This document shows, in pieces, positions 1 through 64,000 of a DNA stretch of 64,000 nt (the first letter of the stretch is position 1; each line of letters begins with the position of its first letter). The notes under the pieces are model-generated. The model saw only the letters and a program-made list of their open reading frames with translations. It ran no database searches and had not been told where the DNA came from. Where the stretch lies: the NCBI GenBank assembly GCA_963801355.1, contig CAWDEM010000008.1, positions 1,984,001 to 2,048,000 on the forward strand, written 5' to 3'. Both the position numbers and the translations under genes were made by a program. The DNA comes from Ignavibacteriota bacterium. GTDB taxonomy: Bacteria > Bacteroidota > Ignavibacteria > UBA10030 > UBA6906.

Positions 1-1032
1 AGATACTCCTCATCATGGACCGGCGACAATGTGGCCTCATGGGAACACCTCCGGATGGCCCTCTCCATGTGCCTGACCCTGTCGTTGTCCGGACAACCAT
101 TCGTGGGTGCCGATATCGGGGGGTTTATCGGGTATCCTTCCGGCGAACTGTTTGCCCGCTGGCTGCAGCTGGGAGCCTTCACACCACTCATGCGTGCACA
201 CTCGGTGATCAACGAGAAGAACAAGGAGCCCTGGGAATACGGGCCGCAGTACACGGACATCAACCGGTCGACAATCGCATTGCGCTACCGGTTACTCCCC
301 TACATCTACAATGTCATGGCCGAGGCTTCCGTAACGGGGATACCGGCAATGCGTGCACTGATGTTGGAGTACCCCGGGGATCCCCGTTTTGCCGAATCCG
401 CACAGGAGTTTCTCCTCGGCAACGATCTGCTCATCGCGCCTGTCCTCTGGCCGGACGCACGGCAACGCGACGTGTCACTCCCGTCCGGGACGTGGTATGA
501 TTTCTATTCCGGGGCGGGAATATCCGGCGGGGCAAGTATGCGCGCGGAAGCGCCGCTGGACAGAATCCCCGTCTTCGTCCGCGCAGGAGCCATTGTCCCT
601 TCCCAGCAGGAGATGCAGTACACTCATCAGTATGCCATTGACCCGCTGACACTGACGGTCTATCCACTCACATCAGACGGGTCGCTTGCGACACAGTATT
701 ATGAAGATGACGGCACGACGTTCGACTATCTGAAGGGTGTGGTGCTCCGGCGGACCCATACCCAGCAGCGTGCGGGGAACTCGCTTGCGGTGGAAATCAG
801 CCCTGCGGAAGGAAGCTTCCGGCCGGCCCCAAGAGGATTGCTCATCAAGTTTGTGGACATAGCCAGGGAGCCGCTCGCGGTAATGGCGAACGGCACTCCT
901 CTCTCAAAGAGCGATAGCCTGACGGGGACAGTCCGGTCCAATACCTGGACCTACGACGCGACAACACGAACGGTTAGTGCCCGATCACAAGACAGTTGGA
1001 CAGGTCAACGATTCGAGCTACGGTATGAATGA
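1..1032 (+). CDS. Glycoside hydrolase family 31 (alpha-glucosidase-like), 5'-truncated by the window edge
   Basis: Frame open from base 1 (RYSSSWTGDN). GH31 motifs WTGDN, GADIGGF, RWLQLGAFTPLMRAH, LLGNDLLIAPV, IPVFVRAG, YEDDG. Confidence 0.93.
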   Translation, partial: RYSSSWTGDNVASWEHLRMALSMCLTLSLSGQPFVGADIGGFIGYPSGELFARWLQLGAFTPLMRAHSVINEKNKEPWEYGPQYTDINRSTIALRYRLLPYIYNVMAEASVTGIPAMRALMLEYPGDPRFAESAQEFLLGNDLLIAPVLWPDARQRDVSLPSGTWYDFYSGAGISGGASMRAEAPLDRIPVFVRAGAIVPSQQEMQYTHQYAIDPLTLTVYPLTSDGSLATQYYEDDGTTFDYLKGVVLRRTHTQQRAGNSLAVEISPAEGSFRPAPRGLLIKFVDIAREPLAVMANGTPLSKSDSLTGTVRSNTWTYDATTRTVSARSQDSWTGQRFELRYE

Positions 1033-1747
1033 AGCCGACAAAAAGCATGCGCAGGCGCTGGTCAACCGCCTCCTGCACGAAGCAGGCGACAAAGGGACCG
1101 CGGGGGAATACAAACTCGCTCTCACAGCTGTGAGGAAGGCAAAGGCCCTTGACCTGACGAATGTCTACACACTCGCGCTGGAACGCCAGCTCGAGCAGAT
1201 GGAGGAACTGGCGGTGACGGGCTTGTTGACGGACGCGCAGAAAGCTGACATTCTGGAATCGCTGCCGCGTCTCATGCGACAGGCAGCAGCAGCGGGGACA
1301 GCCCTGTCGGTCCCCGGTGAGCTGGACGGAACACGCGTGGAGACCCCGGAGGAACGTGAGGTACGTATCGCCGCCGGACGCTGGTTGAAGAACCAGTATT
1401 TTCAGCGGGCGCATGATTTCGTCACGAAGGCGGAGTATGACCACGCCATTCTTGAGCTAAGGAAGATATTCAGCATCGACGACAAGGATCAGGTTGCGCG
1501 GGAATTCGAATCGAAGATATTACAGATGCTGGAGCTGAAGCGGCGGCAACCTCCGGTGACCCGTCCGGAGACGTTGCAGCAGAAGCCTGAGCCCCCATCG
1601 GCGGCGCCCGAGCCTGTTCCGGCGGAAGAAGCTCCGGCAAAAGAGGTTCCGCTCACCGTGACCAAGAGCAACAAGGCAATCTGGATCACCGTTATTGTCA
1701 TACTCATCCTCGCTGCTCTGGCCGCCCTGTACTTCTTGAACCGATAG
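1025..1747 (+). CDS. TPR-like helical protein with Pro-rich linker and C-terminal membrane anchor
   Basis: ATG 1025 overlaps the GH31 stop. TPR-like helices (AEYDHAILELRKIFSID); hydrophobic tail IWITVIVILILAALAALYF. Confidence 0.7.
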   Translation: MNEADKKHAQALVNRLLHEAGDKGTAGEYKLALTAVRKAKALDLTNVYTLALERQLEQMEELAVTGLLTDAQKADILESLPRLMRQAAAAGTALSVPGELDGTRVETPEEREVRIAAGRWLKNQYFQRAHDFVTKAEYDHAILELRKIFSIDDKDQVAREFESKILQMLELKRRQPPVTRPETLQQKPEPPSAAPEPVPAEEAPAKEVPLTVTKSNKAIWITVIVILILAALAALYFLNR

Positions 1748-2019
1748 CATTCGACACCTGCACGCCTGAGATCCGTCATGATGTGCCGGAGGCCGCCGAG
1801 GATGCAGTGTCCGCATACCAATTTGTAGATTTCACCGATGCCGGGCGGCTGATTGCCCGGCCGCCCGTCACCCCATTCACCACTCACCCTTCAGAACCCT
1901 CATAACTGCCGCTAAGTCTCTAACAGCACGACACTTCGGATCAAACCACAAATTCATCATCTCCGGCTTGCAGCCTCCTTGTGGCATGCCCTTTGCGACG
2001 CTGTGGCGTGGAGCAAACA

Positions 2020-3144
2020 ATGGTGGGAACAAACACAAATAGCATGGCGTTGCTGAAGGTTGCGGACAAGCTCGTGCGCAACGGGGATCTCAAAGGCGCA
2101 CTGGACGCAATACTGAAAGCACGCCAGCTGGATGCAACCAACCGGTACGCCGAAGCCTACGAGGATCGGGTCCGGGCTCTCCTGCAAAAGTCTGCCCTTA
2201 CCGAAGAGAGGGTCCCCGATGCAGGAACAGAGGAGGACACGGCCCCTGCTCCGACAACAGCCGCCCCGAGTTCGCGGCTCGCGGAAATCGTTGAATTGCT
2301 GGACCATGCCAATGCGTCCATCGCGCGCAACGAATTCCACGAGGCGCTGGACTACATCGGAAAAGCACGACAGCTTGATCCGGAGAACGAGGATATCGGC
2401 GTGTTGGAGGAACAGGTGCGTGGAGCGTGTGACAGCGCCTCGTCCAATTCAACAGAGCCCTTCGTGGACTTTGAGGTTGTCCGTTCTACACTCGAGGCGT
2501 ATATCTCCGAAGCAATGGAGCTCGCCGCCAAGGAGGATTTCGACGAAGCCCTGCATTTGATAACAAAGGGCTTCCTGCTTGACCCAGCGAACCAGGACCT
2601 GCGCGCGGCAGAACGGCACATCACGGCAGCACGTGAGTTGCAGGAGAAGCGCCGTCAGACCGAGGCCATCGCCGCCGAACACTACCGCCAGCTGGTTGAG
2701 ACGGACCGTGTACGTCACGAAGATCTTGGCCGGCATATCACGTGCGCCAGGAAGTTATTGGGCAGCAGGTCGCTCGATGATGCACTCACAGAGGTGGCTC
2801 TGGGATACATCATTGAGCCCCAGAACGAAGATCTCAAACAGATCGAGCAGGAAATCTGGCAAGAAAAGCGGGTCGCAAAACCCGTCGTCGAGACCACGCA
2901 AAAGAACGCCGGAGTATCTCGACTGATCCACCTGTACATTCTGGCTGCGGAGGAGTTTGCGAAGAACGGTGACTTTGTGAAGTCGCTGGACGGACTTGCC
3001 AGAGCGTTTGTTATTGATCCGGCCAACATCGAAATCAAACGAGCAGAGGTGCGGATCCGTCAGGCGGAACTCCGTTACCACCAGGCCTCCGGCTCTCCTC
3101 TGAAACTGGTGTATCATCATGATCGTGCGGTGAACGAAGAATGA
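2020..3144 (+). CDS. TPR-repeat protein (soluble)
   Basis: GGAG before ATG 2020. About five repeats of A..L...G....AL..I.KA..LDP.N. Confidence 0.8.
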   Translation: MVGTNTNSMALLKVADKLVRNGDLKGALDAILKARQLDATNRYAEAYEDRVRALLQKSALTEERVPDAGTEEDTAPAPTTAAPSSRLAEIVELLDHANASIARNEFHEALDYIGKARQLDPENEDIGVLEEQVRGACDSASSNSTEPFVDFEVVRSTLEAYISEAMELAAKEDFDEALHLITKGFLLDPANQDLRAAERHITAARELQEKRRQTEAIAAEHYRQLVETDRVRHEDLGRHITCARKLLGSRSLDDALTEVALGYIIEPQNEDLKQIEQEIWQEKRVAKPVVETTQKNAGVSRLIHLYILAAEEFAKNGDFVKSLDGLARAFVIDPANIEIKRAEVRIRQAELRYHQASGSPLKLVYHHDRAVNEE

Positions 3145-4538
3145 CACTCATCGATACATCACCCGGCGGGCCGGTTACGGCCGAACAGATCTACGAAATC
3201 AAAACGATGGCGGAGTCCGGTCAGTTTGCTGATGCTCTTATTCGCCTTCGGAAGTTAAAGCCGCTGCATCCCCGGAATACATTCCTGGTGGCCCTGGAAA
3301 AGCAACTTGAACGCCTCCTCGTGCTTCCCCGCGATTCTGAACCGTCTGAACCGCAGAGAATGGAACTCATGAATTCGATGCCGGGGCTGGTGAAGGGAGC
3401 TGTCGACTCACTTCGTCAGCAATCACCGGCACGCCCCCCCGTAGAACAGGACGCACCGGCATCAGCAAAAACCGAACGCCCGGACCGCGATGCGGCACGA
3501 AACCAGCTGAAGGAACAGTACTTCCAGCATGCCGACGAATACCTCAAGAAGGGTGCCTACGGAAGCGCTCTCGTGGAAATCCGGCGCGTGAAGATCATCG
3601 CCCCCGACGATCCGACCGTCGCGGAATACGAGCGGACGATACGTCAACTCGTGGAATTGCAGCAGCGCATTGGAATCAGAACGCAGGAATCAATTCAGGC
3701 TCCTTCCCCGGAACAGGCGTTCCCGAACACCACGGTCGAGGCCTCCCCCACTCCGACCCCACAGGTGCGTGAGTATGATTCGGTGGCGCCACCCCCGCCG
3801 GAAGTTGAGGCTGCAACCGGAGAGCTGCGCGACATTCAGTCGCCGGGGAAATCACGGGTTGGATTCATTGTCGCGGCGGTTTTTCTGATCCTCCTCCTCA
3901 GTATCACGGCTATCGCCCTGTTCAGCAGCCCTGATGATTCAGCAGAGCCCGCGGACAAAGCGGTGGCAGCTGTTCCCGCCGGTACCGGAAGCACAGCGGC
4001 GCGGATCCAGCCAGCCCAAGACATGCCGGCGGCCACCGTGAAACCTGCTGTGACGACTCCAGCCCAGCAGAAGAAAGAGATTGTGGCAAGTCCCGCACAG
4101 GAAAAGCTCCCCGGCGCAGTGACCCCGGTCCAGGAGAAGAAGGCAGCTCCGGCAGGTCCCGTGGAGAAAAAGCCTCCTGTCGCGGTGACTCCGACTCCAC
4201 AAAAGAACGTGACTCCGGCTATTCCCGCCCAGGAGAAACCTCTTATCGCCGCACGTCCGGCAGCCCCTGCCTTTACTGACAGCGACCCGCAAATCCTGCA
4301 CCTCGAGCAACCGGTATTCCCTCCGGAGCTCATGGCATTGAAGGCGGGTGGAGAAGTCGTTATCATGGTCCAGATTGACCCTACAGGCAAGCCACTGCAG
4401 GCAATGGTGGCAAAGACCACCAACATGGCGTACAACGATTCGATCACAAAAGCGGTGATGAATTCCACATACCGCCCCGGGACCACCCCGGACGGGCCGA
4501 CAACAAAGTGGATCACGATCCCATTCAAGATCAAATGA
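3141..4538 (+). CDS. TonB C-terminal domain protein with N-terminal TPR-like domain, one TM helix and Pro/Ala/Lys-rich linker
   Basis: ATGA overlap with the upstream gene. TM VGFIVAAVFLILLLSITAIALF; TonB_C-like PVFPPEL..GEVVIMVQIDPTG..YRPG..WITIPFKIK. Confidence 0.8.
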   Translation: MTLIDTSPGGPVTAEQIYEIKTMAESGQFADALIRLRKLKPLHPRNTFLVALEKQLERLLVLPRDSEPSEPQRMELMNSMPGLVKGAVDSLRQQSPARPPVEQDAPASAKTERPDRDAARNQLKEQYFQHADEYLKKGAYGSALVEIRRVKIIAPDDPTVAEYERTIRQLVELQQRIGIRTQESIQAPSPEQAFPNTTVEASPTPTPQVREYDSVAPPPPEVEAATGELRDIQSPGKSRVGFIVAAVFLILLLSITAIALFSSPDDSAEPADKAVAAVPAGTGSTAARIQPAQDMPAATVKPAVTTPAQQKKEIVASPAQEKLPGAVTPVQEKKAAPAGPVEKKPPVAVTPTPQKNVTPAIPAQEKPLIAARPAAPAFTDSDPQILHLEQPVFPPELMALKAGGEVVIMVQIDPTGKPLQAMVAKTTNMAYNDSITKAVMNSTYRPGTTPDGPTTKWITIPFKIK

Positions 4539-4560
4539 CCGGGCATCGGGCCTAAAACGA

Positions 4561-4593
4561 GTGAGACTCGTCTGAACGTCAGACGAGTCTCAC
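4561..4593. terminator. Perfect 15-bp inverted repeat between convergent genes (probable bidirectional terminator)
   Basis: GTGAGACTCGTCTGA-acg-TCAGACGAGTCTCAC; no clear U-tract. Confidence 0.65.
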
Positions 4594-4615
4594 AACAGGA
4601 CGGGCGGCAGCCTCA

Positions 4616-6103
4616 CTACCAGGAATACCGGACAGTATACTTCACCACAGTTTCTTCGTCCTTCTTGATTTTCACCGGAAAACGCAGCGTCGACTGATCC
4701 ACCTTTTCCCAGGTGGTACTCGCGTTCACGATTTCCCACTGGCTCCAGCGCCAGGGGTGTTCGTACACCATCACTTCCACCTGCGTTGACTTGTGGTTTC
4801 GCACCTTGACTTCGATGCTTTCTTCCACAACATGCCCGTTGGAGTAGGACTTGAAATCCTTCTGCGCGCGCTCACCGACGATATCGAAGGCGTTGCCCAG
4901 ATAGAGCCGGAGCTCTTCATCTTTGGGCGTGTGGTCAATCTGGTCTTCCCCGATGAACTGCTCCTTGCTGTCCTCATCACGCTTGTATACTCGCACTTTT
5001 CCTTTCGGCAGCGGTATACCGAGGCCGGACTTGTCATCGTTTTTGAATGCAACGTACACACCCACCTTGGGGTTGGATTGCTGGCCGAAACTCCCCTGAG
5101 AACGATACGAGTAGTTGTTGTACCAGTAGCGCCACTGGTTCGCGAGACCGTCGTAGATGAACATTTTCTTCGCGGCGACGTTGTGGCCTGACGTAAGCTC
5201 AATTTGCTTCGTTTCATTGTTGTCGACGCTCGTCCGTCGCTGCAACGTGTAGAGCTTGTACTCAAAGAGCTCGCTCTGTTTGAACTGCGGAGCCGCGGCT
5301 TCGTCGACAGCCATGGCCTTCGACATCCGCATTGCACCCCCGAACTCTTCCTGCACGACATTGACGTCTCCCGCGACGAGTTTCAGCCCCGCATTGGAGA
5401 AGTCTGTCCCGGACGAATTCGTTATCGTCACCCACCCGGTCAGATCGAGTCTGGCATCATCGCTGGACAGTAATGCCACGTAGTTCGCCGACCAATTGAG
5501 GCCGCCCGCCAGGTAGCTGATTTCGGCCTTGTGGGTCCCCTCCTTGGTATTAGAAACGAGCCATTCGAGCTGGGGCTTGAGTATCAGGCCGTCCGGAAGG
5601 CTTGGGAGGACCAATCGTCCTGCCGGACTTATTTCGATTTTCCCGTTGATATCCGCTACCATTCCGCCGATCATGGTCTGGCCCGTGTACCCGGTTGCCA
5701 GCAGTTTCCCGCTCACCGTGTATTCCTTTTTGGTTTCGGGATCCACGCGGATGAATTCGACGGTCTTCCCAATGTATCGCTCCAGAAGTTTGGACGGGTG
5801 AACAAGGTCGTACTGGTAGCTCTGTTCGAGCACCTTAACGGCAGACGGTTCCGTGAGACTGAGGAAATGCAGGGATGTGCCGTCGATCGTGGCCGGGATG
5901 TCCGGCAGAATCGCCCGGCTCATCCCGCGGGGCAGATTCAATGACCGTTCCTCCCGGATCAACGAGAGGTTCTGATTGTAGATTGTCAGATCTACCGTTG
6001 CGCGTTCGCCGGCGATGTTGGTTTTCATCGTCTGCGCCACGGTGGCAGTGAGATTTGCGAGCATGAAAGCCGCGAGCAGTACTGCTGCCGGGAAGTGTCT
6101 CAT
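4616..6103 (-). CDS. DUF4139-type exported protein
   Basis: GGAGAGGA RBS before ATG 6103; signal peptide; LTIYNQNLSLIREER, SYLAGGLNWSANY, LPKGKVRVY, FIGEDQIDHTP, GNAFDI motifs. Confidence 0.8.
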   Translation of the reverse strand: MRHFPAAVLLAAFMLANLTATVAQTMKTNIAGERATVDLTIYNQNLSLIREERSLNLPRGMSRAILPDIPATIDGTSLHFLSLTEPSAVKVLEQSYQYDLVHPSKLLERYIGKTVEFIRVDPETKKEYTVSGKLLATGYTGQTMIGGMVADINGKIEISPAGRLVLPSLPDGLILKPQLEWLVSNTKEGTHKAEISYLAGGLNWSANYVALLSSDDARLDLTGWVTITNSSGTDFSNAGLKLVAGDVNVVQEEFGGAMRMSKAMAVDEAAAPQFKQSELFEYKLYTLQRRTSVDNNETKQIELTSGHNVAAKKMFIYDGLANQWRYWYNNYSYRSQGSFGQQSNPKVGVYVAFKNDDKSGLGIPLPKGKVRVYKRDEDSKEQFIGEDQIDHTPKDEELRLYLGNAFDIVGERAQKDFKSYSNGHVVEESIEVKVRNHKSTQVEVMVYEHPWRWSQWEIVNASTTWEKVDQSTLRFPVKIKKDEETVVKYTVRYSW

Positions 6104-6197
6104 TGTTCCTCTCCGTAATGTTGAAAGATGAGTCTGTTTGTCGTACTTTATGCCATTCACCTTCTGCCTGTTCATGTCATTAATAAGTGAAAGGTAA

Positions 6198-6782
6198 ATG
6201 AAATCTCCGCTGCTTTTTTTCGATAGCGATGCCCGGATTCTGGATGGCATCCGGCAGGGAGATGAATCGGCGCTTGTGACGCTGTATGAAGCCCACCGGC
6301 GGCCAATTACGGCACATGTGATGCGCAATAACGGCACCCAGGATGATGCGAATGATGTCTTTCAGGAAGCCCTGGTCATTCTCTGGGAGCGCGTACGAGC
6401 CGGCAACTATCAGCACACTGCAGCCCTGGGGACATTCCTGTATGCCACAGCACGGAACCTCTGGCTCCGCCGCCTTGCCGTCGCATGGCGCGAAAGGCCG
6501 CTGGATCCAGACAGCGATGGCACCTCCAGCGATGATCCTTCACCCCTGGAAGATCTCGTCGCACACGAGACCACCACCGCCGTGCGGGACGCCCTGGACC
6601 GGCTGGGTGAACCGTGCCGCTCCCTTCTCGTGCTCTTCTATTGGGAGGAGGCGTCGATGGAGGAAATCGCCCGGCAACTGGGCCTGGCCAATGCGGCCAC
6701 AGCGAAATCAAAGAAGTATCAATGCAAAGAGCAACTCAAACGTTTGATGGAAGGAACCACCCACGGCCATGAACGGGGCTGA
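6198..6782 (+). CDS. ECF RNA polymerase sigma factor
   Basis: Region 2 DANDVFQEALVILW..FLYATARNLW; region 4 SMEEIARQLG..AKSKKYQCKEQL. Confidence 0.92.
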   Translation: MKSPLLFFDSDARILDGIRQGDESALVTLYEAHRRPITAHVMRNNGTQDDANDVFQEALVILWERVRAGNYQHTAALGTFLYATARNLWLRRLAVAWRERPLDPDSDGTSSDDPSPLEDLVAHETTTAVRDALDRLGEPCRSLLVLFYWEEASMEEIARQLGLANAATAKSKKYQCKEQLKRLMEGTTHGHERG

Positions 6783-7806
6783 GAACAATCATCTCCTGCC
6801 GGAGACTATCGAAGATGCCGCCCTGGGGCGTCTGACACCCGACGAGCGTTCGAGAGTCGAATCCCACGTGCGCGACTGCGCCCTCTGTAGGGAGGCAATG
6901 GAACAGGAACGACTCATCGCCGCCGGAACAAAGGCATGGGGCCGCGCGGCTATGAAACAGAAGTTGGCGGGCCGGATTGCGGCCGCATCACAACAACGCA
7001 CACCCTGGCCTCACATCCTCTCGGCAGCCGCACTTCTGATTGTTATCATCGGTGTCGGCGTGCTCTTCCGATGGCGCTCCACCAACCGGGAACCGGAAGT
7101 GTCCTATTCCGATTCGGTCCTTTCGGGCGAATCGACAAAGAACGCCCCAACGGCTCCGGCCCCCTCTATCGCATCCGAGGAATCCTTCCGGGACCAGCTG
7201 CGTGAAAAGGACTCCCCTGCCGACCATGAAATCAGCCGACAGGACAAGAAAGGTGCACCCCGGACCGGGGCTCAGATGCCAGCGACCCGCACGGAAGCGG
7301 CGGCTGCCGAGGAACTGAAGAAACCGGCACAGGAACTGCCTGGTCCGGAGCAGCCTGTGTTGATGAAGTCAGTCACGGCTGACGAAGCCGTGAAGTCACC
7401 GGACATGGACGTCTGGGTGGAAGGCATGCAGTGGAGCACTCCCTACACCGGCGGCATGCAGACCCAGCCGGCCGGCGCTTCGAACCAGGGGGTGTCGGCG
7501 AACAGGCTCGAAGCACGCAGCAAAGCCCTCAAAAACGAAATGGCGCCGACTCCTGTTTTTGTCATTAACCAGCGTCCGCGAGGAGAGTTGCACGAGACTC
7601 GAGGGGGCGGCAAAGCAATAAAGACCACTCCTGCACATGTCGTGCGGGCGGGAGACACTCTGTACGTGACACTGTACCTGGATACGCTGTTGACTCCGCA
7701 GCAGCTGCGGTCGACCTTCGGACAGCAGGCGACGCCGGATTCATTTCACATCATGCTCCCCGACAGAATTCTCGGGTACAGAATCCCGGGGGGTCTTGCG
7801 CATTAG
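6769..7806 (+). CDS. Zinc-finger (HxxxCxxC) transmembrane anti-sigma factor
   Basis: HVRDCALC motif and a single TM helix; overlaps the sigma gene end. Confidence 0.85.
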   Translation: MNGAENNHLLPETIEDAALGRLTPDERSRVESHVRDCALCREAMEQERLIAAGTKAWGRAAMKQKLAGRIAAASQQRTPWPHILSAAALLIVIIGVGVLFRWRSTNREPEVSYSDSVLSGESTKNAPTAPAPSIASEESFRDQLREKDSPADHEISRQDKKGAPRTGAQMPATRTEAAAAEELKKPAQELPGPEQPVLMKSVTADEAVKSPDMDVWVEGMQWSTPYTGGMQTQPAGASNQGVSANRLEARSKALKNEMAPTPVFVINQRPRGELHETRGGGKAIKTTPAHVVRAGDTLYVTLYLDTLLTPQQLRSTFGQQATPDSFHIMLPDRILGYRIPGGLAH

Positions 7807-7911
7807 TGCTACGGCGTAAGACCTGTGACAACCGATGGAGTGTTCTGACCGCAACACTCTTCTGCACCTTCTGAGCTTGACATCACATCTCTCTACTGCA
7901 CCCACTCACTT

Positions 7912-9441
7912 TTAATGCTTCTGCGAGAACCAGAGAGGGAGATACGTGCGGGCACCGTATCCCGGTATGGCCAGTACGTTATCCACTTCTGCTGAATTGT
8001 CCGGGCCGTCGAGTGACGACCAGTGATGATAGTATCCCGCCGCCTGCACGAAAACGGTCCTGTGCATCCCATTTGCGAGCGACGGGACCGGATAGGAGAG
8101 GAGGACCGTGTCTCCCATCAGAGATGTGAGATAGCTGTCGTCCCGGTTCGCAACGAGCGGGGTGCAATCCGCTCCCCTTGAACCGGTCGCTGTCGCTGCA
8201 CGTACCGTCACACACTTCACTGGCATGTCTATCGACTCATCCACCCCGATCTGGTCTATGCGCCAGAGATCTGCCGTGCATTCAAGTCGGACGCGGAGTA
8301 CGCGTGCCCCGGGAGAAGGTACCGGCACGACGAGGATCTGTTCCTTCAGCAACTCTTCACCGGAGTCCATGAACACACCGGCCTTCTGCCACTCCGTGCC
8401 ATCCCAGACACTGACATGGAGCAAGCCCTCGCGCAGGAGAAACCCGCGCATCTGGTTCCCCTTGGCGGGGTCGTGCTCCAGCCTTCGAATCCATTGGGCG
8501 TATCCGCTGCCGCAAAGCTCTGAAAGTCGGTTGAATGTGAAAGAGGGCAGGAGCGTATTTTGTCCTCGCATCAGCAACTTCACCGATCCGGAGTTGCTCT
8601 TCAACTGGAACTCCGCCTCGAGCCGGTCGGTGAATTCCTCGGAATCGCCCTCCGACCCAACGTGCTTTTGACTTTCCCACAGGAGCCCGTCAGGTTCCCT
8701 CACAACTTCAAGCACCGACCCGGCGTTTCCATCGACACACTTCACGGGAGGCAGCAACGACGTAACGGTGTGGAACACTCCATCGGCTGAAGCCAGGACC
8801 TGAACATCATCCTGAACATCGACAGCGGAGAGTGTGAGTTCATTCACATAGTCTGTCTCCAGCCGCTCATTCATCAGTTTGATCAGATATTCGCCGTTGG
8901 ACGGCTCGATGTGCTCCAGGCGGTCGATCACCCTCCGTTCAGCGCCTTTATATATAGAGCCGGCAAAGGTCTCAGACGAAAGGACGAATCGGGATCCATC
9001 GAATGCGTAGACGAATGGACATGACCGAGTTTGTGGGTATGTAATATGATCAGTTGCCTCAAGGCCGTTTGTCGTCTGGAAGGCCGTTGCTACGAGACCG
9101 ACGGTTGAGCCGACGAGGCCAGCAAATACCACGGATTTGAAGAAATTGCCCTCTTTCAGATAAAGGTAGTCGATGGAATCGAGCGGGATTTGTCCGTCAT
9201 ATACAACATCCTCACCCTTCTGTAGCAGGCCTGCGAATTCCAATGTGCTATCCCTGAGAGTGTAGCGATCCAACCTGTATTCAGAACCATCGCGTGTGAT
9301 CACCACGAGCGGCTGCTGTTCTACACGCGGGCTGAGGTCAGAACGATTTGTTACCTCCCGGTACGTGTAGAGATAGGAACAGCCGGACATCGCCAGGAGT
9401 GCAGCAACGCTGGCAGCGACAACGAGATTCTGGATCATCAT
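7912..9441 (-). CDS. Hypothetical lipoprotein with SCPFVY motif
   Basis: Lipobox LLAMSGC; RSCPFVYAFDG motif; 509-aa ORF coupled to the upstream gene by an ATGA overlap. Confidence 0.65.
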   Translation of the reverse strand: MMIQNLVVAASVAALLAMSGCSYLYTYREVTNRSDLSPRVEQQPLVVITRDGSEYRLDRYTLRDSTLEFAGLLQKGEDVVYDGQIPLDSIDYLYLKEGNFFKSVVFAGLVGSTVGLVATAFQTTNGLEATDHITYPQTRSCPFVYAFDGSRFVLSSETFAGSIYKGAERRVIDRLEHIEPSNGEYLIKLMNERLETDYVNELTLSAVDVQDDVQVLASADGVFHTVTSLLPPVKCVDGNAGSVLEVVREPDGLLWESQKHVGSEGDSEEFTDRLEAEFQLKSNSGSVKLLMRGQNTLLPSFTFNRLSELCGSGYAQWIRRLEHDPAKGNQMRGFLLREGLLHVSVWDGTEWQKAGVFMDSGEELLKEQILVVPVPSPGARVLRVRLECTADLWRIDQIGVDESIDMPVKCVTVRAATATGSRGADCTPLVANRDDSYLTSLMGDTVLLSYPVPSLANGMHRTVFVQAAGYYHHWSSLDGPDNSAEVDNVLAIPGYGARTYLPLWFSQKH

Positions 9442-10205
9442 GGCGTTGGCCCTCCTGAAAAGTGAAACAGGATTCTTGCGCCAGCCGAGAAACTGGAGAA
9501 ATTGGCGCTGCCGCGGTGGGAATTGGACGTGGAAGGCTGCACAAGATAGTAGGACCCGTCCAGAATCACCGAAAAATCCTCTATGAGTTCCAACTCCACC
9601 CCTCCACGAAGAAATCCCCCAAACTGCTGAGCCTCCATGTTGACCCCGCTGAGAATCCTGCCATTCCCCAGGGCGGCGTCATATTTCGCAGCGACGGTCG
9701 TACGGAAGAAGACAATCCCGGGACCGACGAAGCACTGGAAGAAGTTGTTGCCGGCAAACGACGGCATGTAGTATATGCCCAAGGTGCCCGCATAGATCCT
9801 GCTCTTCTCCTCGAAATTCCATCCACCTTCAAGATTCACCCGGAACTTCGAGGAGAAATCTATGCCGAATGAGACCCACATGAGCGGCGATGGAGTGAGT
9901 GTCAGAATGCCCTTGCCGACCTCAATCTCTCGCTTGAGATAGCTCTCCTCCCTGTCTCTCAACACTTGCTGAAGCCCATCAAAGTTTGGGCTGTAGCTTG
10001 TGATCCCGATTGTTCCGAACAGGTGCGGGTAGAAGCGCTTCTCGACGCGATCATGCCGGAATGCGTGGGGCAAGAATTCCGACTGCTCGCGAGATGCTCC
10101 TGCCACCGTTCCGGGACCTCTTTTGAGAGAGTCTCCCTTGCTGTATTGTGCATTTGCAGGAAACATCGCCGCACAGAGGAGGAGAAAAAGAAGGAGTGTT
10201 CGCAT
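9438..10205 (-). CDS. Exported protein, probable outer-membrane beta-barrel
   Basis: Signal peptide; alternating amphipathic strands; terminal FSAGARILFHF. Confidence 0.6.
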   Translation of the reverse strand: MRTLLLFLLLCAAMFPANAQYSKGDSLKRGPGTVAGASREQSEFLPHAFRHDRVEKRFYPHLFGTIGITSYSPNFDGLQQVLRDREESYLKREIEVGKGILTLTPSPLMWVSFGIDFSSKFRVNLEGGWNFEEKSRIYAGTLGIYYMPSFAGNNFFQCFVGPGIVFFRTTVAAKYDAALGNGRILSGVNMEAQQFGGFLRGGVELELIEDFSVILDGSYYLVQPSTSNSHRGSANFSSFSAGARILFHFSGGPTP

Positions 10206-10420
10206 CGCGCACCTCTATTTCAAAAAGCATCACCCACCAATCTGGCCGCTTCCTCTTGCATCAGGAATCACATGCAAATGTAGCCCGCGGCTCCGGCTTC
10301 CATGTCACGGAAATGTCAAAGGACTTACATATTCTGTTTGGGGAGTACAAGTGGCCTTCGGATGTCCCCCTGGCAGGAAGGTCAGGCTAAAAAGTCCCAG
10401 AATCAAGCCTGGGGAAAACC

Positions 10421-10485
10421 TCAGGCTTTTTTGTAAGGCTTTCTTGTCAGGGAAAAAACTCAGGCTATTTTGTCAGGCTTTTTTC
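10421..10485 (+). repeat. Five tandem degenerate 13-mers (consensus TCAGGCTTTTTTG)
   Basis: Units at 10421, 10434, 10447, 10460, 10473; another in-phase TCAGGCT at 10382. Confidence 0.8.
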
Positions 10486-10516
10486 TATGTCCCAGGCTTC
10501 ATTTTATGTCCAATAC

Positions 10517-10533
10517 TTGACGAATCTTTGACA
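10517..10533 (+). promoter_or_regulatory. TTGAC-N6-TTGAC direct repeat (OmpR/PhoB-type box and/or -35 element)
   Basis: TTGACGAATCTTTGACA, 11-bp spacing, about 55 nt upstream of the UbiA gene. Confidence 0.45.
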
Positions 10534-10587
10534 ACCCTCCCCCCCGGAACGCCTAATTTATCATCAGGAAATTAGAGGAGCTCAGCA

Positions 10588-11547
10588 ATGGAATCTCAAA
10601 TCACCACCCTCCGCGCTATGTGGATCACCATGCGCCCGTATCTGCTATTCGTTTCAGGGATTACGGGTATCGCCGGAATGGCGCTCAGCTCCACTACATC
10701 GGCTTTGCCGCTCTTCTCTGTATTCATCGCGTCATTCTTTGCCTACGGCTTTGGCCAGGCACTCACCGATTGCTTCCAGACCGACACCGATTCGATCTCT
10801 GCCCCTTACCGGCCGCTCGCAGCCGGTAAAGTCTCGCGCACGGCCATTCTCGTCATGAGCCTCCTCGGCCTCACAGCATGCGTCACCATTCTGGCCCTCA
10901 GAAATCCCTGGAACCTCGCCATCGGTCTCACAGGCGCCGCTGGACTCGCAACGTATACCACATTCAAACGGCGCTGGTGGGGTGGACCCTGGTACAATGC
11001 CTGGATCGTGGCCGGTCTTTGTGTCATGGGATTTCTCGGCGCAAACGGCGAAACACCGGCCCTGTTTCCGGCCGCCTTTCTCCCTATGCTTGCCACCGTC
11101 TTCTTCGGCTACGCCAACTTCGTCCTTTCAGGATATTTCAAGGACATCCGGGCTGATGCTGCCACCGGGTACTTGACATTTCCCGTGACCTTCGGGCGCC
11201 GGCCAGCCGCGATCGCCAGCGACCTTCTCGCCGTGCTCTTCCTGGCCTCGTCGGTCTGGGTCGCCATCATTGTGCTGGGCTCGACACAGCCCGAATCTTC
11301 TCATTTTTGGGCGCTGATCTTCGCCGTCCCCGGTGTCACGTATCTCGTGACTGCACAGATCCGGCTCCACCGGAATCGCACGGATCAGGAGGCATACGCG
11401 CCAATCCTCCGCGTGGTCCACGCATACATACTTGTCCTTTCTGCGCTGGCCTCGCTGCTGCATCCGGGATGGACTGTACTGCTTGTCATCCACTACACTC
11501 TCTTTGTTTTCGTTCTCTCCCGCCGCCCGGAGGTATCACAGATATGA
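10588..11547 (+). CDS. UbiA-family prenyltransferase (DGGGP/chlorophyll synthase-like)
   Basis: MRP start; variant Asp-rich motif TDCFQTDTD..RPLAAG; second motif KDIRAD..GYLTFPV.FG; many TM helices; GAGGAG RBS. Confidence 0.85.
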   Translation: MESQITTLRAMWITMRPYLLFVSGITGIAGMALSSTTSALPLFSVFIASFFAYGFGQALTDCFQTDTDSISAPYRPLAAGKVSRTAILVMSLLGLTACVTILALRNPWNLAIGLTGAAGLATYTTFKRRWWGGPWYNAWIVAGLCVMGFLGANGETPALFPAAFLPMLATVFFGYANFVLSGYFKDIRADAATGYLTFPVTFGRRPAAIASDLLAVLFLASSVWVAIIVLGSTQPESSHFWALIFAVPGVTYLVTAQIRLHRNRTDQEAYAPILRVVHAYILVLSALASLLHPGWTVLLVIHYTLFVFVLSRRPEVSQI

Positions 11548-12470
11548 TGATTCTGCTCAATCCACGGGCAGCGGGAGGAAAGGCGCCGGAAAAATGGCGC
11601 AGGATCTCTGCAGTCCTCCCACCCCACCGGGAGAGAATTGAATTTTGTTTTCTGAATTCGCACACGGACGTGGACGAGCTCGTGGAAAGAGCTGCCAAGC
11701 AGGGAGAATTGCACTATGTTGCCGCCGGAGGGGACGGGACAGTCAATGCTGTGGTCAACGCCCTCATGCGCCTTCCAGACGGACTGCGCAAGCGGGTTGT
11801 GTTCGGGGCCGTAGGACTGGGTTCCAGCAACGACTTTCACAAGCCTTTTGACACCGACCATACCATCGAAGGTGTCCCTGCAAGGTTGAACTTCGCGCGT
11901 CCAACATGGCGCGATGTCGTCCGCGTGGGAACCTCATTCAACGGCCAATCGTCTGTGCACTATTTCCTGATCAATGCAAGTGCAGGTATTGCAGCCGAAG
12001 GGAATGCCCTTTTCAACAAACCGGATTTCCTTCTGGCATGGTTGAAGATGCATGCTACGCCGCTGGCGATCCTGTATGCTGCGCTTCGTGCACTTGCATT
12101 CCACCGGAACCGTCCGCTCACCATCGAATCACCGGGGCATCCGGCGCAGCAATACCGCCTGACAAATCTCGGCATCGTCAAGAATCCTCATTTCTCGGGC
12201 TCACTGCGCTACGATATGCCGGCTCTCTATGACAACGGCAGCATGGGCGTGTTCGTAGCAGAAGAGATGAACCTGTGTGAACGCATTCGTCTCCTCCGGG
12301 CCCTATCATGTGGCGACTTCGGCCGCCTTGCGAAAACGCACACATGGCAGGCTTCTCATTTGACCATTGCAGCTCCGTCATGCTTTCCCCTGGAGCTTGA
12401 CGGTGAAATCCATCAGGCCAGTCGCGCCGAATTTTCCGTATTGCCCCGAATCCTACAGGTGTGCTCATGA
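11544..12470 (+). CDS. Diacylglycerol/sphingosine kinase family (YegS/DgkB-like)
   Basis: LNPRAAGG, AAGGDGTVN, LGSSNDF, LELDGE motifs; ATGA overlap with the UbiA stop. Confidence 0.9.
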   Translation: MMILLNPRAAGGKAPEKWRRISAVLPPHRERIEFCFLNSHTDVDELVERAAKQGELHYVAAGGDGTVNAVVNALMRLPDGLRKRVVFGAVGLGSSNDFHKPFDTDHTIEGVPARLNFARPTWRDVVRVGTSFNGQSSVHYFLINASAGIAAEGNALFNKPDFLLAWLKMHATPLAILYAALRALAFHRNRPLTIESPGHPAQQYRLTNLGIVKNPHFSGSLRYDMPALYDNGSMGVFVAEEMNLCERIRLLRALSCGDFGRLAKTHTWQASHLTIAAPSCFPLELDGEIHQASRAEFSVLPRILQVCS

Positions 12471-13519
12471 TGCAACAGATACATGAAAATAGCTTCATCG
12501 CCCGTCTGGCATCATTCCTGCCTCATCAGCCGGCTCAGCTGAACGGTCTCCAGGAAAGCGATGCCGAGTTAATACGATTGCCCGGGGATGCACATCACAT
12601 CCTCGCCGTCACCACAGACGCAATAGTTGAAGAAATCGAGGCCGGTCTCTATGCCGACCCCTACCTCATCGGCTGGATGACCGTGATGTCAAATCTGAGC
12701 GATCTCGCGGCCGTCGGCGCGGAATCGATCGGACTCCTCGTGGCTGAGACACTCCCGCACGATGCTGCCGAGGAGGATCTCATAGCCCTCCAGACTGGGA
12801 TCCGCGATGCGTGCGTACGGTGTGGCACCTTCGTCCTGGGAGGAGACACCAACTTCAGCGACAGCTTCCGTACGACGGGAACGGCAATGGGGCTGATAAC
12901 GAATGGTTCACCTCTTATGCGCGTCCGATGTGCACCGGGCGAGATCCTGTACTGTACCGGCCGCCTCGGCACCGGGAATGCCTACGCCGCTCGCCAGCTC
13001 TCCGGAGACACACATCCAAATCCCACACTTTATCGCCCGGTCGCCCGCCTGCGGGAAGGCCTCTCTCTCCGCTCCGTTGCTTCCACCTGCATGGATTCCA
13101 GTGACGGCCTGTTTGCATCGCTCGATCAGCTCGGGCGGCTCAACAACTGCGGATTTCAATTGGAGATCGGGTGGGAGAACCAAATAGCGGATGAGGCGTC
13201 ACGTTTCGCAATGAGTTCCGGCCTGGATCCCTGGATGCTCTTTGCCGGTCCTCACGGAGAGTTCGAGCTGGTGTTCACAGTCCCGGAACCCCTTGTCGCG
13301 ACATTGCATCTGGCCGCCGCCAGGGCGGGATGGACTCCCATCCGGCTTGGTGTTGTGAGCGAAAACGCCGGTATCGGTCTGGGAGACTGGGGTCATTTTG
13401 ACCCGGAAGCCCTTGCTGCAATCAGAAACCACCATCTTCGTAGTAGTGCTGAAGTCCGCGCATTTCCTCGTTTTTTGGCAGTTCTGGCGGAAGGATGCAG
13501 GAATTCGACTGAAGGATGA
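12467..13519 (+). CDS. ThiL/AIR-synthase superfamily kinase (divergent thiamine-monophosphate kinase-like)
   Basis: TTDAIVE, SNLSDLAAVGA, VLGGDTN, MDSSDGL, GEFELVFT; ATGA overlap. Confidence 0.82.
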   Translation: MMQQIHENSFIARLASFLPHQPAQLNGLQESDAELIRLPGDAHHILAVTTDAIVEEIEAGLYADPYLIGWMTVMSNLSDLAAVGAESIGLLVAETLPHDAAEEDLIALQTGIRDACVRCGTFVLGGDTNFSDSFRTTGTAMGLITNGSPLMRVRCAPGEILYCTGRLGTGNAYAARQLSGDTHPNPTLYRPVARLREGLSLRSVASTCMDSSDGLFASLDQLGRLNNCGFQLEIGWENQIADEASRFAMSSGLDPWMLFAGPHGEFELVFTVPEPLVATLHLAAARAGWTPIRLGVVSENAGIGLGDWGHFDPEALAAIRNHHLRSSAEVRAFPRFLAVLAEGCRNSTEG

Positions 13520-13586
13520 CAAAACGGTGACATCTCCCCGCCCCCCATGGCGTAACTTGCAGTAGTTACACAACGGGAGATCGAAC

Positions 13587-14906
13587 ATGAAGACCGATGG
13601 TGTCTATCAGGGTGGAGAGAATTTCGACCTACGCGACGTCCTGCTGAAAGGACGATCGCTTCCCCTTTCCGAGCGAACCGCCTTTTTCCAGAGTTTCCTG
13701 CAGGATGTGAGGCAGCGTGAAGAAAACCTCTGTATGCGGTGCCTCACCTCGCCCTCAGACCGCGAAGTCACGATTCTGGATCCCTCGTCAGGTACCGAAC
13801 GGAAGATGCTCATGTTCGGCTCAAACAACTATTTGGGCCTTGCCACACACCCACATGTCATCCGGCAGACGGCAGCGGCGGTGCAGAGGTATGGCGCGGG
13901 TTTGGGCGGGCCGCCACTCCTCAACGGATATACCGCGCTGCACCGGGAGCTCGAAGAGCGCCTCGCCGCACTGAAGGGAACAGAGGATGCGATGATTTAC
14001 TCGAGCGGTTATGGCGCAAATGTCGGCCTGGTGTCCGGGTTGACGGGAAAGTCGGATATCATATTGTACGACGCCTACAGCCATGCGTCCTTCTGCGATG
14101 GCATTGCACTGTCCGGTGCACAATCGTTTCTCTTCTCGCACAACGATCTCTCGCATCTGACCATGTTGCTGGATCGTGCCCGCACCCGTCCGCATAACGA
14201 CATCTACGTCGGCGTGGAAGGTGTCTATTCGATGGATGGGGATCTGGCGCCGCTGAACAGAATCCTCGAGCTCTGTGATGCCTATGGGGCACATCTGATG
14301 CTTGATGACGCTCACGGCACAGGGGTGTTGGGAGGACACGGAAGAGGCAGCGCCGAACAGGCCGGGGTGGAAGGCCGTATTCCGATGACGATGGGAACAT
14401 TCAGCAAAGCATTCTCGGCCACGGGAGGATTCGTGGCTGCAAGCAAAGCAATCATCGATTACCTCAGGTACTTTGCGCGGTCGTATATGTTCTCTGCCTC
14501 GTTGCCGCCCGCAACGGTCGCAACGGTCATCGCCGGATTGGATGTCCTGGAACGTGAACCTGAAAGACTCCTGCGTCTCCACGAGAACGTAACATATGCC
14601 GCACAGCACCTCAGGAGGATGGGATTTGCCACTCCCGCGCAATCGGCAATTCTCCCTCTTCGCGTGCCGCAGGGGATGGACATTCGTCAGGCTTCCAGGG
14701 TATTCCATGAGAGGGGTATCTTCGTCAACTCTATCGAGTACCCTGCTGTCCCCGTATCCCAGCAGCGATTCCGCATCAGCATGATGGCAACGCACACGCA
14801 CGAGGATATTGACCGCCTGCTCGCGGTTGTCGAAGAAGTCTGGTCACTCCAGCGCCATGACATGAGGGAGGTTGCAGATGAAGCACATCAGCGCAATGCC
14901 GCATGA
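13587..14906 (+). CDS. PLP-dependent alpha-oxoamine synthase (serine palmitoyltransferase/AONS family)
   Basis: FGSNNYLGL, SHASFCDG, EGVYSMDGD, DDAHG, GTFSKA (PLP Lys), FSASLPP, YPAVP..RFRIS. Confidence 0.9.
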   Translation: MKTDGVYQGGENFDLRDVLLKGRSLPLSERTAFFQSFLQDVRQREENLCMRCLTSPSDREVTILDPSSGTERKMLMFGSNNYLGLATHPHVIRQTAAAVQRYGAGLGGPPLLNGYTALHRELEERLAALKGTEDAMIYSSGYGANVGLVSGLTGKSDIILYDAYSHASFCDGIALSGAQSFLFSHNDLSHLTMLLDRARTRPHNDIYVGVEGVYSMDGDLAPLNRILELCDAYGAHLMLDDAHGTGVLGGHGRGSAEQAGVEGRIPMTMGTFSKAFSATGGFVAASKAIIDYLRYFARSYMFSASLPPATVATVIAGLDVLEREPERLLRLHENVTYAAQHLRRMGFATPAQSAILPLRVPQGMDIRQASRVFHERGIFVNSIEYPAVPVSQQRFRISMMATHTHEDIDRLLAVVEEVWSLQRHDMREVADEAHQRNAA

Positions 14907-16308
14907 TCGGAAGAAACTCCTGATCATTGTCCTCTTTCAAAATCTTGGAGAAGACAACCCGTACTACGCACAGAGTCCTGCGCCGCCATTGCCCGGGATT
15001 CTCCTGGCTGCTCTCACGCCGGATATTGTGGACATCGAAGTCCTGCACGAGATGGTCCGCCCGATCGATTACAGCACCGATGCTGATTTCATCGCGCTCA
15101 GTTTCATGGACTACCTTTCGCCACACGCATACGACGTGGCTGCCCGGTTCCGGGCAATGGGAAAGGTTGTGGTCGGCGGAGGGAAATACGCGTCCACGTT
15201 TCCTGATGAAGTACAACCGCACTTTCATGCAATCCTCGTGGGAGAAGCACAGGAAGTGTGGCCGCAGATGGTCAGCGATATGGTCAACGGCACGCTCAAG
15301 GAACGGTACGAGGCGTCGGCATCACCGTCACTCGAGAATATACCCCCGCCCCGCTACGACCTTGTCGAGAAAGTGTATGCGACGCCCATCGTCACGGAAG
15401 CCACGCGAGGCTGCCCGCATCCCTGCACATACTGCCAGCTGAACATCAAGCGGATGCCCTTCCGCCAACGCCCGATTGCGGACGTCGTCCGTGACCTTTC
15501 AGCGACACAAGGCCTGCCGTGGTACAAGCGGAAAATGGCGATGCTATTGGATAACAATCTCGGCGGGGATCTTACCTACGCCAAGCAGCTGTTGCGTGCA
15601 ATTGCAGGGCTCCGGCTCTGGGGACTGGGCGTGCAGTTCAGCATCGAGTGCCTGCGGGATGATGATTTCATCGAGGCCCTGGCAGAGGCACGCTGCCGCA
15701 TGGCATTCATCGGCATGGAATCTCTTGAACCGAAGAGTCTCGCCGCCGTACAAAAGCGACAGAACAACGTCATGGAGTACCGGTCGATGTTTGAGCGGCT
15801 CCATCGGCGGGGAATACTGACATTTACCGGGTACATGTTTGCACTCGACGAAGACACGACGGAATACTACGACCGGCTCCCCGCACTTCTTGAAGAGGTC
15901 GGGACAACCGTGATCCTGCCGTCCATCGCCATCCCGCTGTACGGCACACCGCTGTACAGGACGGTCGTCGGCGAAGGACGTCTTGTTGACCGGGACCTGT
16001 CGCATTACGAGGGTGACCACATCGTATTCCGGCATAAGCATCTGAGCGAAACTCAGATCCATGAAGCGTATGCCCGGGTCACGATGGGCTTCTACGGCTG
16101 GAAGAACATTCTGAGCCGCTGGGCAAGGTTCATGGGAAAGCAGGAGAAACGGGGATCATGGCGCGCATTTGTCCTCCAACTTCTCATTCTCACATTCATT
16201 TACACGAAGCTGTCGATATTCCAGCGGCACCATGCATTGGTAAGAATCACAGGTGCAAGGAAAGAGGCGGAACCAGCAAGGAAGCAGGAAGAAAAGTTGG
16301 CGGCGTAG
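14878..16308 (+). CDS. B12-binding-domain radical SAM enzyme
   Basis: Cobalamin-binding-like N-terminus (VVVGG..A..P..V..GEA); RGCPHPCTYC; FIGMES; GTPLY. Start could alternatively be 14896. Confidence 0.88.
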   Translation: MKHISAMPHDRKKLLIIVLFQNLGEDNPYYAQSPAPPLPGILLAALTPDIVDIEVLHEMVRPIDYSTDADFIALSFMDYLSPHAYDVAARFRAMGKVVVGGGKYASTFPDEVQPHFHAILVGEAQEVWPQMVSDMVNGTLKERYEASASPSLENIPPPRYDLVEKVYATPIVTEATRGCPHPCTYCQLNIKRMPFRQRPIADVVRDLSATQGLPWYKRKMAMLLDNNLGGDLTYAKQLLRAIAGLRLWGLGVQFSIECLRDDDFIEALAEARCRMAFIGMESLEPKSLAAVQKRQNNVMEYRSMFERLHRRGILTFTGYMFALDEDTTEYYDRLPALLEEVGTTVILPSIAIPLYGTPLYRTVVGEGRLVDRDLSHYEGDHIVFRHKHLSETQIHEAYARVTMGFYGWKNILSRWARFMGKQEKRGSWRAFVLQLLILTFIYTKLSIFQRHHALVRITGARKEAEPARKQEEKLAA

Positions 16309-16414
16309 GTCCGACCCCAACCGATTGATGATTGTCACTAGTCTATTGACTATTGACAAGTGGTCCGGGTCTGACCCCTTGTGCATGGGGAAGACATAGG
16401 GGTTTGACCCCTAT
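16308..16414. repeat. Three GGGTCTGACCCC-like REP-type palindromes in a convergent intergenic gap
   Basis: GGTCCGACCCC 16308, GGGTCTGACCCC 16367, ATAGGGGTTTGACCCCTAT 16396. Confidence 0.55.
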
Positions 16415-17091
16415 TTTTGAAATTTGTACCCTGCTGTATGCACCGTGATAATGTGCCTGGGTTTCGTCGCATCGTCCTCGAGTTTCTTCCGGAGAGCCAG
16501 GATATAATTGTCGACCGTCCGTGTCGTGGGAAAGGTTTCGTACCCCCACACCTGGTTCAGCAGCATGCCACGCGTGACCACTTCTCCCTCGTGCTGCACG
16601 AGAAACTTCAGCACTGAGTATTCGCGCACGGAGAGCTTTACCTTCCTTCCTTTCCGCGTCGCCTCCTGTCGGACGAAGTCGACTTCCACCTCTCCGAATG
16701 AGCACGTTTCAATGTCCTTCGTCAATCCCCCCTTACGCCTCAGAAGGGCCCTGACCCGGGCGAGCAGTTCGCGGACGGAAAACGGCTTCGTCATATAGTC
16801 ATCGGCACCCATTTCCAGCCCGAGCACCTTGTCCATCTCCATCCCCTTGGACGTGAGCATCATAATCGGGGTGGATACGCCGCTCCCGCGCAGCTCTTTG
16901 CACACATCCTCCCCGTTGATGTCCGGAAGACCCAGATCCAGGATGATCAGGTCGACGTGTTCATTGCGTCCCAGGGCAAGACCGCGTGCGCCGTTGGGAG
17001 CCGTCAGAACCGTGTAGTGTTCCTTCTCCAGAACGTCCTGCAGCCCCAGCTGAATGGAAGCATCATCTTCAACGATGAGTATGGTCTTCAT
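16411..17091 (-). CDS. OmpR/PhoB-family response regulator
   Basis: ILIVEDD, LDLGLP, GADDYMTKPF; winged helix RTVDNYILALRKKLE..GYKF. Confidence 0.95.
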   Translation of the reverse strand: MKTILIVEDDASIQLGLQDVLEKEHYTVLTAPNGARGLALGRNEHVDLIILDLGLPDINGEDVCKELRGSGVSTPIMMLTSKGMEMDKVLGLEMGADDYMTKPFSVRELLARVRALLRRKGGLTKDIETCSFGEVEVDFVRQEATRKGRKVKLSVREYSVLKFLVQHEGEVVTRGMLLNQVWGYETFPTTRTVDNYILALRKKLEDDATKPRHIITVHTAGYKFQK

Positions 17092-17092
17092 G

Positions 17093-19603
17093 TCAGCGGG
17101 AATCCCTCTTGTTGGTGGGACTTCGTTTGCGGGCCTTCTTGACCGTTGGCGGGAGGGGAAACACCAGGGTGAATGTGCTCCCCTTTTCCGGCACACTACG
17201 GACTTCAATCTTTCCCCCGTGTGCATCCATGATGTGCCTCACGACGGAGAGCCCCAATCCGACTCCTTGAATGCGCCTGGGCAGTGACGGGTCGCGGTAG
17301 AACTTCTGAAAGAGGTGCGGCATCACCCCGGCAGGTATTCCGCGTCCGAAATCCTTCACGCTGCACAACACCGTCTTGCCCGTCCTGCCGACGGTGATAC
17401 AGATCTTTTTCTTGTCGCCCGAATACTTCATGGCATTCGTCAGCAGGTTCAGCAGCGCCTCCCTGACCGCGTCCGGATCGGCATTGATCCGGTAGGCATC
17501 AGGCGACTTGCTCCGCCCGTCCCGCGCGACGTCAAGAACAACGCTGTACTGTTCCTTTGCCAGTTGATACTTCATCGTCTGGAGGGTCTCACGGACAAGA
17601 GCATCCAGCCGCACGTTCTGCATGGTGTACTGTTGTTCTCCCTGGTCGATTTTGGACGAGTCCAGAATGGTATTCACCATGCGGTGCAATCGATCTGATT
17701 CGCCTTCAATGATGCGCACATATTCCCGGGCACGCCGGTCGCCGCGGGGGAGCCGTTCCGCAAGGAGTTCGGCAAACATCCTGATGGAGGTCAGCGGCGT
17801 GCGCAGCTCATGAGAGACATACGAAACGAAATCGGACTTCATGACGTTCAGCCGCTGCAGACGGCCGGCTTCATCACTCTTCTCCATCACCGCGCGCTGG
17901 AGCAGGATGCGCTCCATTTCCGCACCCCCCTGCATCGCAAGGTTGCCGAGCAAATCCACATCCTCGCTGGTAAACACCGTACCGGCCTTCTTCCGACCCA
18001 GGAGCAGCATCCCGCGCAATTGCCGGTTGGCACGAATCACGGGGCAGACAAGAGCCAGCTGACATTCTTCAAGGAGTGATGCATCAGCTTCACGATGGGA
18101 GACTCCCGGCTCGATCGCACCGGGGAGTCCGAGAAGTATCCCCCCGGCTTCCTCGGCATGCCGTTTCAGCACCGCGAGGCGATCCGGTGGTCCTGTCTCA
18201 ATCCCCCGCGCGCCGATGAGGCGCAATGCACCGTCGTGATCCACGAGCAGGAATCCGATCCGTTCCACCGGCAGCAGCGTATCGATGCGCTCCACGATCA
18301 GATTCCCCAGATCGTCGACCGTCGCGCATGTCTTCACGTCCCCCTGAAATCTGCGGGCCGCCTGCCGGAAATCGTACCGCACGCGGAAGAATCGTCGATC
18401 CACAGCCTGTTGCACAACCCGGCGCGTCGGCTCGAACAGCAGAGCGAGCACGATCGCCGCCCCCGCAGAAATACCCAGCGACCATCCATACGTGGCATGG
18501 GACACCACTGCAGCTAATCCTCCCACGATGCCCATGTAGACCAGCACCACCATCGCCATGACCGTGCCATAGACCAGACTGCGATTGAGCAGCAGATCAA
18601 TGTCCATGATATGGTATTTGATGATGGAGATGCCGAAGGCCACCGGGATGATACCGGAGGCCAGCAGCATGACCGACTCAGGAACGAGCCCGTAACTCAA
18701 CACCATGGAAGGAATGATCCAAAGCAGGACAAAGGGCAGGAAACCGACGAACATCCCCCAGACCACCCAGCGGAGTTTTCTCCGTTCCGGTTCCTCGCCG
18801 GCTCTGAGGTACGACTGACGTATTGCCCAGAGTCCCCCGGCAACCAGCACAATAAGAAACACCCGTGTGGCACTAAACCACTGGAGGTGCGTGTGGAATG
18901 CGTCGATAGAGTTGCCAGACCAGGCCTGCATGAAGGACATGCCGCTGCCGGTGGCGAGAATGATCGCGGCGCCGTACAAGGGGATGATCAGTCTTCTTCC
19001 CGGTGTTGTGCTGGGGCGAGGAAAGAGGCGCGTCAGATGGAAAAATGCAACCGGGATGAAAGCATACATTGCAGAGAACACAACGCGGACAAGCACTCCG
19101 AGGAAGGCGGGAGCGGTTACGTAGGAACCCCACGTCGTGGAAAGCTGCACCGCCGTGGCAACAGATCCGAAGTGATAGACGAGTGCGGCGGGATCCCCGG
19201 GTTTCTTCCAGACAACGATTAGTCCGACGCCGAAGAAAAGGGTGCTGACGAGGATCACTGACAGGAGGTAAAAAGGGCCGTAGTAATGCTGCAGAACAGC
19301 CTGTTCGATGCGCGGCCCGGTTGCGCCGGCGATGCTCAGGGTCACGGTATCGCCTATCCGGCAACCGTCCAACACAAACTCCAGATCATCCACATACTTC
19401 AGGGGGTGCCCGTTCACGGCGAGGAGGGCCTCACCATCGCGCATCTGTTTTGTGAAAGACTCCCCGGTGACCCTGGTGCAAAAGACGGTATCATTCCAGG
19501 CGCTGATGACAATGGGCAGTCCGGGCTTCGCATTGATCTGCACAATGCCCGCACAACAGAGGATGAAAGCGACGACATCGATCAGGACAATCAGAATGCG
19601 CAT
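17093..19603 (-). CDS. Multi-TM sensor histidine kinase (PDZ-like, multi-TM, GAF, HisKA, HATPase)
   Basis: VSHELRTPL H-box, NLLTNAMKY, DFGRGI, GVGLGL; GAF-like LGRKKAG..FTSEDVDLL. Confidence 0.9.
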   Translation of the reverse strand: MRILIVLIDVVAFILCCAGIVQINAKPGLPIVISAWNDTVFCTRVTGESFTKQMRDGEALLAVNGHPLKYVDDLEFVLDGCRIGDTVTLSIAGATGPRIEQAVLQHYYGPFYLLSVILVSTLFFGVGLIVVWKKPGDPAALVYHFGSVATAVQLSTTWGSYVTAPAFLGVLVRVVFSAMYAFIPVAFFHLTRLFPRPSTTPGRRLIIPLYGAAIILATGSGMSFMQAWSGNSIDAFHTHLQWFSATRVFLIVLVAGGLWAIRQSYLRAGEEPERRKLRWVVWGMFVGFLPFVLLWIIPSMVLSYGLVPESVMLLASGIIPVAFGISIIKYHIMDIDLLLNRSLVYGTVMAMVVLVYMGIVGGLAAVVSHATYGWSLGISAGAAIVLALLFEPTRRVVQQAVDRRFFRVRYDFRQAARRFQGDVKTCATVDDLGNLIVERIDTLLPVERIGFLLVDHDGALRLIGARGIETGPPDRLAVLKRHAEEAGGILLGLPGAIEPGVSHREADASLLEECQLALVCPVIRANRQLRGMLLLGRKKAGTVFTSEDVDLLGNLAMQGGAEMERILLQRAVMEKSDEAGRLQRLNVMKSDFVSYVSHELRTPLTSIRMFAELLAERLPRGDRRAREYVRIIEGESDRLHRMVNTILDSSKIDQGEQQYTMQNVRLDALVRETLQTMKYQLAKEQYSVVLDVARDGRSKSPDAYRINADPDAVREALLNLLTNAMKYSGDKKKICITVGRTGKTVLCSVKDFGRGIPAGVMPHLFQKFYRDPSLPRRIQGVGLGLSVVRHIMDAHGGKIEVRSVPEKGSTFTLVFPLPPTVKKARKRSPTNKRDSR

Positions 19604-19695
19604 GGGCGAATATACGCATTCATTTGGTCCTCCGCCAGCACATTGCATTTACACCTCTTTTTCGGTATACTATGCCCGAATTTTCCCCGGAGACA

Positions 19696-20160
19696 ATGGC
19701 ACCCCAGGAGGAAGCCGGCGAGAAAGTCGTCGCATCGAACCGGAAAGCCCGGCATGAATATGCAATTCTTGATTCAATCGAAGCCGGCCTGGTCCTGACG
19801 GGGACAGAAGTCAAGTCGCTGCGCCAGGGAAACGCGAACATTGCCGAGGCGTTTGCACGCATAGCCCGGGGCGAGGTCTGGCTGGAGGGAATGCATGTCA
19901 GCCCGTACGAACAGGGCAGTTATGCCAATGTCGACCCGTTGCGCACACGAAAACTCCTCCTCCACAAGAAAGAAATCCGGCGGCTTCTCGCCCGCAGCGG
20001 GGAACCGGGTGTAACGCTGATTCCGCTCAGGGTGTATTTCAAGAAGGGTGTCGCAAAGGTACAGCTCGGCATCTGCAAGGGGAAACGGGCGTATGACCGC
20101 CGCCAGGACATCGCACGCCGGGAAATCGAACGAGACCTCAAGAGAACCTACGCACGGTAG
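19696..20160 (+). CDS. smpB: SsrA-binding protein
   Basis: NRKARHEY, EAGLVLTGTEVKSLR, RKLLLHKKEI, GKRAYDRR. Confidence 0.97.
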   Translation: MAPQEEAGEKVVASNRKARHEYAILDSIEAGLVLTGTEVKSLRQGNANIAEAFARIARGEVWLEGMHVSPYEQGSYANVDPLRTRKLLLHKKEIRRLLARSGEPGVTLIPLRVYFKKGVAKVQLGICKGKRAYDRRQDIARREIERDLKRTYAR

Positions 20161-21393
20161 ATGAACGAACAGTTTCCACCGCTGAATGAACAGATGGATG
20201 TGATCCGTCGCGGAACAGCCGAGATCATCCGCGAAGAAGACCTTGCCCGCAAGATCGAACAATCCCTCCAGACGTTTACACCCCTCCGCGTGAAACTCGG
20301 GTGCGACCCGAGCCGGCCCGATCTGCATATCGGTCACTCGGTCGTCCTGCGCAAACTCAGACAGTTCCAGGATCTGGGGCATCAGGCAGTGCTCATCGTG
20401 GGGGATTTCACGGGCATGATCGGCGATCCTTCAGGACGAAGCAAGACCCGGCCTGCGTTGACGCTTGAGGAGACCCGCAGAAACGGTCAGAGCTACTTCG
20501 AGCAGGCAACACGTATCCTGTCCACCCACAAAGTCCAGATGCTTTATAACTCCGAATGGCTGGGAACGCTGAGCTTCGCGGACGTGATAACGCTGGCAAG
20601 CAAATACACGGTGGCCAGGATGCTGGAACGCGATGATTTCGAGAAGCGTTACCGCGCCGGCGAGGCCATCAGCGTGCACGAGCTTCTGTATCCTCTCGCA
20701 CAAGCGATGGACTCCGTCGCTGTTCGTGCGGACATCGAGCTGGGGGGCACCGATCAGAAATTCAATCTTCTGGTTGGACGGGACATCCAGCGGGAATACG
20801 GTCAGGATCCGCAGGTGACACTGACCATGCCGATTCTCCCCGGGACCGATGGTGTCGAGAAAATGAGCAAATCGCTCGACAACTTTATCGGCATCAGCGA
20901 ACCTCCCCAACAAATTTATGGAAAGACGCTCTCCATCCCGGATACCTTGATCTACGACTACATGCAGCTGGCGACCGAGATCCCCCCGCCGGAACTCGCT
21001 GAAGTCAAACGGCAACTCGAGAGGGGTTCGGTCAATCCCCGCGACCTCAAGCGTCGCCTGGCCCGCGAGCTGGTCACGCTCTACCATGACGCCGCGGCGG
21101 CTCAGGCAGCGGAAGAAGAGTTCGACCGGATCTTCAAGAAGAAGGATATCCCCGACGAGATACCCGAGGTCAGGGTGACGACGGAAGGCGGCACAGCCAG
21201 CATCATCCGCATGCTCGTGGAAGCCGGCATGGTGAAATCCAACAGCGAAGCCCGCCGGCTGGTCGAGCAAGGCGGTGTCAGTATTGACGGCGTGCGCATC
21301 GACGATCCGGCGGCGACTATTATCCTGAACGTCCCGGTGGTTCTCAAAGCGGGCAAAAGGCAGTTCGCACGCATCACCGGCTCACAAGGCTGA
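20161..21393 (+). CDS. tyrS: Tyrosine--tRNA ligase
   Basis: HIGH, GDPSGRS, GGTDQKFN, KMSKS; C-terminal S4 domain. Confidence 0.98.
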   Translation: MNEQFPPLNEQMDVIRRGTAEIIREEDLARKIEQSLQTFTPLRVKLGCDPSRPDLHIGHSVVLRKLRQFQDLGHQAVLIVGDFTGMIGDPSGRSKTRPALTLEETRRNGQSYFEQATRILSTHKVQMLYNSEWLGTLSFADVITLASKYTVARMLERDDFEKRYRAGEAISVHELLYPLAQAMDSVAVRADIELGGTDQKFNLLVGRDIQREYGQDPQVTLTMPILPGTDGVEKMSKSLDNFIGISEPPQQIYGKTLSIPDTLIYDYMQLATEIPPPELAEVKRQLERGSVNPRDLKRRLARELVTLYHDAAAAQAAEEEFDRIFKKKDIPDEIPEVRVTTEGGTASIIRMLVEAGMVKSNSEARRLVEQGGVSIDGVRIDDPAATIILNVPVVLKAGKRQFARITGSQG

Positions 21394-21432
21394 CATCACA
21401 CAAGTATACCGAACGGAAAGGAAGACACGACA

Positions 21433-21993
21433 TTGTACGTCCCGACAAGGATATTCTTCACCAAGGGGGTGGGCCGCCACAAGGACTATTTGCAGTCGTT
21501 CGAGCTGGCCCTTCGCGACGCAAAGATTGAGAAGTGCAATATTGTCACAGTGTCGAGCATCTTTCCACCGGGATGCAAACGCATCCCCACGGAGGAGGGT
21601 CTGAAGCTACTCCAGCCCGGCCAGATCACGTTTGCGATCATGGCCCGTAACGCCACCAATGAGCCGAACCGACTTGTTGCGGCGTCAATCGGCGTCGCGA
21701 CACCGGCGGACAACACCCAGTACGGCTATCTGTCGGAACATCACCCCTTCGGCGAGACCGATGAGAAAGCCGGCGAATACGCCGAGGATCTTGCTGCGAC
21801 GATGCTTGCGACAACATTGGGCGTCGAGTTCGATCCAAGCATGGCGTGGGATGAGCGGGAGAAAGTATTCAAGATGAGCGGCAAGATCGTGAAGACCTTC
21901 AACGTGACGCAGTCTGCCGAGGGGCACAAAGACGGGATCTGGACGACCGTCGTTGCCTGCGCGATTCTTCTTCCGGATTCCCCCACTCCGTAG
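21433..21993 (+). CDS. pdaD: Pyruvoyl-dependent arginine decarboxylase
   Basis: TTG start; [22 protein letters not shown] with self-cleavage SS; GYLSEHH. Confidence 0.9.
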
Positions 21994-22002
21994 AAGACAC
22001 GA

Positions 22003-22033
22003 ACGCCCCGCCGTGCAGTGCACGACGGGGCGT
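22003..22033. terminator. Hairpin between convergent genes
   Basis: ACGCCCCGCCGTGCA/TGCACGACGGGGCGT, one mismatch. Confidence 0.6.
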
Positions 22034-22063
22034 CTGCTCGTCCGGCCCGTACTGATCCCACCA

Positions 22064-22849
22064 TCAGTTGAACATGAGCCGGTACTCGTCATAATTGTTC
22101 ATCACATTCTCCACGTACTTCAGCGTCTCTCCCGGATTCCGGAACCACCCGCACCTCGGGCGATCCTGGGACCACACCGTCCGGTGCAACTCCTGATTGT
22201 CTCGCGATAACAGGGGCAACGCATTCTTGACGGATTCCCAGGCCATCGGGTCCTGATCAAGGTGTGCCGCCAGCTCCTGTGCATCATAAATGCGCCCGAT
22301 ACCCGCGTTATACGCCGCCAGCGCTAGCCGGATGCGATCGCCTTCGCCGGCCCCGGGAAACAGATTGTACAGCTTGCGCAGATAGTATACCCCTCCCCGG
22401 ATGTTGTCATTCGGGTGCGAAATGTCCTCCACCTTGAATATCCTGGAGAGTTCTTCGCTTGTGACCGGCATGATCTGCATCAGCCCCGCCGCCCCCCGAT
22501 GGCTTACCGCGGTCGGCGAAAACCCCGATTCCTGCTTCATGGTCGCAAGCACAAGACGCCAATCCAGACCATACCGTTCGGCGTACCGCTTGATGGTTGG
22601 ACCGTACATCTCCACAAACGCCTCGGTGCTCCGATCAATCGAGTCATCGTCGATGTCCGTCCCGCCATTTCCCTGCACTGCGCCGGCAAAGATGGAGTCG
22701 GCCTGATCGACATCAGCCCGTACAGTGCCGGACTGTGCCATGCTCCCGTCATCCGTGACATCTTTTCTCAGCGCACCGTCAACAAAATGCGTGCATCCGG
22801 ACAGGACGAGAAGTGTACATACCGGCATCATAAGCATTCTGGAGAGCAT
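22064..22849 (-). CDS. Lytic transglycosylase (SLT/MltF-like) lipoprotein
   Basis: Lipobox LSGC; QESGF, GAAGLMQIMP, LAAYNAG, ETLKYV. Confidence 0.9.
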   Translation of the reverse strand: MLSRMLMMPVCTLLVLSGCTHFVDGALRKDVTDDGSMAQSGTVRADVDQADSIFAGAVQGNGGTDIDDDSIDRSTEAFVEMYGPTIKRYAERYGLDWRLVLATMKQESGFSPTAVSHRGAAGLMQIMPVTSEELSRIFKVEDISHPNDNIRGGVYYLRKLYNLFPGAGEGDRIRLALAAYNAGIGRIYDAQELAAHLDQDPMAWESVKNALPLLSRDNQELHRTVWSQDRPRCGWFRNPGETLKYVENVMNNYDEYRLMFN

Positions 22850-23023
22850 CCGGTTTCCTCCCGATGTGGGACTCTTCCCTTTTGTACTTCAACCGCTACA
22901 CACTCTGTGCACCGGAAACTTGAGACCCGGGTGTTGTCTGACTGCATAAGAAAGAACGATGAAAAAGGGTTCAGTTCTCTTTTACAACGCCAATTGCTGC
23001 CTGAACGTTCCGCTCGATGAAAA

Positions 23024-23692
23024 TCAGCGAAAAGAGCGCAAAAATCGCTGTTCAACATCCGTGATCTTCTGGACACGGCCTTCGTGACGCCCGCCTGCAA
23101 AAGGGGTCTCCACAAACGTTCGCACGATGCTCTTCGCAAGCTCCACCCCGATAACGCGGCTCCCGAGTGTCAGGACATTGGCGCTGTTGTGTTCACGTGC
23201 GCTGCGGGCGGTGAACTCATGGGCACAGCACGCTCCCCGTATACCGGGAATCTTGTTAACGACCATGCAGGAGCCAATTCCGGCACCGTCGATCATGATG
23301 CCCAATTCGGCTTGTGCATCGGCCACTGTCTTCGCCACCATGTAGGCAAAATCGGGATAGTCGCACGGCTCCTCCGACTGCGTCCCGACGTCAATCACGC
23401 GCACGCCCAGAGAGGGAAGATATTCGGCCACGGCTTTCTTGAGGATAAATCCGCCGTGATCCGACCCTATTGCCACGCGCAGCCCTGCCCCACCCGGTGC
23501 CGTCGCAACCCCCGGAGCTTCCGCAGAGAGAACGGCAGCATCCTGCCGGACGATGCTGATACCCGAGGATGCGGCCAGTTCGGCCGCGAGAGCAGTGACG
23601 AGCGCATCGGGAGGAACGGTGATACTCCGGCCTCCCCGTGCAATCTCCGCGCGCACTGTCTGCTCGCTGACGACGGTTCGTTTCATAGTCAT
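23024..23692 (-). CDS. rpiB: Ribose-5-phosphate isomerase B with an extra N-terminal domain
   Basis: IGSDHGG, DYPDFA, DGAGIGS, NKIPGIR, REHNSANVL, GGRH..RV. Confidence 0.9.
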   Translation of the reverse strand: MTMKRTVVSEQTVRAEIARGGRSITVPPDALVTALAAELAASSGISIVRQDAAVLSAEAPGVATAPGGAGLRVAIGSDHGGFILKKAVAEYLPSLGVRVIDVGTQSEEPCDYPDFAYMVAKTVADAQAELGIMIDGAGIGSCMVVNKIPGIRGACCAHEFTARSAREHNSANVLTLGSRVIGVELAKSIVRTFVETPFAGGRHEGRVQKITDVEQRFLRSFR

Positions 23693-24126
23693 TCGCCTGC
23701 CACGGCTTCCGGATCTACGATCTGCAGAGTCACGGGGGCCGTCCCTTTGGCTATCAGCCCGATGCGGCCGGCCGCCTCGAGCGAGAGATCAATCACCCGG
23801 TCATCCTTGAAGGGCCCGCGATCATTGATCCGCACGATGACCGAGCGCCCGTTTTCGACATTGGTGACCCTCACCGTTGTGTTGAACGGCAATGTCCGGT
23901 GAGCCGCGGTGAGCGCATGCATGTCATACACTTCGCTGCTCGCGGTCGGTCGTCCGTCAAACTCGTCGGCATAGTACGACGCAACGCCCGAGAGCTGATG
24001 CACGCGCAGGTCCCGCCCGATGGCTGCCGTGCCCGGGTCCGACCTGAAACGCGGTGAGGAGGTACCGCATCCCATCACAGCCAGTGCACACAGCGGTACT
24101 CCTGCAAATGTCAGTAGAGCCCTCAT
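23689..24126 (-). CDS. rlpA: RlpA-family (DPBB) lipoprotein
   Basis: Lipobox VMGC; GVASYY, TAAHRTLPF, VRINDRGPF, IDLS. Confidence 0.92.
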   Translation of the reverse strand: MRALLTFAGVPLCALAVMGCGTSSPRFRSDPGTAAIGRDLRVHQLSGVASYYADEFDGRPTASSEVYDMHALTAAHRTLPFNTTVRVTNVENGRSVIVRINDRGPFKDDRVIDLSLEAAGRIGLIAKGTAPVTLQIVDPEAVAGE

Positions 24127-24129
24127 GGC

Positions 24130-25218
24130 TCACAGATACTCGTTCATTTGTTTGCGTTTGAGGTAATCGGCGACATCCTTCACATCCTGCGACCGCCCGC
24201 GTTTGCACACCAGCAATGCGTCATCGGTGTTGACGATGATCAGGTCCTCGACGCCGATTGTCGCCACAACCTTGTCGGGCGAATAGATGTAGGAGTTCTT
24301 CGTGTCCTTTTGGATCACTTTGCCGGTGACCGTATTCCCGCTGGAGTCCTTGCCCGACTGGCGGTAGACTTCGTCCCACGATCCGATGTCGCTCCAGCCA
24401 AAGTCGCCCGGGATGCAGTACACCTGCTCGGCCTTCTCCATGACTCCATAATCGATGGAGATCCCGCGCATAAGTCCGTAGGCCATTTCGATGGTCGGCT
24501 GGTAGTACGGGGTTCCAATGGTCTGATCGATCTTCATGAGCTCCGTATGCAGGTCCGGCAGGCAACGGCGAATTTCCTCGAGAATCACGTCAACGCGCCA
24601 GACGAACATGCCGCTGTTCCAGAGGAAGTCGCCGCTTGCAATGAACTGCTCGGCGGTCTGCTGGTTCGGCTTCTCGGCGAAGCTCTTCACTTTCAAGACG
24701 CCGCGCCCGTGATGCGGATTGTGCGGACCCGGTTCGGTGAAGACCTGAATGTATCCGTAGCCTGTCTCGGGATGGGTGGGATGGATGCCGATGGTCAGCA
24801 GGCTGCGTGAGTCCGCCGCCGCACCAACCGCCACATCAAGAAGACGCAAGAATTCTTTGTCGTTGCCTATGACATGGTCGGCGGGGAGTACAATCATCAC
24901 GCCTTCCGGCGCTCTTCGCCGGATGTGGAGCGCGGCAAGGCCGATACACGGAGCGGTGTTCCGGCCGATCGGTTCATCGAGGATGTGCTCCTCCCTGACG
25001 AAGGGGAGCTGCTTTGTCATCAACGCATGCTGGAGGCGGTTGGTGATCACAAAGATATCCTGCGCAGGCACCTTTTGCGCAAGCCGCCCGGCGGTGTTCT
25101 GAATCATTGTTCCCTTGCCGAGAATCTCGAGGGCTTGCTTGGGACTCCGTTCGCGGCTGCGGGGCCAGAATCGCGTTCCTACTCCGCCAGCCATAACAAC
25201 GCCGAACACTTGTGTCAT
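24130..25218 (-). CDS. manC: Mannose-1-phosphate guanylyltransferase
   Basis: MAGGVGTRFWPRSR..PKQ, RNTAP, PADH, FAEKP, WNSGMF, SIDYGVMEK, WSDIGSW. Confidence 0.93.
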   Translation of the reverse strand: MTQVFGVVMAGGVGTRFWPRSRERSPKQALEILGKGTMIQNTAGRLAQKVPAQDIFVITNRLQHALMTKQLPFVREEHILDEPIGRNTAPCIGLAALHIRRRAPEGVMIVLPADHVIGNDKEFLRLLDVAVGAAADSRSLLTIGIHPTHPETGYGYIQVFTEPGPHNPHHGRGVLKVKSFAEKPNQQTAEQFIASGDFLWNSGMFVWRVDVILEEIRRCLPDLHTELMKIDQTIGTPYYQPTIEMAYGLMRGISIDYGVMEKAEQVYCIPGDFGWSDIGSWDEVYRQSGKDSSGNTVTGKVIQKDTKNSYIYSPDKVVATIGVEDLIIVNTDDALLVCKRGRSQDVKDVADYLKRKQMNEYL

Positions 25219-25252
25219 CGTGGACTTCCAGTTAGTGTGTATCGTAGTCGGT

Positions 25253-25286
25253 AAAAAACAAACCGCCCTGCACGTCTGCAGGGCGG
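25253..25286 (-). terminator. Rho-independent terminator downstream of atpC
   Basis: CCGCCCTGCA/TGCAGGGCGG stem followed by a T-rich tract on the minus strand. Confidence 0.8.
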
Positions 25287-25295
25287 CATTGTATA

Positions 25296-25706
25296 CTATG
25301 CCATCCTCGCGGCACGAAGTCTGTTCAGCGCGCGGCGCAACGAGGCTTCCGCTCTGACAACATCGAGTTCCGGAGTGCGGTGCGCAAGCCGCTGCTGCGC
25401 ACGGTCGCGAGAAGCCTCCGCCCGCGCCACGTCGATGTCACCCGGACGCTCGGCGGTCTCGAGAAGCAGCAGCACCTTGTTGTCATGCACCTCGAGGAAA
25501 CCCCCGCTCGTCGCAAACAGATACTCCTTCCCATCAGAAGACCGTACGGTAACACGGCCGGGCTCCAACGCCGAGAGGAGCGGCGCATGATGGAACAACA
25601 CCTGGAATCCTCCCTCGACGCCGGGGGCGCTCACACTTACCGCCTGCGTGCTCAATACCGCACGTTCCGGGGTTATGACTTCCAGGGTAAAGGGCTTGTC
25701 AAACAT
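25296..25706 (-). CDS. atpC: F0F1 ATP synthase epsilon subunit
   Basis: LEVITPE, HAPLLSAL.PG, SGGFLEV, RAEASLRRALNRL. Confidence 0.95.
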   Translation of the reverse strand: MFDKPFTLEVITPERAVLSTQAVSVSAPGVEGGFQVLFHHAPLLSALEPGRVTVRSSDGKEYLFATSGGFLEVHDNKVLLLLETAERPGDIDVARAEASRDRAQQRLAHRTPELDVVRAEASLRRALNRLRAARMA

Positions 25707-25720
25707 GAACGGACTCCGCC

Positions 25721-27139
<1,419 letters not shown>

Positions 27140-27238
27140 TCAGAGTGGAAAACGAAAGGTCGGGATATCGTTATTGATGAACAACTTACGAAAACACACT
27201 TAAAGAATCAAGAAAGACGACGCCGATATCTCCTCATC

Positions 27239-28930
27239 CTATACAATTGGCGGCCGCAGGATTCCGCCCGGCCTGGCAGAAGTCTGGGTGCCGTTCTCTA
27301 CAACGATCACTCCATTGACGATCACATACGGTATGCCATCGGGAAATTGATGCGGATTCGTAAACTCCGAACGATCGTTGATTGTGGCATAGTCAAATAG
27401 GACGACGTCCGCCGCTTTGCCCTGGGCGATGGTGCCGCGGTCTTTCAAACCCAATTTCTCTGCCGGAAGAGACGTCATTTTTCTAATCATGTCGGGAAGT
27501 GTTGTGATCTTCCGGAGCCGCTGATAGTGCGCGATGGCCCGCGGGAATGTGCCGTATGAGCGCGGGTGAGGCCAGGAACCATCGTCCGGGGAATGCGGCC
27601 CTGCATCCGACGCCACCATGGCATTTTTCCACGCGAGCACCATTTCCGTACACACTTCGTCCATGCCGAAGCCCACCATGCCCACTCCGGCATCTTCGCG
27701 AAGCTGCAAAGCCACGGTGAACTCGTAAGGGTCGCAGGATTCCTCGATCGCGATCTGCCGGATCGTCTTCCCCTGATACTTCTTGCTCTCTTCCGTCTTC
27801 ACACTCGAGATGAGCACCGAATCCCACGAACCGAGACCATCGACTTTACCCTGCACTTCGGCGCGCAGCCGTTCGCCCAGTGCCGGGTCCTTCAACCGTT
27901 CAAGGTATTTCGCCGTCCCCCCGTCCCGTGACCATAGCGGAAAGAGATTTGTCAACCCGGTATTGAACGCGACGTAAGGATAGCGATCGACGTGAACATC
28001 CAGACCGGACGCAAGCGCGTCGTCAAGCATGCGCAATGCCACTTCCTGCTTTGGCCAGTTGGCTTTGTTCTGTGCCTTAAGATGAGACACCTGCAGCCGT
28101 GAGTTCGATCCCCGCGCAATTGCGATCGCTTCCCGAAGCGCCTCCAGCACCCGGTCGGCCTCATTCCGCATATGTGATGCGTACAGACGGCGGTTCACCG
28201 GAAGTGCACTCATGATCTCGATGAGTTCCTGTTCGGTCGCAAAGCTCCCCGGTGTGTACTCGAGCCCGGTGCTCGCACCCCAGCATCCCGTCTCCACGGC
28301 GAGACGAGCTGCGTCCTTCATCGCAGCCATCTCGTCACCGGTGGCAGGGCGGTCGTCAAACCCCACCGCCACCGCCCTCACTGTCCCCAGTCCGACCATC
28401 GAGAGGATGTTCTGGGCGCTCCCATTCGAGGCAAGGAGCTTCAGAAATCCATCCATCGTGCGGTACGGACACTCGTAACCGAACGACTCTTTGAAATTGA
28501 GGAGTGATTCGGACATACCCGTGCCCCCGATCGGGGCGGCGGATTCTCCGTCCTGGCCGGAGACTTCAGTGGTGACGCCCTGCCGGACTTTGCTGGGAGC
28601 ATACGGATTCTTCAGAAGGTCCAGATCTGTGTGCGAATTAATGTCAATGAAACCCGGCACCACCTTCAGCCCGCCGGCATCAATCACCCGCGCTGCGGTG
28701 GCACCGGACAGATTGCCGATTGCAGCGATGATGCCGTCGCGAATGCCTACGTCAAGCCGGCGCTCTGCAGTCCCGGCTCCATCGATCAACATACCATTGA
28801 GTATCAGGAGGTCCAGTGCCGGGCGGGCCGTAATGGGTGCAGTGGCGCACCCCGGGAGCAAAGATGCTGCACCGGTCCCAGCCAGTATGGTCAGAAAAGA
28901 TCGGCGGGTAAGCGTTGTCTCCATGATCAT
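27239..28930 (-). CDS. N-acyl-D-amino-acid deacylase (D-aminoacylase) family, Tat-exported lipoprotein
   Basis: TRRSFL Tat motif plus LPGC; PGFIDINSHTD, SHMRNE, SHLK, HPRSYGTFPR, G..ADVVLFD. Confidence 0.88.
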   Translation of the reverse strand: MIMETTLTRRSFLTILAGTGAASLLPGCATAPITARPALDLLILNGMLIDGAGTAERRLDVGIRDGIIAAIGNLSGATAARVIDAGGLKVVPGFIDINSHTDLDLLKNPYAPSKVRQGVTTEVSGQDGESAAPIGGTGMSESLLNFKESFGYECPYRTMDGFLKLLASNGSAQNILSMVGLGTVRAVAVGFDDRPATGDEMAAMKDAARLAVETGCWGASTGLEYTPGSFATEQELIEIMSALPVNRRLYASHMRNEADRVLEALREAIAIARGSNSRLQVSHLKAQNKANWPKQEVALRMLDDALASGLDVHVDRYPYVAFNTGLTNLFPLWSRDGGTAKYLERLKDPALGERLRAEVQGKVDGLGSWDSVLISSVKTEESKKYQGKTIRQIAIEESCDPYEFTVALQLREDAGVGMVGFGMDEVCTEMVLAWKNAMVASDAGPHSPDDGSWPHPRSYGTFPRAIAHYQRLRKITTLPDMIRKMTSLPAEKLGLKDRGTIAQGKAADVVLFDYATINDRSEFTNPHQFPDGIPYVIVNGVIVVENGTQTSARPGGILRPPIV

Positions 28931-29095
28931 TTCTCGTTTTTCCAAGGGGCTATTGGCGTTTTGGGGATATGCTTTCCAATATAGGCCGATTTGAAGGGGT
29001 TTGCAAATGTGCCGCCTCGGAGCTTGCACCGTTCATCGTGAGCCCGATGCCTGGCCGTGATGTGACAATTCAAATGAGGCTGTGATTTCCATGTC

Positions 29096-29203
29096 TGTAG
29101 GGAATACCGACACACGGTGTAGGCAATTACCACACAATTTGTTGGTTAGTCTTCCATTCCCAGGATACTTAGTCACTCTAAGTCATTGTCGATAAATCAG
29201 ATA
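29096..29203 (+). promoter_or_regulatory. Putative enhancer-binding-protein UAS sites (TGT-N11-ACA)
   Basis: TGTAGGGAATACCGACA 29096 and TGTAGGCAATTACCACA 29118 (22 bp apart); degenerate TGTCGATAAATCAGATA 29187. Confidence 0.6.
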
Positions 29204-29220
29204 TGGCGATATCGCATAGT

Positions 29221-29237
29221 TCGGCACAGGACTTGCA
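29221..29237 (+). promoter_or_regulatory. Sigma54 (-24/-12) promoter
   Basis: tcGGCACaggacTTGCA: GG-N10-GC with consensus flanks, about 55 nt before the first operon ATG. Confidence 0.8.
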
Positions 29238-29291
29238 ATTGTGTCCATTATTGCTTCACCACGAATGTTCAACATAAAACTAGAGGAAACC

Positions 29292-29540
29292 ATGTTCGAT
29301 CTCGACGACCCCCGCTCATGGACCTACTTCACGAACTGGGTTCTGGTTGCCGTGGCATTCGTTGCCGCTCTGTTCATAGGGTACGGTGTGCTTCGCGAGA
29401 AACGCGCCAGGAAGACATCCCCGGCACATGCGACGGGCGACGCCCATACGCTCTTTCTCCCGGACCTCGGGCTTACGATGGCCGACGGCGGCGAGAAAGT
29501 CACAGATGAGAAGTCAAAGAAAACAGCGAAACCGGCCTGA
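29292..29540 (+). CDS. Small single-TM protein with GLTMADGGE motif
   Basis: GAGGA RBS; TM WVLVAVAFVAALFIGYGVL; motif shared with the two GcvH-like proteins. Confidence 0.75.
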   Translation: MFDLDDPRSWTYFTNWVLVAVAFVAALFIGYGVLREKRARKTSPAHATGDAHTLFLPDLGLTMADGGEKVTDEKSKKTAKPA

Positions 29541-29569
29541 CCTCCGGGAGAGACAACGAGGACACAGCA

Positions 29570-30544
29570 ATGCGATGCCCCTTTCTCCGCGAAGCACAGG
29601 TGAAGTCCTGTCGTGGTTCCGCCTTCCGCAAAATGATCGTCTGTGTGCCCGGTCAGGCGGATGCGGACCGCTGTACATCACCCGACTTTGTGAATTGTCC
29701 GGCTGCGCTGCCGCTCACCGATGCACATGCTCACGATTCACACTGTCCGTTCCTCCAGGAATCGCTGGTGCAGTACTGCGCCGCAGCATCCGTCACGAAG
29801 TACATCCCGTACAGCGAGGCGGAGCTCTCGCATTGCGGGACCGATAGTCACAAGTACTGTGAACTCTTTCTCACGCTTGCACACCCCGAGCGCGCAAGTT
29901 TCTCAACAACCGCTTCAGCCGGAACCGGGGCAGATGATTCTTCACCGGACTTCCTTGTGGAAGGCATCCGCGTGCCGGGGTGGCTCGGGTTTTCCCCCAA
30001 CCACATGTGGATCGATATCGACAGTGATGGACTCGTCCATATCGGCATCGACGCCTTTCTTGCTTCGATGCTTGACTCCATAGACCGCATCACCTTTCTG
30101 ACCACCGAAGGCATCCATCGTCCGACCGTGGTGCTGACCATTCACGGCGTCGATCTGCAGATGGTGTTCCCCCATCCGGTGCGCCTGAAGACTCCCAACC
30201 TGTACATCCGCACGCATCCCTTGACATTGTTGTCGGATCCGTATGCACTGGGATGGCTGTTTGAAGGAACTCTCGTCGGTGATGACCCCGCGACGGCTGC
30301 AGAGACGATGAGACGCGAGCTGCTTTCGGGGAGAGCCGCCGCCGGATGGATCGAATCGGAGATTCACCGGGTGTCACATATGGCTCATGCATTGTCTAAC
30401 GCTCCGGACCTCCAGGGAGAAGTTGCTATGGCCGACGGCGGCACCGTGGAACGGGGATTCATTCGACACTTGAACCGTGATGCCATCCTCCGCGTCTTCA
30501 ACGAGTTCTTTTCTCCGTTTGCAGAATGGAGGGATTTAAAGTGA
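29570..30544 (+). CDS. Cys-rich GcvH-like protein lacking the lipoyl lysine
   Basis: Duplicated CPFL.E..V..C N-domain; H-protein fold motifs HMWI..IGIDAF..SDPY..GWL; C-terminal MADGG. Confidence 0.75.
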   Translation: MRCPFLREAQVKSCRGSAFRKMIVCVPGQADADRCTSPDFVNCPAALPLTDAHAHDSHCPFLQESLVQYCAAASVTKYIPYSEAELSHCGTDSHKYCELFLTLAHPERASFSTTASAGTGADDSSPDFLVEGIRVPGWLGFSPNHMWIDIDSDGLVHIGIDAFLASMLDSIDRITFLTTEGIHRPTVVLTIHGVDLQMVFPHPVRLKTPNLYIRTHPLTLLSDPYALGWLFEGTLVGDDPATAAETMRRELLSGRAAAGWIESEIHRVSHMAHALSNAPDLQGEVAMADGGTVERGFIRHLNRDAILRVFNEFFSPFAEWRDLK

Positions 30545-31128
30545 GTGTGAAGGGTCCAATACTATTTTTGTGCGGAATTCTGGCATCCCTTGCCATTGGA
30601 TGGTTCGCGTTCCCCGCTGCCCTCTACCGGACCGAGGCGCAACCAATGCAATTCAACCATGCCATCCACACGGGCGAACAGAACAGCATGACCTGCGACA
30701 TGTGTCATGAGTTCGCAGAGAACGGCAGCTTCAAGGGCATTCCGGTTATCGCAAAGTGCGCTGAATGCCATTCCGCACCCATCGGTTCGACAGAGTCCGA
30801 GAGGATTCTCGTCGAACAGTACGTGACACCCCAGAGGGAAATCCCGTGGAAGGTCTATTCGCGCCAACCGGACAACGCGTATTTTCCGCACACGGTCCAT
30901 GTGAAAAGCGCAGAGATCACCTGCGACGTGTGCCACGGACCGCATGGTTCCAGCTCTTCGCTCCCCGCGTATCAAGTCAACCGTATCAGCGGGTATAGCA
31001 GGGACATCTGGGGAAGGAACATCTCGGGGATTCCCTCCCAGCCCTGGGAAGGCATGAAGATGGACCGGTGCGTGCGGTGTCATGCCGAGCGCCGGAGAGA
31101 CGACAGCTGCATTGATTGTCACAAGTGA
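30541..31128 (+). CDS. Membrane-anchored pentaheme cytochrome c (QrcA/ActA-like)
   Basis: N-terminal TM; QPMQFNH; CDMCH, CAECH, CDVCH, CVRCH, CIDCH. Confidence 0.9.
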   Translation: MSVKGPILFLCGILASLAIGWFAFPAALYRTEAQPMQFNHAIHTGEQNSMTCDMCHEFAENGSFKGIPVIAKCAECHSAPIGSTESERILVEQYVTPQREIPWKVYSRQPDNAYFPHTVHVKSAEITCDVCHGPHGSSSSLPAYQVNRISGYSRDIWGRNISGIPSQPWEGMKMDRCVRCHAERRRDDSCIDCHK

Positions 31129-31130
31129 AC

Positions 31131-32876
31131 ATGAAGAGATCCATGAAGATTACACGAAGAGAATTGCTGACGTTCGCGGGTGGATCGATCCTCGGCGCCC
31201 TGTTCACGCCCATCCCATGGAAGCTCCTGGACGATAGCTCGATTTGGACGCAGAACTGGTCACTGATCCCCGGTCTTCCCCGTGGCCCGGAGACATATAC
31301 CGCAACCCGATGCGCCATCTGTCCGGGGGGCTGCGCCGTCAGGGCCCGACGTATCAATGGGCAGCCCGTCACGCTTGCCGGCGTTCCCGCAGATCCGCTC
31401 AAGAGCGGAGCGCTCTGTCCCATGGGAATTGCCGGACATCATCTGGCATTCCATCCGCTGCGGCTACGTGATGCCTTCGCGTTCACCGGAAAGAGCCCGG
31501 ACGCAACGCTGGTTCCGATCGGCCTCGATGAAGTCGTATCGAAGGTCTCCCGGACCATTCGGGATCTATCGGCGGCGTCGATGCCAGGTGCCATCGCGAT
31601 TCTTGATCAACGGCCTGGAAGGGCGGTCTCCGGGCTCTACCGGGAGTTCATCGGGACGTGCCCGCAGGGAACCTACATCGTGGCCCCGGGATCTGAAGAA
31701 CCCACGCTGGCCGCTCTTCAAAGACTGTGCAATTTCAACGAGGCATTGCCCGGCTATGACCTCGAGAATACTCGGGTCATCCTGAGTTTTGGATCCGACC
31801 TGCTCGACGGGTGGAGCTCTCCGGGCCGCTTGACCGGTCTCATGCAGAACAGAAATCAGAACGGTCTGCAACTCATCCAGGCGGAAGGCGTCAAATCCCG
31901 CACCGCGCACCAGGCAAACACCTGGCTCCCCGTGATCCCGGGTACAGAGGGAACCCTTGCTCTCTCAATCGGCAACGTGCTTATCCGTGACGGTCTGCAT
32001 TCCCGGGACGTCGAGAAGGGGATCACTGATTTCCAGACATACAAGAAGCTTGTTGCCGGATTCCCGCCCGAGGCCGCTGCGGCTGCAACCGGCATCTCCG
32101 CTCAGGCAATCACAGCGACAGCGCACGCGCTCGCTTCCGGTCCATCAGTGGTCATGGCAGGGTGCAATCCTGCGGGCGGTCCGTTCGACCGGGCCACCGA
32201 GGTTGCGATTGCGGGACTCAACATACTCATCGGGAGCGTTGGCCGGAAAGGTGGCATCACTCTTTATGCCCGCACCCCTTCGGCACACGCATCAACCGTG
32301 CCGGCGGTCGCCCTGGCGGATGTCCCGGACCATTCCATCCGGCTGCTCTTGATCGACGGCGCCGAATCGGGAAATGTGTTCCCCGCGTCATTGCTCAAAC
32401 GGAAACTTACATCCGACGGCGGAACAGTAGTGCTCATGTCTCCGTATCTCGCTCCGCGATCAGGCAGTGCCGACTATTTGTTGCCGTCAGCTGCTGCATA
32501 TGAATCGACGGAAGAACTTTCCACCCCAACCGGTGCAACCCGATCTTCCTTTGCTCTCTCCCTCCCGCTGTTCAAGCAGTCCGAGAAGACTGTTGATCCC
32601 GTGGCATTCCTGGCGAAGCTCGCTGAGGCCGCCGGTCTTCCTCTGCCCGGAGCGACATCCTCGGAAGCCTGCCTCAAGCAGCGTGCCCACGATATCTGGG
32701 TTTCCAAACGAGGATCATTGACTACGGCGGCGGATTCTGCAGTGACCCCTGTACAGGGAATGTCGGGAGAAGAAGATTTGTGGAAGGGATTGTCGGAGGG
32801 AGAATGCTGGATTGACAGCGAAGATCAGCACCCGTCAGTCATTCCGAAGTTCGATCCTCGGTTCGATGACGCCTGA
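31131..32876 (+). CDS. Molybdopterin oxidoreductase-like subunit (QrcB/ActB-like), N-terminal part; apparent frameshift near 32850
   Basis: Tat motif ITRRELL; CAICPGGC...LCPMG Fe-S site; WLPVIPGTEG, ADYLLP. Ends before the molybdopterin dinucleotide-binding domain. Confidence 0.8.
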   Translation: MKRSMKITRRELLTFAGGSILGALFTPIPWKLLDDSSIWTQNWSLIPGLPRGPETYTATRCAICPGGCAVRARRINGQPVTLAGVPADPLKSGALCPMGIAGHHLAFHPLRLRDAFAFTGKSPDATLVPIGLDEVVSKVSRTIRDLSAASMPGAIAILDQRPGRAVSGLYREFIGTCPQGTYIVAPGSEEPTLAALQRLCNFNEALPGYDLENTRVILSFGSDLLDGWSSPGRLTGLMQNRNQNGLQLIQAEGVKSRTAHQANTWLPVIPGTEGTLALSIGNVLIRDGLHSRDVEKGITDFQTYKKLVAGFPPEAAAAATGISAQAITATAHALASGPSVVMAGCNPAGGPFDRATEVAIAGLNILIGSVGRKGGITLYARTPSAHASTVPAVALADVPDHSIRLLLIDGAESGNVFPASLLKRKLTSDGGTVVLMSPYLAPRSGSADYLLPSAAAYESTEELSTPTGATRSSFALSLPLFKQSEKTVDPVAFLAKLAEAAGLPLPGATSSEACLKQRAHDIWVSKRGSLTTAADSAVTPVQGMSGEEDLWKGLSEGECWIDSEDQHPSVIPKFDPRFDDA

Positions 32877-33294
32877 GCACTTCCAGGCACCGTCTGCATC
32901 GGTGAAACCGGCCAAGGGCACATTGAAGCTGATGCCTTTTGGCTGGAGGAACGCGACGATGACGGCCTCTGTGGCGCCGGTGCTCAGCAAGATCTTCCAG
33001 GAATCGCATCTCCGGAGTCTTGGCGGAAGAGTACACCTCAACCCCTCGACCATTGCCGCGAACGCGCTTGCGGACGGGGCCCGCGTGAAAATCAGCACAC
33101 AGTCCGGAACCGTGACAGCCGATGTCGTTGCCGATCCGGCGATCATTCCCGGTGTCATCCACGCCATCGTCGGTCCATCTCCCAACAACACCGCGCACAC
33201 GGATCAACCCGAGGCGGAGGGACTGCTCGGTCTGTGCGTTGTGGGTGCGGACGGTTCATGGAGAATCACTGAAGCAACGATTGCGAGAGCGTAA
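32851..33294 (+). pseudogene. C-terminal molybdopterin dinucleotide-binding domain of the QrcB-like subunit, in a shifted frame
   Basis: VHLNP..LADGARVKIST.SG....V..DPAIIPGVI; no convincing RBS; overlaps the upstream ORF end. Confidence 0.6.
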
Positions 33295-33298
33295 GAGA

Positions 33299-34048
33299 AT
33301 GGAACAGAGCGCAGAATCCAAATCCCGGTATGGCATGGTCATCGACCTTGACCGCTGCACAGGGTGCGGCGCGTGCATGGTCGCATGTGCGGTGGAGAAT
33401 AACGTTGCTCCGGCGGAACAGAAGGCGACGGATCGCACGGGCGACACCTGGTTGCGCGTCTACACGGTAACCAATGGCGAAGGATTCCCGTCGCTTGACA
33501 CGGTATTCATCCCGATGGGCTGCCAGCAATGTGATAATCATACACCGTGCGTCTCCGTCTGCCCGCAAAACGCCGTGGAACTGGACCACGCGACGGGCAT
33601 CGTTGCGCAGATCCCCCAGCGGTGTCTTGGATGCCGCTACTGCATGACGGCATGCCCGTACCATGCGCGATATTTCAACTGGTGGGATCCCCGGTGGCCG
33701 GAAGGCACAGAAACACTGCTCAATCCGGACGTTGCACCCCGCATGCGCGGTGTTGTCGAAAAGTGCAATTTTTGCCATGGGCGCCTTCATACGGCAAGGA
33801 CCAAAGCAGCAGCAGAAGGAAAAAAAGGAATCGAACCCGGCGACTACATCCCCGCCTGCGTTGAAAGCTGTCCCTCACAGGCAATCGTGTTCGGGGACCT
33901 TGCGGATGAGTCGAGCCCCGTTGCGCAGCTGAGCCGGAGCAGTGATGCATTTCAATTTCTTCCCAGACTCGGCACCGCGCCGAAGGTGTTCTATCACTCA
34001 GCGAGGGAATGGGTCCGGAACATGGCCGCACGGGTACCGACGGCGTAA
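33299..34048 (+). CDS. 4x[4Fe-4S] electron-transfer subunit (QrcC/NrfC-like)
   Basis: CTGCGACMVAC, CQQC...PCVSVCP, CLGCRYCMTACP, KCNFC...PACVESCP. Confidence 0.93.
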   Translation: MEQSAESKSRYGMVIDLDRCTGCGACMVACAVENNVAPAEQKATDRTGDTWLRVYTVTNGEGFPSLDTVFIPMGCQQCDNHTPCVSVCPQNAVELDHATGIVAQIPQRCLGCRYCMTACPYHARYFNWWDPRWPEGTETLLNPDVAPRMRGVVEKCNFCHGRLHTARTKAAAEGKKGIEPGDYIPACVESCPSQAIVFGDLADESSPVAQLSRSSDAFQFLPRLGTAPKVFYHSAREWVRNMAARVPTA

Positions 34049-34120
34049 ACACTGAACCCCATCCATAAGGATGGGAATGACAACCCCGCCGTTCACGACG
34101 GGATACAGAGGAACAGGATA

Positions 34121-35347
34121 ATGGATCAGCAGTTCATACCCAGAGGATTGCAGCGGACGTCGTTCACACGGTTTCTGACATGGATTCTCCCGTGGATTCT
34201 CCTGCTGGGCATCGGTGTCTACGCAATGTATCTTTGCCTTGCCGACGGCCTGTATCACACCAACATGGATAACAGGTTTGCCTTCGGGCTCTGGATCTAT
34301 CTTGATCTCACCATCATCGCTCTTGGTGCGGGCGCCTTCTTCACCGGTTTTCTCCTGTATATCCTGAGGAGGGACGAGCTCAAGGCAGTCATCAACAGCG
34401 CCGTGGTTCTCGGACTCATCTGCTACAGCGGCGCCGTCCTCGTGTTGATGGTGGATGTCGGACAACCCCTCCGCGCATGGTTCACCTTCTGGCATCCCAA
34501 CACACACTCGATGCTTGCGGAAGTCACGTTCTGCCTCACCTGCTACCTGACGGTCCTCATCATCGAATATCTCCCTGTGGTGTTGAAGAACCGGAAGCTC
34601 AGACAAATCCCGCGGTTCCTCGTGTTCGAGTTCGAACTGCACAAAGTCATGCCGGTCTTTGCGGGTGTCGGGACGTTCCTGTCCTTCTTCCACCAGGGCT
34701 CCCTGGGCGGGCTGTACGGGGTCCTCGTCGGCCGTCCGTTTTCGTTCCGCGAGGTCCTGGGGATATGGCCGTCCACCTTCTACCTCTTCATCATTTCCGC
34801 GGCGGCTGCCGGCCCGAGTTTCGTTCTGGTGACCACGTGGCTTGTACAGAAACTTTCGGGGAAAAAGCTGGTAAAACCCGAAGTCATGAAATTCCTCGGC
34901 AAGGTGTCTGGGTGGATGCTTATCGTCTATGTGCTGCTGAAGGCTATCGACACACTGTATTGGATCAATCATACCGTGCCGGCAGAGGGTGGGCTTGCGT
35001 ACGCGTTCTATACTTCGCAGGGATTCGGCACGTGGATCCTCTTTGCAGAGATCGTTTTTCTGGGTCTCATCCCCGCCCTGTTGTTGCTGAGCAGGCGGAT
35101 GCGGGAAAAGCCTGCCGTGCTGGTGGGCGCGGCGTTTCTTGTCTGCTGTGGTATCGTGATGAACCGTTTCGTGATGACCATCCAGACTCTTGCGCTGCCG
35201 ACATTGCCCTTTGACCTGATGATGTCCTATGTCCCGAGCTGGCAGGAAGTTGCGACATTTCTCGCTGTTGTCGCCTATGGTGTTCTGGTATATTCTCTTT
35301 CGTTTCGGTATACGACTCTCTTTCCTCAGGAAAGAGACATCCGCTAA
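34121..35347 (+). CDS. NrfD/PsrC-family membrane subunit (QrcD-like)
   Basis: About 10 TMs; GLWIYLD, DVGQPLR, HQGSLGG, NRFVM, YVPSWQE. Confidence 0.92.
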   Translation: MDQQFIPRGLQRTSFTRFLTWILPWILLLGIGVYAMYLCLADGLYHTNMDNRFAFGLWIYLDLTIIALGAGAFFTGFLLYILRRDELKAVINSAVVLGLICYSGAVLVLMVDVGQPLRAWFTFWHPNTHSMLAEVTFCLTCYLTVLIIEYLPVVLKNRKLRQIPRFLVFEFELHKVMPVFAGVGTFLSFFHQGSLGGLYGVLVGRPFSFREVLGIWPSTFYLFIISAAAAGPSFVLVTTWLVQKLSGKKLVKPEVMKFLGKVSGWMLIVYVLLKAIDTLYWINHTVPAEGGLAYAFYTSQGFGTWILFAEIVFLGLIPALLLLSRRMREKPAVLVGAAFLVCCGIVMNRFVMTIQTLALPTLPFDLMMSYVPSWQEVATFLAVVAYGVLVYSLSFRYTTLFPQERDIR

Positions 35348-35365
35348 TGACAGTGGAGGTGCATT

Positions 35366-36199
35366 GTGTTCCCGTTCATCTATGAGTTTCAGTGGACCCC
35401 GTACCATATGGTATTTCTGGGCCTTTTCTTTTCCGTGGTGGTTGTGATCCTCTCCGCCGTGTCGCTAGCGGGGCTGCGCGCATACAAAACACTCCAGCGC
35501 CGGCGTCATGAGGCCGTTCAGTGGGAGGCGGAATTCAAAGACCTGCCTGTTGTAGCGCGCACATGCCGGCATCAGATCGCGGGCGAAGTCGAGCACAGGA
35601 CGTGCAATAACGAATTCGATTGCCGTACCTGTGAGGCGCATAAAGCATTTCTGGCCAAACACACACCCGGGCTGGCTCCAGCCGGCACACAGGAGTCTGT
35701 CTTTGGCTTCTCCATGCCCCTTGACCGGTACTACCACCGGGGGCACACGTGGGTGACGTATGATGGCGACGGGATCTATACCATCGGGTTGGACGATTTC
35801 GGCAACCGGATGATTGGTGCTCCGGAGTCCGTTGAACTCCCCGGCGTTGGAACTGCGTTGAGTGCGAACGGCAGCGGATGGCTTATCAAAAAGGGACGCG
35901 CGGCACTTCGCATCCTCTCGCCCATCGACGGCATGGTGGTGGAGACCGGGTCCACAAAGGATGGCTGGTACCTCAAAGTGCGCGGTGGGGAACCTGAAGT
36001 GGAAACCCGTCACCTCCTGCGCGGAGAGGAAATCAAGCCCTGGATCCTGAGGGAGTTGGAGCGGCTGCAGGGTGCCGTTTCACCGGCAGGCGTGGGTATG
36101 ACTCTTGCCGACGGTGGCGAGCTCGTTTCTGATATGTCGAAACACGCCCCGCATGTCGACTGGGACGGTGTCTGGGGAGAGATGTTCCTGCAGGCGTAA
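35366..36199 (+). CDS. Membrane-anchored Cys-motif GcvH-like protein lacking the lipoyl lysine
   Basis: GGAGG RBS with GTG start; TM; CRH..GEV..RTC.NEFDCRTC; YYHRGHTWV..IGLDDF..SPIDG..GWY; TLADGGE. Confidence 0.8.
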   Translation: MFPFIYEFQWTPYHMVFLGLFFSVVVVILSAVSLAGLRAYKTLQRRRHEAVQWEAEFKDLPVVARTCRHQIAGEVEHRTCNNEFDCRTCEAHKAFLAKHTPGLAPAGTQESVFGFSMPLDRYYHRGHTWVTYDGDGIYTIGLDDFGNRMIGAPESVELPGVGTALSANGSGWLIKKGRAALRILSPIDGMVVETGSTKDGWYLKVRGGEPEVETRHLLRGEEIKPWILRELERLQGAVSPAGVGMTLADGGELVSDMSKHAPHVDWDGVWGEMFLQA

Positions 36200-36205
36200 A
36201 GAGGG

Positions 36206-37567
36206 TTATTCCCTCTGCATGTTGTACTTTTTCAACCGGTCATACAGGGTTGAGCGGTCAATGCCAAGAATGGACGCCGCCTCCTTGATGTTCCCGTGCG
36301 TGCGCTCCACCGTGGCGGTGATGATATCACGCTCCGCTTCCTCCAGCGTGATATTCGCCGGCACGTTCCACGCCGCTTTGCCCTGATCCCGCCCCGCAAC
36401 AAGAAACTCCACATCCTCATCGGCAAGCATCGTGGTCTTGCAGGTGACAATCGCCCGCTCAATGGTGTTTTCCAGTTCACGGACGTTGCCCGGCCATTCG
36501 TGATCCATCAGGATGCGTAACGCTCCCTCGGAGATTCCGCTTATGTTCTTCCCGAGTTCGTGTGAGATCCGCTCGACGAAGTTCCGGGCAAGGAGCGGGA
36601 TGTCTTCCCTGCGTTCCCGCAGCGGGGGTATCTGGATGCTGATCACGTTCAACCGATAGAAGAGATCATCGCGGAATTTTCCTTCGCGTACCGCGCGATC
36701 AAGGTCCACGTTTGTCGCGGCAATCACGCGGACATCCACTTCAATCTCTTCAGTCCCGCCGACCCGGTAGAATTTCCGCTCCTGCAATACGCGCAGGAGG
36801 TCCATCTGCAGTTTCGACGAAATGTCACCGATCTCGTCCAGAAAAAGCGTCCCGCCATCCGCCATCTCAAATTTCCCTTTGCGCTGTGAGGCTGCGCCGG
36901 TGAACGAGCCCTTTTCATGGCCGAAGAGTTCGGATTCAAGGAGCGTTTCGGGAAGAGCGGCGCATGAGACGGTGATGAACGGTTTCGCCGCCCGGTCACC
37001 CGAGAAATGGACGGCCCGGGCGATCAACTCCTTGCCCGTGCCGCTCTCCCCCTGGATGAGTACCGTGCTGCGCAATCCGGCGACATCCCTCACCAGATCA
37101 AAAATCTTTCCCATTTTCGGGCTTTTGCTGAGGATGTCATGAAAGCTGTACTGTTTCGTGAGTTTCTTCCGGAGAATGGAATTCTCCCTCTGCAGGTTCT
37201 TGACCCTGATAATCCTGTTGACGAGAAGGGATATTTCCTCGGGGTTGCAGGGTTTGACGATGTATTCCTGTGCCCCTTCCTTCATCGCTGTGATCGCGGT
37301 GTCCACCGTTGCGTAGGCAGTCACAATGATGATGGATGCCTCCGGATGGATCTTCCGGATTTCCATCATTGTCTCGATGCCATCGATGCCACCGGGCATC
37401 TTCAAATCAATGAAATAGATCGCATAGTCGAGGTGCGCGGCTTTGTCGATGGCCTCCCTGCCCGACACTGCGGTATCGACGTTGTAACCGTCTTCCCGGA
37501 GCCATGCCGCAAGCGACTCGCGCATCACTTCTTCGTCGTCCACCACCATGATATGCCAGTGATTCAT
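36206..37567 (-). CDS. Sigma54-dependent response regulator (NtrC/AtoC family)
   Basis: REC domain; GESGTGKE, ESELFGHEKGSFTGA, FLDEIG, FR.DLFYRL, WPGNVREL; Fis-type HTH. Confidence 0.96.
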   Translation of the reverse strand: MNHWHIMVVDDEEVMRESLAAWLREDGYNVDTAVSGREAIDKAAHLDYAIYFIDLKMPGGIDGIETMMEIRKIHPEASIIIVTAYATVDTAITAMKEGAQEYIVKPCNPEEISLLVNRIIRVKNLQRENSILRKKLTKQYSFHDILSKSPKMGKIFDLVRDVAGLRSTVLIQGESGTGKELIARAVHFSGDRAAKPFITVSCAALPETLLESELFGHEKGSFTGAASQRKGKFEMADGGTLFLDEIGDISSKLQMDLLRVLQERKFYRVGGTEEIEVDVRVIAATNVDLDRAVREGKFRDDLFYRLNVISIQIPPLRERREDIPLLARNFVERISHELGKNISGISEGALRILMDHEWPGNVRELENTIERAIVTCKTTMLADEDVEFLVAGRDQGKAAWNVPANITLEEAERDIITATVERTHGNIKEAASILGIDRSTLYDRLKKYNMQRE

Positions 37568-38103
37568 ACAGTCCTCGTCTTTTCCTCAACAAGCGTGATG
37601 CAATTACTGCACAATTCCGTGCCTTTGGCGTCCACCTGTCGGACATTGTTCGAGAGTGACATCGGACAGCCGGTGTCTGCGCAATGTGTCAGGCCGACCG
37701 TATGCCCGACTTCGTGCACTGCCTCCTTCACGGCCCGTGCGGCGGTGAGGGAGGGATTGGGAGGCAGACCATAGAATTCCTGTTGCAGACGAGCCACTGA
37801 GACGACCGCGGCCGGAGCACCCAGTTGGGCTTGCCCGAGCACGAAGCTGAGCATAGGAATGAACAGGTCCCTGCTGGAAATCGCCAGGAGGCTCACCGCG
37901 TCAGGCGGCACACGGGCCACAAGTTGACGCAGGATGTGCGCGGAACTGAACTGTCTGCGCTGCGGGTCAAAGGCGTAGTCAGGTCCCGGCAACGGGGACA
38001 GGCGCTTCACCTCATGACCGTACACGCGCTGGAGTCCATGTTCTATTGCGGTCAGGATGTCTTCCTCAATCCCGCCCAGTGCAACGATATACATCGATTT
38101 CAC
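37564..38103 (-). CDS. Archaemetzincin-family Zn metalloprotease
   Basis: HEVGHTVGLTHC....CPM.....VD.K...LC..C; LSFVLGQA. Confidence 0.9.
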   Translation of the reverse strand: MKSMYIVALGGIEEDILTAIEHGLQRVYGHEVKRLSPLPGPDYAFDPQRRQFSSAHILRQLVARVPPDAVSLLAISSRDLFIPMLSFVLGQAQLGAPAAVVSVARLQQEFYGLPPNPSLTAARAVKEAVHEVGHTVGLTHCADTGCPMSLSNNVRQVDAKGTELCSNCITLVEEKTRTV

Positions 38104-39743
38104 AAGACCCGTTCCGGCGCGAAAGGTACTGCAGCCGGTGCAGCCTGGACGGGTTCGACGGGCAGCGTTACCTTGAACACGGTGCCTTCGCCCACGATGC
38201 TGCGCATCTCGATGTCACCCCCGTGTGCCTGAACAATGCCGTAGACCACAGCAAGCCCGAGCCCCACCCCTTTGCCTTCCCCTTTCGTCGTGAAGAAAGG
38301 AGTGTACAGTTTCGCGATATTCTCCGGGGCAATCCCGTCGCCGGTATCGCTGACCTCGAGGACCAGTGAATTATCGACCGGCTCGTGAGAAGTCCGGACC
38401 GTCACGCGTGCGTCGGCTTTGTTCTGGGTCGCTTCGGCACCGTTCATCACCAGGTTGATCAGCACCTGCTGCATCTGGGAGGCATCACACGTAACGAGCG
38501 GAAGTTGCTCGTCCAGCTGAAGATCCATCGCGACGCCCATCAATTTCAACTTGTGCCCTATCAGATTGACGGTGGTCCGGACGACGGCGTTGAAGTCCGT
38601 ATTCGCACGCTGATGCGGTTTCGATCGCCGGGAAAACGCAAGCAGGTCCTGCACGATCCTGCCTACCCTGCTGGTCTCGTTGACTACCTGCGTCAGGTAC
38701 TTTTTGAACTCCTCGATCCTCTGCGGCGGTATACCATCCTCTTTCACCATGCGCTGCATCAGCATGGAAAGGTTCAGCACCCCCGAGAGCGGGTTGTTGA
38801 TTTCGTGTGCAACACTCGCGGAGAGCTGCCCCAGGGAAGCAAGCCGGTCACTGCGCAACAGCTTCTGATGAGCAACCTTCAGCTCTTCGGTGCGTTGATC
38901 CACTTTCGTTTCGAGTCCCTGGGTAAATTCGTTCAACTTGTTGATCGCCTCGTTCAGTCTCACGCGCATGGTGTCAAAAGTCTGTGCGAGTTCTCCGAGT
39001 TCCTCCGAGGAATCGATATCGACCGGCTTGTCGAGGTTCATCTTGCTTACCGCCCGGATTCCTCCTATGAGCTTCTGAATTGGCGCTGTAACATACCTTC
39101 GTGTAAAGAAGATCGTAAAGACCGATATCAGGAGAACCAGTATGGCGGAAACAATAAGCACCCGGTCCTGGACCGTGCTGATCTCCGCATCGACGGTGCG
39201 AAGGTCAAGGGCGACGTCGACAACACCCAGGACATTCAATGCCGCCGGATGGGCGTGACAGTCTGCATTGCTGCAAGCGGGTTCGTTGTACACCGGGGTC
39301 ACGATCTCGAGGGCGCGCGTGCCGTCCGGGGAACGGAAGACGCGCGTACGCGCGGGCATATCCACCCGCACGAGAGGACTCCCTGATGCGTGGCAAATGG
39401 CGCACGCCTCCGATTGCTTGTCCACTCTGGCGGAATCGCCGGGAGCAGTGGAGAACATCACCCGCCCCTCTTTGTTGAAGATGCGGATGCGGTTGATCCC
39501 CTGCTTGGTGGCGATTGTCTGCATGATATCGTACGCCCGCTCCCGTGTGTCGGCAAGCATGGCGTGCCAGGTCGCACTCACAATGCTGCCCGAAAGCTGG
39601 TCGGCACCTGTGATCATTGCATCCAGAAGTTGACGCTCCTGGGTTTTCATATGGTAAATCCCTGACGCCACGCCGACGAGCATGACAATCACTGTCAGGG
39701 GAATTATGAGCTGTAGAGAGAGCTTCCGCGGATAAAGTTTCAT
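38100..39743 (-). CDS. Sensor histidine kinase with heme-c-type periplasmic domain and HAMP
   Basis: CAICH and CSNADCH between two TMs; HAMP; VAHEINNPL, NLVMNG, PFFTTK, GLGL. Confidence 0.92.
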   Translation of the reverse strand: MKLYPRKLSLQLIIPLTVIVMLVGVASGIYHMKTQERQLLDAMITGADQLSGSIVSATWHAMLADTRERAYDIMQTIATKQGINRIRIFNKEGRVMFSTAPGDSARVDKQSEACAICHASGSPLVRVDMPARTRVFRSPDGTRALEIVTPVYNEPACSNADCHAHPAALNVLGVVDVALDLRTVDAEISTVQDRVLIVSAILVLLISVFTIFFTRRYVTAPIQKLIGGIRAVSKMNLDKPVDIDSSEELGELAQTFDTMRVRLNEAINKLNEFTQGLETKVDQRTEELKVAHQKLLRSDRLASLGQLSASVAHEINNPLSGVLNLSMLMQRMVKEDGIPPQRIEEFKKYLTQVVNETSRVGRIVQDLLAFSRRSKPHQRANTDFNAVVRTTVNLIGHKLKLMGVAMDLQLDEQLPLVTCDASQMQQVLINLVMNGAEATQNKADARVTVRTSHEPVDNSLVLEVSDTGDGIAPENIAKLYTPFFTTKGEGKGVGLGLAVVYGIVQAHGGDIEMRSIVGEGTVFKVTLPVEPVQAAPAAVPFAPERVL

Positions 39744-39886
39744 AAGGGGTTGCCGTGCATTTGTGCCTGCCCAATCACCAAAAATGTACCAAAAAAGATT
39801 GAGAAATCCATGAGCGGACAGCAGGGGTTCAGGTGGGGGGATTCAGGTGGGGCTGGCTTCCGCGCGACCGGGATGAAGGAATAATG

Positions 39887-39926
39887 CAGAGGCCGATTCT
39901 CGCCGCACAAAGAGAATCGGCCTCTG
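39887..39926. terminator. 15-bp stem hairpin downstream of the heptad-repeat gene
   Basis: CAGAGGCCGATTCTC-N10-GAGAATCGGCCTCTG. Confidence 0.6.
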
Positions 39927-39964
39927 TTACACTACTTTGCCACGGAAGACCGCGGCTTGATGTC

Positions 39965-40384
39965 TTACTTCTGCTTCTGTTCTTCCAACTTCTGCTTTTG
40001 CTCTTCCAACTTCTCGCCTTTCTTCTCCAACTTCTGCTGCATCATTTCTCCCTTTTTCTCCAACTTCTCACCCTTCTTTTCGATCATTTCACCCTTCTTT
40101 TCCATTTTATGGCCCTTCATCTCCATCTTCTCTCCCTTCTTCTCCATCATCTCACCCTTCTTCGGATGATGTTTCTTTACTTTCTCCGCATGCTTCTGAA
40201 TCTTTTCGCCTTTCTTCTGGAGCATCTCACCCTTGTGTCCCGCCTTCTCCCCCGCCTTTTCCATCTGCTCTCCCTTCTTCTCCATCTGCTCCATCTTCTT
40301 CTCGACCTTTTTCTCCTGGGCGAACAAAGTCATCTGGGCCCCGACGAAGGCCAATGCGAGCAACACTATCCCGAGTTTCTTCAT
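39965..40384 (-). CDS. Exported low-complexity heptad-repeat (EKKGEKM) protein
   Basis: AAGGAG RBS; signal peptide MKKLGIVLLALA..LFA; about 14 heptads. Confidence 0.75.
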   Translation of the reverse strand: MKKLGIVLLALAFVGAQMTLFAQEKKVEKKMEQMEKKGEQMEKAGEKAGHKGEMLQKKGEKIQKHAEKVKKHHPKKGEMMEKKGEKMEMKGHKMEKKGEMIEKKGEKLEKKGEMMQQKLEKKGEKLEEQKQKLEEQKQK

Positions 40385-40410
40385 AGCGACAACTCCTTTA
40401 TGGTGGTCTG

Positions 40411-40788
40411 TCAATTCTCCTTAGCGCCCTCTTCAATCCACTTCGCCAGCAGTTTCAGTTGATCCTGCGGAAGAGCTACGACTGTGGAAGTGTCCGGAGG
40501 CATCCGGTAGTGGGGTTGATCGGTCGCGCACACAATGTAGAGCCAGCTTTTCGCCGGCTCCTGGGCAACGATGATTGGCTTCTTGCCAGGATACGTCCGG
40601 GCGTTCATCACATCCTCGTACGATTGCAGCATGACCTTGCCACGGGTGAGTTCCGCGTTGTGGCATTGTACGCACTGTGTATTGAGAATCGGCTGGATCT
40701 GGTCCCGATAGCTCACGGGCGGCTGGACCGTCTTCTGGCTGCATCCGGCGAGAAAGGAAGCAACGAGCACTGTTGCAAGCAAGCGCAT
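40411..40788 (-). CDS. Monoheme cytochrome c lipoprotein (planctomycete cytochrome C-like)
   Basis: Lipobox LAGC; IQPIL..QCVQCH; RMPP; WIEEGA. Confidence 0.85.
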   Translation of the reverse strand: MRLLATVLVASFLAGCSQKTVQPPVSYRDQIQPILNTQCVQCHNAELTRGKVMLQSYEDVMNARTYPGKKPIIVAQEPAKSWLYIVCATDQPHYRMPPDTSTVVALPQDQLKLLAKWIEEGAKEN

Positions 40789-40972
40789 AATTGACCTCCC
40801 GGGGAATAATCTGGTTTGCTGCAGTTGGCCCCGCAGAATCTACCAATGCCAGGGGCGAAAGTCAAGGGCGGGCGATTTAATACGTGGCTTGACATTCTCA
40901 TCGGAACGCACGATTATTTTATAACCGTAGTACAAGTTTCCCGTTCTACTCCCTAACTATTGGAGGCCAAAA

Positions 40973-42649
40973 ATGAGGCGTCTCGCACTAGTTTCAGCCC
41001 TGTTGGTCTTGGTCGTAAGCTTCAGTGGTGCGCAGCAGTGGACAACGGTCTGGAAACAAACCTCGGTTCCCTACCTCACCCTTCAAGACATCACAGAGAT
41101 GGGCACGGTCAAAGCCGGGTTCGATACAGACAAAGACGGATGGGGAGAGATCCTGTGCACGTGGACGGATCTCGACACAAATGCGATTCTGATGTATGAG
41201 GCAGATGCCAACAACTCCTACAAGCTGGTCTGGTATTGGCGGTTTCCGGTCGACGCCAACTCGTTTGCGGGTATTGCCGTGGGTGATCTCAACAACAACG
41301 GCATTGTGGACATCGTTACGGCACTTCCCTCGGTCGTCGGAACGGACCCCAATCCTCCTCGTGTATGGGTGTTCGAGTGGAACAATGTTGTGGGGCAGAA
41401 CTCGTACGGCTTCCTGAATAGCTCAACGGGCCTCTATGAACCCTCCAGCGCCTGGAATTTCGATGCTGCGGCGAATTATGACCTTCGCCCGTACAGTCTC
41501 ACCATAGAGGATATCGACAACGACGGAAAGAACGAGTTGATCACCGGCGTTCGCTTGGCAGGTGCTTCAAATCGTGAAGCCATCGTTTCTACCGTCGAGG
41601 GGGATTACGGCGGCTTTGTGGTCTGGAGCAACGAATGGAAGCACTCCGAGAGTAACCCGGGCGACGGCTACTGCACCACCACCGGTGACCTGGACAACGA
41701 CGGGAAAAGAGAGATCTACATGTTCCTCTGGGATTTGTTCACACTGAGGATTTTTGAGTGCACGGGAAGCGGACAATTCACACAGGCATTCGCCGTCGAC
41801 CAGCTCTATGCTTCGCAGAGTCTGGACTACGGAGGGGTTGACGCCGTGCGTGTGGCCGACGTGAACAACGACGGTGTGAATGAAATGTATCTCGTCGGAA
41901 CGGACCCCAAGAACCAGGTATTCATTGTCACGGGCGTCACAGACGTCAGCAAGATGACCTCTGCGGACATCAAAGAACTCTGCACGCTTCCGGTGACACC
42001 AAATACCGGCCCGCGAACGATGTACGTAGCCGACCCCGACAAAGACGGAAAGACCAATCTCATGATTGCCGGGGATCGCTACGGGCAGATCTACTCGCTT
42101 GAATACAAGGGCACGGGCAATCCTGCGGATTCTGCGAGCTGGGATTTCTCGATAGTATTCGATATGTTCAAGGAAAGCGGACTGACCACGATCGGCCCCC
42201 GACTGTTCTATGGATACCCCGCAAAGGATATGGACAAAGACGGAAAAGATGAATTCGTTTTTGTCAACTATTCCCCGGACTTCGACGTCTGGCCGGGCGA
42301 CTCTCCCTTGTGGGTTATTGAGATCGATGTCGCATCGGACGTGCGCGATCAGCCGGCGGAAGTCCCGACAGACATCCAGCTGCTCCAGAACTATCCGAAC
42401 CCGTTCAACCCGTCAACGACGATCCCCTACAAGCTCTCATCCCGGAGCCGCGTGCTGATGGATGTGTTCGACGTGTACGGACAGCACGTTGCCACTCTGG
42501 TAAACGCCGAGCGCGAGGCGGGCTACTATCACGCACGGTGGATCGCAACGGTGCCGAGCGGAACGTATTTCTGCCGCCTGATGGTGGAACCGCTGGATGG
42601 CAGCGGGAGTCCATTCAAGGATGTGAAGAAAATGATGCTTGTGCGGTAA
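40973..42649 (+). CDS. Secreted FG-GAP/VCBS repeat protein with T9SS type-A C-terminal domain
   Basis: Signal peptide; seven DxDxDG-type loops; LLQNYPNPFNPSTTI...KKMMLVR. Confidence 0.85.
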   Translation: MRRLALVSALLVLVVSFSGAQQWTTVWKQTSVPYLTLQDITEMGTVKAGFDTDKDGWGEILCTWTDLDTNAILMYEADANNSYKLVWYWRFPVDANSFAGIAVGDLNNNGIVDIVTALPSVVGTDPNPPRVWVFEWNNVVGQNSYGFLNSSTGLYEPSSAWNFDAAANYDLRPYSLTIEDIDNDGKNELITGVRLAGASNREAIVSTVEGDYGGFVVWSNEWKHSESNPGDGYCTTTGDLDNDGKREIYMFLWDLFTLRIFECTGSGQFTQAFAVDQLYASQSLDYGGVDAVRVADVNNDGVNEMYLVGTDPKNQVFIVTGVTDVSKMTSADIKELCTLPVTPNTGPRTMYVADPDKDGKTNLMIAGDRYGQIYSLEYKGTGNPADSASWDFSIVFDMFKESGLTTIGPRLFYGYPAKDMDKDGKDEFVFVNYSPDFDVWPGDSPLWVIEIDVASDVRDQPAEVPTDIQLLQNYPNPFNPSTTIPYKLSSRSRVLMDVFDVYGQHVATLVNAEREAGYYHARWIATVPSGTYFCRLMVEPLDGSGSPFKDVKKMMLVR

Positions 42650-42700
42650 GCAGCATCGATGCTGATTCACGATCCCGCCTTCTTCTGGCAGCGTTCAGGA

Positions 42701-42733
42701 AGATCCCGCCCCTCCGGGCGGGATCTTTTTTTT
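42701..42733 (+). terminator. Rho-independent terminator
   Basis: AGATCCCGCCC-ctcc-GGGCGGGATCT followed by a T run. Confidence 0.85.
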
Positions 42734-42854
42734 GTCCTGGCTTTCGTGTCCCGTGCCTTATATCCTCACCCGCTTCTTTGAAATCCTCGACTCATATGGC
42801 TATATTGCCACTGCATTCGCCTTGAACTTTTCCAAAGGACCACACGGCCAGAGT

Positions 42855-44726
42855 ATGAAGCAACCTTCGCGTACGTGGCAACTCATTTTTGCATCGCTTC
42901 TGCTTGTCGTCCTGCAGTTCCTTGTGTTCAACCCCGCCCTGGATAGCGGGTTCCTTGCATATGATGATGACGTGTATGTCTACGACAATCCCAACATCCA
43001 GGCACTGAATGCCGCAAATGTGGCCTGGATGTTTGCCGGACCTTACTATCATTCCTATACTCCTCTCGCGCTCCTTTCCCATGCAGTGGATTACCGGCTC
43101 TGGGGAAACAATCCATGGGGACATCACCTCACAAGCCTGTTGCTCCACAGCGCAAATACCGTTCTCCTTTTTCTGTTTGGCCTGATGCTTCTGCATATGG
43201 TGCGCCGGACACCGGGAGCAACAACGCCGGAAATATCGACTGCACGGGTCCCCCTGGCGGATACGGCAAGCATGGTTGGGATGTTTTTCGCAGCGTTGTT
43301 GTTTTCTCTCCACCCGATGCGCGTCGAGTCCGTTGCATGGGTTTCGGACAGGAAAGACCTGCTGGTGGTGTTGTTCGCGCTCCCCTGCTGCATGGCATAT
43401 CTCACGTACGATCATTACAGAGGCACAAAACGCGCTCTACAATGGTATCTCGGCTCGCTTTTCTTCTTTGTCCTGGCATTACTTTCGAAGTCTGTTGCTG
43501 TTGTACTACCGGCGGTATTGATCCTCCTGGATCTGTTCCTATTACATAAGCAAGACCTCAGGAGCAAATGGCCGGCTCTCCTGGCCGAGAAGACCCCATT
43601 CCTCTTGCTGAGTGTCGCGTTCGGCATCCTCGCGTTCATTGCCGGGAAGGAAAGCCAACTGAGCAGCGTTGCGGCGAAACTCTCCTCTGCTCAAAAGGCA
43701 TTGCTGCCGCTCTACTCTATCATGTTCTACCCAATGAAGTTGTTGTGGCCGGCTCACCTTACTCCTTATTATGATGCACCCGGAACCATGCTGATGGTCG
43801 TCGCCGCGATTCTGTGCGTTGCCATCACGGTGTTTGCCATCATCAAGACGAAAAGGGGACGGGGATACTGGCTGCTGGGGTGGTTGTGCTATGTCATCGC
43901 AACCGTGCCGACCGTCACGGGATTGTCCGCCGGGATCCAACCCTGGGCCGATCGATACAGCTACTTCTCCACCATCAGCCTGATGCTATTAGCAGGCGGG
44001 GGTATTCGTAGCCTGTGGGAAATGTATCAACGCAGAGGAGCCACGCCTCGACTTCTGATCACCGTGCTTGGTGCGGTACTCGTTTTCATCTGCGGTCGCC
44101 TGAGTGCACAGCAGCTTTCGTTATGGCAAGATGCTGAAAGGCTCTGGCGTTCGGCAATTGGGATCACTCCCGAGGTGCCCATGCCATATGCGAATCTCGG
44201 AGTCGTACTGGAAAACAAGGGCGATCACGACGGTGCATTGACGATGTACGCGAAAGCGGTTGCGTTGGAACCACAGTTCGCAAATGCCTTGTACAATATG
44301 GGCATCTCTTTTGAGGCCAAACAACTGGTTGACTCGGCAGTGTCCTGCTATGCAAGGGCAATTGCGGCAGACAGTACATACACTGATGCATATGTGAATT
44401 TGGGAAACATCTTCGTGCGCACCGGAAAGCTGGATGACGGGATCAACCTGTTCAAGCAAGCGATTCAACTTGATCCATCGGATCCCGATCCGTACTACAA
44501 TATGGGAATAGCCGTCTACAACCAGGGTGATCGCGTGAAGGCGTTGGAGTGCTTCCAGAGCGCTGTCAAATACTCACCCGGCTATGCAAACGCATACTAC
44601 AACATGGGTATTGTGTTTCTGGACCTGGGGAAAAACGATGCGGCAATGGAGAGCTTCGCGCGTGCTGCCAGGATGGGATCAGAAGACGCTCAAAAGCTGC
44701 TGAAATCCAACGGGTATTCGTGGTGA
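42855..44726 (+). CDS. TMTC-like GT-C membrane glycosyltransferase with C-terminal TPRs
   Basis: YDDDVYV..NP, Y.PL, HP..VESVAWVS.RKD, LLSK, ADRYSY; about five TPRs. Confidence 0.8.
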   Translation: MKQPSRTWQLIFASLLLVVLQFLVFNPALDSGFLAYDDDVYVYDNPNIQALNAANVAWMFAGPYYHSYTPLALLSHAVDYRLWGNNPWGHHLTSLLLHSANTVLLFLFGLMLLHMVRRTPGATTPEISTARVPLADTASMVGMFFAALLFSLHPMRVESVAWVSDRKDLLVVLFALPCCMAYLTYDHYRGTKRALQWYLGSLFFFVLALLSKSVAVVLPAVLILLDLFLLHKQDLRSKWPALLAEKTPFLLLSVAFGILAFIAGKESQLSSVAAKLSSAQKALLPLYSIMFYPMKLLWPAHLTPYYDAPGTMLMVVAAILCVAITVFAIIKTKRGRGYWLLGWLCYVIATVPTVTGLSAGIQPWADRYSYFSTISLMLLAGGGIRSLWEMYQRRGATPRLLITVLGAVLVFICGRLSAQQLSLWQDAERLWRSAIGITPEVPMPYANLGVVLENKGDHDGALTMYAKAVALEPQFANALYNMGISFEAKQLVDSAVSCYARAIAADSTYTDAYVNLGNIFVRTGKLDDGINLFKQAIQLDPSDPDPYYNMGIAVYNQGDRVKALECFQSAVKYSPGYANAYYNMGIVFLDLGKNDAAMESFARAARMGSEDAQKLLKSNGYSW

Positions 44727-47700
44727 CTACCGAAACACCACTTCAAGAAGCACTTCATTCCACCCTTCTCCCAATTCAGCCACGATGTTTCCGTCAGAGG
44801 GCAGCCCTCCCACACGACCATTGAGAGTGAGCCGGGTAATATCTCGGTTGCTTACAAGTGGCAACACTGTTCTCCCCACACCAGCGATCTTCATGGTGAG
44901 ATGGCCGGGTCCAGATTCCTGAGGCGTGATACTCGTGCCCGGGGTTGTGAACACCAGCGCAACGCCATCTCTGACAAGTACCTGCCTCAGGCTCCCTTCG
45001 GTGACCTCGAGCGGTACCTTCAAATCTTCGACCTCGAGGAGGACCCGCTTCGTATTGCCCGCCGATGTCCAATCCGTGTTCAAAAGAACGATCCTCTTCC
45101 ATCCCCCCGGACAATTGTAGACATGCCAATCGACATCGGTTGACTCACCGGTGATGCGCATTTCTGTGCGGAGAGTCGATGTGAGCTTCTGCAGCATGAG
45201 TGGGCGGAACGCGTCCAGCGATGCTGCTCCCCAGTACTCTCCGACTGTGAGCATCCACACCTTCCCCGCACCGATCCTATTCTCAACGAGGACGGGATGT
45301 CCGTCTTCATCAGCGGCCAGCACATGGGCGGTCGTTGTGCTCAACCTGAGACCGGGAACATGTTCCGCGGCACATGAGGAGCCATCAGCCCAGATGATTT
45401 GACGCATTTCCCCGCCGACATCTTGTATCCTGACTCCGCCGAGCGCAGTCAGATCCCCGCCCGCGTACCATTGGAAATCCTTCTTCTCCTTCAGGAAGTC
45501 GCGCGTCACATGCTTCGTACATTGCGCTGCACTTAATACAAGGTGCCCGCCATTCCGAACGTATGCGAGCAGCTTCGCATAAATCTCATCCGTCATCGTG
45601 TTCCACCCCGGGAGCACCAGAAGCCGATACTTCGAGAGTTTTTCCGGGGTTGCATCGATGGGAATCAGGTCAACCTGGCCATGCGGCGAGCCCCCGAAGA
45701 ACTGGCGGATCGATGTGGGATCTTGCAGCACGGGATAGAGCCACACTCCAGGCATGAACGCTCCCAACAACTCCCAGCCGCGTTCCGGTGTATCAAACTC
45801 CCAACTCGGCTTCTCCGGCCCGATCATCCCCCAGAACTTGGTTCTTGGAACATCAGGGTCCGACTGTAGTCCGCCGACGAGACAGTCATAGTTGCCTTGC
45901 AGAAATCCGATTCGCACATCCTCCTTGCCCAGATCGATGCTCGATGCGTAATGGTACAACTCCTGCATTTGTTTGCGTCGATTGAAGGTAAACGGATCAG
46001 AAAACGCGCGCGGGGCATCGTGGACGGCGTACAGGGCAAACTCTTCGTCATAGATCAATCTGGCACCATACAGCCACGCCTGCCAGAGCAGGATGAAGTT
46101 GCGCCGCTCAGTGGCATTGTCTGCCGGCACGCGTGGGATGTGGTTGGCATTGTGCACACCCCACAGGCTCTTATCGAATGCATACACCGCCCCGCGTTGA
46201 CTCGCGAACATGAGTGTCGAATGACCGGTCGGGGGTTCACTAAACACCAGCTGGACGCCGGCTTTATAGTCCAGGTGCGTAATCGGCAAGGCCTGACCGA
46301 GGATCTGAATCCCGCCGACCCGCCTCAGATATGCCTCTTCGCACTCGGGAAGCGTTCTGTCAGCCCGGCGCGCAATCGGCTCGGGGTCTCCCCAGCCGTA
46401 GATCAAATTGCTGCGTTCATGTCCATGGATACCCAGATAACTCTTGCCCAGGCGCGCGCGCAGGATCGCATCAGCAGAACGCGTGGGATCAGTAGACTCG
46501 ACGAGGCCGGCCTTGATGCCGTAGCGCACCATCATGTCGCACCAGCGATGATAGTCCTTCAACGTGTCCACAGTGTGCGCTTCCTCTATACGGAAGAGAA
46601 TGTAGTTCCCGGCCTCCTCCTCCCCCATCATCGTCAGAACACTGTCCACTTCGCCATTCTGCGGCGTGAGCGTGTTCTCATCATAGCCAATCCAGAAGGT
46701 AGGTTGCGGAGGAAGGGGTGGAAGCTGTCGCAGATTATCCTTGAGCGAGGGTGGAGGATCATTCACAAAGACGCGGTGCACAAGGACCACATAGCGGGCG
46801 CTACGATTCAGCAGCTGGATCCTGTTCTTCATCTCACGTAGGGATTTTCTAGGAACCGACACATACAGGTCTTGCATCTTCTGCACCATCCGGAATTTCG
46901 CAAAGAAGTGCCGCAAATCAGAACGGCAATCATTGATCGACACATGAAGGTCTATCCAATCGTCCATCACCTCAAGCCCACCCGTGGAATCCTTGGCCGC
47001 CATGAGTTGAAGATGGACGATGCAACTGTCACCCGCCAGTCGGCTGAAGTTCAGGATATCGAATCGGGTCGTGGATTGCCCTGATGCCGGGACTACCGCA
47101 CAATAGGTGCTCAGAAAATGCGCCTTGCCTCCCGAGAAGTCATCGGGCATGACAATGGCTCCTGCCTGATTCTTCCGGCGCAATCCTGCGAGATGCGATT
47201 TCCGCGACACGCGGATTCTCGGATCCTGCCCGAGGAAAACCACAATAGGCTGGCCTGAATAGTAACCCCCGCAATGGAATTCAAGAATTTCCTTCTCGAG
47301 CAGCCCGCCCAGTTGAAACGAAACAGTCCTGGACGTCGTGGCAATCGTCACATGCGTCGAGGAATCGCCTCTCACGCTGAAGCGTATACCTTCAGTCCCG
47401 TTTCCCGAGCCGGGAACAATTTCGCTTTTCCATTCAGGTGTCGTCAACCGGTGGACATATTCCCGGGCGCATCCGCTCCATCCCCTCGCCCAGTCCGTTC
47501 GCGCATAGAGCAGCTTGTCGATCCAGATCAATTCGCCACGTTCAACGCGAAGGCTTCCGTCCCAGTGAAAGGCTTCGTTGCTGACCGGCGAATACGAGAA
47601 TGATTTCCCGAATGTGACCGAGACTACGTAGTCCTTCTGGCTCTCGCCCCTGACCATGGGATCTCCCCGGCTCTCCGCGGAGGGATGTGTTGCGGAGTGC

Positions 47701-49772
47701 GCTTCATCAAACAATGCTGACAGGTGTTTGTGCCGCGCATCTCCCGTCGCTGCATAGCGAGCCATTCTGTTCGCAAAACCAGTGTACATGCCGAGGGCAG
47801 CCTGCTTGTAGAACTTCTGGATGTTTCGTTTGCGCTCCTCAGTTATGGGGCGATAGTATCCCGGCCCCGGATCCATGATCGCGCGCGTCCTGCAATCCTC
47901 GAAAGACTTTAGCGCTGCAGCTATGAATGCCCGTTCGTATTCTGCATCCAGCTCATTTGCTAGAAGCTTGTTCATCGAAATGAGAACGTCGTATCGTTTC
48001 CTCAATGAATCGGGCAGTTCGCGCGGCCCCTGACTTAGTGTCCCTCCTCCTGATATCAGCGCCGGCATTGTCGGATACTCAGCGGTTACCGACTCCGCCG
48101 GCCATCCTCCCTCAGTGGTGATCTCAATGTTCGTATTCACCGGCAATTCGCTGTACATCAAGACTACCTCTTCGGTTGTGCTCATATCCATCGCCGTCCC
48201 ATTGACCGTGACTGACTTCACAGCGGGTCCGCCATTGCGGCATGACAGGTAGATTCTCTTATCACCAAAACGGACAGGTTGTTTCTGCGCATAGAACGTG
48301 ATGGATCCCGGAATGCGGGGCCGTAGGATAAGCCTGTCGGCCCGGTATTCGTAGTCAAAGAGTCCGCGAATCGTTGCAGCGGGTATCGCGAAGTTGTCAA
48401 TCATCAGACTGATGCCACCGACGTGATGCTCGCCGGTATCTGACCAGAGGTTGTTGGTGTTCTCTCCGCGCTGGGACCATGGTGCATCCATGCGGAAGTC
48501 CTTTGCCCATTTCATGGCGCGTGTTGCAGAACGCCGGACGTCTTCGAATTTCCCCAGACGGTAATACATCAGGATAGCCCGACCCTCAACAGTGCCCCAG
48601 GCTCCACCATCCACCCAATGGCCGTATTGACGGAATTCCTCCGTCCCCTGACCGGGTATACTCCCCCCCGTCCAGTATGAATCATCCAGACCCGGTGCAT
48701 TGGTCAGGAGAAAGTCGAAAGGACGGATGGCAGGGAATCCTGCGATTCGATCATATATGGTTCGAGCAGTTTTCGCGTCCACGACCCTGAGTGCTACTGC
48801 GTCAGCATTTGCCACGCCTTCCAGGTAACCGAAATGCTCCTGACCCAGCACGCCATGCTTGAGCCCCCCCGGCTCGACGCTTTTGGCAAAATACCCTTCG
48901 GATGTCAGCAGTTGTGGCAGTGACTCGCGTGTGTTCTTTTGTCTTTGTTCGTACACTTCAAGTTTCTCTTTGTCACCTGTCATCCTGTACAGCTCAACCA
49001 TCCTGTCAAGCGCTGCAAGATAGGTGATGGAAAGCCCTGAAAGATATCCCTTCACGGTGGAACCGTCGGGTTGTTTTATCCCGCCGTAGCTGGGAGCAAG
49101 GAGGTTGCTGGCAGGACCGACAAGAAACAGGTGGTTTTTCGGATCTCTTGTCTTCTCTATGAAATTGCACGCCCGCTCCATCTTTGGCAGATAGTAATGG
49201 ATTGCCTCCATGTCGCGTCTCGCCAACAGGATTTCAGCCTGCATCACCAACCCGGCTGCAGTAGCCTCGTAGTACCAATCGTGTATATTCTGGTCGCCAT
49301 CGCCCTGCTTGAACCCGATTTCATGTGGGCGGGCCATATCGCCAAGACTTCCGTCAGGAGCCACCAGGTGGGAAAACCAGGATCCTGTGGGGCTTCCTCC
49401 CCACATGCTCATTCGCTTCCCATCTCCCTGGTTGTCCCAATGCAGGTCCCATGATCGCTGCAGAGTGGAGAACCATGGCTCCTGGAGAAACGGAGTCGCC
49501 GAGTAGGAAAATCCGTAGCTATTCTGAATCCACCAGGCATCCCAGCCTGCACCTTCGACAAAGGTGTCCCATTCGGGTTTGTACACCATTGTGAGATTCG
49601 GAACTGCAGGAGTAGGATTGAAGAACGCAAACGATTCATCGATCAGACGGAGATAGCTGGTATCCCCTTCGCCCGTGCAGAATTCTCCGTCATAGCGGTT
49701 TGCCTCCCTGGTATCCGGGCCGCATGATATGAAGAACGTCAGAACACAAAGGACAAGACGAAGTGATTTCAT
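44727..49772 (-). CDS. Large lipoprotein, probable glycoside-hydrolase fusion ((alpha/alpha)6-like N-half; C-half with GH42 trimerisation-like region)
   Basis: Lipobox-like FISC; Trp/Tyr/Glu-rich N-half; YRLLVLPG...KLLAYVRNGGHLV, NRIGAGKV. Confidence 0.55.
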   Translation of the reverse strand: MKSLRLVLCVLTFFISCGPDTREANRYDGEFCTGEGDTSYLRLIDESFAFFNPTPAVPNLTMVYKPEWDTFVEGAGWDAWWIQNSYGFSYSATPFLQEPWFSTLQRSWDLHWDNQGDGKRMSMWGGSPTGSWFSHLVAPDGSLGDMARPHEIGFKQGDGDQNIHDWYYEATAAGLVMQAEILLARRDMEAIHYYLPKMERACNFIEKTRDPKNHLFLVGPASNLLAPSYGGIKQPDGSTVKGYLSGLSITYLAALDRMVELYRMTGDKEKLEVYEQRQKNTRESLPQLLTSEGYFAKSVEPGGLKHGVLGQEHFGYLEGVANADAVALRVVDAKTARTIYDRIAGFPAIRPFDFLLTNAPGLDDSYWTGGSIPGQGTEEFRQYGHWVDGGAWGTVEGRAILMYYRLGKFEDVRRSATRAMKWAKDFRMDAPWSQRGENTNNLWSDTGEHHVGGISLMIDNFAIPAATIRGLFDYEYRADRLILRPRIPGSITFYAQKQPVRFGDKRIYLSCRNGGPAVKSVTVNGTAMDMSTTEEVVLMYSELPVNTNIEITTEGGWPAESVTAEYPTMPALISGGGTLSQGPRELPDSLRKRYDVLISMNKLLANELDAEYERAFIAAALKSFEDCRTRAIMDPGPGYYRPITEERKRNIQKFYKQAALGMYTGFANRMARYAATGDARHKHLSALFDEAHSATHPSAESRGDPMVRGESQKDYVVSVTFGKSFSYSPVSNEAFHWDGSLRVERGELIWIDKLLYARTDWARGWSGCAREYVHRLTTPEWKSEIVPGSGNGTEGIRFSVRGDSSTHVTIATTSRTVSFQLGGLLEKEILEFHCGGYYSGQPIVVFLGQDPRIRVSRKSHLAGLRRKNQAGAIVMPDDFSGGKAHFLSTYCAVVPASGQSTTRFDILNFSRLAGDSCIVHLQLMAAKDSTGGLEVMDDWIDLHVSINDCRSDLRHFFAKFRMVQKMQDLYVSVPRKSLREMKNRIQLLNRSARYVVLVHRVFVNDPPPSLKDNLRQLPPLPPQPTFWIGYDENTLTPQNGEVDSVLTMMGEEEAGNYILFRIEEAHTVDTLKDYHRWCDMMVRYGIKAGLVESTDPTRSADAILRARLGKSYLGIHGHERSNLIYGWGDPEPIARRADRTLPECEEAYLRRVGGIQILGQALPITHLDYKAGVQLVFSEPPTGHSTLMFASQRGAVYAFDKSLWGVHNANHIPRVPADNATERRNFILLWQAWLYGARLIYDEEFALYAVHDAPRAFSDPFTFNRRKQMQELYHYASSIDLGKEDVRIGFLQGNYDCLVGGLQSDPDVPRTKFWGMIGPEKPSWEFDTPERGWELLGAFMPGVWLYPVLQDPTSIRQFFGGSPHGQVDLIPIDATPEKLSKYRLLVLPGWNTMTDEIYAKLLAYVRNGGHLVLSAAQCTKHVTRDFLKEKKDFQWYAGGDLTALGGVRIQDVGGEMRQIIWADGSSCAAEHVPGLRLSTTTAHVLAADEDGHPVLVENRIGAGKVWMLTVGEYWGAASLDAFRPLMLQKLTSTLRTEMRITGESTDVDWHVYNCPGGWKRIVLLNTDWTSAGNTKRVLLEVEDLKVPLEVTEGSLRQVLVRDGVALVFTTPGTSITPQESGPGHLTMKIAGVGRTVLPLVSNRDITRLTLNGRVGGLPSDGNIVAELGEGWNEVLLEVVFR

Positions 49773-50102
49773 GATTGCGGGTTCGACATTGAGGAGTTGA
49801 TGGGTGTGCTGGAAAGATACCCTCAAGGAGGAGCAAACGCAAGATGTAGCACAGGGGTTGCCAGCGTGGAAAGATCCTGATCGAGCGGCGCAAAAAAGAA
49901 GCGCCCGGACATCGCTCTGCCCGGGCCGATTGAAAGACACAGGTACCAACTTCCATACAATCGTGGATTGGAGGCTGCGTTGACTACGACGCAAAATACT
50001 TAGAGAAGACCTCATCGCATTGCCGGGCAAGGGAGAAGTCCTTCTCGGTAAGCCCTCCTCCATCATGCGTCGTGAGTCTGGCCTCCTATGTATCCTTTTA
50101 TG

Positions 50103-50354
50103 TTACATTCCTTCCTTGACCTCGATGATTTCGTCGGCAACCAGACCATGACCATCGCGATGCACTTTCATCGCAGCTTCCTTGTTTGGAGCGCTGACAA
50201 GACAGAATACCTTTCCTGAGCCTTCATCGAACCAGTATTTCAGATACTGCACCCCATACTTCTTCTGAATCTCGAGGTCTTTTGCGTGGGCTCCGGTAAC
50301 TGCTTCTGCGGTGAGACCCGGTACGTGCTTGTGGATGTCCATGAACAGTGGCAT
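50103..50354 (-). CDS. DUF4242 (SCO4226-like) small protein
   Basis: MPLFMDIH, AHAKDL, YWFDE..GKVFCL..AP, VHR.GHGL; AAGGAG RBS. Confidence 0.88.
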   Translation of the reverse strand: MPLFMDIHKHVPGLTAEAVTGAHAKDLEIQKKYGVQYLKYWFDEGSGKVFCLVSAPNKEAAMKVHRDGHGLVADEIIEVKEGM

Positions 50355-50634
50355 AGTGAGTCTCCTTTATTGTTGGGTTCTGCAATTGTGATATGGATTA
50401 GGTACCAGAAACCTTCTCTCTAACACCTGAAGAAAGATCCCGGAATCTGCTTCTCCTCCAATGACCCCAAGTGGACTACCCCATAGTATCTAGAACTACC
50501 CTCGAGTATTATTGGTTCCCCTTGACAATCATATGCCAAAAGCCAATTAAGCGTAATGGTTTTTGCTCTATCTCCCAGGGGATCCCTGATGTATCTTTGG
50601 CCTTCGGCATTTCATCCCACGATTCGAGATGATC

Positions 50635-50671
50635 AAAAAAACAAAAAGAAAAGGCTCCCCTTCGGGGGACC
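50635..50671 (-). terminator. Intrinsic terminator-like hairpin with no protein gene directly upstream
   Basis: TCCCC-CGAA-GGGGA stem followed by TTTTCTTTTTGTTTTTT on the minus strand. Confidence 0.6.
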
Positions 50672-50799
50672 CGCCTGCGGATTTGTCCGGTTTGTGAGAA
50701 CCCGGCTGAGCCGGAGGGCACATCTTCAAATTTTGCCAGCTTGTTAGGCATGTTACGCGATTTTCACATGCCCTATCCAATCCTTCCCACTCCGAAGAA

Positions 50800-50815
50800 T
50801 ACCCTAAATTCGGTA
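50800..50815 (+). promoter_or_regulatory. NarL-type 7-2-7 inverted repeat upstream of the sensor kinase
   Basis: TACCCTA-aa-TTCGGTA. Confidence 0.45.
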
Positions 50816-50852
50816 TGGCGTCTGTGGCGGAAAACAGTATATTCAGCGGTGT

Positions 50853-53800
50853 ATGTCTTCTTCAAGATCTGAAATCCTGCTGGCCATATTTGTTTCGACA
50901 CTTGCAGTGGCGCCGGCCGGTTTCTGTGCCGAGGGGCCTACTATCAGATTTGAACACCTTGGCGTCGAACACGGGCTCTCCGACAACAACGTGTACGGCA
51001 TTCATCAGGACAGCAAAGGTTTCATGTGGTTCGGAACGGAAAATGGATTGAATAGGTATGACGGCTATCATTTCACTGTTTACCGTCACACCCCCCTGGA
51101 TTCACTATCAATCTTAAGTAACAACGTTACCCCACACTTTGAGGACAGGTCCGGCTCGCTATGGATTGTTGGAGGTCCGGGTATAGACAGGTTTGACAGA
51201 ACGACTGAACGGTTCACGCACTGTCTTCCCTACATTCCTCTCTCATCAATGTACGAGGATACGCACGGCACACTCTGGTTTGCCGCTCTGGGTAGAGGAC
51301 TCTTCAGGTATGATAAACCGACTGCTTCATTCGTGCACTATAGTCTCGCCAACGATACGCTGACTTCGATTTGCGGGAATCCTGTTGATGACGATCGTAC
51401 GCTTTTTGTCGGTACAGCTCAAGGTGTGTTTACGTTCGATCAGCGAGAAGGCACTTCGGCTCGCCTCGAGGGTGGCCCTTCGGGTGCGATCACGGCAATG
51501 CTCGGAGATCGGGCGGGAAAAGTCTGGATCGGCACTCGAGATGGACTGTACGTATTCAATTGCACCACGAAAATTTGCTCCCATTATCCCTTCGGCAGCC
51601 AAATAACACGGAAGCCGGGGGCAAATGACGTTCAGCGCCTCTATGAAGATAGAGAAGGTCTCGTATGGATCGGCATCGCGGGAGCCGGGATTGCCATGTT
51701 TGATCCGTCGACACGGAAATATCGTCACTTTCCACACGTGGGCTATCAGGCTGGCTGGGTGGGTGGGTGGCAAGCGATTTGTGAAGACAGGGCGGGATCG
51801 CTTTGGGTGATCACGGGTGGCAGAGGTTTGCAGAAGTACGATCGCCGTACGGGATCATTCTCGACGTATCTCAACGACCCGCGCGACGCGCATAGCCTGA
51901 GCAGCAATATTGTCAATTGTATTTATGAGGACAGATCCGGGACTCTCTGGATTGGCACAGGGGGAGGAGGACTCAACAAAATAGATCCTGCCAAAAATGC
52001 ATTCCACCATTACACAGTCAGCACCTCAGCTCAGAAGGGTCTCACACACAATGTAGTGAAAGGATTTGTCGAGGACCACTCGGGCATGCTTTGGATTACC
52101 ACCATGGGTGGACTGAATGAGTTCGATAGGTCGACGGAGACGTTTACCCATTATAGGAACGACCCCAAGGACCCGGGCAGTCTTTCAAGTTGGGCCGGGG
52201 CCGTGCTTGAAGACAGAGAAGGATCACTCTGGGTAGCGGCCGGCGGGCAGGGACTTACGCGGCTCGATCCCTCGCGAAAACACTTCACACACTACATCCA
52301 TGACCCGCGAAACCCTCGTAGCCTCGGAAGCAACACTGTTCTCTCGTTGTGTGAAGACGGGACAGTCGGGCTGTGGATTGGATATGCCGAAGATTACGGA
52401 CTACTAGACCGGCTTGATCGGCACTCAGGAACTATCGCCCATTACAAGGCCAACCAACAGGATTCAAACGCATTCTGGGGAGGCTGGGTCTGGGCCATAT
52501 ACGAAGACACACAAGGCTACATCTGGATCTGTGCGGGTTCGGGAGGTCTGAACAGATTCGACAGGCAGACGGGGAAGTTTTCACATTATCAACACAAACC
52601 GAATGACCCGTTGAGTCTGAGCGCCCACAGCGTCAGGTCCATTCATGAGGACGGCAAGGGGACTCTGTGGGTTGGGACATCAGCTGGGTTGAACAAATTC
52701 GACCGCTCGAGGGGAACATTCGTCCAATACACTGTCCGGGATGGCCTTGAGAGTGATCATCTTGGAGCAATCCTCCAGGATGACCACGGCTGTCTCTGGA
52801 TGAGCACGAGTGGCGGCATCTCGAGGTTCGATCCACGCACGGCCGTATTCTGGAACTACAACGAGGATGACGGGGTTTCCATCCATCCGGGCTTGACGCA
52901 GCCGGGCTACCGGACCAGGAATGGAGAAATGTATTTTGGCGGGATCAACGGCTTTGTCCGCTTTCATCCTGACAGCATCGTCGATAGTCCATATGTGCCG
53001 CCGATCGTGATCACCAGGTTCCTTGTATCCGACACCCTTGCCACGCTTGACACGGCTATTACTGAGAAGAAATTGGTCGACCTTTCGTATGACCAAGATT
53101 CCTTTGCGTTTGAATTTGCGTCGCTCAACTACACGAACCCGGCGAAGAATCAATACGCCTATAAGCTGGAGGGCTTCGACAACGACTGGGTGCAATGCGG
53201 CACACGACGTTACGCCTCGTACACTCATCTTGATCCCGGTGCATATGTCTTCACCGTGAAAGGGTCGAACAATGATCGCAAATGGAATGAAGCCGGAACG
53301 TCGATCTCCGTTATCATACGGCCGCCGTACTGGCAGACCTGGTGGTTCCGTTCTCTAGTAGCGATTGTAGTCATCGCCCTGGTTGCACTTGCCTACAACT
53401 ATCGTGTGGCAAGACTGCTGGAGATCGAGCGGCTGCGAGTGCGCATCTCGACTGACCTCCACGATGAGATCGGAAGTAATCTGAGTGCGATTGCACTTCA
53501 GAGTGACCTGGTGCGGTCCGGTGTTAGCACGGGGGACAAAGGCAATGATCGGCTCGTGGAAATCAGCAGGTCGGCGCGCCAGATGGCAAACGACTTGCGG
53601 GACATCGTTTGGACGATCAATCCGGGCCTGGATCGTTTGAACGACATGGTGGATCGGATGAGGACCATTGCCTCCACAATGCTGGGAGGGATATCCTATA
53701 CATTCCAGGGCCAAGCCGGGACTTCGACCGACAGGCTTGATATGGAATTCAGAAGGAATATCCTGCTGATGTACAAAGAGGTCCTGCACAACATTCAGAA

Positions 53801-54023
53801 ACATGCCCGCGCAACCCAGGTTCGTATATTGATCAACGAGGATCCGGACTGTTTGACCATCACGATTGAAGATAATGGCATCGGATTTGATACTGCCATC
53901 CCCAGCTCCGGAAACGGGCTAAGCAACCTCAAAAGCCGCGCTTCCTCCATGGGGGCAACACTCGAGATTGTCTCTGCCCCCGAAAGGGGAACCCGGGTAA
54001 AGATTGCGGTGAGAATACCTTGA
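50853..54023 (+). CDS. Periplasmic beta-propeller (Reg_prop) + Y_Y_Y + HisKA_3 sensor histidine kinase
   Basis: Repeated ED..G.LWIGT..GL; YAYKLEGFD..W; PPYWQTWWF; DLHDEIGS; DNGIGF; GNGLSN. Confidence 0.93.
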   Translation: MSSSRSEILLAIFVSTLAVAPAGFCAEGPTIRFEHLGVEHGLSDNNVYGIHQDSKGFMWFGTENGLNRYDGYHFTVYRHTPLDSLSILSNNVTPHFEDRSGSLWIVGGPGIDRFDRTTERFTHCLPYIPLSSMYEDTHGTLWFAALGRGLFRYDKPTASFVHYSLANDTLTSICGNPVDDDRTLFVGTAQGVFTFDQREGTSARLEGGPSGAITAMLGDRAGKVWIGTRDGLYVFNCTTKICSHYPFGSQITRKPGANDVQRLYEDREGLVWIGIAGAGIAMFDPSTRKYRHFPHVGYQAGWVGGWQAICEDRAGSLWVITGGRGLQKYDRRTGSFSTYLNDPRDAHSLSSNIVNCIYEDRSGTLWIGTGGGGLNKIDPAKNAFHHYTVSTSAQKGLTHNVVKGFVEDHSGMLWITTMGGLNEFDRSTETFTHYRNDPKDPGSLSSWAGAVLEDREGSLWVAAGGQGLTRLDPSRKHFTHYIHDPRNPRSLGSNTVLSLCEDGTVGLWIGYAEDYGLLDRLDRHSGTIAHYKANQQDSNAFWGGWVWAIYEDTQGYIWICAGSGGLNRFDRQTGKFSHYQHKPNDPLSLSAHSVRSIHEDGKGTLWVGTSAGLNKFDRSRGTFVQYTVRDGLESDHLGAILQDDHGCLWMSTSGGISRFDPRTAVFWNYNEDDGVSIHPGLTQPGYRTRNGEMYFGGINGFVRFHPDSIVDSPYVPPIVITRFLVSDTLATLDTAITEKKLVDLSYDQDSFAFEFASLNYTNPAKNQYAYKLEGFDNDWVQCGTRRYASYTHLDPGAYVFTVKGSNNDRKWNEAGTSISVIIRPPYWQTWWFRSLVAIVVIALVALAYNYRVARLLEIERLRVRISTDLHDEIGSNLSAIALQSDLVRSGVSTGDKGNDRLVEISRSARQMANDLRDIVWTINPGLDRLNDMVDRMRTIASTMLGGISYTFQGQAGTSTDRLDMEFRRNILLMYKEVLHNIQKHARATQVRILINEDPDCLTITIEDNGIGFDTAIPSSGNGLSNLKSRASSMGATLEIVSAPERGTRVKIAVRIP

Positions 54024-54682
54024 ACGTGAATCCCTCAACTGATGACCAGCCAATTACCCTCTGGGTGATTGAGGATAATGCCACGTACAGGGACACAATT
54101 GCCGCGCTGCTTGACAGCACCGAAGGCATGCGCTGTACCCACGCATTCCAGTCCTGTGAAGAGGCCCTGAAGGCACTCGAGGATGACTTCGCCCCGGAAA
54201 TCATCCTGATGGATATAGGCTTGCCGGGCATTAGCGGGATAGAAGGACTCAGACGGATCAAGGCAATTTCACCGTCAACCGGTTTGATCATGCTCACCAT
54301 CTTTGACGACGAGAAGCAAATATTTGAAGCTATTTGTTCGGGCGCCTCGGGGTATCTGCTGAAAAGTGCGCAACCGCACGAGATTATCGGAGCGGTGCAT
54401 CAAGTTCTCGGGGGCGGGGCACCGATGGATGCACGAATCGCCCGGAAGGTCCTCGATATGTTTTCCCGTCTCTCCGCACCGATGGGAGAGTACGGTTTGA
54501 CCGGCCGCGAGAAAGAAATCCTCCACCTGATGGTGGACGGGCTCACGGCAAAAGGGATAGCCGAAAGGTTGTTCCTGAGCTTTCGTACCGTCGATACACA
54601 TGTGAAGAATATTTATACGAAACTGCATGTACATTCGCGTAGCGGGGCAGTGTCAAAAGCCTTCAGAGAACGACTCCTTTAG
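54020..54682 (+). CDS. NarL/LuxR-family response regulator
   Basis: MDIGLPG, GASGYLLK, LTGREKEIL, TVDTHVKNIY.KL. Confidence 0.95.
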   Translation: MNVNPSTDDQPITLWVIEDNATYRDTIAALLDSTEGMRCTHAFQSCEEALKALEDDFAPEIILMDIGLPGISGIEGLRRIKAISPSTGLIMLTIFDDEKQIFEAICSGASGYLLKSAQPHEIIGAVHQVLGGGAPMDARIARKVLDMFSRLSAPMGEYGLTGREKEILHLMVDGLTAKGIAERLFLSFRTVDTHVKNIYTKLHVHSRSGAVSKAFRERLL

Positions 54683-54754
54683 CCCCCTGTACCCAACAGT
54701 CATCGTGCGTTGCTGATCCCTTCTTAATCACCTTCCCTGCCGTCCCTTTCAAAA

Positions 54755-54770
54755 TACCGAGTTCTCGGGA
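54755..54770 (+). promoter_or_regulatory. NarL-type 7-2-7 inverted repeat upstream of the lipoprotein gene
   Basis: TACCGAG-tt-CTCGGGA, followed by TACATT -10-like hexamers. Confidence 0.5.
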
Positions 54771-54837
54771 TTGTTGTGCCCTCTTCGATACATTACATTG
54801 GCACACACCAATGTTAAACAATTTCCCGGGAGGGAAC

Positions 54838-55386
54838 ATGAAGAGCTACCACAGAGTAATTGCGATCCTGTTCATCGCTGGTTGCATGATGAACGGCTGT
54901 ACACAGGACAAACTGCCCACCGAGGCTTTCATCCCCGATCAGCCCCCAACCGCGATCGGCTCGGGAGTTCTCAGGGCGAATATTGATGGAACACCTTGGA
55001 CGTCCGAAGACGCCACTGGCATTCCACTCGGAACATCGACGTACAGTGGAAACATCTTGCACATCAGTGGGGTCCGACCTGCCGTCGGAGACACTGCGGA
55101 GTCGGAAACCATCGATCTCATCATTGACCTGAGTGCCTCGAAGGCAGTCCTCGGTCTGGGTACGTACGAACTCGGCACAATACCCGCGCAGGAGGGAGAG
55201 GCTCAGCACTTCGATGGCCTGTCATGCGTCTGCCACACACACAGCGCACACTCAGGAACAGTTACCATCACAGCGTTTGACATGTCCAGAAAGGTCGTTG
55301 CAGGGGTATTTGCATTCAATGGTATTGGAGTCGATGGGCAAACGCACACATTCAGTGAAGGAATGTTCGATGTCATGTGGAAGTAG
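54838..55386 (+). CDS. Hypothetical lipoprotein (beta-rich)
   Basis: GGAGG RBS; lipobox MNGC; ANIDGTPW, GTVTIT.FD, GVFAFNG, EGMFD. Confidence 0.7.
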   Translation: MKSYHRVIAILFIAGCMMNGCTQDKLPTEAFIPDQPPTAIGSGVLRANIDGTPWTSEDATGIPLGTSTYSGNILHISGVRPAVGDTAESETIDLIIDLSASKAVLGLGTYELGTIPAQEGEAQHFDGLSCVCHTHSAHSGTVTITAFDMSRKVVAGVFAFNGIGVDGQTHTFSEGMFDVMWK

Positions 55387-55579
55387 TAATAACACGTCGC
55401 GGCGTGGAGAGGTCGGTGGGTCGTCGAGTAGAATGGTGGTGCAGAAACACTCGGCGGCTCACAGGCCTTTTCTCTTGGGCCTCCAAACAACATTCACTAG
55501 CGACGGATTATGATGTTGGAAGAGACAGATAACGTCTTGCTGCCCATCCAACACGGTCGATGCTTGCACAACACACTTT

Positions 55580-58500
55580 CTACTTCTTAGTTCCTGCTCC
55601 TCCTTGCTTTTTCCCTTTCGGCAAGAAGTTTTCCAACACCCAGAGCTCGCTCTTGGATCCCTCATTGACGCTGAACGCAAAGCGGCGGTTGTCGGGGTGC
55701 AGTGCGAAGTCTTCCATTTTCGGGATGTTGAGATCCAGTTTCAGCGGAGTCCCGCCTTGCACAGGAATCCGCCAGATTTCACTGATCGCGGCGTAGTGTC
55801 CCGTCGACCTGTCGAGTGCCTGGGCAATGATGTGACGACCGTCCCTCGTCCACCTCTTCACGTAGTACAGCGAACTGCGAAACAGCTCCCGCGGCTCCCC
55901 TCCGTTGAGGGGTACGGTCTTGACAGCGCCGTCTTCCTGGAACACCACTTCCTGGCCGTCCGGCGAGACATCGTCGAAGGATTTGAGTACTTCCGTCCCA
56001 ACCATGGGACCGGCCGACTCCTCACCGGTGTCGAGGTTGCGCCTTCTGATCCCTCCCTTATCCATGAACACCATGATCTTGCCATCCTGGGAGATCCTGG
56101 GAGCCCAGCGTCCATCTGCCAACTTGGTGGTCTCGCCTGTTTCAGCGTCAACACGAAAGAGGGCAATTCCCTCCACCGTCGTCCCACAAGCGAGGATAGC
56201 ACGGCTGTCTGGTGCCCAGCAGATATCCCAGACATAACGAAGACGGGTGGACAGGAAGCGCTCTTCCCCAGTCTCGGCGGACCGGATTGTGAGATTGTTG
56301 TTTCCGTTACCGATTGCACGTCCAAGCGAAACGTAAAGCAGCCTTTTGCCGTCGGGTGACCATGTTGTCCTAGAGGGGGGACCGTTATATCTTGTCGTAA
56401 CGGGTGCGGGTGGCACGAGCACCTTACCGGTTTCAAGGTCGATCTCACCGTAGTAGAGGCGACCTAAAGGAGTGGTTGTTCTGTAGTACAGGGAACCGTC
56501 AGGAGCGAAGCCAAGAGCATCTGAATACCTGCCGAAATCCTTCTTCAGCAGCTCCGGTTCTCCTTGCTGCTTCCCCCCGGTGATGTGGACGGTCCAGACG
56601 TCCCACGTCCCTGATCGGTCGCTGAGAAAGAGAAGGCTTCTCCCGTCGGGTGTCCACTCAAGCAGTTTGTCTTCAGCAGGATGCCCGGCAACTACCACCT
56701 CGTTCAGGCCATCGGTGGTCATCAGGTAGACGTCACTGTGAGGAGGGCTGCCCTCATTCACCAGACTGAACGCGACAAATCGCCCATCGGGCGAGAAACA
56801 CGCCTTTGTCAACATGTACCAGGACGCTGCAACATTCCTGAGGACGCGCACTGAGCCGTCGGCTGTAGAGATCAGCACCAGTTGATTGTTCGCCTCGCCA
56901 GATATGTTGCGAAGTGCAAGGATGGAACCTGCGTCAGGCGACCAGTCGAACGGCTGGGCAGCGGTCTCGCTGTAGAGGGTACGGAGGTTCGAGCCGTCCT
57001 GGTTTCTAATCCGCAGATGATTGCCCCAACTCTTCGTAGTCGAGTCGAAGTTTTCGATGTCGAATGCGATTTGTTTTCCGTCGCGCGAGAACGCGTAGCC
57101 CTCGACGTAGTACAACCTCTTGCTTTGGGGCCCCTTGTTGCTGATGCGGCTCGTCTGTCCGCTTTCAACGTCGAACTGGACGACGTCACCCGTTCTCTGT
57201 TCCAGGCGCCTGATGTACTTGCCATCCGGCGATAGTACACCCAGCATATCGACAGTTGGTCCTGTCCCGATCTTTCGGACAGTCAGGCTTTTCTCCTTCT
57301 CCAACCCCGGCAAAAAGTTCTCCATCACCCAGACTTCGGAATTGGACCGAAGTGTTTTGTATACTATCCGCTGGCCGTCCGGGTGGACCCGGAGGGACGT
57401 TAGCATACCGACTACCGTTAAATCTAACTGCTGAGGCTCGCCGCCTTGTGAAGGCACGCGCCACAGCTCGTATCGGAGCGTTGCCGGTGTACCATTGGCT
57501 GTGCTCTTGGACGGGACGGCATACAGCAACTGGCGGCAATCTGGCGACCAAGCGACAATACCGCGGGAGTCCGCTACCCTCACCAGCAACCTGGGCGTTC
57601 CTCCGGTTGAGGGCATGACAAAGAGCCCTTTAGATTCAGCGGCGTTCGAACGGAAGTACGCCAACTGCTTACCGTCTGGCGAAACAGCCAATGACCACGC
57701 TTTGACCCCGACCTGTAGTTGACTTTCCTCACCGGATTCGGAATCCCATACGTACAGTGATCCACCGGTGGTAGTCCCTTGGTAGAAGACTTTCCTCCCG
57801 TCGCGCGACACATCGAAGGCTTGACTCCAGGGATGCGCCGGTTTGAACCAGAGTGTTGCTTCGCCCGTAGGCGAATTGATGCGGAGCAAGCCTTCTCTCC
57901 CTTGTCGGTCGACTCCGGTGGCAACGAATGAACGGCCATCGGGTGCCCAGCGCAAACCTTCCATCCGTTCTGTTCTCATGATCTCCGTGCTGGGCTTTAT
58001 ATTTTTTTTATCAGGGGTTTCGAGCGATTGAATAACAATTTCACCCTGACCAGTAACATAGGCTAGTGACTTCCCATCACGAGAGAAATCAGGTCCCCAG
58101 TTGGAGCCGAGGTAGCTGCCAGCGACTTCAGCTGGCGAAGAAAGCGATTTCCCCGTCTTGATGTCGAGCCTTGTTGAGAAGACGTCACGGGACTCCCCCC
58201 AGTTTGAAAAAAAGTATGCTCCCGCTCGTGTGAATCCCTTTCCCTCACCAAGACCGCCAATATCACTCCGGACCAGCATCGGCTCACCAAGAGGCTGCCC
58301 GCCGGAGACCGCGATGAGCCATGCATCCCTGGTTCCACGCCGGTCACTGGCAAACAACACATGTCTGCCGTCGGGTGACCATCCCAGCAGACGATCGTTC
58401 GCCGGATGCCCAACCAGCAGGGAAGTGCGTTGGGTTTTCCGCTCATACACATACACATCGCTTTGGCGCACATCCTTGGTCTGTGGAGAGTCGTACGCGA

Positions 58501-59335
58501 TGTAACCGCCGTCTGGAGAGAAGCACATCATCCCGGGATTTTCAATGACAAGGTCCTGAATGGATCCATCCGTTACAACAATCATCACAGGCCGCTCGCC
58601 AAGCTTGGTGAGGATGTGCCTCCCGTCCGGGGACCAGTCCAATCGAGACGGGTATTTCTCCTTGTCCCGGTAGAGAACACGCTCCCCGGATCCGTCCAGC
58701 GCGATGGTGCGGAGCTCACAGGCGTCGCCCTCGATAAACCAACGGTAGGCGATCTGCTTGCCGTTGGGAGAGAAGATGGAGTTATCCGGGTATGCGTATG
58801 GGACCCCTGGTTTCTTCTTTGTGACTCGACGGTTCTCACCGGTAACCAGATCGTGAACGGCCAGGTCTGGCGTTTCCCAGTCCGTGTAGGAAAGGTAGCG
58901 ACCGTCCGGCGATGGGCTTCCCTCCCCGTTGGCGCCAGGACCTGCCCACACCCTCCGGATGGTTATCTCGGCGCTCCTGGCAGCGGTTCCGGCGCCAAGT
59001 GCTGCCAGCCTCACCCGCGCCTGCGCCACAATCTCGGCCTGGTCGGCAAAGTCGCGCACCACGCGCTCGTAGGCTGCGCGGGCCTCTGCATTGCCCAGCT
59101 TTTCATAGGAACGGCCAATATTCAGGAGCGCCTTTGCCGCAGTCGTTTTCTCTTTGGGGTACTGTGTCATAACCTGTTTGAGCAACTCGATGGCCTTTAG
59201 GTAGTTCCCCTTCCCTTCCATTTCATACAACGCCTGTTGGTACATCAGCTCAGCCTTGTTTTGCTGTGCAGTGGCGATTACTGTCGGAGCGCACAACGCC
59301 AGTGCAAGCAGAAAGATACACGCGATTCTCTTCAT
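55580..59335 (-). CDS. Exported TPR + duplicated TolB-like (PD40) beta-propeller protein
   Basis: Signal peptide; TPR; many WSPDG/FSPDG repeats; two modules ending SEVWVMENFLP and SELWVLENFLP. Confidence 0.85.
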   Translation of the reverse strand: MKRIACIFLLALALCAPTVIATAQQNKAELMYQQALYEMEGKGNYLKAIELLKQVMTQYPKEKTTAAKALLNIGRSYEKLGNAEARAAYERVVRDFADQAEIVAQARVRLAALGAGTAARSAEITIRRVWAGPGANGEGSPSPDGRYLSYTDWETPDLAVHDLVTGENRRVTKKKPGVPYAYPDNSIFSPNGKQIAYRWFIEGDACELRTIALDGSGERVLYRDKEKYPSRLDWSPDGRHILTKLGERPVMIVVTDGSIQDLVIENPGMMCFSPDGGYIAYDSPQTKDVRQSDVYVYERKTQRTSLLVGHPANDRLLGWSPDGRHVLFASDRRGTRDAWLIAVSGGQPLGEPMLVRSDIGGLGEGKGFTRAGAYFFSNWGESRDVFSTRLDIKTGKSLSSPAEVAGSYLGSNWGPDFSRDGKSLAYVTGQGEIVIQSLETPDKKNIKPSTEIMRTERMEGLRWAPDGRSFVATGVDRQGREGLLRINSPTGEATLWFKPAHPWSQAFDVSRDGRKVFYQGTTTGGSLYVWDSESGEESQLQVGVKAWSLAVSPDGKQLAYFRSNAAESKGLFVMPSTGGTPRLLVRVADSRGIVAWSPDCRQLLYAVPSKSTANGTPATLRYELWRVPSQGGEPQQLDLTVVGMLTSLRVHPDGQRIVYKTLRSNSEVWVMENFLPGLEKEKSLTVRKIGTGPTVDMLGVLSPDGKYIRRLEQRTGDVVQFDVESGQTSRISNKGPQSKRLYYVEGYAFSRDGKQIAFDIENFDSTTKSWGNHLRIRNQDGSNLRTLYSETAAQPFDWSPDAGSILALRNISGEANNQLVLISTADGSVRVLRNVAASWYMLTKACFSPDGRFVAFSLVNEGSPPHSDVYLMTTDGLNEVVVAGHPAEDKLLEWTPDGRSLLFLSDRSGTWDVWTVHITGGKQQGEPELLKKDFGRYSDALGFAPDGSLYYRTTTPLGRLYYGEIDLETGKVLVPPAPVTTRYNGPPSRTTWSPDGKRLLYVSLGRAIGNGNNNLTIRSAETGEERFLSTRLRYVWDICWAPDSRAILACGTTVEGIALFRVDAETGETTKLADGRWAPRISQDGKIMVFMDKGGIRRRNLDTGEESAGPMVGTEVLKSFDDVSPDGQEVVFQEDGAVKTVPLNGGEPRELFRSSLYYVKRWTRDGRHIIAQALDRSTGHYAAISEIWRIPVQGGTPLKLDLNIPKMEDFALHPDNRRFAFSVNEGSKSELWVLENFLPKGKKQGGAGTKK

Positions 59336-59408
59336 GGCGTATTTCCTCAAACGGTTCGCTTGTAGTGAATGAACTTCACTACTATATACTTTCTGGCTTA
59401 CCTGCCAT

Positions 59409-59455
59409 TGTCGGATCGATGTAAATGATTGTCAGTCTCTTGTCAGGAAATGTCT
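59409..59455 (-). promoter_or_regulatory. Five helically phased TGTCA-like repeats (OmpR/PhoB-type sites)
   Basis: Half-sites at 59409, 59420, 59430, 59441, 59451 (spacing 11/10/11/10); -10-like TATAGT at 59381-59386 on the minus strand. Confidence 0.65.
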
Positions 59456-59572
59456 GGAAGCATACCGTGTTCGTACGAAGAAGAGTAACTGCCCACAGAC
59501 CACATTGTGAGTTCAAAATGCGAAACCCCTACTTGATATCAACTCCCGTCCGACGTCTGCCCTTCTTCTCTC

Positions 59573-60256
59573 TCACCTTCCCACAAGCTTGTACCCCAGA
59601 CCGTGGACTGTTAGGATATACTCAGGCTTCTGCGGATTGTCTTCGAGCTTCTGGCGCAAGTTGAGAATATGGTTGTCCACCGTGCGGGAGCTCGGATATG
59701 CTTCATATCCCCATACTTCGTTGAGTATCTTTTCGCGAGGAATGACCTCATTCCGATGTTTAATCAGGACCTGAAGGAGAGAGAATTCTGTGGAGGTTAG
59801 GTCAATCTGTTTCTTGTTTTTGAAAGCTTTGAATGCGGCAAAATCCAATTTGACATTGCCAAACTCGTATTGCTCGAGTGACGTCACCTTCCCCGTTGTC
59901 CGCCGCAGGTGTGCTTTTACGCGCGCTAGCAGTTCGCGTGTGCTGAATGGTTTGGTAACGTAGTCGTCTGCACCGATCTCCAGTCCCACCACCTTGTCAA
60001 CCTCCTCAGAACGGGCGGTCAACATGAGTATGGGAACCGCGACCTCGCGTTTCCTCAGGGTGCGGCAAACGTCGAATCCATCAGTCCGCGGCAGCATCAC
60101 GTCCAGGATGATAATATCCGGCTTATGCTCTTCGGCGAGTCGCAGGCCGGTTTCACCGTCCTTCGCCGCCAGAACAGTAAAGCCATTGTGCTCGAATGCA
60201 TCGCGCAACCCCTTGAGCATTGCTTCTTCGTCTTCGACAAGTAGAATTGTAGGCAT
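59573..60256 (-). CDS. OmpR/PhoB-family response regulator
   Basis: ILLVEDE, LDVMLP, GADDYVTKPF, RTVDNHILNLRQKLE. Confidence 0.95.
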   Translation of the reverse strand: MPTILLVEDEEAMLKGLRDAFEHNGFTVLAAKDGETGLRLAEEHKPDIIILDVMLPRTDGFDVCRTLRKREVAVPILMLTARSEEVDKVVGLEIGADDYVTKPFSTRELLARVKAHLRRTTGKVTSLEQYEFGNVKLDFAAFKAFKNKKQIDLTSTEFSLLQVLIKHRNEVIPREKILNEVWGYEAYPSSRTVDNHILNLRQKLEDNPQKPEYILTVHGLGYKLVGR

Positions 60257-60285
60257 AACGCTCCTGCTCGGGGATGGTCCCTTTG

Positions 60286-62439
60286 TTATTGAGTGCTCTC
60301 TTTCCTCTTATCATTCGGGAGCGGAAACGAAAGCGTAAACGTGCTTCCCTTGCCGACTTCGCTTACCACCTCGATTGTACCTGCGTGCGCCTCGATGGTT
60401 TCCTTGACCAGTGTCAGACCTATGCCGCTCCCCGGGATGTTTCTTCCGTCTTGCAGCGGAGCGCGATAGAATTTGTCAAAGATCCTCTCGCTATCCTTCT
60501 TGCTTATTCCGATACCGTGATCGGTCACTGCAACGAGGATAGCATTGTTTTGGAGTCTGGCAGATACCTCAACGACCTTTTCATTGCGGGAATACTTGAC
60601 GGCGTTATCCAGAAGATTCAGCAATGCCTGTTCATACGCCTCCACATCCAGAGTACATGGTGGCAAATTGCTCTCGATGTTCTCTTTGATGGCGACTCCT
60701 TGCCCATCGACGAGCAAACGGAAACGCTCAATCGCCTTCTCAGTTGCATCGCGAATCGAGGTGACTTCCGTCCGGTATGTTTTCTTCCCTCTGTCGACTC
60801 GCGAGAAATCGAGAATGTTCTCAACCAGATGGGTGAGGCGCTGGGCTTCGCGTTCGATCAAATGAAAGTACTCCCGTTGTTGTTCCTGGCCCGTGACCCA
60901 ACCTTCGTTCAAGTTCTCCGAGAGTGTTCTGATTGTGGCGATAGGAGTCTTAATCTCATGGGAAACGTTGGCAATGAACTCGGATTTCATCACCGCAATC
61001 CGCTCCTCACGTGAGATATCCCGCAGGATGAAGACTATCCCAAACGCGATCAACACGATAACCGAAGCGAGAAGGACGTAGTAGACAAGCAGACTTTTCG
61101 AGGAGATCGCCTCAAGAGGATCCTCCCCCTTCGTAACCAATGCCAGCTTGGTTCCTGAAGCGAGCTGTTCAAATCGGGCAAACGGTTGCGTTAAGACGAC
61201 TGATGCTGTTGCCAATTCCGATGGAGCGAGAATGTTGTTCGCCGTATCAATCAAAGCGATGCGAACATCTTCGCTTGGCTGTGATTGTTTCAGTGCCGAC
61301 AGAGCAGCCTCCGTGAGCGCATCCTGTCGCATCCTGAAACCAACAAACCTGATGAAGGATTGCTCATCATCGTTGGCACCCACTGCAGTGGTCCAAAGAG
61401 CACTGTCAACTGTCGCGGAGAAATATCGAATCTCGCTCTTCTCCCGGCGATTACTGAATCGGAGATTCCCCTTGCCGCGGGAGTCAAGGTCCTGCCTGAT
61501 TTTCGGAACTATTGCCGTCAAAAGCATTTCACGGAAGCGTTGCTCATCCCCAATTTCTTTTTCGAGCGTTGCGATCGAATCCAGTGCGGCCCGCTGAGAT
61601 GGGGATAAAGAGTGTTGTTGACGCTCCAATCGCGATTTCACCTGATTGAGAAAGAACTCATATTGTGCGCGTTCGCATTTGTCGAATTGCACAATGAGCA
61701 TCTTGTAGAAGTCGAGCATCTCATTGCCCGTTACCAGGGAGGAACCATTCTCTTTCGCCATCTCAAGAAGCTGTAGGCGGGCAACGAGAACGTACGGCAT
61801 TCCCTCGCCGTAGAACTGATTGTGATCCTCGTTGATTATTCTCTGATAGGTCCTCCGGGCATTCCCAAAGTCGGTCTTTTTGAACTGGCACCGGGCAATG
61901 CGTGAGAGAAACGCGGATTGGAGGGGTTTGGAGAGCCTGGAAGAAAAGCCTCTTTGATATTCTGTTAGAGCTTCATCAAGTTTCCCCTGAACCTCAAGAA
62001 GATCTCCGGCACCGAGATACTCACTTTCTTGGAGACGCAACATGCTCCGATCTCTCATGTCGTCGACGCCCACGTCCCGAAAGGTCTTGGGAAAAACCAC
62101 TCGAAGGTTGTTATCGAGGAAGAAGACACCTTGCACGACAGAAGATTGCGTACTGAAGTTTCGGAGAGAATCGATGTGGCTCGTAGTCAGTTGACGAGGA
62201 GGCGAAAGTTGCCGGAACGAGGCGCGGATCTGATCATTCAAATCAGATTCAATGTAGTCAACCGCCAGCGAAAGAGATCTCTTGAGGTTTTCCAGCACAA
62301 GCTGTTGTTGCCACTGCTTTTCTTGCTTGATGGACTTGAGGCCCAGGTAACCGAGAAACACGCAGGGAATCAGAACGGCGATGACAAATATCGTCACGAC
62401 GCGCTTTCGCAGCCTGGGCTTTAGCACTCTACCGATCAT
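60286..62439 (-). CDS. Sensor histidine kinase with large periplasmic (TPR-like) domain
   Basis: Two TMs; VSHEIKTP, NLLDNAVKY, DHGIGI, GSGIGL. Confidence 0.92.
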   Translation of the reverse strand: MIGRVLKPRLRKRVVTIFVIAVLIPCVFLGYLGLKSIKQEKQWQQQLVLENLKRSLSLAVDYIESDLNDQIRASFRQLSPPRQLTTSHIDSLRNFSTQSSVVQGVFFLDNNLRVVFPKTFRDVGVDDMRDRSMLRLQESEYLGAGDLLEVQGKLDEALTEYQRGFSSRLSKPLQSAFLSRIARCQFKKTDFGNARRTYQRIINEDHNQFYGEGMPYVLVARLQLLEMAKENGSSLVTGNEMLDFYKMLIVQFDKCERAQYEFFLNQVKSRLERQQHSLSPSQRAALDSIATLEKEIGDEQRFREMLLTAIVPKIRQDLDSRGKGNLRFSNRREKSEIRYFSATVDSALWTTAVGANDDEQSFIRFVGFRMRQDALTEAALSALKQSQPSEDVRIALIDTANNILAPSELATASVVLTQPFARFEQLASGTKLALVTKGEDPLEAISSKSLLVYYVLLASVIVLIAFGIVFILRDISREERIAVMKSEFIANVSHEIKTPIATIRTLSENLNEGWVTGQEQQREYFHLIEREAQRLTHLVENILDFSRVDRGKKTYRTEVTSIRDATEKAIERFRLLVDGQGVAIKENIESNLPPCTLDVEAYEQALLNLLDNAVKYSRNEKVVEVSARLQNNAILVAVTDHGIGISKKDSERIFDKFYRAPLQDGRNIPGSGIGLTLVKETIEAHAGTIEVVSEVGKGSTFTLSFPLPNDKRKESTQ

Positions 62440-62492
62440 GGGCAAGACTTCAATTCAATCGTGGGAAGGATAACGAATCCAGTGAAGCGTAT

Positions 62493-62528
62493 TGTCAGGA
62501 AATCGTCGGAATTTGTCAAAAATTGTTG
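62493..62528 (-). promoter_or_regulatory. Four phased TGTCA-like repeats upstream of the HK-RR operon
   Basis: Half-sites at 62493, 62504, 62514, 62524; shares TTGTCAGGAAAT with 59440. Confidence 0.6.
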
Positions 62529-63050
62529 AGATTGCCCTCATCGGCCGAGCAGACTCATACCCGCACTCTGTTTGACCACATAATTCATCTCTCAAAGTTC
62601 TTCCGCTATTCGTTCACGTTGGTCCTCTAAGGAGCTGCCCGGGATCAGAAAAGGAATGATACTTTCCTTTTCGGCTTCATAGACTTCTCTTCCATGGAAA
62701 ACTATCCTCAGGGGGGACATGTTGAGGGGATTACTACTAAGCTACCAGAGTCGACAATGAAACGCAATCCGGCCACTCGGCAACATAGTTACGTTTCCTT
62801 TTCACGCGCCTGCACTGTATTGCCCATTGGCTGGTGTTAGGCTGCTCGACCAAGGTGTGCCTGAACAGGTCGGAGAAGGGGATCAGGAGATGGGTGATAC
62901 AAATTCGGAATGCGCCGGGCAGAGATCGACCGGCAAATTCCACCTCGTGCAAAATACAACTCTCGCCGCCGTCGTCTTTGTGCCGTGTGCCCTGGCATCC
63001 ATGATTGCATGGATGCTGTGCAATCGGTTGAATCTCGAGAAATAAGGAAA

Positions 63051-63077
63051 TCCCCGAATCTGTTCTGGATTCGGGGA
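63051..63077 (-). terminator. Terminator downstream of tRNA-Thr
   Basis: TCCCCGAATC-N7-GATTCGGGGA followed by T-rich sequence on the minus strand. Confidence 0.75.
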
Positions 63078-63081
63078 ATCT

Positions 63082-63157
63082 TGGAGCTGGCGGGCGGATT
63101 TGAACCGTCGACCTGCTGATTACGAATCAGCTGCTCTACCAGCTGAGCTACGCCAGC
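63082..63157 (-). tRNA. tRNA-Thr(CGT)
   Basis: GCTGGCGTAGCTCAGCTGGTAGAGCAGCTGATTCGTAATCAGCAGGTCGACGGTTCAAATCCGCCCGCCAGCTCCA; 76 nt with encoded CCA. Confidence 0.97.
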
Positions 63158-63220
63158 ACATCGTGGGCTCCCTCATTTCTGCCACACAATCGCTAAGTAT
63201 ACGCACTTTTGATCAGGGAA

Positions 63221-63970
63221 TCAACTCGTCTGATGGTCCATGTCGTAGAGCAGAACGGGTTTCGGATGCACCTTCCTCATCCGGATATTCAACATCTCCA
63301 CAAACACCGAGAACGCCATCGCAAAATATATATACCCCTTGGAGATGTGCTGATGAAGCCCCTCTGCAACCAGCGTCACACCGATCAGGAGAAGGAAACT
63401 CAAGGCAAGCATGGTAATGGTGGGGTGCCGGTGCACAAATCTGCCGAGAGCGCCCGAGGACACCATCATGACGATCACCGCTATGACAATTGCAGCAATC
63501 ATGATCCCCACCTGATTGGCCATGCCAACCGCCGTTATGACGGAATCCAAGGAGAAAACAATATCCAGAATCATGATCTGGAAGATCGTCCCCCAGAAAG
63601 ACATGACCTTCCGCGCCACTTTTCTGTGATCCTCCGGTCCCTCCAATTTGTCATGGATCTCAAAGGTGCTTTTGGCGATCAGGAAAAGTCCGCCACATAT
63701 CAAAATCAAATCACGCCCCGAGACGAAGAAGCCCAGCACATCGAACAATGGTCGGGTCAACTTCATGATGGCCGAAAGTGAGAGAAGGAGCAGCACGCGC
63801 GTCACCATTGCCCCGGCGAGCCCGACGGTCCGTCCTCGCTGCTGCTGGTGCGGCGGCAACTTGCCGGTAAGTATCGATATGAATATGATGTTGTCGATCC
63901 CCAGGACGATTTCCAGCACCGTCAGGGTGACAAGCGCGATCCAGGATTCAGGTTGGAAAATCCATTCCAT
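63221..63970 (-). CDS. TerC-family membrane protein
   Basis: LEIVLGIDNIIFI, GGLFLIAKST.EIH, DIVFSLDSVITAVGM, KGYIYFAMAFS. Confidence 0.93.
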   Translation of the reverse strand: MEWIFQPESWIALVTLTVLEIVLGIDNIIFISILTGKLPPHQQQRGRTVGLAGAMVTRVLLLLSLSAIMKLTRPLFDVLGFFVSGRDLILICGGLFLIAKSTFEIHDKLEGPEDHRKVARKVMSFWGTIFQIMILDIVFSLDSVITAVGMANQVGIMIAAIVIAVIVMMVSSGALGRFVHRHPTITMLALSFLLLIGVTLVAEGLHQHISKGYIYFAMAFSVFVEMLNIRMRKVHPKPVLLYDMDHQTS

Positions 63971-64000
63971 TGGGGTCTCTCTCTCTATTCACTGTTGCCA

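Follow-up and report, generated by a model that had tools for sequence, protein, structure and literature searches.

A conserved cluster of a UbiA-type transferase, a lipid kinase and a ThiL-like kinase as a candidate membrane-lipid pathway in Ignavibacteriota and related bacteria

In the genome of an Ignavibacteriota bacterium, five neighboring genes encode a UbiA-superfamily transferase, a lipid kinase, a ThiL-like kinase, an alpha-oxoamine synthase (AOS) and a B12-type radical SAM enzyme (Table 1). Judged from the sequences, this cluster most likely serves the making or modification of a membrane lipid rather than ordinary thiamine or biotin metabolism. More specifically, it may represent a widely conserved, dedicated membrane-lipid pathway, in which two kinases would provide a lipid diphosphate for the UbiA enzyme, AOS and radical SAM enzyme would provide its partner, and two co-regulated promoters would drive expression; we hold this reading with somewhat less than even confidence. 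The cluster has no earlier description in the literature searched, which agrees with the initial annotation, where no described pathway with such a combination was known. The window analyzed here is the whole 64-kb stretch of DNA in which the cluster lies.

Table 1. Genes and repeats of the cluster and of the adjoining two-component system (positions in the window).
Feature	Position	Strand	Description
Direct repeat TGAC-N7-TGACA	10303..10318	-	+ strand reads TGTCA-N6-TGTCA; divergent intergenic region
Direct repeat TGACGAATCTTTGACA	10518..10533	+	70 nt before UbiA ATG; promoter 1
UbiA-superfamily transferase	10588-11547	+	ORF and PF01040; 319 aa
DAGK_cat/YegS-type lipid kinase, soluble	11544-12470	+	PF00781 and PF19279; 308 aa
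ThiL-like PurM-superfamily kinase	12461-13519	+	AIRS N-terminal domain; 352 aa; alternative start ATG 12467
Direct repeat TGACAAAACGGTGACA	13517..13532	+	70 nt before AOS ATG; promoter 2
Alpha-oxoamine synthase (AOS)	13587-14906	+	Aminotran_1_2; 439 aa
B12-type radical SAM enzyme	14878-16308 (ORF opens TTG 14872)	+	PF04055; ~476 aa from ATG 14878
OmpR/PhoB-family response regulator	16411..17091	-	Likely start at the MKTIL methionine
Histidine kinase	17093..19648	-	851 aa; GAF, HisKA and HATPase domains

The initial annotation had placed five same-strand genes with three overlapping junctions at 10588..16308, and this is borne out by the ORFs and by reading of the DNA. Read directly, the UbiA and lipid kinase genes share a 4-nt ATGA overlap. 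Between the genes of the lipid kinase and the ThiL-like kinase, the overlap is 10 nt if the latter starts at GTG 12461 and 4 nt if it starts at ATG 12467. The radical SAM gene reaches 29 nt into the AOS gene when begun at ATG 14878, behind a GGGAGG, and 35 nt when begun at TTG 14872. The sole non-overlapping junction of the four is a 67-nt gap between the ThiL-like and AOS genes. Adjacent thi or bio genes had been reported as missing, and a Pfam scan indeed revealed neither family among the 41 other ORFs of the window, while an Rfam search found no TPP or cobalamin riboswitch in the 64 kb. Likewise, no GGGPS/PcrB-type gene was found among the window ORFs scanned with Pfam, and neither an SDR nor a GNAT is present in the window. 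All five proteins score below every curated NCBIfam cut-off.

The set is more than a chance arrangement, since 33 of 80 related loci carry all five genes, and in 76 the core genes for UbiA, lipid kinase and ThiL-like kinase follow one another directly and in the same orientation. The contigs of the remaining four loci end less than 1300 bp upstream, so that the core is assessable in 76 loci and linked in 76/76. Of the 39 loci regarded as complete, with 6 kb or more of sequence on either side, all contain the core triple (39/39). The junction between lipid kinase and ThiL-like kinase shows a median overlap of 9 nt (75 pairs). By title, 24 loci belong to MAGs labelled Ignavibacteri- and 22 to MAGs labelled Gemmatimonad-; 16 are named generically as Bacteroidota, 4 as Saprospiraceae, and several other labels occur. 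The cluster is conserved across several bacterial phyla by the synteny check that the initial annotation had proposed. No clean gene fusion was found. The one fused ORF (P0354) occurs on a single contig and is made up of three truncated parts.

Around the core, the gene content is modular. The AOS is present in 29 of the 39 complete loci and missing from 10; Gemmatimonadota-type loci lack it and harbor a small 4-TM protein in its place, and both proteins exclude each other (together in 0/80 loci). The radical SAM enzyme and a DUF3419 protein are mutually exclusive as well. An SDR is found in 34/80 loci and a GNAT in 6. Variant loci thereby show a lipid context, which besides the SDR includes DUF3419 together with GNAT, an acyl-CoA ligase, a fatty-acid-hydroxylase-family protein and a DevA/DevC-like exporter. 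Directly beside UbiA and divergent from it, the loci L039, L041 and L050 encode a short-chain prenyl diphosphate synthase and a type 2 IPP isomerase, the latter recognized with 397 bits (cut-off 281). These three loci look like one lineage, and isoprenoid genes adjoin UbiA in 3/80 loci only.

The UbiA protein matches PF01040 with 93 bits (cut-off 34.2). Its first Asp motif reads TDCFQTDTD, and across 52 family members TDCFQxDTD varies hardly at all: T60, D61, D66, T67 and D68 are present in 52/52 and Q64 in 51/52, with three acidic residues kept. The canonical NDxxDxxxD is missing from the family, the aligned motifs being NDIFDIEID in DGGGPS and NDFYDRDID in ChlG. This altered first motif fits a non-standard diphosphate donor. 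The second Asp-rich motif (DxxxD) is kept as KDIxAD, with K185, D186, A189 and D190 in 52/52. UbiA enzymes usually need allylic diphosphates or PRPP, and a saturated alkyl diphosphate is not allylic. Among solved structures, its nearest relatives are chlorophyll synthase and the DGGGP synthase 6m31, which the family profile matches at E 1.9e-12. Both of these relatives O-prenylate. An identity as DGGGP synthase was rejected, with equivalog scores of 57.9 against 296 and 45.6 against 353 and no GGGPS partner gene among the window ORFs scanned.

The lipid kinase exceeds the Pfam cut-offs for DAGK_cat (62.3 bits) and YegS_C (40 bits), and its GGDG motif (G62, G63, D64, G65) is invariant in 42 sequences. 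The kinase profile matches DgkB, BmrU, YegS, acylglycerol kinase and sphingosine kinase 1. Membership in the YegS/Rv2252/BmrU subfamily (TIGR00147) was rejected at a score of 65.7 against 118.65. With about 31–48% identity outside its closest relatives, this kinase is the least conserved member of the cluster.

For the ThiL-like protein, an AIRS domain (PF00586) was found at 70 bits. Its best-scoring model is TIGR01379, where it reaches 147.6 against a cut-off of 184.15; six cluster homologues reach 148.6–171.9, and none of 32 representatives sampled from the 150 best reaches the cut-off, the top score being 183.1. As a control, E. coli ThiL scores 398.2 (cut-off 184) on TIGR01379 and 647.1 on PRK05731. 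The earlier suggestion that the protein is not a canonical ThiL holds for all sequences tested, since 0/39, including the seven cluster sequences, reach the cut-off. Invariant between E. coli ThiL and the seven cluster proteins are D34, D53, S80-D81, G127-T130, R154 and D212/S214/D215, which we take to be Mg/ATP and catalytic Ser residues. The only chemistry of ThiL known to us is the conversion of a monophosphate ester to a diphosphate. Databases label the homologues as thiamine-monophosphate kinase; the ThiL-like protein is encoded in at least 522 species-representative genomes, and about 200 clusters formed at 50% identity have E values against it of 1e-30 or lower.

The AOS matches PF00155 (Aminotran_1_2) with 193 bits and is roughly equidistant from SPT, BioF and KBL. 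Its best PDB match is the SPT 8guh (270 bits), and the SPT, KBL and BioF structures span 220–270 bits; the match to cysteate acyltransferase 28eh scores below the SPT and KBL structures. The translation contains the motif TFSKA, presumably the PLP lysine motif. Scores against curated models (cut-offs in brackets) are 375 (426) for bioF, 357 (640) for SPT-CFB, 341 (460) for KBL, 324 (500) for SPT-beta, 261 (339) for ALAS and 200 (428) for the CqsA-type. None of six homologues passes any of these cut-offs, so that 7/7 including the window protein stay below, and the view that this AOS is not a canonical bioF is supported.

The radical SAM enzyme matches PF04055 with 45.3 (cut-off 29.5). Its translation contains CPHPCTYC, and C181, C185 and C188 of the CxxxCxxC motif are invariant in 38 sequences. 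The family is very conserved, with 54–86% identity across phyla. A match to the B12-binding domain PF02310 is weak (21.1, Pfam cut-off 32.1). The profile also matches TsrM, CysS and TokK weakly (E 1e-6 to 1e-3) and over the radical SAM core only; with these class B radical SAM methyltransferases, the enzyme shares the CxxxCxxC core and possibly an N-terminal B12-like domain. The named families HpnJ, BchE, ladderane-type and PhpK were considered, and none came near its NCBIfam cut-off.

The direct repeat TGAC-N7-TGACA has four matches in the window where 0.58 are expected, and 0/100 shuffles reached four. Its TGAC and TGACA halves do not vary among 10 upstream regions that were aligned, and the block with the divergent intergenic copy is conserved in upstream alignment A5. 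Within 250 nt upstream, a same-strand repeat occurs at UbiA in 22/72 sources and at the AOS in 26/48. None was found upstream of the lipid kinase (77 genes assessed), the ThiL-like kinase (81), the radical SAM enzyme (51), the regulator (16) or the histidine kinase (18). As an exact match, the repeat is missing from many loci. Since it recurs at both positions in related loci, a joint regulation of the UbiA and AOS transcripts can be argued. The repeats at 10518 and 13517 are probably sites of a response regulator. The neighboring regulator could not be equated with a characterized one. The histidine kinase has a long, hydrophobic N-terminal half, which by eye seems to be multi-spanning. A homologue of the regulator adjoins the cluster in 29/80 loci and one of the histidine kinase in 25/80; the pair stands beside the cluster in 20 of the 39 complete loci and is missing from Gemmatimonadota-type loci.

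From the gene content, conservation, modularity and motifs observed, and since the proteins fall outside the curated ThiL, BioF, SPT and DGGGPS families, we infer the substrates, the order of the steps and the pairing of regulator and sites as follows. The lipid kinase would phosphorylate a lipid alcohol, either an isoprenoid alcohol or an amino alcohol made by the cluster. The ThiL-like kinase would add a second phosphate, and the variant UbiA enzyme would transfer the alkyl or prenyl group of the resulting lipid diphosphate, with loss of PPi, to give an O-linked lipid of the ether or ester type. An accessory module of AOS and radical SAM enzyme may make and tailor an amino-ketone or amino-alcohol lipid as partner. 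The membrane-embedded histidine kinase and the OmpR-type regulator would probably switch both promoters via the repeats. The invariant and translationally coupled core fits such a relay from alcohol via phosphate and diphosphate to UbiA.

That the kinases make a diphosphate donor for UbiA had already been proposed in the initial annotation, and this part agrees with the universal and coupled core; the sphingoid base named as substrate finds no support in that form, the AOS being accessory (29/39 complete loci). Since the AOS is missing from Gemmatimonadota-type loci, a sphingoid base cannot be the universal kinase substrate. Some points count against the two-kinase pathway. If the donor is an ordinary prenol, prenyl diphosphate made de novo would render the kinases redundant, and a saturated amino-alcohol diphosphate would be an unusual donor for UbiA. 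The low conservation of the lipid kinase, the failure to find a clean gene fusion, the loss of the AOS from 10/39 complete loci, a regulator without a characterized counterpart and the many loci lacking an exact repeat also weigh against it. The isoprenoid genes beside UbiA in L039, L041 and L050 count against it as well.

These genes would fit better with a logic resembling that of DGGGPS, which we consider rather unlikely. Here, UbiA would use an ordinary C15-C20 prenyl diphosphate to O-prenylate a phosphorylated lipid backbone; the lipid kinase would make the phosphate handle, and the ThiL-like kinase would extend the phosphate of the product to a diphosphate, either as head group or to activate an intermediate. 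A hybrid of prenyl ether and phospho- or pyrophospholipid would result. GGGP carries such a phosphate handle, and DGGGP synthase is the closest solved relative of UbiA. However, UbiA stays far below the DGGGPS cut-offs, its first Asp motif is altered, a GGGPS/PcrB-type gene was not seen among the scanned window ORFs, and the adjacent isoprenoid genes are confined to 3/80 loci, apparently of one lineage. Moreover, we know of few precedents for lipid pyrophosphates as end products. In favor of this alternative, Coleman et al. (2019; PMC6431249) surveyed 12 FCB phyla and report DGGGPS-like genes, whose role is not known, from every one of them. The initial annotation itself had the AOS form a sphingoid or capnine-type base, which is phosphorylated twice and becomes the alkyl donor of UbiA, yielding a sphingoid/ether hybrid tailored by the radical SAM enzyme. 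This version is improbable, although the shared repeat would co-regulate AOS and radical SAM enzyme with the core, an SDR able to reduce the keto group occurs in 34/80 loci, the kinase family includes sphingosine kinase, and an alcohol made without phosphate would require kinases. The core is universal, whereas the AOS is missing from 10/39 complete loci and never occurs with the 4-TM protein (together in 0/80); further, the window lacks an SDR, the SPT equivalog models are not reached, and C1 of a saturated sphingoid base is not allylic.

The conserved pair of histidine kinase and regulator (20/39 complete loci), the long hydrophobic sensor region of the kinase and the membership of autoinducer synthases in the AOS family would also suit a lipophilic signal or secondary metabolite. 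By analogy to the autoinducer synthase CqsA and its sensor CqsS, the AOS might make an amino- or hydroxy-ketone, which is then modified and prenylated and sensed by the histidine kinase. This is quite improbable: the CqsA-type is the lowest of the AOS models (200 vs 428), Gemmatimonadota-type loci have neither two-component system nor AOS, and the accessory genes of variant loci speak for bulk lipid and export instead. Very hard to credit is a placement of housekeeping thiL and bioF (or kbl) by chance beside unrelated genes. The name thiamine-monophosphate kinase of the homologues and TIGR01379 as best model would speak for it; in contrast, 0/39 ThiL-like proteins reach the cut-off (E. coli ThiL: 398), the ThiL-like gene is linked to UbiA and lipid kinase in 76/76 assessable loci across phyla, neither a TPP riboswitch nor thi/bio neighbors were found in the window, and all seven AOS proteins tested (7/7) miss the bioF, KBL, SPT and ALAS cut-offs.

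The favored two-kinase pathway resembles phytol salvage by VTE5/VTE6 and VTE2/ChlG, where, according to the review PMC9782597, an alcohol is converted via the monophosphate to the diphosphate used by a UbiA-superfamily enzyme. The same review describes this two-kinase route to prenyl diphosphate for plants and cyanobacteria, with the genes elsewhere still unidentified, and relates the VTE5 and VTE6 families to dolichol kinase and COG1836. In contrast, the kinases of the cluster belong to the unrelated DAGK_cat/YegS and PurM/ThiL families, so the likeness is functional only; the core is joined in one operon, and its hosts are non-phototrophic FCB and Gemmatimonadota lineages. Archaeal DGGGP synthase is the closest solved relative (6m31) of the cluster UbiA, and the DGGGPS-like genes known from FCB bacteria agree with it in their FCB-group range. 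In Villanueva et al. (2021; PMC7852524) and Coleman et al. (2019; PMC6431249), the role of DGGGPS homologues outside Cloacimonetes is acknowledged as an open question. The cluster UbiA differs from DGGGP synthase in its scores below the cut-offs, in TDCFQxDTD for NDxxDxxxD and in the missing neighboring GGGPS gene. ThiL and the ThiL-like kinase share the PurM-superfamily fold, the invariant residues and the proposed conversion of monophosphate to diphosphate; unlike ThiL, the latter has a C-terminal extension of about 25–30 residues, IVEEIxxGLY in place of the VAGNHF segment of E. coli ThiL, and no thiamine context. The Spt/CapB starters of bacterial sphingolipids and sulfonolipids, which work with a keto-reductase and a ceramide or sphingosine kinase, have AOS, SDR (many related loci), DAGK-family kinase and GNAT (6 loci) as types in common with these loci, but here the AOS is below the SPT cut-offs and dispensable for the core, and the window lacks SDR and GNAT.

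In its most far-reaching form, which is somewhat unlikely, a ThiL-family enzyme would have been recruited as lipid-phosphate kinase and, together with a DAGK-type kinase and a variant UbiA, would couple a non-canonical lipid diphosphate to an AOS-derived amino lipid. This would give a so far unrecognized class of ether-linked and possibly phosphorus-free membrane lipids in Ignavibacteriota, Bacteroidota, Gemmatimonadota and relatives, induced by a membrane-sensing two-component system. Since genes for polyprenyl-phosphate kinases are unidentified outside phototrophs, according to PMC9782597, the ThiL-like family is a candidate for this activity. Should the two-kinase reading be right, the label thiamine-monophosphate kinase would be an error in several phyla, with consequences for the thiamine pathways reconstructed from these MAGs. 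It would also offer a function for orphan DGGGPS-like genes in FCB bacteria, whose role in the absence of G1P dehydrogenase is described as an open question in PMC6431249. Finally, it would add a new lipid pathway to abundant soil, sediment and sludge bacteria and a new function to the PurM/ThiL fold.

The segment 10588-16308 is filled by five forward-strand open reading frames (ORFs) encoding a UbiA-type prenyltransferase (Pfam UbiA, 93 bits), a lipid kinase (DAGK_cat and YegS_C), a ThiL-like kinase (AIRS N-terminal domain), an alpha-oxoamine synthase (AOS; Aminotran_1_2, 193 bits) and a radical SAM protein, in which Radical_SAM is recognized and the B12-binding and DUF4070 matches are weak. 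The first three are referred to here as the core. A GGGAGG precedes the radical SAM ATG at 14878. The Pfam scan revealed no thi or bio families in the 41 other ORFs of the window, and Rfam detected neither a TPP nor a cobalamin riboswitch in the 64 kb, one tRNA being the sole match. Together with the gene content and the junctions read from the DNA, this indicates that the initial annotation was correct in describing five co-oriented genes with overlapping junctions and no bio or thi neighbours.

Features of the cluster, of its surroundings and of related loci (positions in loci marked L are those of the locus)
Feature	Position	Strand	Detail
UbiA	10588-11547	+	
Lipid kinase	11544-12470	+	
ThiL-like kinase	12461-13519	+	
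AOS	13587-14906	+	
Radical SAM	14872/14878-16308	+	
UbiA/kinase junction		+	ATGA overlap, 4 nt (DNA reading)
Kinase/ThiL-like junction		+	10-nt overlap from GTG 12461, or 4 nt from ATG 12467 (DNA reading)
ThiL-like/AOS junction		+	67-nt gap (DNA reading)
AOS/radical SAM junction		+	29-nt overlap from ATG 14878, or 35 nt from the ORF-opening TTG (DNA reading)
Upstream boundary	9438-10205	-	Divergent gene, 255-aa protein, no Pfam match, hydrophobic N-terminus
Downstream boundary	19648-16411	-	Convergent histidine kinase and response regulator pair (ORFs, Pfam)
Direct repeat, UbiA upstream region	Two sites, one at 10518-10533	+	Site at 10518-10533, 70 nt before UbiA ATG; the other, at 10303-10318, is on the - strand
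Direct repeat, ThiL-like/AOS gap	13517-13532	+	70 nt before AOS ATG
Direct repeat, fourth site	59430-59445	-	About 95 nt before the start of the gene at 55580-59350
PD40/WD40/TPR protein	55580-59350	-	1256 aa
Second OmpR-type regulator	59573-60256	-	
Second histidine kinase	60286-62445	-	
Type 2 IPP isomerase and prenyl diphosphate synthase, L039	5020-7055		Divergent from UbiA
Same gene pair, L041	5627-7665		Divergent; TIGR02151 397 bits, cut-off 281
Same gene pair, L050	5734-7772		Divergent; ORF-family match
Fatty-acid-hydroxylase-family and PhoD-like phosphatase genes, L052	2940-3722 and 9260-10603		Adjoins cluster
Fatty-acid-hydroxylase-family protein, L061	8955-9737		Adjoins cluster

Elsewhere in the window, adjacent genes at 30526-34048 encode multihaem cytochrome c7/c3-like, molybdopterin-oxidoreductase-like and 4Fe-4S dicluster proteins (Pfam), a set resembling an alternative-complex-III-type module. 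Furthermore, a 1779-aa ORF lies on the reverse strand (44727-50066), whose only recognized domain is a C-terminal beta-galactosidase trimerisation-like one.

Judged by sequence, none of the five proteins is a canonical orthologue or a member of a curated functional family, and all five retain the motifs expected of active enzymes. For UbiA, the NCBIfam models of DGGGPS type score highest, yet far under their cut-offs (64.7 vs 269; 57.9 vs 296). The kinase stays under the YegS/BmrU subfamily cut-off (65.7 vs 118.65), the AOS under those of bioF (375; cut-off 426), SPT-CFB (357; 640) and KBL (341; 460), and the radical SAM protein reaches at most 56 on every named NCBIfam family. The ThiL-like protein was compared with canonical ThiL by HMM cut-offs, using E. 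coli ThiL as the only canonical sequence. Here, it scores 147.6 on TIGR01379 against a cut-off of 184.15, while the E. coli control reaches 398. Six homologues, taken from clusters in different phyla, reach 149-172, and none of 32 relatives, sampled from the best 150 representatives in a search of 1.84 billion proteins, passes the cut-off (top score 183.1). On these scores and the lack of a riboswitch in the 64 kb, a reading as canonical thiL and bioF was rejected, in line with the initial annotation.

In the alignment with E. coli ThiL, D34, D53, S80-D81, G127-T130, R154 and D212/S214/D215 are kept, which we take to be the Mg/ATP and catalytic residues. In contrast, the VAGNHF position is occupied by another segment and a C-terminal extension is present in the cluster proteins. 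A PDB search yielded at most 82 bits against ThiL structures. For the AOS it returned SPT (270 bits), KBL (250) and BioF (220), for UbiA the DGGGP synthase 6m31 and chlorophyll synthase, for the kinase DgkB, BmrU, YegS, acylglycerol kinase and sphingosine kinase 1, and for the radical SAM protein weak matches to TsrM, CysS and TokK. Conservation is unusually high in the radical SAM family, with 54-86% identity to the window protein over 37 sequences, and lowest in the kinase (32-43%). Across 52 UbiA sequences from related loci, the first Asp-rich motif reads T-D-C-F-Q-x-D-T-D, with T60, D61, D66, T67 and D68 invariant and Q64 present in 51; the corresponding motif is NDxxDxxxD in the aligned DGGGPS and chlorophyll synthase. 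The UbiA sequences retain the second motif, K-D-I-x-A-D.

A profile of the ThiL-like family, scanned over one genome per species, identified at least 522 relatives, of which the best 80 loci were examined, all from metagenome-assembled genomes (MAGs). By record title, these 80 comprise 24 Ignavibacteri*, 22 Gemmatimonad*, 16 generic Bacteroidota, four Saprospiraceae, three 'Eubacteriales'-labelled, three unclassified and two Calditrichia/Caldithrix loci, and one each from Lentimicrobiaceae, Chlorobiaceae, Zixibacteria, Planctomycetota, Akkermansiaceae and Dehalococcoidia. Some of these labels (Eubacteriales, Dehalococcoidia) may stem from mis-binning. Using tblastn with the window proteins, the complete core was found in 76 of these best 80 loci and all five genes in 33, so that the cluster is conserved. 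In the other four, the contig ends less than 1300 bp upstream. The closest of the 80 loci (L001) shares 81-93% amino-acid identity, and the core triple is translationally coupled in every assessable locus. Clean gene fusions were absent from 70, 75, 48 and 34 adjacent pairs. One 726-aa ORF (P0354), found by a search for longer proteins, joins UbiA, DAGK-type and ThiL-like (AIRS) pieces in that order. It was not counted as a fusion because all three parts are truncated and it stems from a single metagenome contig of 6992 bp; a core operon that is degenerating or was wrongly assembled may account for it. No cultured host was recognizable among the 240 ThiL-like homologues listed, the organism names given being all MAGs, and open-access full texts, searched with families, taxa and lipid terms combined, yielded no description of this gene combination.

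The accessory genes were counted in those 39 loci that extend for 6 kb or more on each side. All 39 contain the core; the AOS is present in 29 and F8, a family of small proteins with four hydrophobic segments, in nine, and the two never co-occur in the 80 loci. Likewise, the radical SAM gene (31 of 39) and a DUF3419 protein (six of 39), usually accompanied by a GNAT, exclude each other (0 of 80 loci have both). Of the 39 loci, 16 carry an SDR and 20 the response regulator. F8 has about 135 core residues, the motifs FExAFPxAD and LGxLDxxFY and no Pfam match, and adjoins UbiA in 24 of the 80 loci (e.g., L047, L053, L058, L059, L060, L063, L065, L071, L073, L076). The window contains no SDR, F8, DUF3419 or GNAT gene. 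Loci of the Gemmatimonadota type have the radical SAM gene divergently upstream, often together with the SDR, and no AOS within 10 kb. In any genome where the AOS is not adjacent, it may be located elsewhere. Occasional neighbours point to lipids: fatty-acid-hydroxylase-family proteins, a PhoD-like phosphatase (L052), an acyl-CoA ligase (L031) and genes for a DevA/DevC-like exporter, of which L009 has the permease and the ATPase and L049 the ATPase. The Saprospiraceae variant (L052, L061) has the order ThiL-like, AOS, DUF3419, (GNAT), kinase, UbiA, with the hydroxylase-family gene before, LytTR/BtsR-type regulators upstream and the phosphatase after, on the opposite strand.

When the UbiA upstream regions of ten loci were aligned, TGAC...TGACA proved invariant. 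The direct repeat TGAC-N7-TGACA has four copies in the window, where 0.58 would be expected; none of 100 shuffles reached four, and there are just 79 matches in 1.2 Mb on both strands. Within the 80 loci and the window, UbiA is preceded at 20-250 nt by a same-strand repeat in 22 of 72 sources and the AOS in 26 of 48, and none precedes the kinase (0/77), ThiL-like (0/81), radical SAM (0/51), regulator (0/16) or histidine kinase (0/18) genes. Since OmpR/PhoB-family regulators bind direct repeats of 11-bp period, we infer that two putative transcription units, UbiA-kinase-ThiL-like and AOS-radical SAM, are under the control of the adjacent regulator. A second pair of OmpR-type regulator and histidine kinase genes ends just before the fourth repeat; the two regulators are 50% identical to each other and may share a binding motif or regulon. 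For the regulator beside the cluster, an assignment to PhoB or another named regulator was rejected (PhoB 196.8 vs 296; Bacteroidetes PhoB 164 vs 270), and the resemblance of its partner kinase's core to PnpS, PhoR and WalK is only generic. In this histidine kinase, the GAF, HisKA and HATPase domains come after a long hydrophobic N-terminal half, which by eye suggests a membrane-embedded sensor. In the UbiA upstream region, about 100 bp (10395-10500) are missing from nine aligned relatives and contain repeated CAGGCT...TTGTCAGG units as well as a terminator-like hairpin (10405-10428).

Several schemes can be considered for the product. The initial annotation proposed a sphingoid-type base, phosphorylated twice, as the UbiA donor. 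This is weakened because the AOS is accessory, being present in 29 of 39 loci while the core is present in all 39. Alternatively, UbiA would act like DGGGPS on an ordinary prenyl diphosphate, and the kinases would supply the head group, phosphate or diphosphate, of either the acceptor or the product. This scheme is favoured by three Ignavibacteria-type loci, in which genes for a short-chain prenyl diphosphate synthase and a type 2 IPP isomerase are transcribed divergently next to UbiA; we regard it as the main rival, less likely than the relay described below. DGGGPS-like genes are reported from each of the 12 FCB phyla surveyed, and their role is called unclear where the G1P dehydrogenase is missing (Coleman et al., 2019, PMC6431249); activity was shown only for Cloacimonetes enzymes (Villanueva et al., 2021, PMC7852524). 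That the genes serve a signalling molecule or a housekeeping function is less likely still.

The genes form a conserved, modular and probably co-regulated cluster, at the centre of which are two soluble kinases and a UbiA enzyme of the membrane. The donors used by UbiA enzymes are diphosphates. The sole known reaction of ThiL converts a phosphate monoester into a diphosphate (PMC6416309). Combined with the translational coupling of the core, this makes a relay the simplest reading, in which the lipid kinase would convert a lipid alcohol into a lipid phosphate, the ThiL-like kinase would produce the diphosphate and UbiA would transfer from it. The change in UbiA's diphosphate-binding motif hints that this donor is a non-standard one. 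In phototrophs, VTE5, VTE6 and a prenyltransferase follow a like logic with non-homologous proteins (PMC9782597). An amino-lipid partner would be made and tailored by the AOS and radical SAM module, and we tentatively propose such a relay, joined to this partner, as the likeliest of the schemes considered for the cluster.

Follow-up and report, generated by a model that had tools for sequence, protein, structure and literature searches.

Through Qrc, electrons from the periplasm reach the quinone pool in sulfate respiration. The complex also serves as the model for energy conservation by NrfD-type modules, and to our knowledge its known subunits are all membrane-embedded or periplasm-facing. 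Alternative complex III (ActABCDEF) is a related modular complex that combines a pentaheme subunit, a molybdopterin-like/iron-sulfur module and NrfD-type membrane subunits, and in published structures it also contains small single-helix accessory subunits such as ActD. In the Desulfobacterota, Qrc is encoded by four genes, qrcABCD (DVU0692-0695 in Nitratidesulfovibrio vulgaris), which specify a multiheme QrcA, a molybdopterin-like QrcB with a Tat signal, a four-cluster QrcC and an NrfD-type QrcD. In the sections of PMC6303296 drawn on here, the classical complex is purified and reconstituted as four subunits, is electrogenic by itself, acts as a cytochrome c3:menaquinone oxidoreductase and has a QrcB described as free of a Mo/W-pterin cofactor. 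A plasmid with qrcABCD alone gave recombinant QrcABCD in a deletion strain, according to the part of PMC13059093 used here.

Here we analyse a 64-kb stretch of DNA from an Ignavibacteriota bacterium (the window), in which the same four genes occur in the same order. In comparison with QrcABCD as described in the literature, the operon is framed by three extra genes, which are conserved among loci from Ignavibacteriota, Bacteroidota and Acidobacteriota MAGs. The three partner proteins encoded by these genes are previously undescribed. As the four-subunit Qrc is electrogenic and a qrcABCD plasmid is sufficient, core catalysis does not require the extra proteins.

Results

Organization of the locus

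The qrc operon (29292-36199, + strand) comprises seven tightly packed genes, for a micro-protein, H-fold protein 1, QrcA, QrcB, QrcC, QrcD and H-fold protein 2, which overlap or are separated by gaps of 4-72 nt, as expected for a single transcript. Facing it is an operon on the other strand (36206-39743) for a histidine kinase, an archaemetzincin and an NtrC-type regulator. An earlier note on this DNA had described ten genes on the two sides, and each lies where it had been placed. The note had also stated that gcvP, gcvT, gcvL and a lipoate ligase are absent from the window, in agreement with our NCBIfam scan, in which these models had no match among the 47 window ORFs.

Features of the qrc locus and of the facing regulator operon (positions within the window)
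Feature	Position	Strand	Description
Sigma-54 type -24/-12 promoter element	29222-29237	+	CGGCACAGGACTTGCA
Micro-protein	29292-29540	+	82 aa
H-fold protein 1	29570-30544	+	324 aa, soluble
QrcA	30526-31128	+	membrane-anchored pentaheme cytochrome c; NF041781
QrcB N-terminal part	31116-32876	+	586 aa; frame stops early; NF041783
QrcB C-terminal part	32812-33294	+	160 aa; Molydop_binding domain, PF01568
QrcC	33299-34048	+	four-cluster iron-sulfur subunit; NF041782
QrcD	34121-35347	+	NrfD-type integral membrane quinone-reactive subunit; NF041784
H-fold protein 2	35366-36199	+	277 aa; Pfam GCV_H
NtrC-type sigma-54-dependent response regulator	36206-37567	-	Response_reg, Sigma54_activat, HTH_8
Archaemetzincin-family zinc metalloprotease	37564-38103	-	NF033823, Peptidase_M54
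Sensor histidine kinase	38100-39743	-	periplasmic CxxCH/CX4CH domain, HAMP, HisKA, HATPase (Pfam)

The core complex by sequence is of the Qrc type

Judged by its sequences, the core complex is a genuine Qrc-type complex and not an alternative complex III. Both QrcA (208.9 bits, cut-off 180) and QrcD (580.7 bits over the full length, cut-off 570) pass their NCBIfam equivalog cut-offs. QrcC (350 bits, cut-off 400; model positions 1-235 of 239 covered) and QrcB (255 bits, cut-off 440; positions 1-522 of 695) fall below theirs, in which this clade differs from classical QrcABCD, yet the Qrc models are by far their best matches, and the QrcB score is lowered because the gene is split by a frame break. 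The earlier note had spoken of a 'Qrc/ACIII-like complex'; the first half of this description holds, and the second gives way to the better scores of the Qrc models. In alternative complex III, ActB is fused, ActC and ActF are both NrfD-type subunits and ActE is a monoheme subunit, whereas here the B and C parts are encoded separately, a single NrfD-type gene is present, and the operon contains neither a monoheme ActE nor a further cytochrome gene.

The order qrcA-qrcB-qrcC-qrcD within one operon is kept in related loci. QrcA carries five CxxCH motifs in the window copy and in 54 of the 60 orthologues read, compared with the six hemes given for D. vulgaris QrcA in Table 1 of PMC8076601. The N-terminal part of QrcB, matched by Pfam Molybdop_Fe4S4 and Molybdopterin, has a twin-arginine signal, a CxxCxxxC...C motif and a molybdopterin-oxidoreductase-like body; the twin-arginine is found in 64 of 66 orthologues and the Cys motif, whose retention is a further difference from D. 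vulgaris QrcABCD, in 65. The frame break lies near 32810-32876; the C-terminal part, shifted by +1 from the frame of the N-terminal part, aligns with QrcB model positions 557-651 and matches PF01568 with E=8e-7. Across the loci, qrcB runs as a single ORF up to qrcC in 59 of 67 and is interrupted in 8, and in the closest relative (L001) QrcB is one ORF of 722 aa. Given the frame break, the window copy of qrcB may be inactive or mis-assembled. QrcC, matched by several Fer4 families of Pfam, has no signal sequence of its own.

QrcD has 587 relatives in species genomes, the best 80 of which (68-88% identical) define the 80 related loci compared here, Desulfobacterota qrc neighbourhoods not being among them. 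The MAGs that carry these loci are labelled Ignavibacteriota, Bacteroidota and Acidobacteriota, in contrast to the Desulfobacterota that host classical Qrc. In a quick tree, a long branch with a support of 96 separates this clade from P0243, a representative of classical-type QrcD (51% identity, 618 bits against the QrcD model). Several of the carrier MAGs have fen, bog, palsa or peat-soil isolate names.

Three conserved accessory proteins share an ADGG loop

The co-occurrence of the GcvH-like genes with the complex, on which the earlier note had made its proposal depend, is borne out by synteny: the H-fold and micro-protein genes accompany this Qrc clade almost without exception. The gene for H-fold protein 2 lies directly 3' of qrcD in all 75 evaluable loci, that for H-fold protein 1 is upstream of qrc in 60 of 63, and a small ADGG-bearing ORF directly precedes H-fold gene 1 in 59 of 62. 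No further conserved gene families were found around the qrc operon, and a search for a fused QrcD/H-fold protein found none.

Both H-fold proteins have the barrel-sandwich H-protein fold of the glycine cleavage H protein, LbpA and GcvH-L, and in Foldseek they match the E. coli, Thermus, M. tuberculosis and bovine H-proteins (E from 2e-8 to 3e-8, target-normalised TM-score 0.7-0.85). H-fold protein 1 (477 homologues) consists of two N-terminal four-Cys modules, the GcvH fold, a helix and then a MADGG loop; among 101 sequences, seven of the Cys are invariant, as are D289, G290 and G291, and the eighth (C3) is present in at least 90%. It matches the GcvH profile weakly (E=1.3e-3), and its predicted structure nevertheless has the GcvH fold (E=3e-8 to GcvH structures, target-normalised TM-score up to 0.85), with a pLDDT above 90 for the H-fold part of the AF2 model and low confidence (40-66) for the Cys region. 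H-fold protein 2 (1425 homologues) matches Pfam GCV_H with E=1.7e-11 and GcvH structures with E=2e-8 (AF2 model pLDDT 86.8), and is built from an N-out transmembrane helix, a cytoplasmic CX12CX5CX2C + His motif, the GcvH fold, a long helix and a LADGGE loop. Its residues P3, W10, F17, L18, F21, C67, H69, C80, C86, C89, H92 and A248-G251 are invariant in 101 sequences. The two proteins are paralogous (hhalign probability 97.7%, E=1.5e-12) over 154 columns, from the H-fold through the next helix to the ADGG loop.

The micro-protein, which has no match in Pfam or NCBIfam, has one transmembrane helix in N-out orientation, followed by a cytoplasmic tail that carries the motif LGLTMADGGE. G60, T62 and M63 do not vary among 59 aligned sequences; within the transmembrane segment the same is true of L18, with W10 and N15 conserved in 58 of 59 ORFs. 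Two of the three accessory proteins, the micro-protein and H-fold protein 2, thus have a conserved single transmembrane helix, and invariant residues in both helices are unusual for a mere membrane anchor, which supports membership of a membrane complex. An invariant ADGG loop is common to all three proteins; it has low confidence in both H-fold AF2 models, as expected for a docking motif. According to the positive-inside rule, the Cys-rich parts and H-folds of the accessory proteins should be cytoplasmic, consistent with where the earlier note had put the H-fold proteins.

A sigma-54 promoter and a linked regulator set

The sigma-54 element CGGCACAGGACTTGCA ends 55 nt 5' of the first start codon of the qrc operon and is the sole match with at most one mismatch in the 64-kb window. 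Among 62 related loci, 12 have such an element at the corresponding position with at most one mismatch and 33 with at most two, compared with 0.003 and 0.026 matches expected per locus; the remaining 29 have none at this latter threshold. No sigma-70-like match was found on the + strand of the intergenic region before the operon.

Orthologues of the kinase and the NtrC-type regulator (at least 60% identity) lie next to the operon in 25 of the 35 loci with full coverage: in 21 of these they are downstream in convergent orientation, and in 4 upstream in divergent orientation. In the other 10, no regulator genes were found within 10 kb. These two arrangements, together with the sigma-54 promoter 5' of the operon, uphold the linkage of the regulators to the operon that the earlier note had claimed. 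The regulator consists of a receiver, an AAA+ domain (Sigma54_activat, E=2.6e-71) and a Fis-type HTH (HTH_8), and its translated loop reads GSFTGA, the consensus of the sigma-54 AAA+ loop being GAFTGA. The periplasmic part of the kinase contains CAICH and CSNADCH; both Cys motifs occur in 28 of 34 orthologues and CX4CH alone in 6. This part weakly resembles the heme-c PAS-type domain of a Geobacter chemoreceptor (3b42, E=0.04), the CxxCH region of which aligns with the heme motif region of the kinase; however, the motif at the aligned site is CX4CH with a second CxxCH upstream, and the output is a histidine kinase rather than a chemoreceptor. It also matches Pfam Mcp40H-20_sensor weakly (E=5.5e-4, below the cut-off).

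The archaemetzincin gene overlaps both of its neighbours by 4 nt. Its product scores 154.6 bits against a cut-off of 145, matches Peptidase_M54 and has the zinc site HExxHxxGxxH (HEVGHTVGLTH here), a motif present in 33 of 34 orthologues. The protease had been expected to co-occur with the complex, which is the case in part: of the 25 adjacent sets, 21 have it between the kinase and the regulator and 4 lack it.

Discussion

We give an even chance to the overall reading that this locus encodes a QrcABCD variant with three cytoplasm-facing accessory subunits, expressed through sigma-54 and NtrC. The core would work as in sulfate reducers, with electrons passing from a periplasmic cytochrome to the pentaheme QrcA, through the Tat-exported QrcB/QrcC iron-sulfur module and on to menaquinone in QrcD, a route suggested by family membership. 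To this core, three dedicated proteins would be added as stoichiometric subunits on the cytoplasmic side. Their conserved single transmembrane helices may hold the micro-protein and H-fold protein 2 at QrcD, and the soluble H-fold protein 1 would be recruited to these two. The Cys4 and Cys8 modules would bind metal, either zinc or iron-sulfur, and the shared flexible ADGG loop could serve as a docking motif. Taken together, the micro-protein and H-fold protein 1 resemble H-fold protein 2 split in two, and the two pseudo-symmetric halves of QrcD may accordingly each carry one such module, beside the cytoplasmic proton-entry path. Transcription would start from the sigma-54 promoter with the neighbouring NtrC-type regulator as the probable activator, the kinase would read the periplasmic redox state through a c-type heme, and the archaemetzincin may be an optional cytoplasmic modulator of the kinase/regulator circuit. 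Several observations count against this reading. Classical Qrc works as four subunits, no fused QrcD/H-fold protein was found, the Cys region of H-fold protein 1 is modelled with low confidence, and some loci lack the regulator genes or the sigma-54 element. Further points are the frame break in the window copy of qrcB and the lack of a redox cofactor in QrcD, because of which metal centres in the cytoplasm cannot pass electrons to or from the periplasmic chain.

A somewhat unlikely alternative is that the accessory proteins are assembly or maturation factors, which might hold QrcB/QrcC in the cytoplasm for the Tat translocase or aid cluster insertion, by analogy with the dedicated chaperones of other Tat-exported redox enzymes. 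QrcB has its conserved twin-arginine signal and QrcC none, so the pair must fold and load its clusters in the cytoplasm, where the Cys-rich accessory proteins are also predicted to reside, and chaperone genes often lie in the operon of their client. It also fits such a role that classical Qrc works as four subunits, as described in the sections of PMC6303296 drawn on here. No similarity to TorD/DmsD/NarJ or NapD was found in Pfam or NCBIfam, however, and two of the three proteins are membrane-anchored by helices conserved in sequence. Known Tat proofreading chaperones are soluble. We consider it unlikely that the accessory proteins are instead sensors of redox or quinone-pool state, for example thiol or metal switches, that report on the complex to the kinase/protease/regulator set, with the archaemetzincin cutting at or near the ADGG loop. 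The adjacency of the regulator genes in two arrangements, the conserved Cys/His motifs and the one invariant exposed loop in all three proteins, a possible common recognition site, would all suit this explanation. However, the kinase already seems to have a heme-type periplasmic sensor of its own, no evidence connects the protease with the ADGG motif, and neither the accessory genes nor their ADGG motif differ in the 10 of 35 loci that lack adjacent regulators or in the 4 of 25 sets that lack the protease. As the accessory genes remain with qrc in the regulator-less loci, their primary tie is to the complex and not to signalling, which speaks against the earlier suggestion that the H-fold proteins couple the two.

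That the H-fold genes encode ordinary lipoylated H-proteins or LbpA-type lipoate carriers, beside qrc by chance, is extremely improbable, although many family members are annotated 'glycine cleavage system H lipoate-binding protein'. Lipoate carriers have a lipoyl-Lys, whereas the column of H-fold protein 2 aligned to it holds G, K, N, R or D (R178 in the window), with Lys in 19% and 7% of the sequences in two alignments; two residues ahead of the canonical position, Lys is frequent (87% and 59%). In H-fold protein 1, no hairpin position has Lys in more than 5% of sequences. The earlier note's view that the lipoyl-Lys is missing is thus confirmed by both alignment sets, which have no conserved Lys at the hairpin tip, and from their sequences the two proteins appear unable to carry lipoate. 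They also miss the curated NCBIfam GcvH cut-offs by far, protein 2 with a score of 43.1 (cut-off 115.85) and protein 1 with 18.5 (cut-off 117), and at 277 and 324 aa they are two to two-and-a-half times longer than lipoate carriers, with a transmembrane helix, Cys modules and C-terminal extensions that end in the ADGG tail. Their genes accompany a respiratory complex, whereas those of lipoate carriers lie with gcvPT, sHdr or a sirtuin/macrodomain operon. Neither gcvPTL nor a lipoate ligase gene was found in the window, and the position of H-fold gene 2 beside qrcD in 75 of 75 loci shows that the linkage is not due to chance.

Within our preferred reading of accessory subunits on a Qrc core, we speculate further, in a form that we regard as quite unlikely, that the H-fold paralogues and the micro-protein make up an N-side module on QrcD, the first for a periplasm-facing NrfD-type quinone reductase. 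The metal/thiol centres and ADGG loops of this module might gate or tune proton uptake and thereby affect how much energy the redox loop yields. Cleavage of the shared loop by the archaemetzincin might act as a reset, and the H-protein fold, once that of a lipoyl carrier, would now serve as a regulatory subunit of a respiratory complex. A cofactor-less, lipoyl-like barrel-sandwich domain serves as a structural peripheral subunit on the cytoplasmic face in NqrA of Na+-NQR, an analogy of architecture only; an NqrA chain (8acw_A) was among the weak Foldseek matches, at a non-significant E=0.13.

Acidobacteriota now count among the recognised sulfate reducers of the environment (PMC10564751). The three extra cytoplasm-side proteins in a clade of Acidobacteriota and Ignavibacteriota/Bacteroidota suggest an unstudied layer of assembly, regulation or coupling in Qrc. 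Based on our findings, a conserved micro-protein family is defined, the H-protein fold would gain a role without lipoate, and the locus offers the first genomic context that hints at the function of a bacterial archaemetzincin.

A Qrc-type operon with three dedicated accessory genes

ORF listing and translation of the window place a compact row of seven genes on the forward strand (29292-36199), in which neighbours overlap or lie 4-72 nt apart and in which a micro-protein and two proteins with the fold of the glycine cleavage H-protein (H-fold proteins 1 and 2) flank the four qrc genes; the genes of the regulator set that faces this row overlap by 4 nt from each to the next. In a Pfam/NCBIfam scan, QrcA (208.9 bits, cut-off 180) and QrcD (580.7 bits, cut-off 570) exceed the family thresholds, while QrcC (350 bits, cut-off 400) and QrcB (255 bits, cut-off 440) fall below them. 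Since QrcB and QrcC are encoded by separate genes, only a single NrfD-type subunit is present and ActE is missing, the core complex is, as judged from family scores and gene content, Qrc and not ACIII; of the "Qrc/ACIII-like complex" in the earlier note, the first half stands and the second does not.

Features of the window
Feature	Position	Strand	Length	Description
Sigma-54 pattern match	29222-29237	+		Micro-protein starts 55 nt downstream
Micro-protein		+	82 aa	First gene of the row
H-fold protein 1	29570-30544	+	324 aa	Cys-rich
QrcA		+	200 aa	Cytochrome, five CxxCH motifs
QrcB		+		Tat signal, molybdopterin-oxidoreductase-like
QrcC		+		Ferredoxin-like, four clusters
QrcD		+	408 aa	NrfD-type membrane protein
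H-fold protein 2	35366-36199	+	277 aa	One transmembrane helix
Regulator set	36206-39743	-		Sigma-54-dependent response regulator, archaemetzincin (179 aa), sensor kinase; converges on the operon
Two genes upstream of the kinase	39965-40788	-	125 aa; 149 aa	Cytochrome c lipoprotein with one heme (PSCyt1-like); repeat protein rich in Lys and Glu, N-terminus signal-like
Long ORF	44727-50066	-	1779 aa	No NCBIfam match; sole Pfam match a beta-galactosidase trimerisation-like domain near the C-terminus
TolB-like protein	55580-59350	-	1256 aa	TPR and many PD40/WD40 beta-propeller repeats
tRNA gene	63085-63157	-		Single tRNA gene; the window's only Rfam match at gathering score

The qrcB gene is broken in the window: a stop at 32876 closes the first frame after 586 codons, and the Molydop_binding part is read in the +1 frame as far as 33294, with the frame change falling within 32810-32880. 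The closest related locus (L001) carries an intact qrcB, a single ORF of 722 aa, and its alignment with the window reveals a one-base length difference near 32840, inside a divergent stretch. Of 67 related loci, 59 have qrcB as one unbroken ORF; in the other 8 the gene is interrupted, and several of these come from assemblies with 'MFD' isolate names. The break in the window may be either an assembly error or a pseudogene. Of 66 QrcB orthologues, 65 keep CxxCxxxC...C (31290-31420 in the window), a motif that molybdopterin enzymes typically carry in their iron-sulfur domain; QrcB of this clade may hold a cluster or a pterin cofactor.

The accessory genes are inherited together with the Qrc core

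A scan with the QrcD alignment, using one genome per species, recovered 587 relatives; the neighbourhood counts given here cover the best 80 of these, which share 68-88% identity and all belong to this clade, the classical qrc loci of Desulfobacterota lying outside this set. All 80 are from metagenome-assembled genomes (MAGs), titled as Ignavibacteriota (12), Bacteroidota (17) and Acidobacteriota (50), with one unlabelled; the Acidobacteriota include Bryobacterales, Solibacteraceae (among them the peat MAG SbA4 and a Candidatus Sulfopaludibacter), Terriglobia, Holophagales, Thermoanaerobaculia and Vicinamibacteria. By tblastn, protein 2 lies directly 3' of qrcD in 75/75 loci with enough downstream sequence and protein 1 lies upstream in 60/63 (absent from L015, L029 and L036), bearing out the proposal that the GcvH-like genes co-occur with the complex. 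The micro-protein was detected by tblastn in 50/59 loci, and direct ORF inspection placed a small ORF bearing an ADGG motif immediately before protein 1 in 59/62 (absent from L032, L038 and L055). Clustering of all flanking ORFs yielded no further conserved family beyond the seven operon and three regulator genes, the other recurrent clusters being antisense ORFs over the operon.

A quick maximum-likelihood analysis of QrcD sets the 58 clade members apart, by a long branch (SH-aLRT 96), from P0243, a representative of the classical type (51% identity; QrcD model score 618 bits). Within the clade, members labelled as different phyla are partly intermingled. Two pairs of loci, L024/L057 and L028/L064, are highly supported sisters in which an Acidobacteriota label meets a Bacteroidota or Ignavibacteriota label, which points to either transfer of the operon between phyla or mislabelled bins.

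A Pfam scan for fusions found no GCV_H domain in 14 long or extended QrcD relatives. One candidate, P0354, runs from a QrcD C-terminus into a protein 2 N-terminus, but its remainder is Arg/Pro-rich and out of frame, and we take it for a gene-calling artefact. Looking for relatives of protein 2 with extra length, as a fusion would have, gave none, which is weak evidence. A further QrcD relative, P0349, joins an NrfD-type membrane protein to a C-terminal cyclic-nucleotide-binding domain, a separate case of a cytoplasmic regulatory domain on this quinone-reactive subunit family.

H-protein folds without a conserved lipoyl-lysine

Protein 2 matches the first 74 of the 122 positions of the Pfam GCV_H model (E=1.7e-11) and protein 1 gives a marginal GcvH match in NCBIfam (E=1.3e-3). 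Both belong to conserved families of constant length (1425 and 477 members, respectively, at E<=1e-3), many of which are annotated at source as 'glycine cleavage system H lipoate-binding protein'. Structures were modelled from 101-sequence alignments built with the first 100 of 115 (protein 2) and 114 (protein 1) full-length matches among the 120 listed per family. The protein 2 model is confident (pLDDT 86.8), with a transmembrane helix (12-44), a Cys motif surrounded by short helices, a beta-rich core (109-206), a long helix (220-238) and a low-confidence loop at the ADGG motif; in the protein 1 model the core (128-276) is confident and the Cys-rich N-terminus, for which an Atlas look-alike search gave no usable match, is poorly modelled. 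The same search returned for protein 2 its own family only, in clusters from Acidobacteriota and Ignavibacteriota. Against solved H-proteins, Foldseek matched the cores of protein 2 (E=2e-8) and protein 1 (E=3e-8) with target-normalised TM-scores of up to 0.79 and 0.85. Profile comparison shows the two proteins to be paralogues, with a match that spans the fold, the helix after it and the ADGG loop (probability 97.7%, E=1.5e-12, 154 columns).

Profile alignment pairs the lipoyl-lysine of the Escherichia coli H-protein (ESVKA) with a column that varies in protein 2, R178 in the window, where Lys occurs in 19/101 database homologues and 4/58 locus-derived orthologues; a Lys two residues earlier is common and not universal (87% and 59%, mostly Arg otherwise). 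In the corresponding hairpin of protein 1, no column exceeds 5% Lys and a Gly-x-Asp at the tip is nearly invariant. Because the one column varies and the other hairpin is poor in Lys, these alignments indicate that lipoylation cannot be a conserved function of the H-fold proteins, and individual members could differ. The description of these partners as GcvH-like and lipoyl-less is thus upheld, the fold by Foldseek and the lack of a conserved lipoyl-lysine by the alignments.

The three accessory proteins have an invariant loop in common, which reads LG-x-TMADGG-E in the micro-protein, MADGG in protein 1 and LADGGE in protein 2. Its D-G-G triplet is invariant in all alignments of the accessory proteins, with the proviso that the micro-protein set was selected on ADGG and trimmed with a pattern that included W10 and N15 (58/59 ORFs matched); G60, T62 and M63 of the micro-protein are invariant and were not imposed by selection. 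Seven Cys of protein 1 are invariant and an eighth, C3, is present in at least 90% of sequences, together forming two modules, C-X10-C-X20-C-X7-C and C-X10-C-X18-C-X7-C. In protein 2, C67, H69, C80, C86, C89 and H92 are invariant, as are P3, W10, F17, L18 and F21 in or before its transmembrane helix. The micro-protein (anchor and ADGG tail) and protein 1 (Cys modules, H-fold and ADGG) taken together contain the same parts as protein 2 alone. Under the positive-inside rule, the basic stretches C-terminal to the two transmembrane helices (REKRARK and RAYKTLQRRRHE) and the acidic or neutral N-termini predict an N-out, C-in topology for the micro-protein and protein 2, which would place the Cys modules, H-folds and ADGG loops in the cytoplasm.

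A conserved promoter and a frequently adjacent regulator set

The operon is preceded by a conserved sigma-54 promoter. A search of the 64-kb window for TGGCAC-N5-TTGCW with up to 1 mismatch gave a single match, which by itself carries no weight since chance alone would give about two sites over the 64 kb; what matters is its position. No sigma-70-like site was found on the forward strand in the region of this match. In the equivalent 270-nt zone of related loci, a sigma-54 site is present in 12/62 with at most 1 mismatch (0.003 expected per locus) and in 33/62 with at most 2 (0.026 expected per locus), and these 33 are made up of 20 of the 37 loci that have the regulators next to the operon and 13 of the 25 that do not. 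A search of the sequence upstream of the promoter revealed no palindrome in common that might bind an activator: the best combination of half-site and spacer occurred in 6/59 regions, against 3 or fewer in shuffles, an excess probably due to close kinship.

A kinase with heme motifs, an archaemetzincin and an NtrC-type regulator are frequent neighbours of the operon. In the 35 loci whose flanks are each covered for a full 10 kb, kinase and regulator (at least 50% and at least 60% identity) occur in 25, with the archaemetzincin between them in 21 and missing in 4, and all three genes are absent from 10. The set is convergent and downstream, as in the window, in 21/25 and divergent upstream of the micro-protein in 4/25, and these two arrangements argue for functional linkage and not simply inherited order. 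A divergent upstream set was seen in L005, L007, L008, L014, L016, L026 and L074, most other loci having it placed like the window. The periplasmic part of the kinase carries CxxCH and CX4CH in 28 of 34 orthologues and CX4CH alone in 6, and its CX4CH region aligns weakly (E=0.04) with the heme site of 3b42, a sensor domain from Geobacter; the archaemetzincin motif HExxHxxGxxH is present in 33/34 orthologues. Of the two genes upstream of the kinase, only the cytochrome recurs, and only in L001.

Possible role of the accessory proteins

Qrc has been treated as a four-gene, four-subunit unit of Desulfobacterota in the relevant passages of PMC13059093, PMC6303296, PMC4215793 and PMC8076601, and the genome set described in the last of these confines QrcD to Deltaproteobacteria. 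In PMC10564751, qrcABCD is attributed to the MAG of an acidobacterial sulfate reducer and reported to be transcribed under anoxic conditions, and thus the Qrc core in these phyla is partly known; the relevant passages make no mention of H-protein-like neighbours. Our searches found no literature linking Qrc with glycine cleavage, one unrelated medical paper aside, and the papers found to name both Qrc and Ignavibacteria have other subjects. Within the literature searched, the accessory set appears to be undescribed.

We give moderate credence to the view that the accessory proteins belong to the complex as subunits, facing the cytoplasm and anchored at QrcD, because of their strict gene linkage and the sequence-conserved transmembrane helices, because flexible shared loops would suit docking and because ACIII, a relative of Qrc, has single-helix accessory subunits. 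That they instead serve as assembly or export factors for the QrcBC module seems unlikely to us, and a function as signalling relays somewhat less likely still. Since QrcD has no cofactor, metal centres in the cytoplasm cannot take part in electron transfer on the periplasmic side; this, together with passages of two studies in which four-subunit classical QrcABCD is both active and electrogenic (PMC6303296; PMC13059093), suggests that the roles of the accessory proteins are likely structural or regulatory, and not catalytic. They could, for instance, cover the cytoplasmic proton-entry path described for QrcD.

Follow-up and report, generated by a model that had tools for sequence, protein, structure and literature searches.

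Why do three proteins encoded in one operon carry the same short motif, (M/L)ADGG? The window analysed here is a DNA stretch of 64,000 nucleotides from an Ignavibacteriota bacterium. The motif is seen as GLTMADGGE at 29469–29495 in an 82-aa micro-protein, as EVAMADGGT at 30419–30445 in a 324-aa protein (G324), and as GMTLADGGE at 36095–36121 in a 277-aa protein (G277). These positions and translations, given in the original prediction, were reproduced from the window at all three sites, and so was the reported identity of the motif DNA: the micro-protein and G324 share the 15-mer ATGGCCGACGGCGGC, and the G277 copy is CTTGCCGACGGTGGC. Only 23 [ML]ADGG sequences are present in the whole 4.8-Mb genome (six-frame ORFs, at least 50 aa). 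Five of the 23 belong to E[LM]ADGG[TS]xFLD, an ordinary AAA+ stretch of sigma-54 activators, and one of these five is FEMADGGTLFLDEIG of the neighbouring regulator (36206–37567, minus strand). Three motifs are observed in 6.65 kb, while ~0.03 are expected from the genome-wide ORF rate (Poisson P ~5e-6). The motif observation is genuine and far above chance.

Conservation in homologues of the micro-protein, the check that the original prediction had proposed, is strict, and the loss of the motif that would have counted against that prediction is not seen. LPxLGxTMADGG is kept in all 29 database homologues, and among 61 micro-proteins in 80 species loci, 59 contain MADGG and two contain MTDGG. 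In an alignment of 60 sequences, most of which are 27–38% identical to the window's protein, G60, T62, M63, D65, G66, and G67 are invariant; where identity drops to ~30%, the motif and a few helix residues alone remain. For G277, [LM]ADGG is seen in 78 of 80 homologues and DGG in all 80. Among the G324 matches listed, [MLI]ADGG occupies the same site in 102 of 120 homologues, and the other 18 contain [ML]-x-DGG or, once, V-M-DGG, where x is T, N, S, P, or M. D289, G290, and G291 are invariant in the G324 family alignment. The micro-protein and G277 have the consensus LG-x-T-[ML]-A-D-G-G-E, and that of G324 is hydrophobic-x-D-G-G. Because synonymous codons at the motif vary freely among 59 micro-protein homologues, codon preference, not selection on DNA, explains the identical 15-mer. 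A literature search for the strings TMADGG, MADGGE, and LADGGE returned no paper in a relevant context, and we know of no reader domain for the motif peptide.

The genes for G324 and G277 flank four genes on the plus strand. They encode a QrcA-like multihaem cytochrome c (30526–31128; NF041781, 208.9 bits versus a cut-off of 180), a QrcB-like molybdopterin-family subunit (31116–33294), a QrcC-like 4Fe-4S subunit (33302–34048; NF041782, 350.2 bits versus 400; Fer4 families), and a QrcD-like NrfD-family membrane subunit (34121–35347; NF041784, 580.7 bits versus 570). QrcB is split in the window (31116–32876 and 32812–33294), with one extra base near 32843–32846. This frameshift was placed by alignment to the single-frame genes of two loci (L046 and L040), and NF041783 matches both pieces below its cut-off (255 versus 440). 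QrcA and QrcD pass the equivalog cut-offs; QrcB and QrcC are below them, though the Qrc models are their best-matching families. The start codon of QrcC is tentative, and its frame is open from 33122. Based on these family matches, the module is a Qrc-like menaquinone-reductase core. QrcD is 62–96% identical across 73 loci, and its gene lies 18 nt from that of G277 in the window and is adjacent to it in 80 of 80 loci. The order of micro-protein, G324, QrcABCD, and G277 is kept in Bacteroidota/Ignavibacteria, Acidobacteriota, Kryptoniota, and KSB1 (phyla as labelled in database records). In every one of the 60 loci that extend far enough upstream of qrcA, the micro-protein gene is present, and 58 of them also contain G324. 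In a different NrfCD cluster (L147), a micro-protein again precedes two GcvH-like genes, both of which encode the loop; the motifs there are LGLTMADGGE, ITLNDGGE, and KTLADGG.

The micro-protein (29292–29540, plus strand) consists of an acidic N-terminus, one membrane helix, a basic stretch, and a tail DxHT...LPDLGLTMADGGEKV. No Pfam or NCBIfam family matched it. The average number of K+R per sequence is 0.20 before the helix and 4.47 after it in 60 micro-proteins, and 0.36 and 4.19, respectively, in 42 G277 sequences. Because K+R are so heavily biased, the C-terminal sides of both proteins are read as cytoplasmic, and the micro-protein would have its N-terminus outside and its tail in the cytoplasm. 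With a helix and a conserved tail, it could fairly be called a membrane-tethered recruiter or decoy, as was originally suggested. The sequence AGAGGAAACC is immediately 5' of its ATG, and a sigma-54-type -24/-12 element, CGGCACAGGACTTGCA (29222–29237, plus strand; pattern match), is ~55 nt before the start codon. Of 58 related loci, 51 have a similar element 20–130 nt upstream of the micro-protein gene; among random 110-nt windows, 5.7% contain one. Together with the adjacent regulator, which matches PF00158 at 239 bits, the element points to a sigma-54-dependent operon that would use this promoter. The accessible part of one study assigns a qrc cluster to an acidobacterial genome and reports transcription of its qrc genes under anoxic conditions (PMC10564751). 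In the supplementary tables of that study, the micro-protein homologue of the L106 record has TPM values of 0, 0, 0, and 0 in the first four columns and 0, 2.96, 1.61, and 2.07 in the last four, and the G277 homologue has zero reads in all eight columns (PMC10564751).

G324 (29570–30544, plus strand) is soluble and combines two 4-Cys repeats (CPFL-x6-C...) with a GcvH-like domain and a long helix; in its C-terminal part, the loop with VAMADGGT is followed by the FNEFFSP helix. No hydrophobic 19-mer was found in it. G277 (35366–36199, plus strand) has a membrane helix, a 4-Cys knuckle, a GcvH-like domain, a helix, the loop VGMTLADGGELVSD, and C-terminal helices. The two were originally counted among "three different proteins", which does not hold for this pair. 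Their profiles align with a probability of 98.3% (hhalign, E 1.2e-14, 185 columns), indicating that they are paralogous GcvH-like proteins and inherited the motif loop in a common C-terminal extension. G277 matches PF01597 (44.5 bits) and, below the cut-off of 115.85, the glycine-cleavage H model TIGR00527 (43.1 bits). The top 20 Foldseek matches of G277 are all H proteins (E 1e-8 to 3e-6 versus solved structures), and the G324 profile matches H proteins at E 1e-9. The lipoyl-lysine column was set by alignment to the genome's own canonical GcvH (EAVKAVSD). Lysine is present there in one of 12 G277 sequences and none of 12 G324 sequences, all 12 of which have Gly or Asp. Judging from these matches and alignments, both proteins have the H-protein fold without the lipoyl lysine and cannot be lipoylated. 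A ubiquitin-like or sulfur-carrier identity (ThiS, MoaD type) was also considered and rejected: there is no beta-grasp, the motif is internal, and the micro-protein is a helix with a tail.

In AlphaFold2 models, the motif loop has low confidence in both proteins (mean pLDDT of 63 at residues 241–250 of G277, whose overall mean is 91.9, and 58 at residues 281–290 of G324) and is flanked by segments at 86–96. The loop is thus predicted to be flexible. In both, the 25–35 residues that follow the motif show conservation and high model confidence (DWxxVxxExFL in G277, pLDDT 86–94; LxxFNEFFSP in G324, pLDDT 75–88).

The peptide is not restricted to this operon. A degenerate DNA pattern for LGxTMADGGE was scanned in metagenomes and matched at least 120 stretches, with a median of 13 residues after GGE in the 120 listed carriers. 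Among the matches listed, ~106 carriers counted from frames are micro-proteins with the WLxxTN helix; a scripted sort of the same matches gave 97 of this type and 15 "other/too short". In the count from frames, the remaining listed matches are four with a PWxxIPAIA helix, three with an MPLFWI helix, two other small membrane proteins, one MFS tail, one GcvH-like protein, and three cut by contig ends. Six homologues of MFS L-lactate transporters terminate in F[QH]P[GN]LGLTMADGGEK, and the two of them compared with NF049980 scored ~401 bits versus its cut-off of 320. Besides the main micro-protein type, three or more unrelated membrane anchors bear the tail peptide, as does the C-terminus of the MFS homologues. 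These facts indicate that the motif acts as a portable short linear motif, since unrelated anchors and MFS tails carry the same tail.

It can be proposed that the motif is a docking loop by which three accessory proteins of the Qrc-like module engage one common cytoplasmic partner, and we give this reading a probability of about 0.5. On this view, a short linear motif with (M/L)ADGG at its core would be exposed to the cytoplasm, and the accessory proteins of a sigma-54-controlled module would present it on flexible segments. The micro-protein would be little more than an anchor keeping the peptide close to the membrane's inner face, while membrane-anchored G277 and soluble, eight-Cys G324 would present it in the loop of their common extension. 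Such docking would serve to assemble, or to regulate, a layer of accessory proteins on the NrfD-type subunit. The analysis itself shows a conserved and portable motif, the paralogy of G324 and G277, a recurring gene neighbourhood, and the lost lipoyl lysine; to these the reading adds a predicted topology, a proposed docking, and a candidate partner. The original idea of a docking or modification tag thus survives as docking, based on the flexible, cytoplasm-facing segments and the recurrence on unrelated anchors and a transporter tail; its Gly-Gly version is not supported. As DGG alone is invariant in G324, the three loops may be read by different sites.

The leading candidate for the partner is encoded in the adjoining two-component unit on the minus strand. 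An archaemetzincin (37564–38103; NF033823, 154.6 bits versus a cut-off of 145; HEVGHTVGLTH and four Cys) lies between the sigma-54-dependent response regulator (REC, AAA+, and HTH) and a sensor histidine kinase (38100–39743); the gene shares 4 nt with each of these neighbours, at its start and at its stop. The kinase contains CAICH and CSNADCH in an N-terminal outer domain, followed by HAMP, HisKA, and HATPase (Pfam); these Cys motifs may bind haem c, which would make it a haem sensor. HExxHxxGxxH and four Cys of the archaemetzincin are invariant in 36 sequences, with the catalytic Glu kept. The gene is between kinase and regulator in 43 of 48 loci. At one locus (L189), it is directly upstream of a third micro-protein type and a G324-like gene. 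Of the 50 best archaemetzincin matches from 401 genomes of the phylum, 39 are located 3.5–10 kb from a GcvH-like gene, including a second locus type without qrc genes. The neighbourhood counts are drawn from related genomes and hence are not independent events. Five Bryobacteraceae-type loci have no archaemetzincin beside the kinase and regulator, and in the four whose micro-protein gene was fetched (L078, L082, L084, and L092), the motif is kept. The fifth locus (L091) is truncated on the upstream side. One of the five genomes, for which completeness is not given, contains no archaemetzincin match at all. The second GcvH-like/NrfCD locus of the window's genome has no adjoining archaemetzincin.

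From this genomic association, the archaemetzincin is a possible partner, tentatively placed first, acting as a protease of high specificity or as an adaptor that does not cleave. The link drawn in the original prediction is thus retained as far as gene neighbourhood goes, without the exposure of a Gly-Gly terminus. The GcvH-like domains themselves or the cytoplasmic face of QrcD would be alternative partners. A bolder form, which we consider rather unlikely, is that prokaryotic archaemetzincins recognise or cleave hydrophobic-x-DGG as their long-missing physiological site, and that the protease acts on the micro-protein and both GcvH-like proteins, by processing or by capture, to switch NrfD-type quinone modules on or off post-translationally. 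If so, archaemetzincin control would extend through the same tag to further membrane proteins, lactate transporters among them.

The loops might instead dock on the cytoplasmic face of QrcD, in which case the three proteins would be genuine additional subunits, capping or gating the side of proton uptake. A GcvH-like pair with the loop adjoins an NrfD-family gene in three cluster types (Qrc-type, L147, and L240), and the close, constant pairing of qrcD with G277 fits as well. Based on signal sequences, QrcD would be the sole Qrc subunit with cytoplasm-exposed parts, and Qrc takes protons from the cytoplasm according to the accessible part of PMC13059093. However, the MFS lactate-transporter homologues end in the same tail, where an NrfD protein is not expected, and this alternative is rather unlikely.

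It is equally possible that the invariant loop functions within its own protein, e.g., by binding a ligand. In its full form, the loop of the GcvH-like extension would close over a metal, cluster, or small ligand with the Cys-rich region, with the micro-protein, as a remnant or mimic, providing the loop in trans. G277 and G324 did inherit the loop along with the whole extension, invariant Cys sets are present in both alignments, and low pLDDT is expected for such a loop because AlphaFold2 cannot place cofactors. Against this, micro-proteins and MFS tails bear the peptide without the domain, on at least five kinds of anchor, and it is conserved more strictly in these domain-less carriers than in G324, which makes the full form distinctly unlikely.

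Membrane proteins control other sigma-54 activators, and the three proteins might be feedback regulators of the adjoining two-component system, with loops that bind the cytoplasmic part of the kinase or the sigma-54 activator. The operon follows a -24/-12 element beside its likely activator, a second locus in the window's genome encodes GcvH-like domains fused to receiver domains, which shows GcvH-like domains employed in signalling, and CarG is a precedent for an archaemetzincin-like protein in transcription control (PMC3427221, in the part available). There is no direct evidence for such feedback, and MADGG of the regulator, as a generic AAA+ stretch, is uninformative on binding; we regard it as quite improbable.

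Cleavage after DGG, exposing a Gly-Gly C-terminus that acts like a ubiquitin-like or sulfur-carrier tag as originally speculated, would suit the co-inherited intact metzincin active site, the invariant Gly-Gly, and the short variable charged stretch that alone trails the motif in the micro-protein, but is very improbable given the GcvH-like hybrid barrels in place of beta-grasp folds (Foldseek), the ordered, conserved residues that follow the motif in both GcvH-like proteins, the lack of a ThiF/MoeB-like (E1-like activating) gene among ten conserved cluster genes, and the usual cutting of metzincins before a hydrophobic residue, which would fit a cut between G and [LIV]TM better than one between GG and E.

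The docking reading can be compared with known systems. The likeness to QrcABCD of Desulfobacterota sulfate reducers lies in the four core genes, whose order is unchanged here, and activity as a cytochrome c3:menaquinone oxidoreductase is putative. The Qrc complex, in the part of its description available, has four subunits, none on the cytoplasmic side, whereas here three cytoplasm-facing genes and the kinase/archaemetzincin/regulator unit are added. The Qrc-like core with three extra genes bearing one invariant peptide spans at least four phyla, and the archaemetzincin is nearly always in the adjoining regulatory operon. With the glycine-cleavage H protein, G277 and G324 share the fold (Foldseek, PF01597), but they are without the lipoyl lysine and have an added membrane helix or Cys-rich repeats and the C-terminal DGG-loop extension. 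Sulfur oxidisers have lipoate-binding GcvH-like proteins of the same fold, from which G277 and G324 also differ in lacking the lipoyl lysine. Docking would give GcvH-like domains a possible role even where lipoylation cannot occur. In one survey, as far as accessible, QrcD is in Deltaproteobacteria only (PMC8076601), while the cluster here is found in Bacteroidota, Acidobacteriota, Kryptoniota, and KSB1.

Archaemetzincins include AmzA of archaea and CarG of Myxococcus xanthus, and the window's protein passes the family model with the extended zinc motif and four Cys. In the accessible part of PMC3427221, archaeal members have no known substrate, bacterial targets are unknown, and CarG, which has no catalytic activity, functions in the control of transcription. 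Unlike CarG, the window's archaemetzincin keeps the catalytic Glu, and proteolytic activity is putative. Unlike either, its gene is inside a two-component operon beside proteins with one invariant peptide, and these motif proteins are a concrete candidate substrate or partner for bacterial archaemetzincins. Short linear docking motifs occur on membrane-protein tails, and small single-helix subunits occur in respiratory complexes. The micro-protein resembles both in its invariant peptide, disordered tail, interchangeable anchors, and co-encoding with a membrane complex, and could illustrate a tail tag that is portable between bacterial membrane micro-proteins and transporters.

The micro-protein gene (82 aa; ORF call at 29292–29540), the gene for the 324-aa GcvH-like protein G324 (29570–30544), the QrcA-, QrcB-, QrcC- and QrcD-like quinone reductase genes (30526–35347) and the gene for the 277-aa GcvH-like protein G277 (35366–36199) form a tightly packed row on the + strand. 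The genes for a sigma-54 response regulator, the metalloprotease archaemetzincin and a sensor kinase lie on the − strand, convergent to this row, and overlap one another by 4 nt at their ends. By pattern match, a sigma-54-type −24/−12 element, CGGCACAGGACTTGCA, is present at 29222 (+), upstream of the micro-protein gene. Such an element is seen 5' of the micro-protein gene in 51 of 58 loci versus 5.7% of random windows. This placement indicates that the micro-protein gene is the head of a probable sigma-54 operon.

Two features of the window are recorded here in their own right. The qrcB-like gene is split into frames of 586 aa and 160 aa, which overlap at 32812–32876, with one surplus base near 32843–32846. 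It is a single frame in the related loci L046 (neighbour genes ~90% identical) and L040, and the split could stem from a mistake in assembly or be a genuine frameshift. The kinase (38100–39743, −) contains CAICH and CSNADCH in its N-terminal outer domain, which probably serves in redox sensing through c-type haem. The same pair is seen in the kinases of the related locus L240 and of a second locus on another contig of the same genome, outside the window (C4:1615378–1624230).

The three motif stretches translate exactly as in the original prediction, with the 15-mer ATGGCCGACGGCGGC common to the first two. Across the whole 4.8-Mb genome, ORFs of 50 aa or more in all six frames contain [ML]ADGG 23 times. 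Five of these 23 are the ordinary E[LM]ADGG[TS]xFLD stretch of sigma-54 activators, that of the neighbouring regulator included; the possibility that the regulator's MADGGT mimics the motif was set aside, this being a generic AAA+ stretch. The expectation for 6.65 kb is about 0.03 occurrences against three observed, and a chance origin was rejected.

Conservation across homologues, proposed as a check, was borne out in the micro-protein, G324 and G277 families and settles the question of chance. LPxLGxTMADGG is kept in 29 of 29 database homologues of the micro-protein, and the micro-proteins found in 80 species loci carry MADGG (59/61) or MTDGG (2/61). In an alignment of 60 micro-proteins, mostly 27–38% identical to that of the window, N15, L18, G60, T62, M63, D65, G66 and G67 are invariant. 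Among the 120 G324 homologues listed, 102 have [MLI]ADGG at the same site and the remaining 18 have [ML]-x-DGG, or V-M-DGG in one; in an alignment of 63 sequences, all keep D289, G290 and G291. The G277 family retains [LM]ADGG in 78/80 and DGG in 80/80. The motif codons differ synonymously among 59 micro-protein homologues, so the shared 15-mer reflects codon preference, and selection acting on the DNA instead of the protein was rejected.

The original prediction spoke of three different proteins, which does not hold for G324 and G277. Profile-profile comparison aligns the two with a probability of 98.3% (E 1.2e-14, 185 columns), covering the GcvH-like domain, the next helix, the motif and the C-terminal helix, with LADGG of G277 aligned to MADGG of G324. 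This match indicates that they are paralogues with an inherited loop. The match between the micro-protein and G277 is limited to the motif (20 columns, 69% probability, E 4.4e-5), and the micro-protein belongs to no Pfam or NCBIfam family. G277 matches PF01597, and a Foldseek search with its AlphaFold2 model (mean pLDDT 91.9) gives solved structures of H proteins and no others; the ESM Atlas, a PDB profile search and cluster names give nothing beyond "GcvH-like" for G324 or G277. When aligned to the canonical GcvH of the same genome (EAVKAVSD), the lipoyl column contains lysine in 1/12 G277 and 0/12 G324 sequences. On this alignment, neither protein can be lipoylated. The additional parts of G277 are a membrane helix at the N-terminus and a four-Cys knuckle; G324 lacks a hydrophobic segment and contains two four-Cys repeats, in which 8/8 Cys are invariant.

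One reading considered was that the micro-protein supplies the membrane anchor that G324 lacks. It is weakened by L086 and L101, which retain a micro-protein with an intact motif while full-length G324 is found nowhere in the genome. In two database proteins, P0317 and P0021, the micro-protein is read through into the N-terminus of G324; both are on short contigs, and they may have arisen by natural gene fusion or through errors in sequencing. A further conserved element, NI[QI]RSEN, is found at the extreme C-terminus of many Ignavibacteria-type micro-proteins (L048–L054, L057, L058, L060, L064, L066, L067, L076, L100 and L107) and is absent from the window copy.

In both AlphaFold2 models, the motif falls in the part of the C-terminal half that is modelled at the lowest confidence. 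The block mean pLDDT is 63 for residues 241–250 of G277 and 58 for residues 281–290 of G324, versus 86–96 in the neighbouring blocks. The models thus suggest that the motif is a flexible loop in G277 and G324. The mean K+R count before and after the membrane helix is 0.20 versus 4.47 for the micro-protein (60 sequences) and 0.36 versus 4.19 for G277 (42 sequences). Under the positive-inside rule, this bias places both proteins N-out and C-in, and all three motifs would then face the cytoplasm. In contrast, QrcA, QrcB and QrcC would be exported, and QrcD would be the sole cytoplasmic surface of Qrc.

The peptide is also seen on unrelated anchors. A search of longer proteins with the micro-protein profile found six MFS proteins, whose tails have the sequence F[QH]P[GN]LGLTMADGGEK and then terminate in a short charged stretch. 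Two of the six, P0321 and P0322, were scanned against the L-lactate MFS transporter model NF049980 and match it with ~401 bits (cut-off 320). Homologues of this transporter with the LGLTMADGGEK tail are P0319–P0324 and L218, and the named cluster members are Desulfuromonadales. At least 120 metagenome stretches match a degenerate DNA pattern for LGxTMADGGE. Among the 120 matches listed, reading of the frames assigns about 106 to the micro-protein type with a WLxxTN helix (a scripted sort gives 97 in this class and 15 as "other/too short"), 4 to a different helix (PWxxIPAIA), 3 to a third helix (MPLFWI), 2 to other small membrane proteins, 1 to an MFS tail and 1 to a GcvH-like protein, while 3 are ended by the contig edge. 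G324 adjoins the motif carrier in 67 of the 80 flanked stretches among the matches listed. In L147, a different NrfC/NrfD pair precedes three genes, which encode in order a type-2 micro-protein (LGLTMADGGE), a GcvH-like protein rich in Cys (ITLNDGGE) and a second GcvH-like protein with a membrane anchor (KTLADGG), indicating that the trio with its loops recurs beside another NrfD-type complex. Judged from these sequences, the peptide stays invariant while its anchor is swapped, and it behaves like a short linear docking motif, in agreement with the docking part of the original prediction.

The module is distributed across several phyla. The micro-protein profile matches 16 of 401 genomes of the phylum at E < 1e-8; full-length G324 is present in 14 of the 401, all with a micro-protein match. 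G277 relatives are found in 399 genomes in a scan of one genome per species. The best 80 of these loci belong, by record title, to Bacteroidota/Ignavibacteria, Acidobacteriota (Bryobacterales, Terriglobia, Thermoanaerobaculia and a Sulfopaludibacter genome), Kryptoniota and KSB1, and in tblastn the order micro-G324-QrcA-B-C-D-G277 is seen throughout. Where at least 1.5 kb is available upstream of qrcA, the micro-protein gene is present in 60/60 loci (recognised by eye in L085), together with G324 in 58/60. Variant arrangements are also seen. Three Ignavibacteriales loci (L068, L069 and L081) have two tandem G277-like genes 3' of qrcD. In the metagenome stretch L171, a short G277-like gene comes immediately after the micro-protein gene, with regulator-archaemetzincin-kinase next; in the metagenome stretch L179, the micro-protein gene is followed by G324 and the regulator with no qrc genes between. 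The C4 locus contains two receiver-domain/GcvH-like fusions, one of 387 aa with a membrane helix and the tail ...PIGGEV...GEFF and the other of 269 aa, together with a haem-motif kinase, a multihaem cytochrome, NrfD- and NrfC-like genes and a sigma-54 regulator. Its GcvH-like domains look like signalling output domains.

Expression data exist for one relative; for 29150–31150 of the window itself, no RNA run was listed among public sequencing data. The supplement of PMC10564751 lists the kinase, archaemetzincin, regulator, G277 homologue, qrcDCBA, G324 homologue and an 87-aa protein of the L106 genome as consecutive genes 42–54. The 87-aa "hypothetical protein" ends ...LGLTMADGGEKLDKEEER. TPM values of this small gene are 0, 0, 0 and 0 in the first four columns and 0, 2.96, 1.61 and 2.07 in the last four. 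A log2 fold change of −4.7 (p 0.003) is given for the G324 homologue, the G277 homologue is zero in all eight columns, and the main text states that qrcABCD is transcribed under anoxic conditions (PMC10564751). The small-gene values show low-level transcription of a micro-protein homologue, not translation.

By gene neighbourhood, archaemetzincin is the best lead as a candidate partner for the motif. It lies between the kinase and the regulator in 43 of the 48 loci showing both orthologues. Among the five loci without it, the enzyme is elsewhere in four genomes, but one genome has no match at all. In L189, archaemetzincin is directly upstream of a third micro-protein type and a G324-like gene on one strand. 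Among the best 50 Peptidase_M54 matches in the 401 genomes, 39 are 3.5–10 kb away from a GcvH-like gene that shares their contig. Loci of a second type, without qrc genes, are among them; L240 is one, with the order membrane-anchored GcvH-like (FMQDGG), NrfC, NrfD, Cys-rich GcvH-like (TMLDGG), kinase, regulator and archaemetzincin. However, the relatedness of the counted genomes means that the counts are not independent, and no archaemetzincin accompanies the GcvH-like/NrfCD genes of the C4 locus (C4:1615378–1622579). HExxHxxGxxH and four Cys are invariant in 36 archaemetzincin sequences. According to PMC3427221, no endopeptidase substrate was found for the archaeal enzyme, for which very stringent specificity may be the reason, and the Myxococcus relative CarG is inactive and acts in transcription control. 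A complex prediction of G324 and archaemetzincin with the micro-protein as partner scored 0.00 (mark 0.32) in a run that covered this complex but no controls, and speaks neither for nor against binding.

The loops may instead dock on the cytoplasmic face of QrcD. This would agree with the constant presence of NrfD nearby and with the uptake of protons from the cytoplasm described for Qrc (PMC13059093), although the MFS tails fit it poorly. The loops may also be internal ligand-binding elements acting with the Cys-rich parts, against which stand the carriers of the peptide that have no such domain, or they may provide feedback through contact with the kinase or the regulator. The weakest is the earlier proposal that cleavage by archaemetzincin exposes a Gly-Gly terminus, which is disfavoured by the non-beta-grasp fold, by the conserved and confidently modelled residues after the motif (DWxxVxxExFL in G277, LxxFNEFFSP in G324) and by the lack of an activating enzyme among the conserved genes of the cluster.

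In the literature collection searched, no link was found between Qrc or NrfD and GcvH-like or glycine cleavage proteins, nor between archaemetzincin and sigma-54. Matches for Qrc with Ignavibacteria were unrelated, and TMADGG, MADGGE and LADGGE were seen in tenascin papers only. In a survey of NrfD-like subunits, QrcD is placed in Deltaproteobacteria only (PMC8076601), and acidobacterial qrcABCD has been reported since in PMC10564751. Beside these systems, the locus is a Qrc-like module whose accessory layer, which would face the cytoplasm and is previously undescribed, has one portable peptide in common, and its gene neighbourhood appears to tie this layer to an orphan protease family, archaemetzincin.
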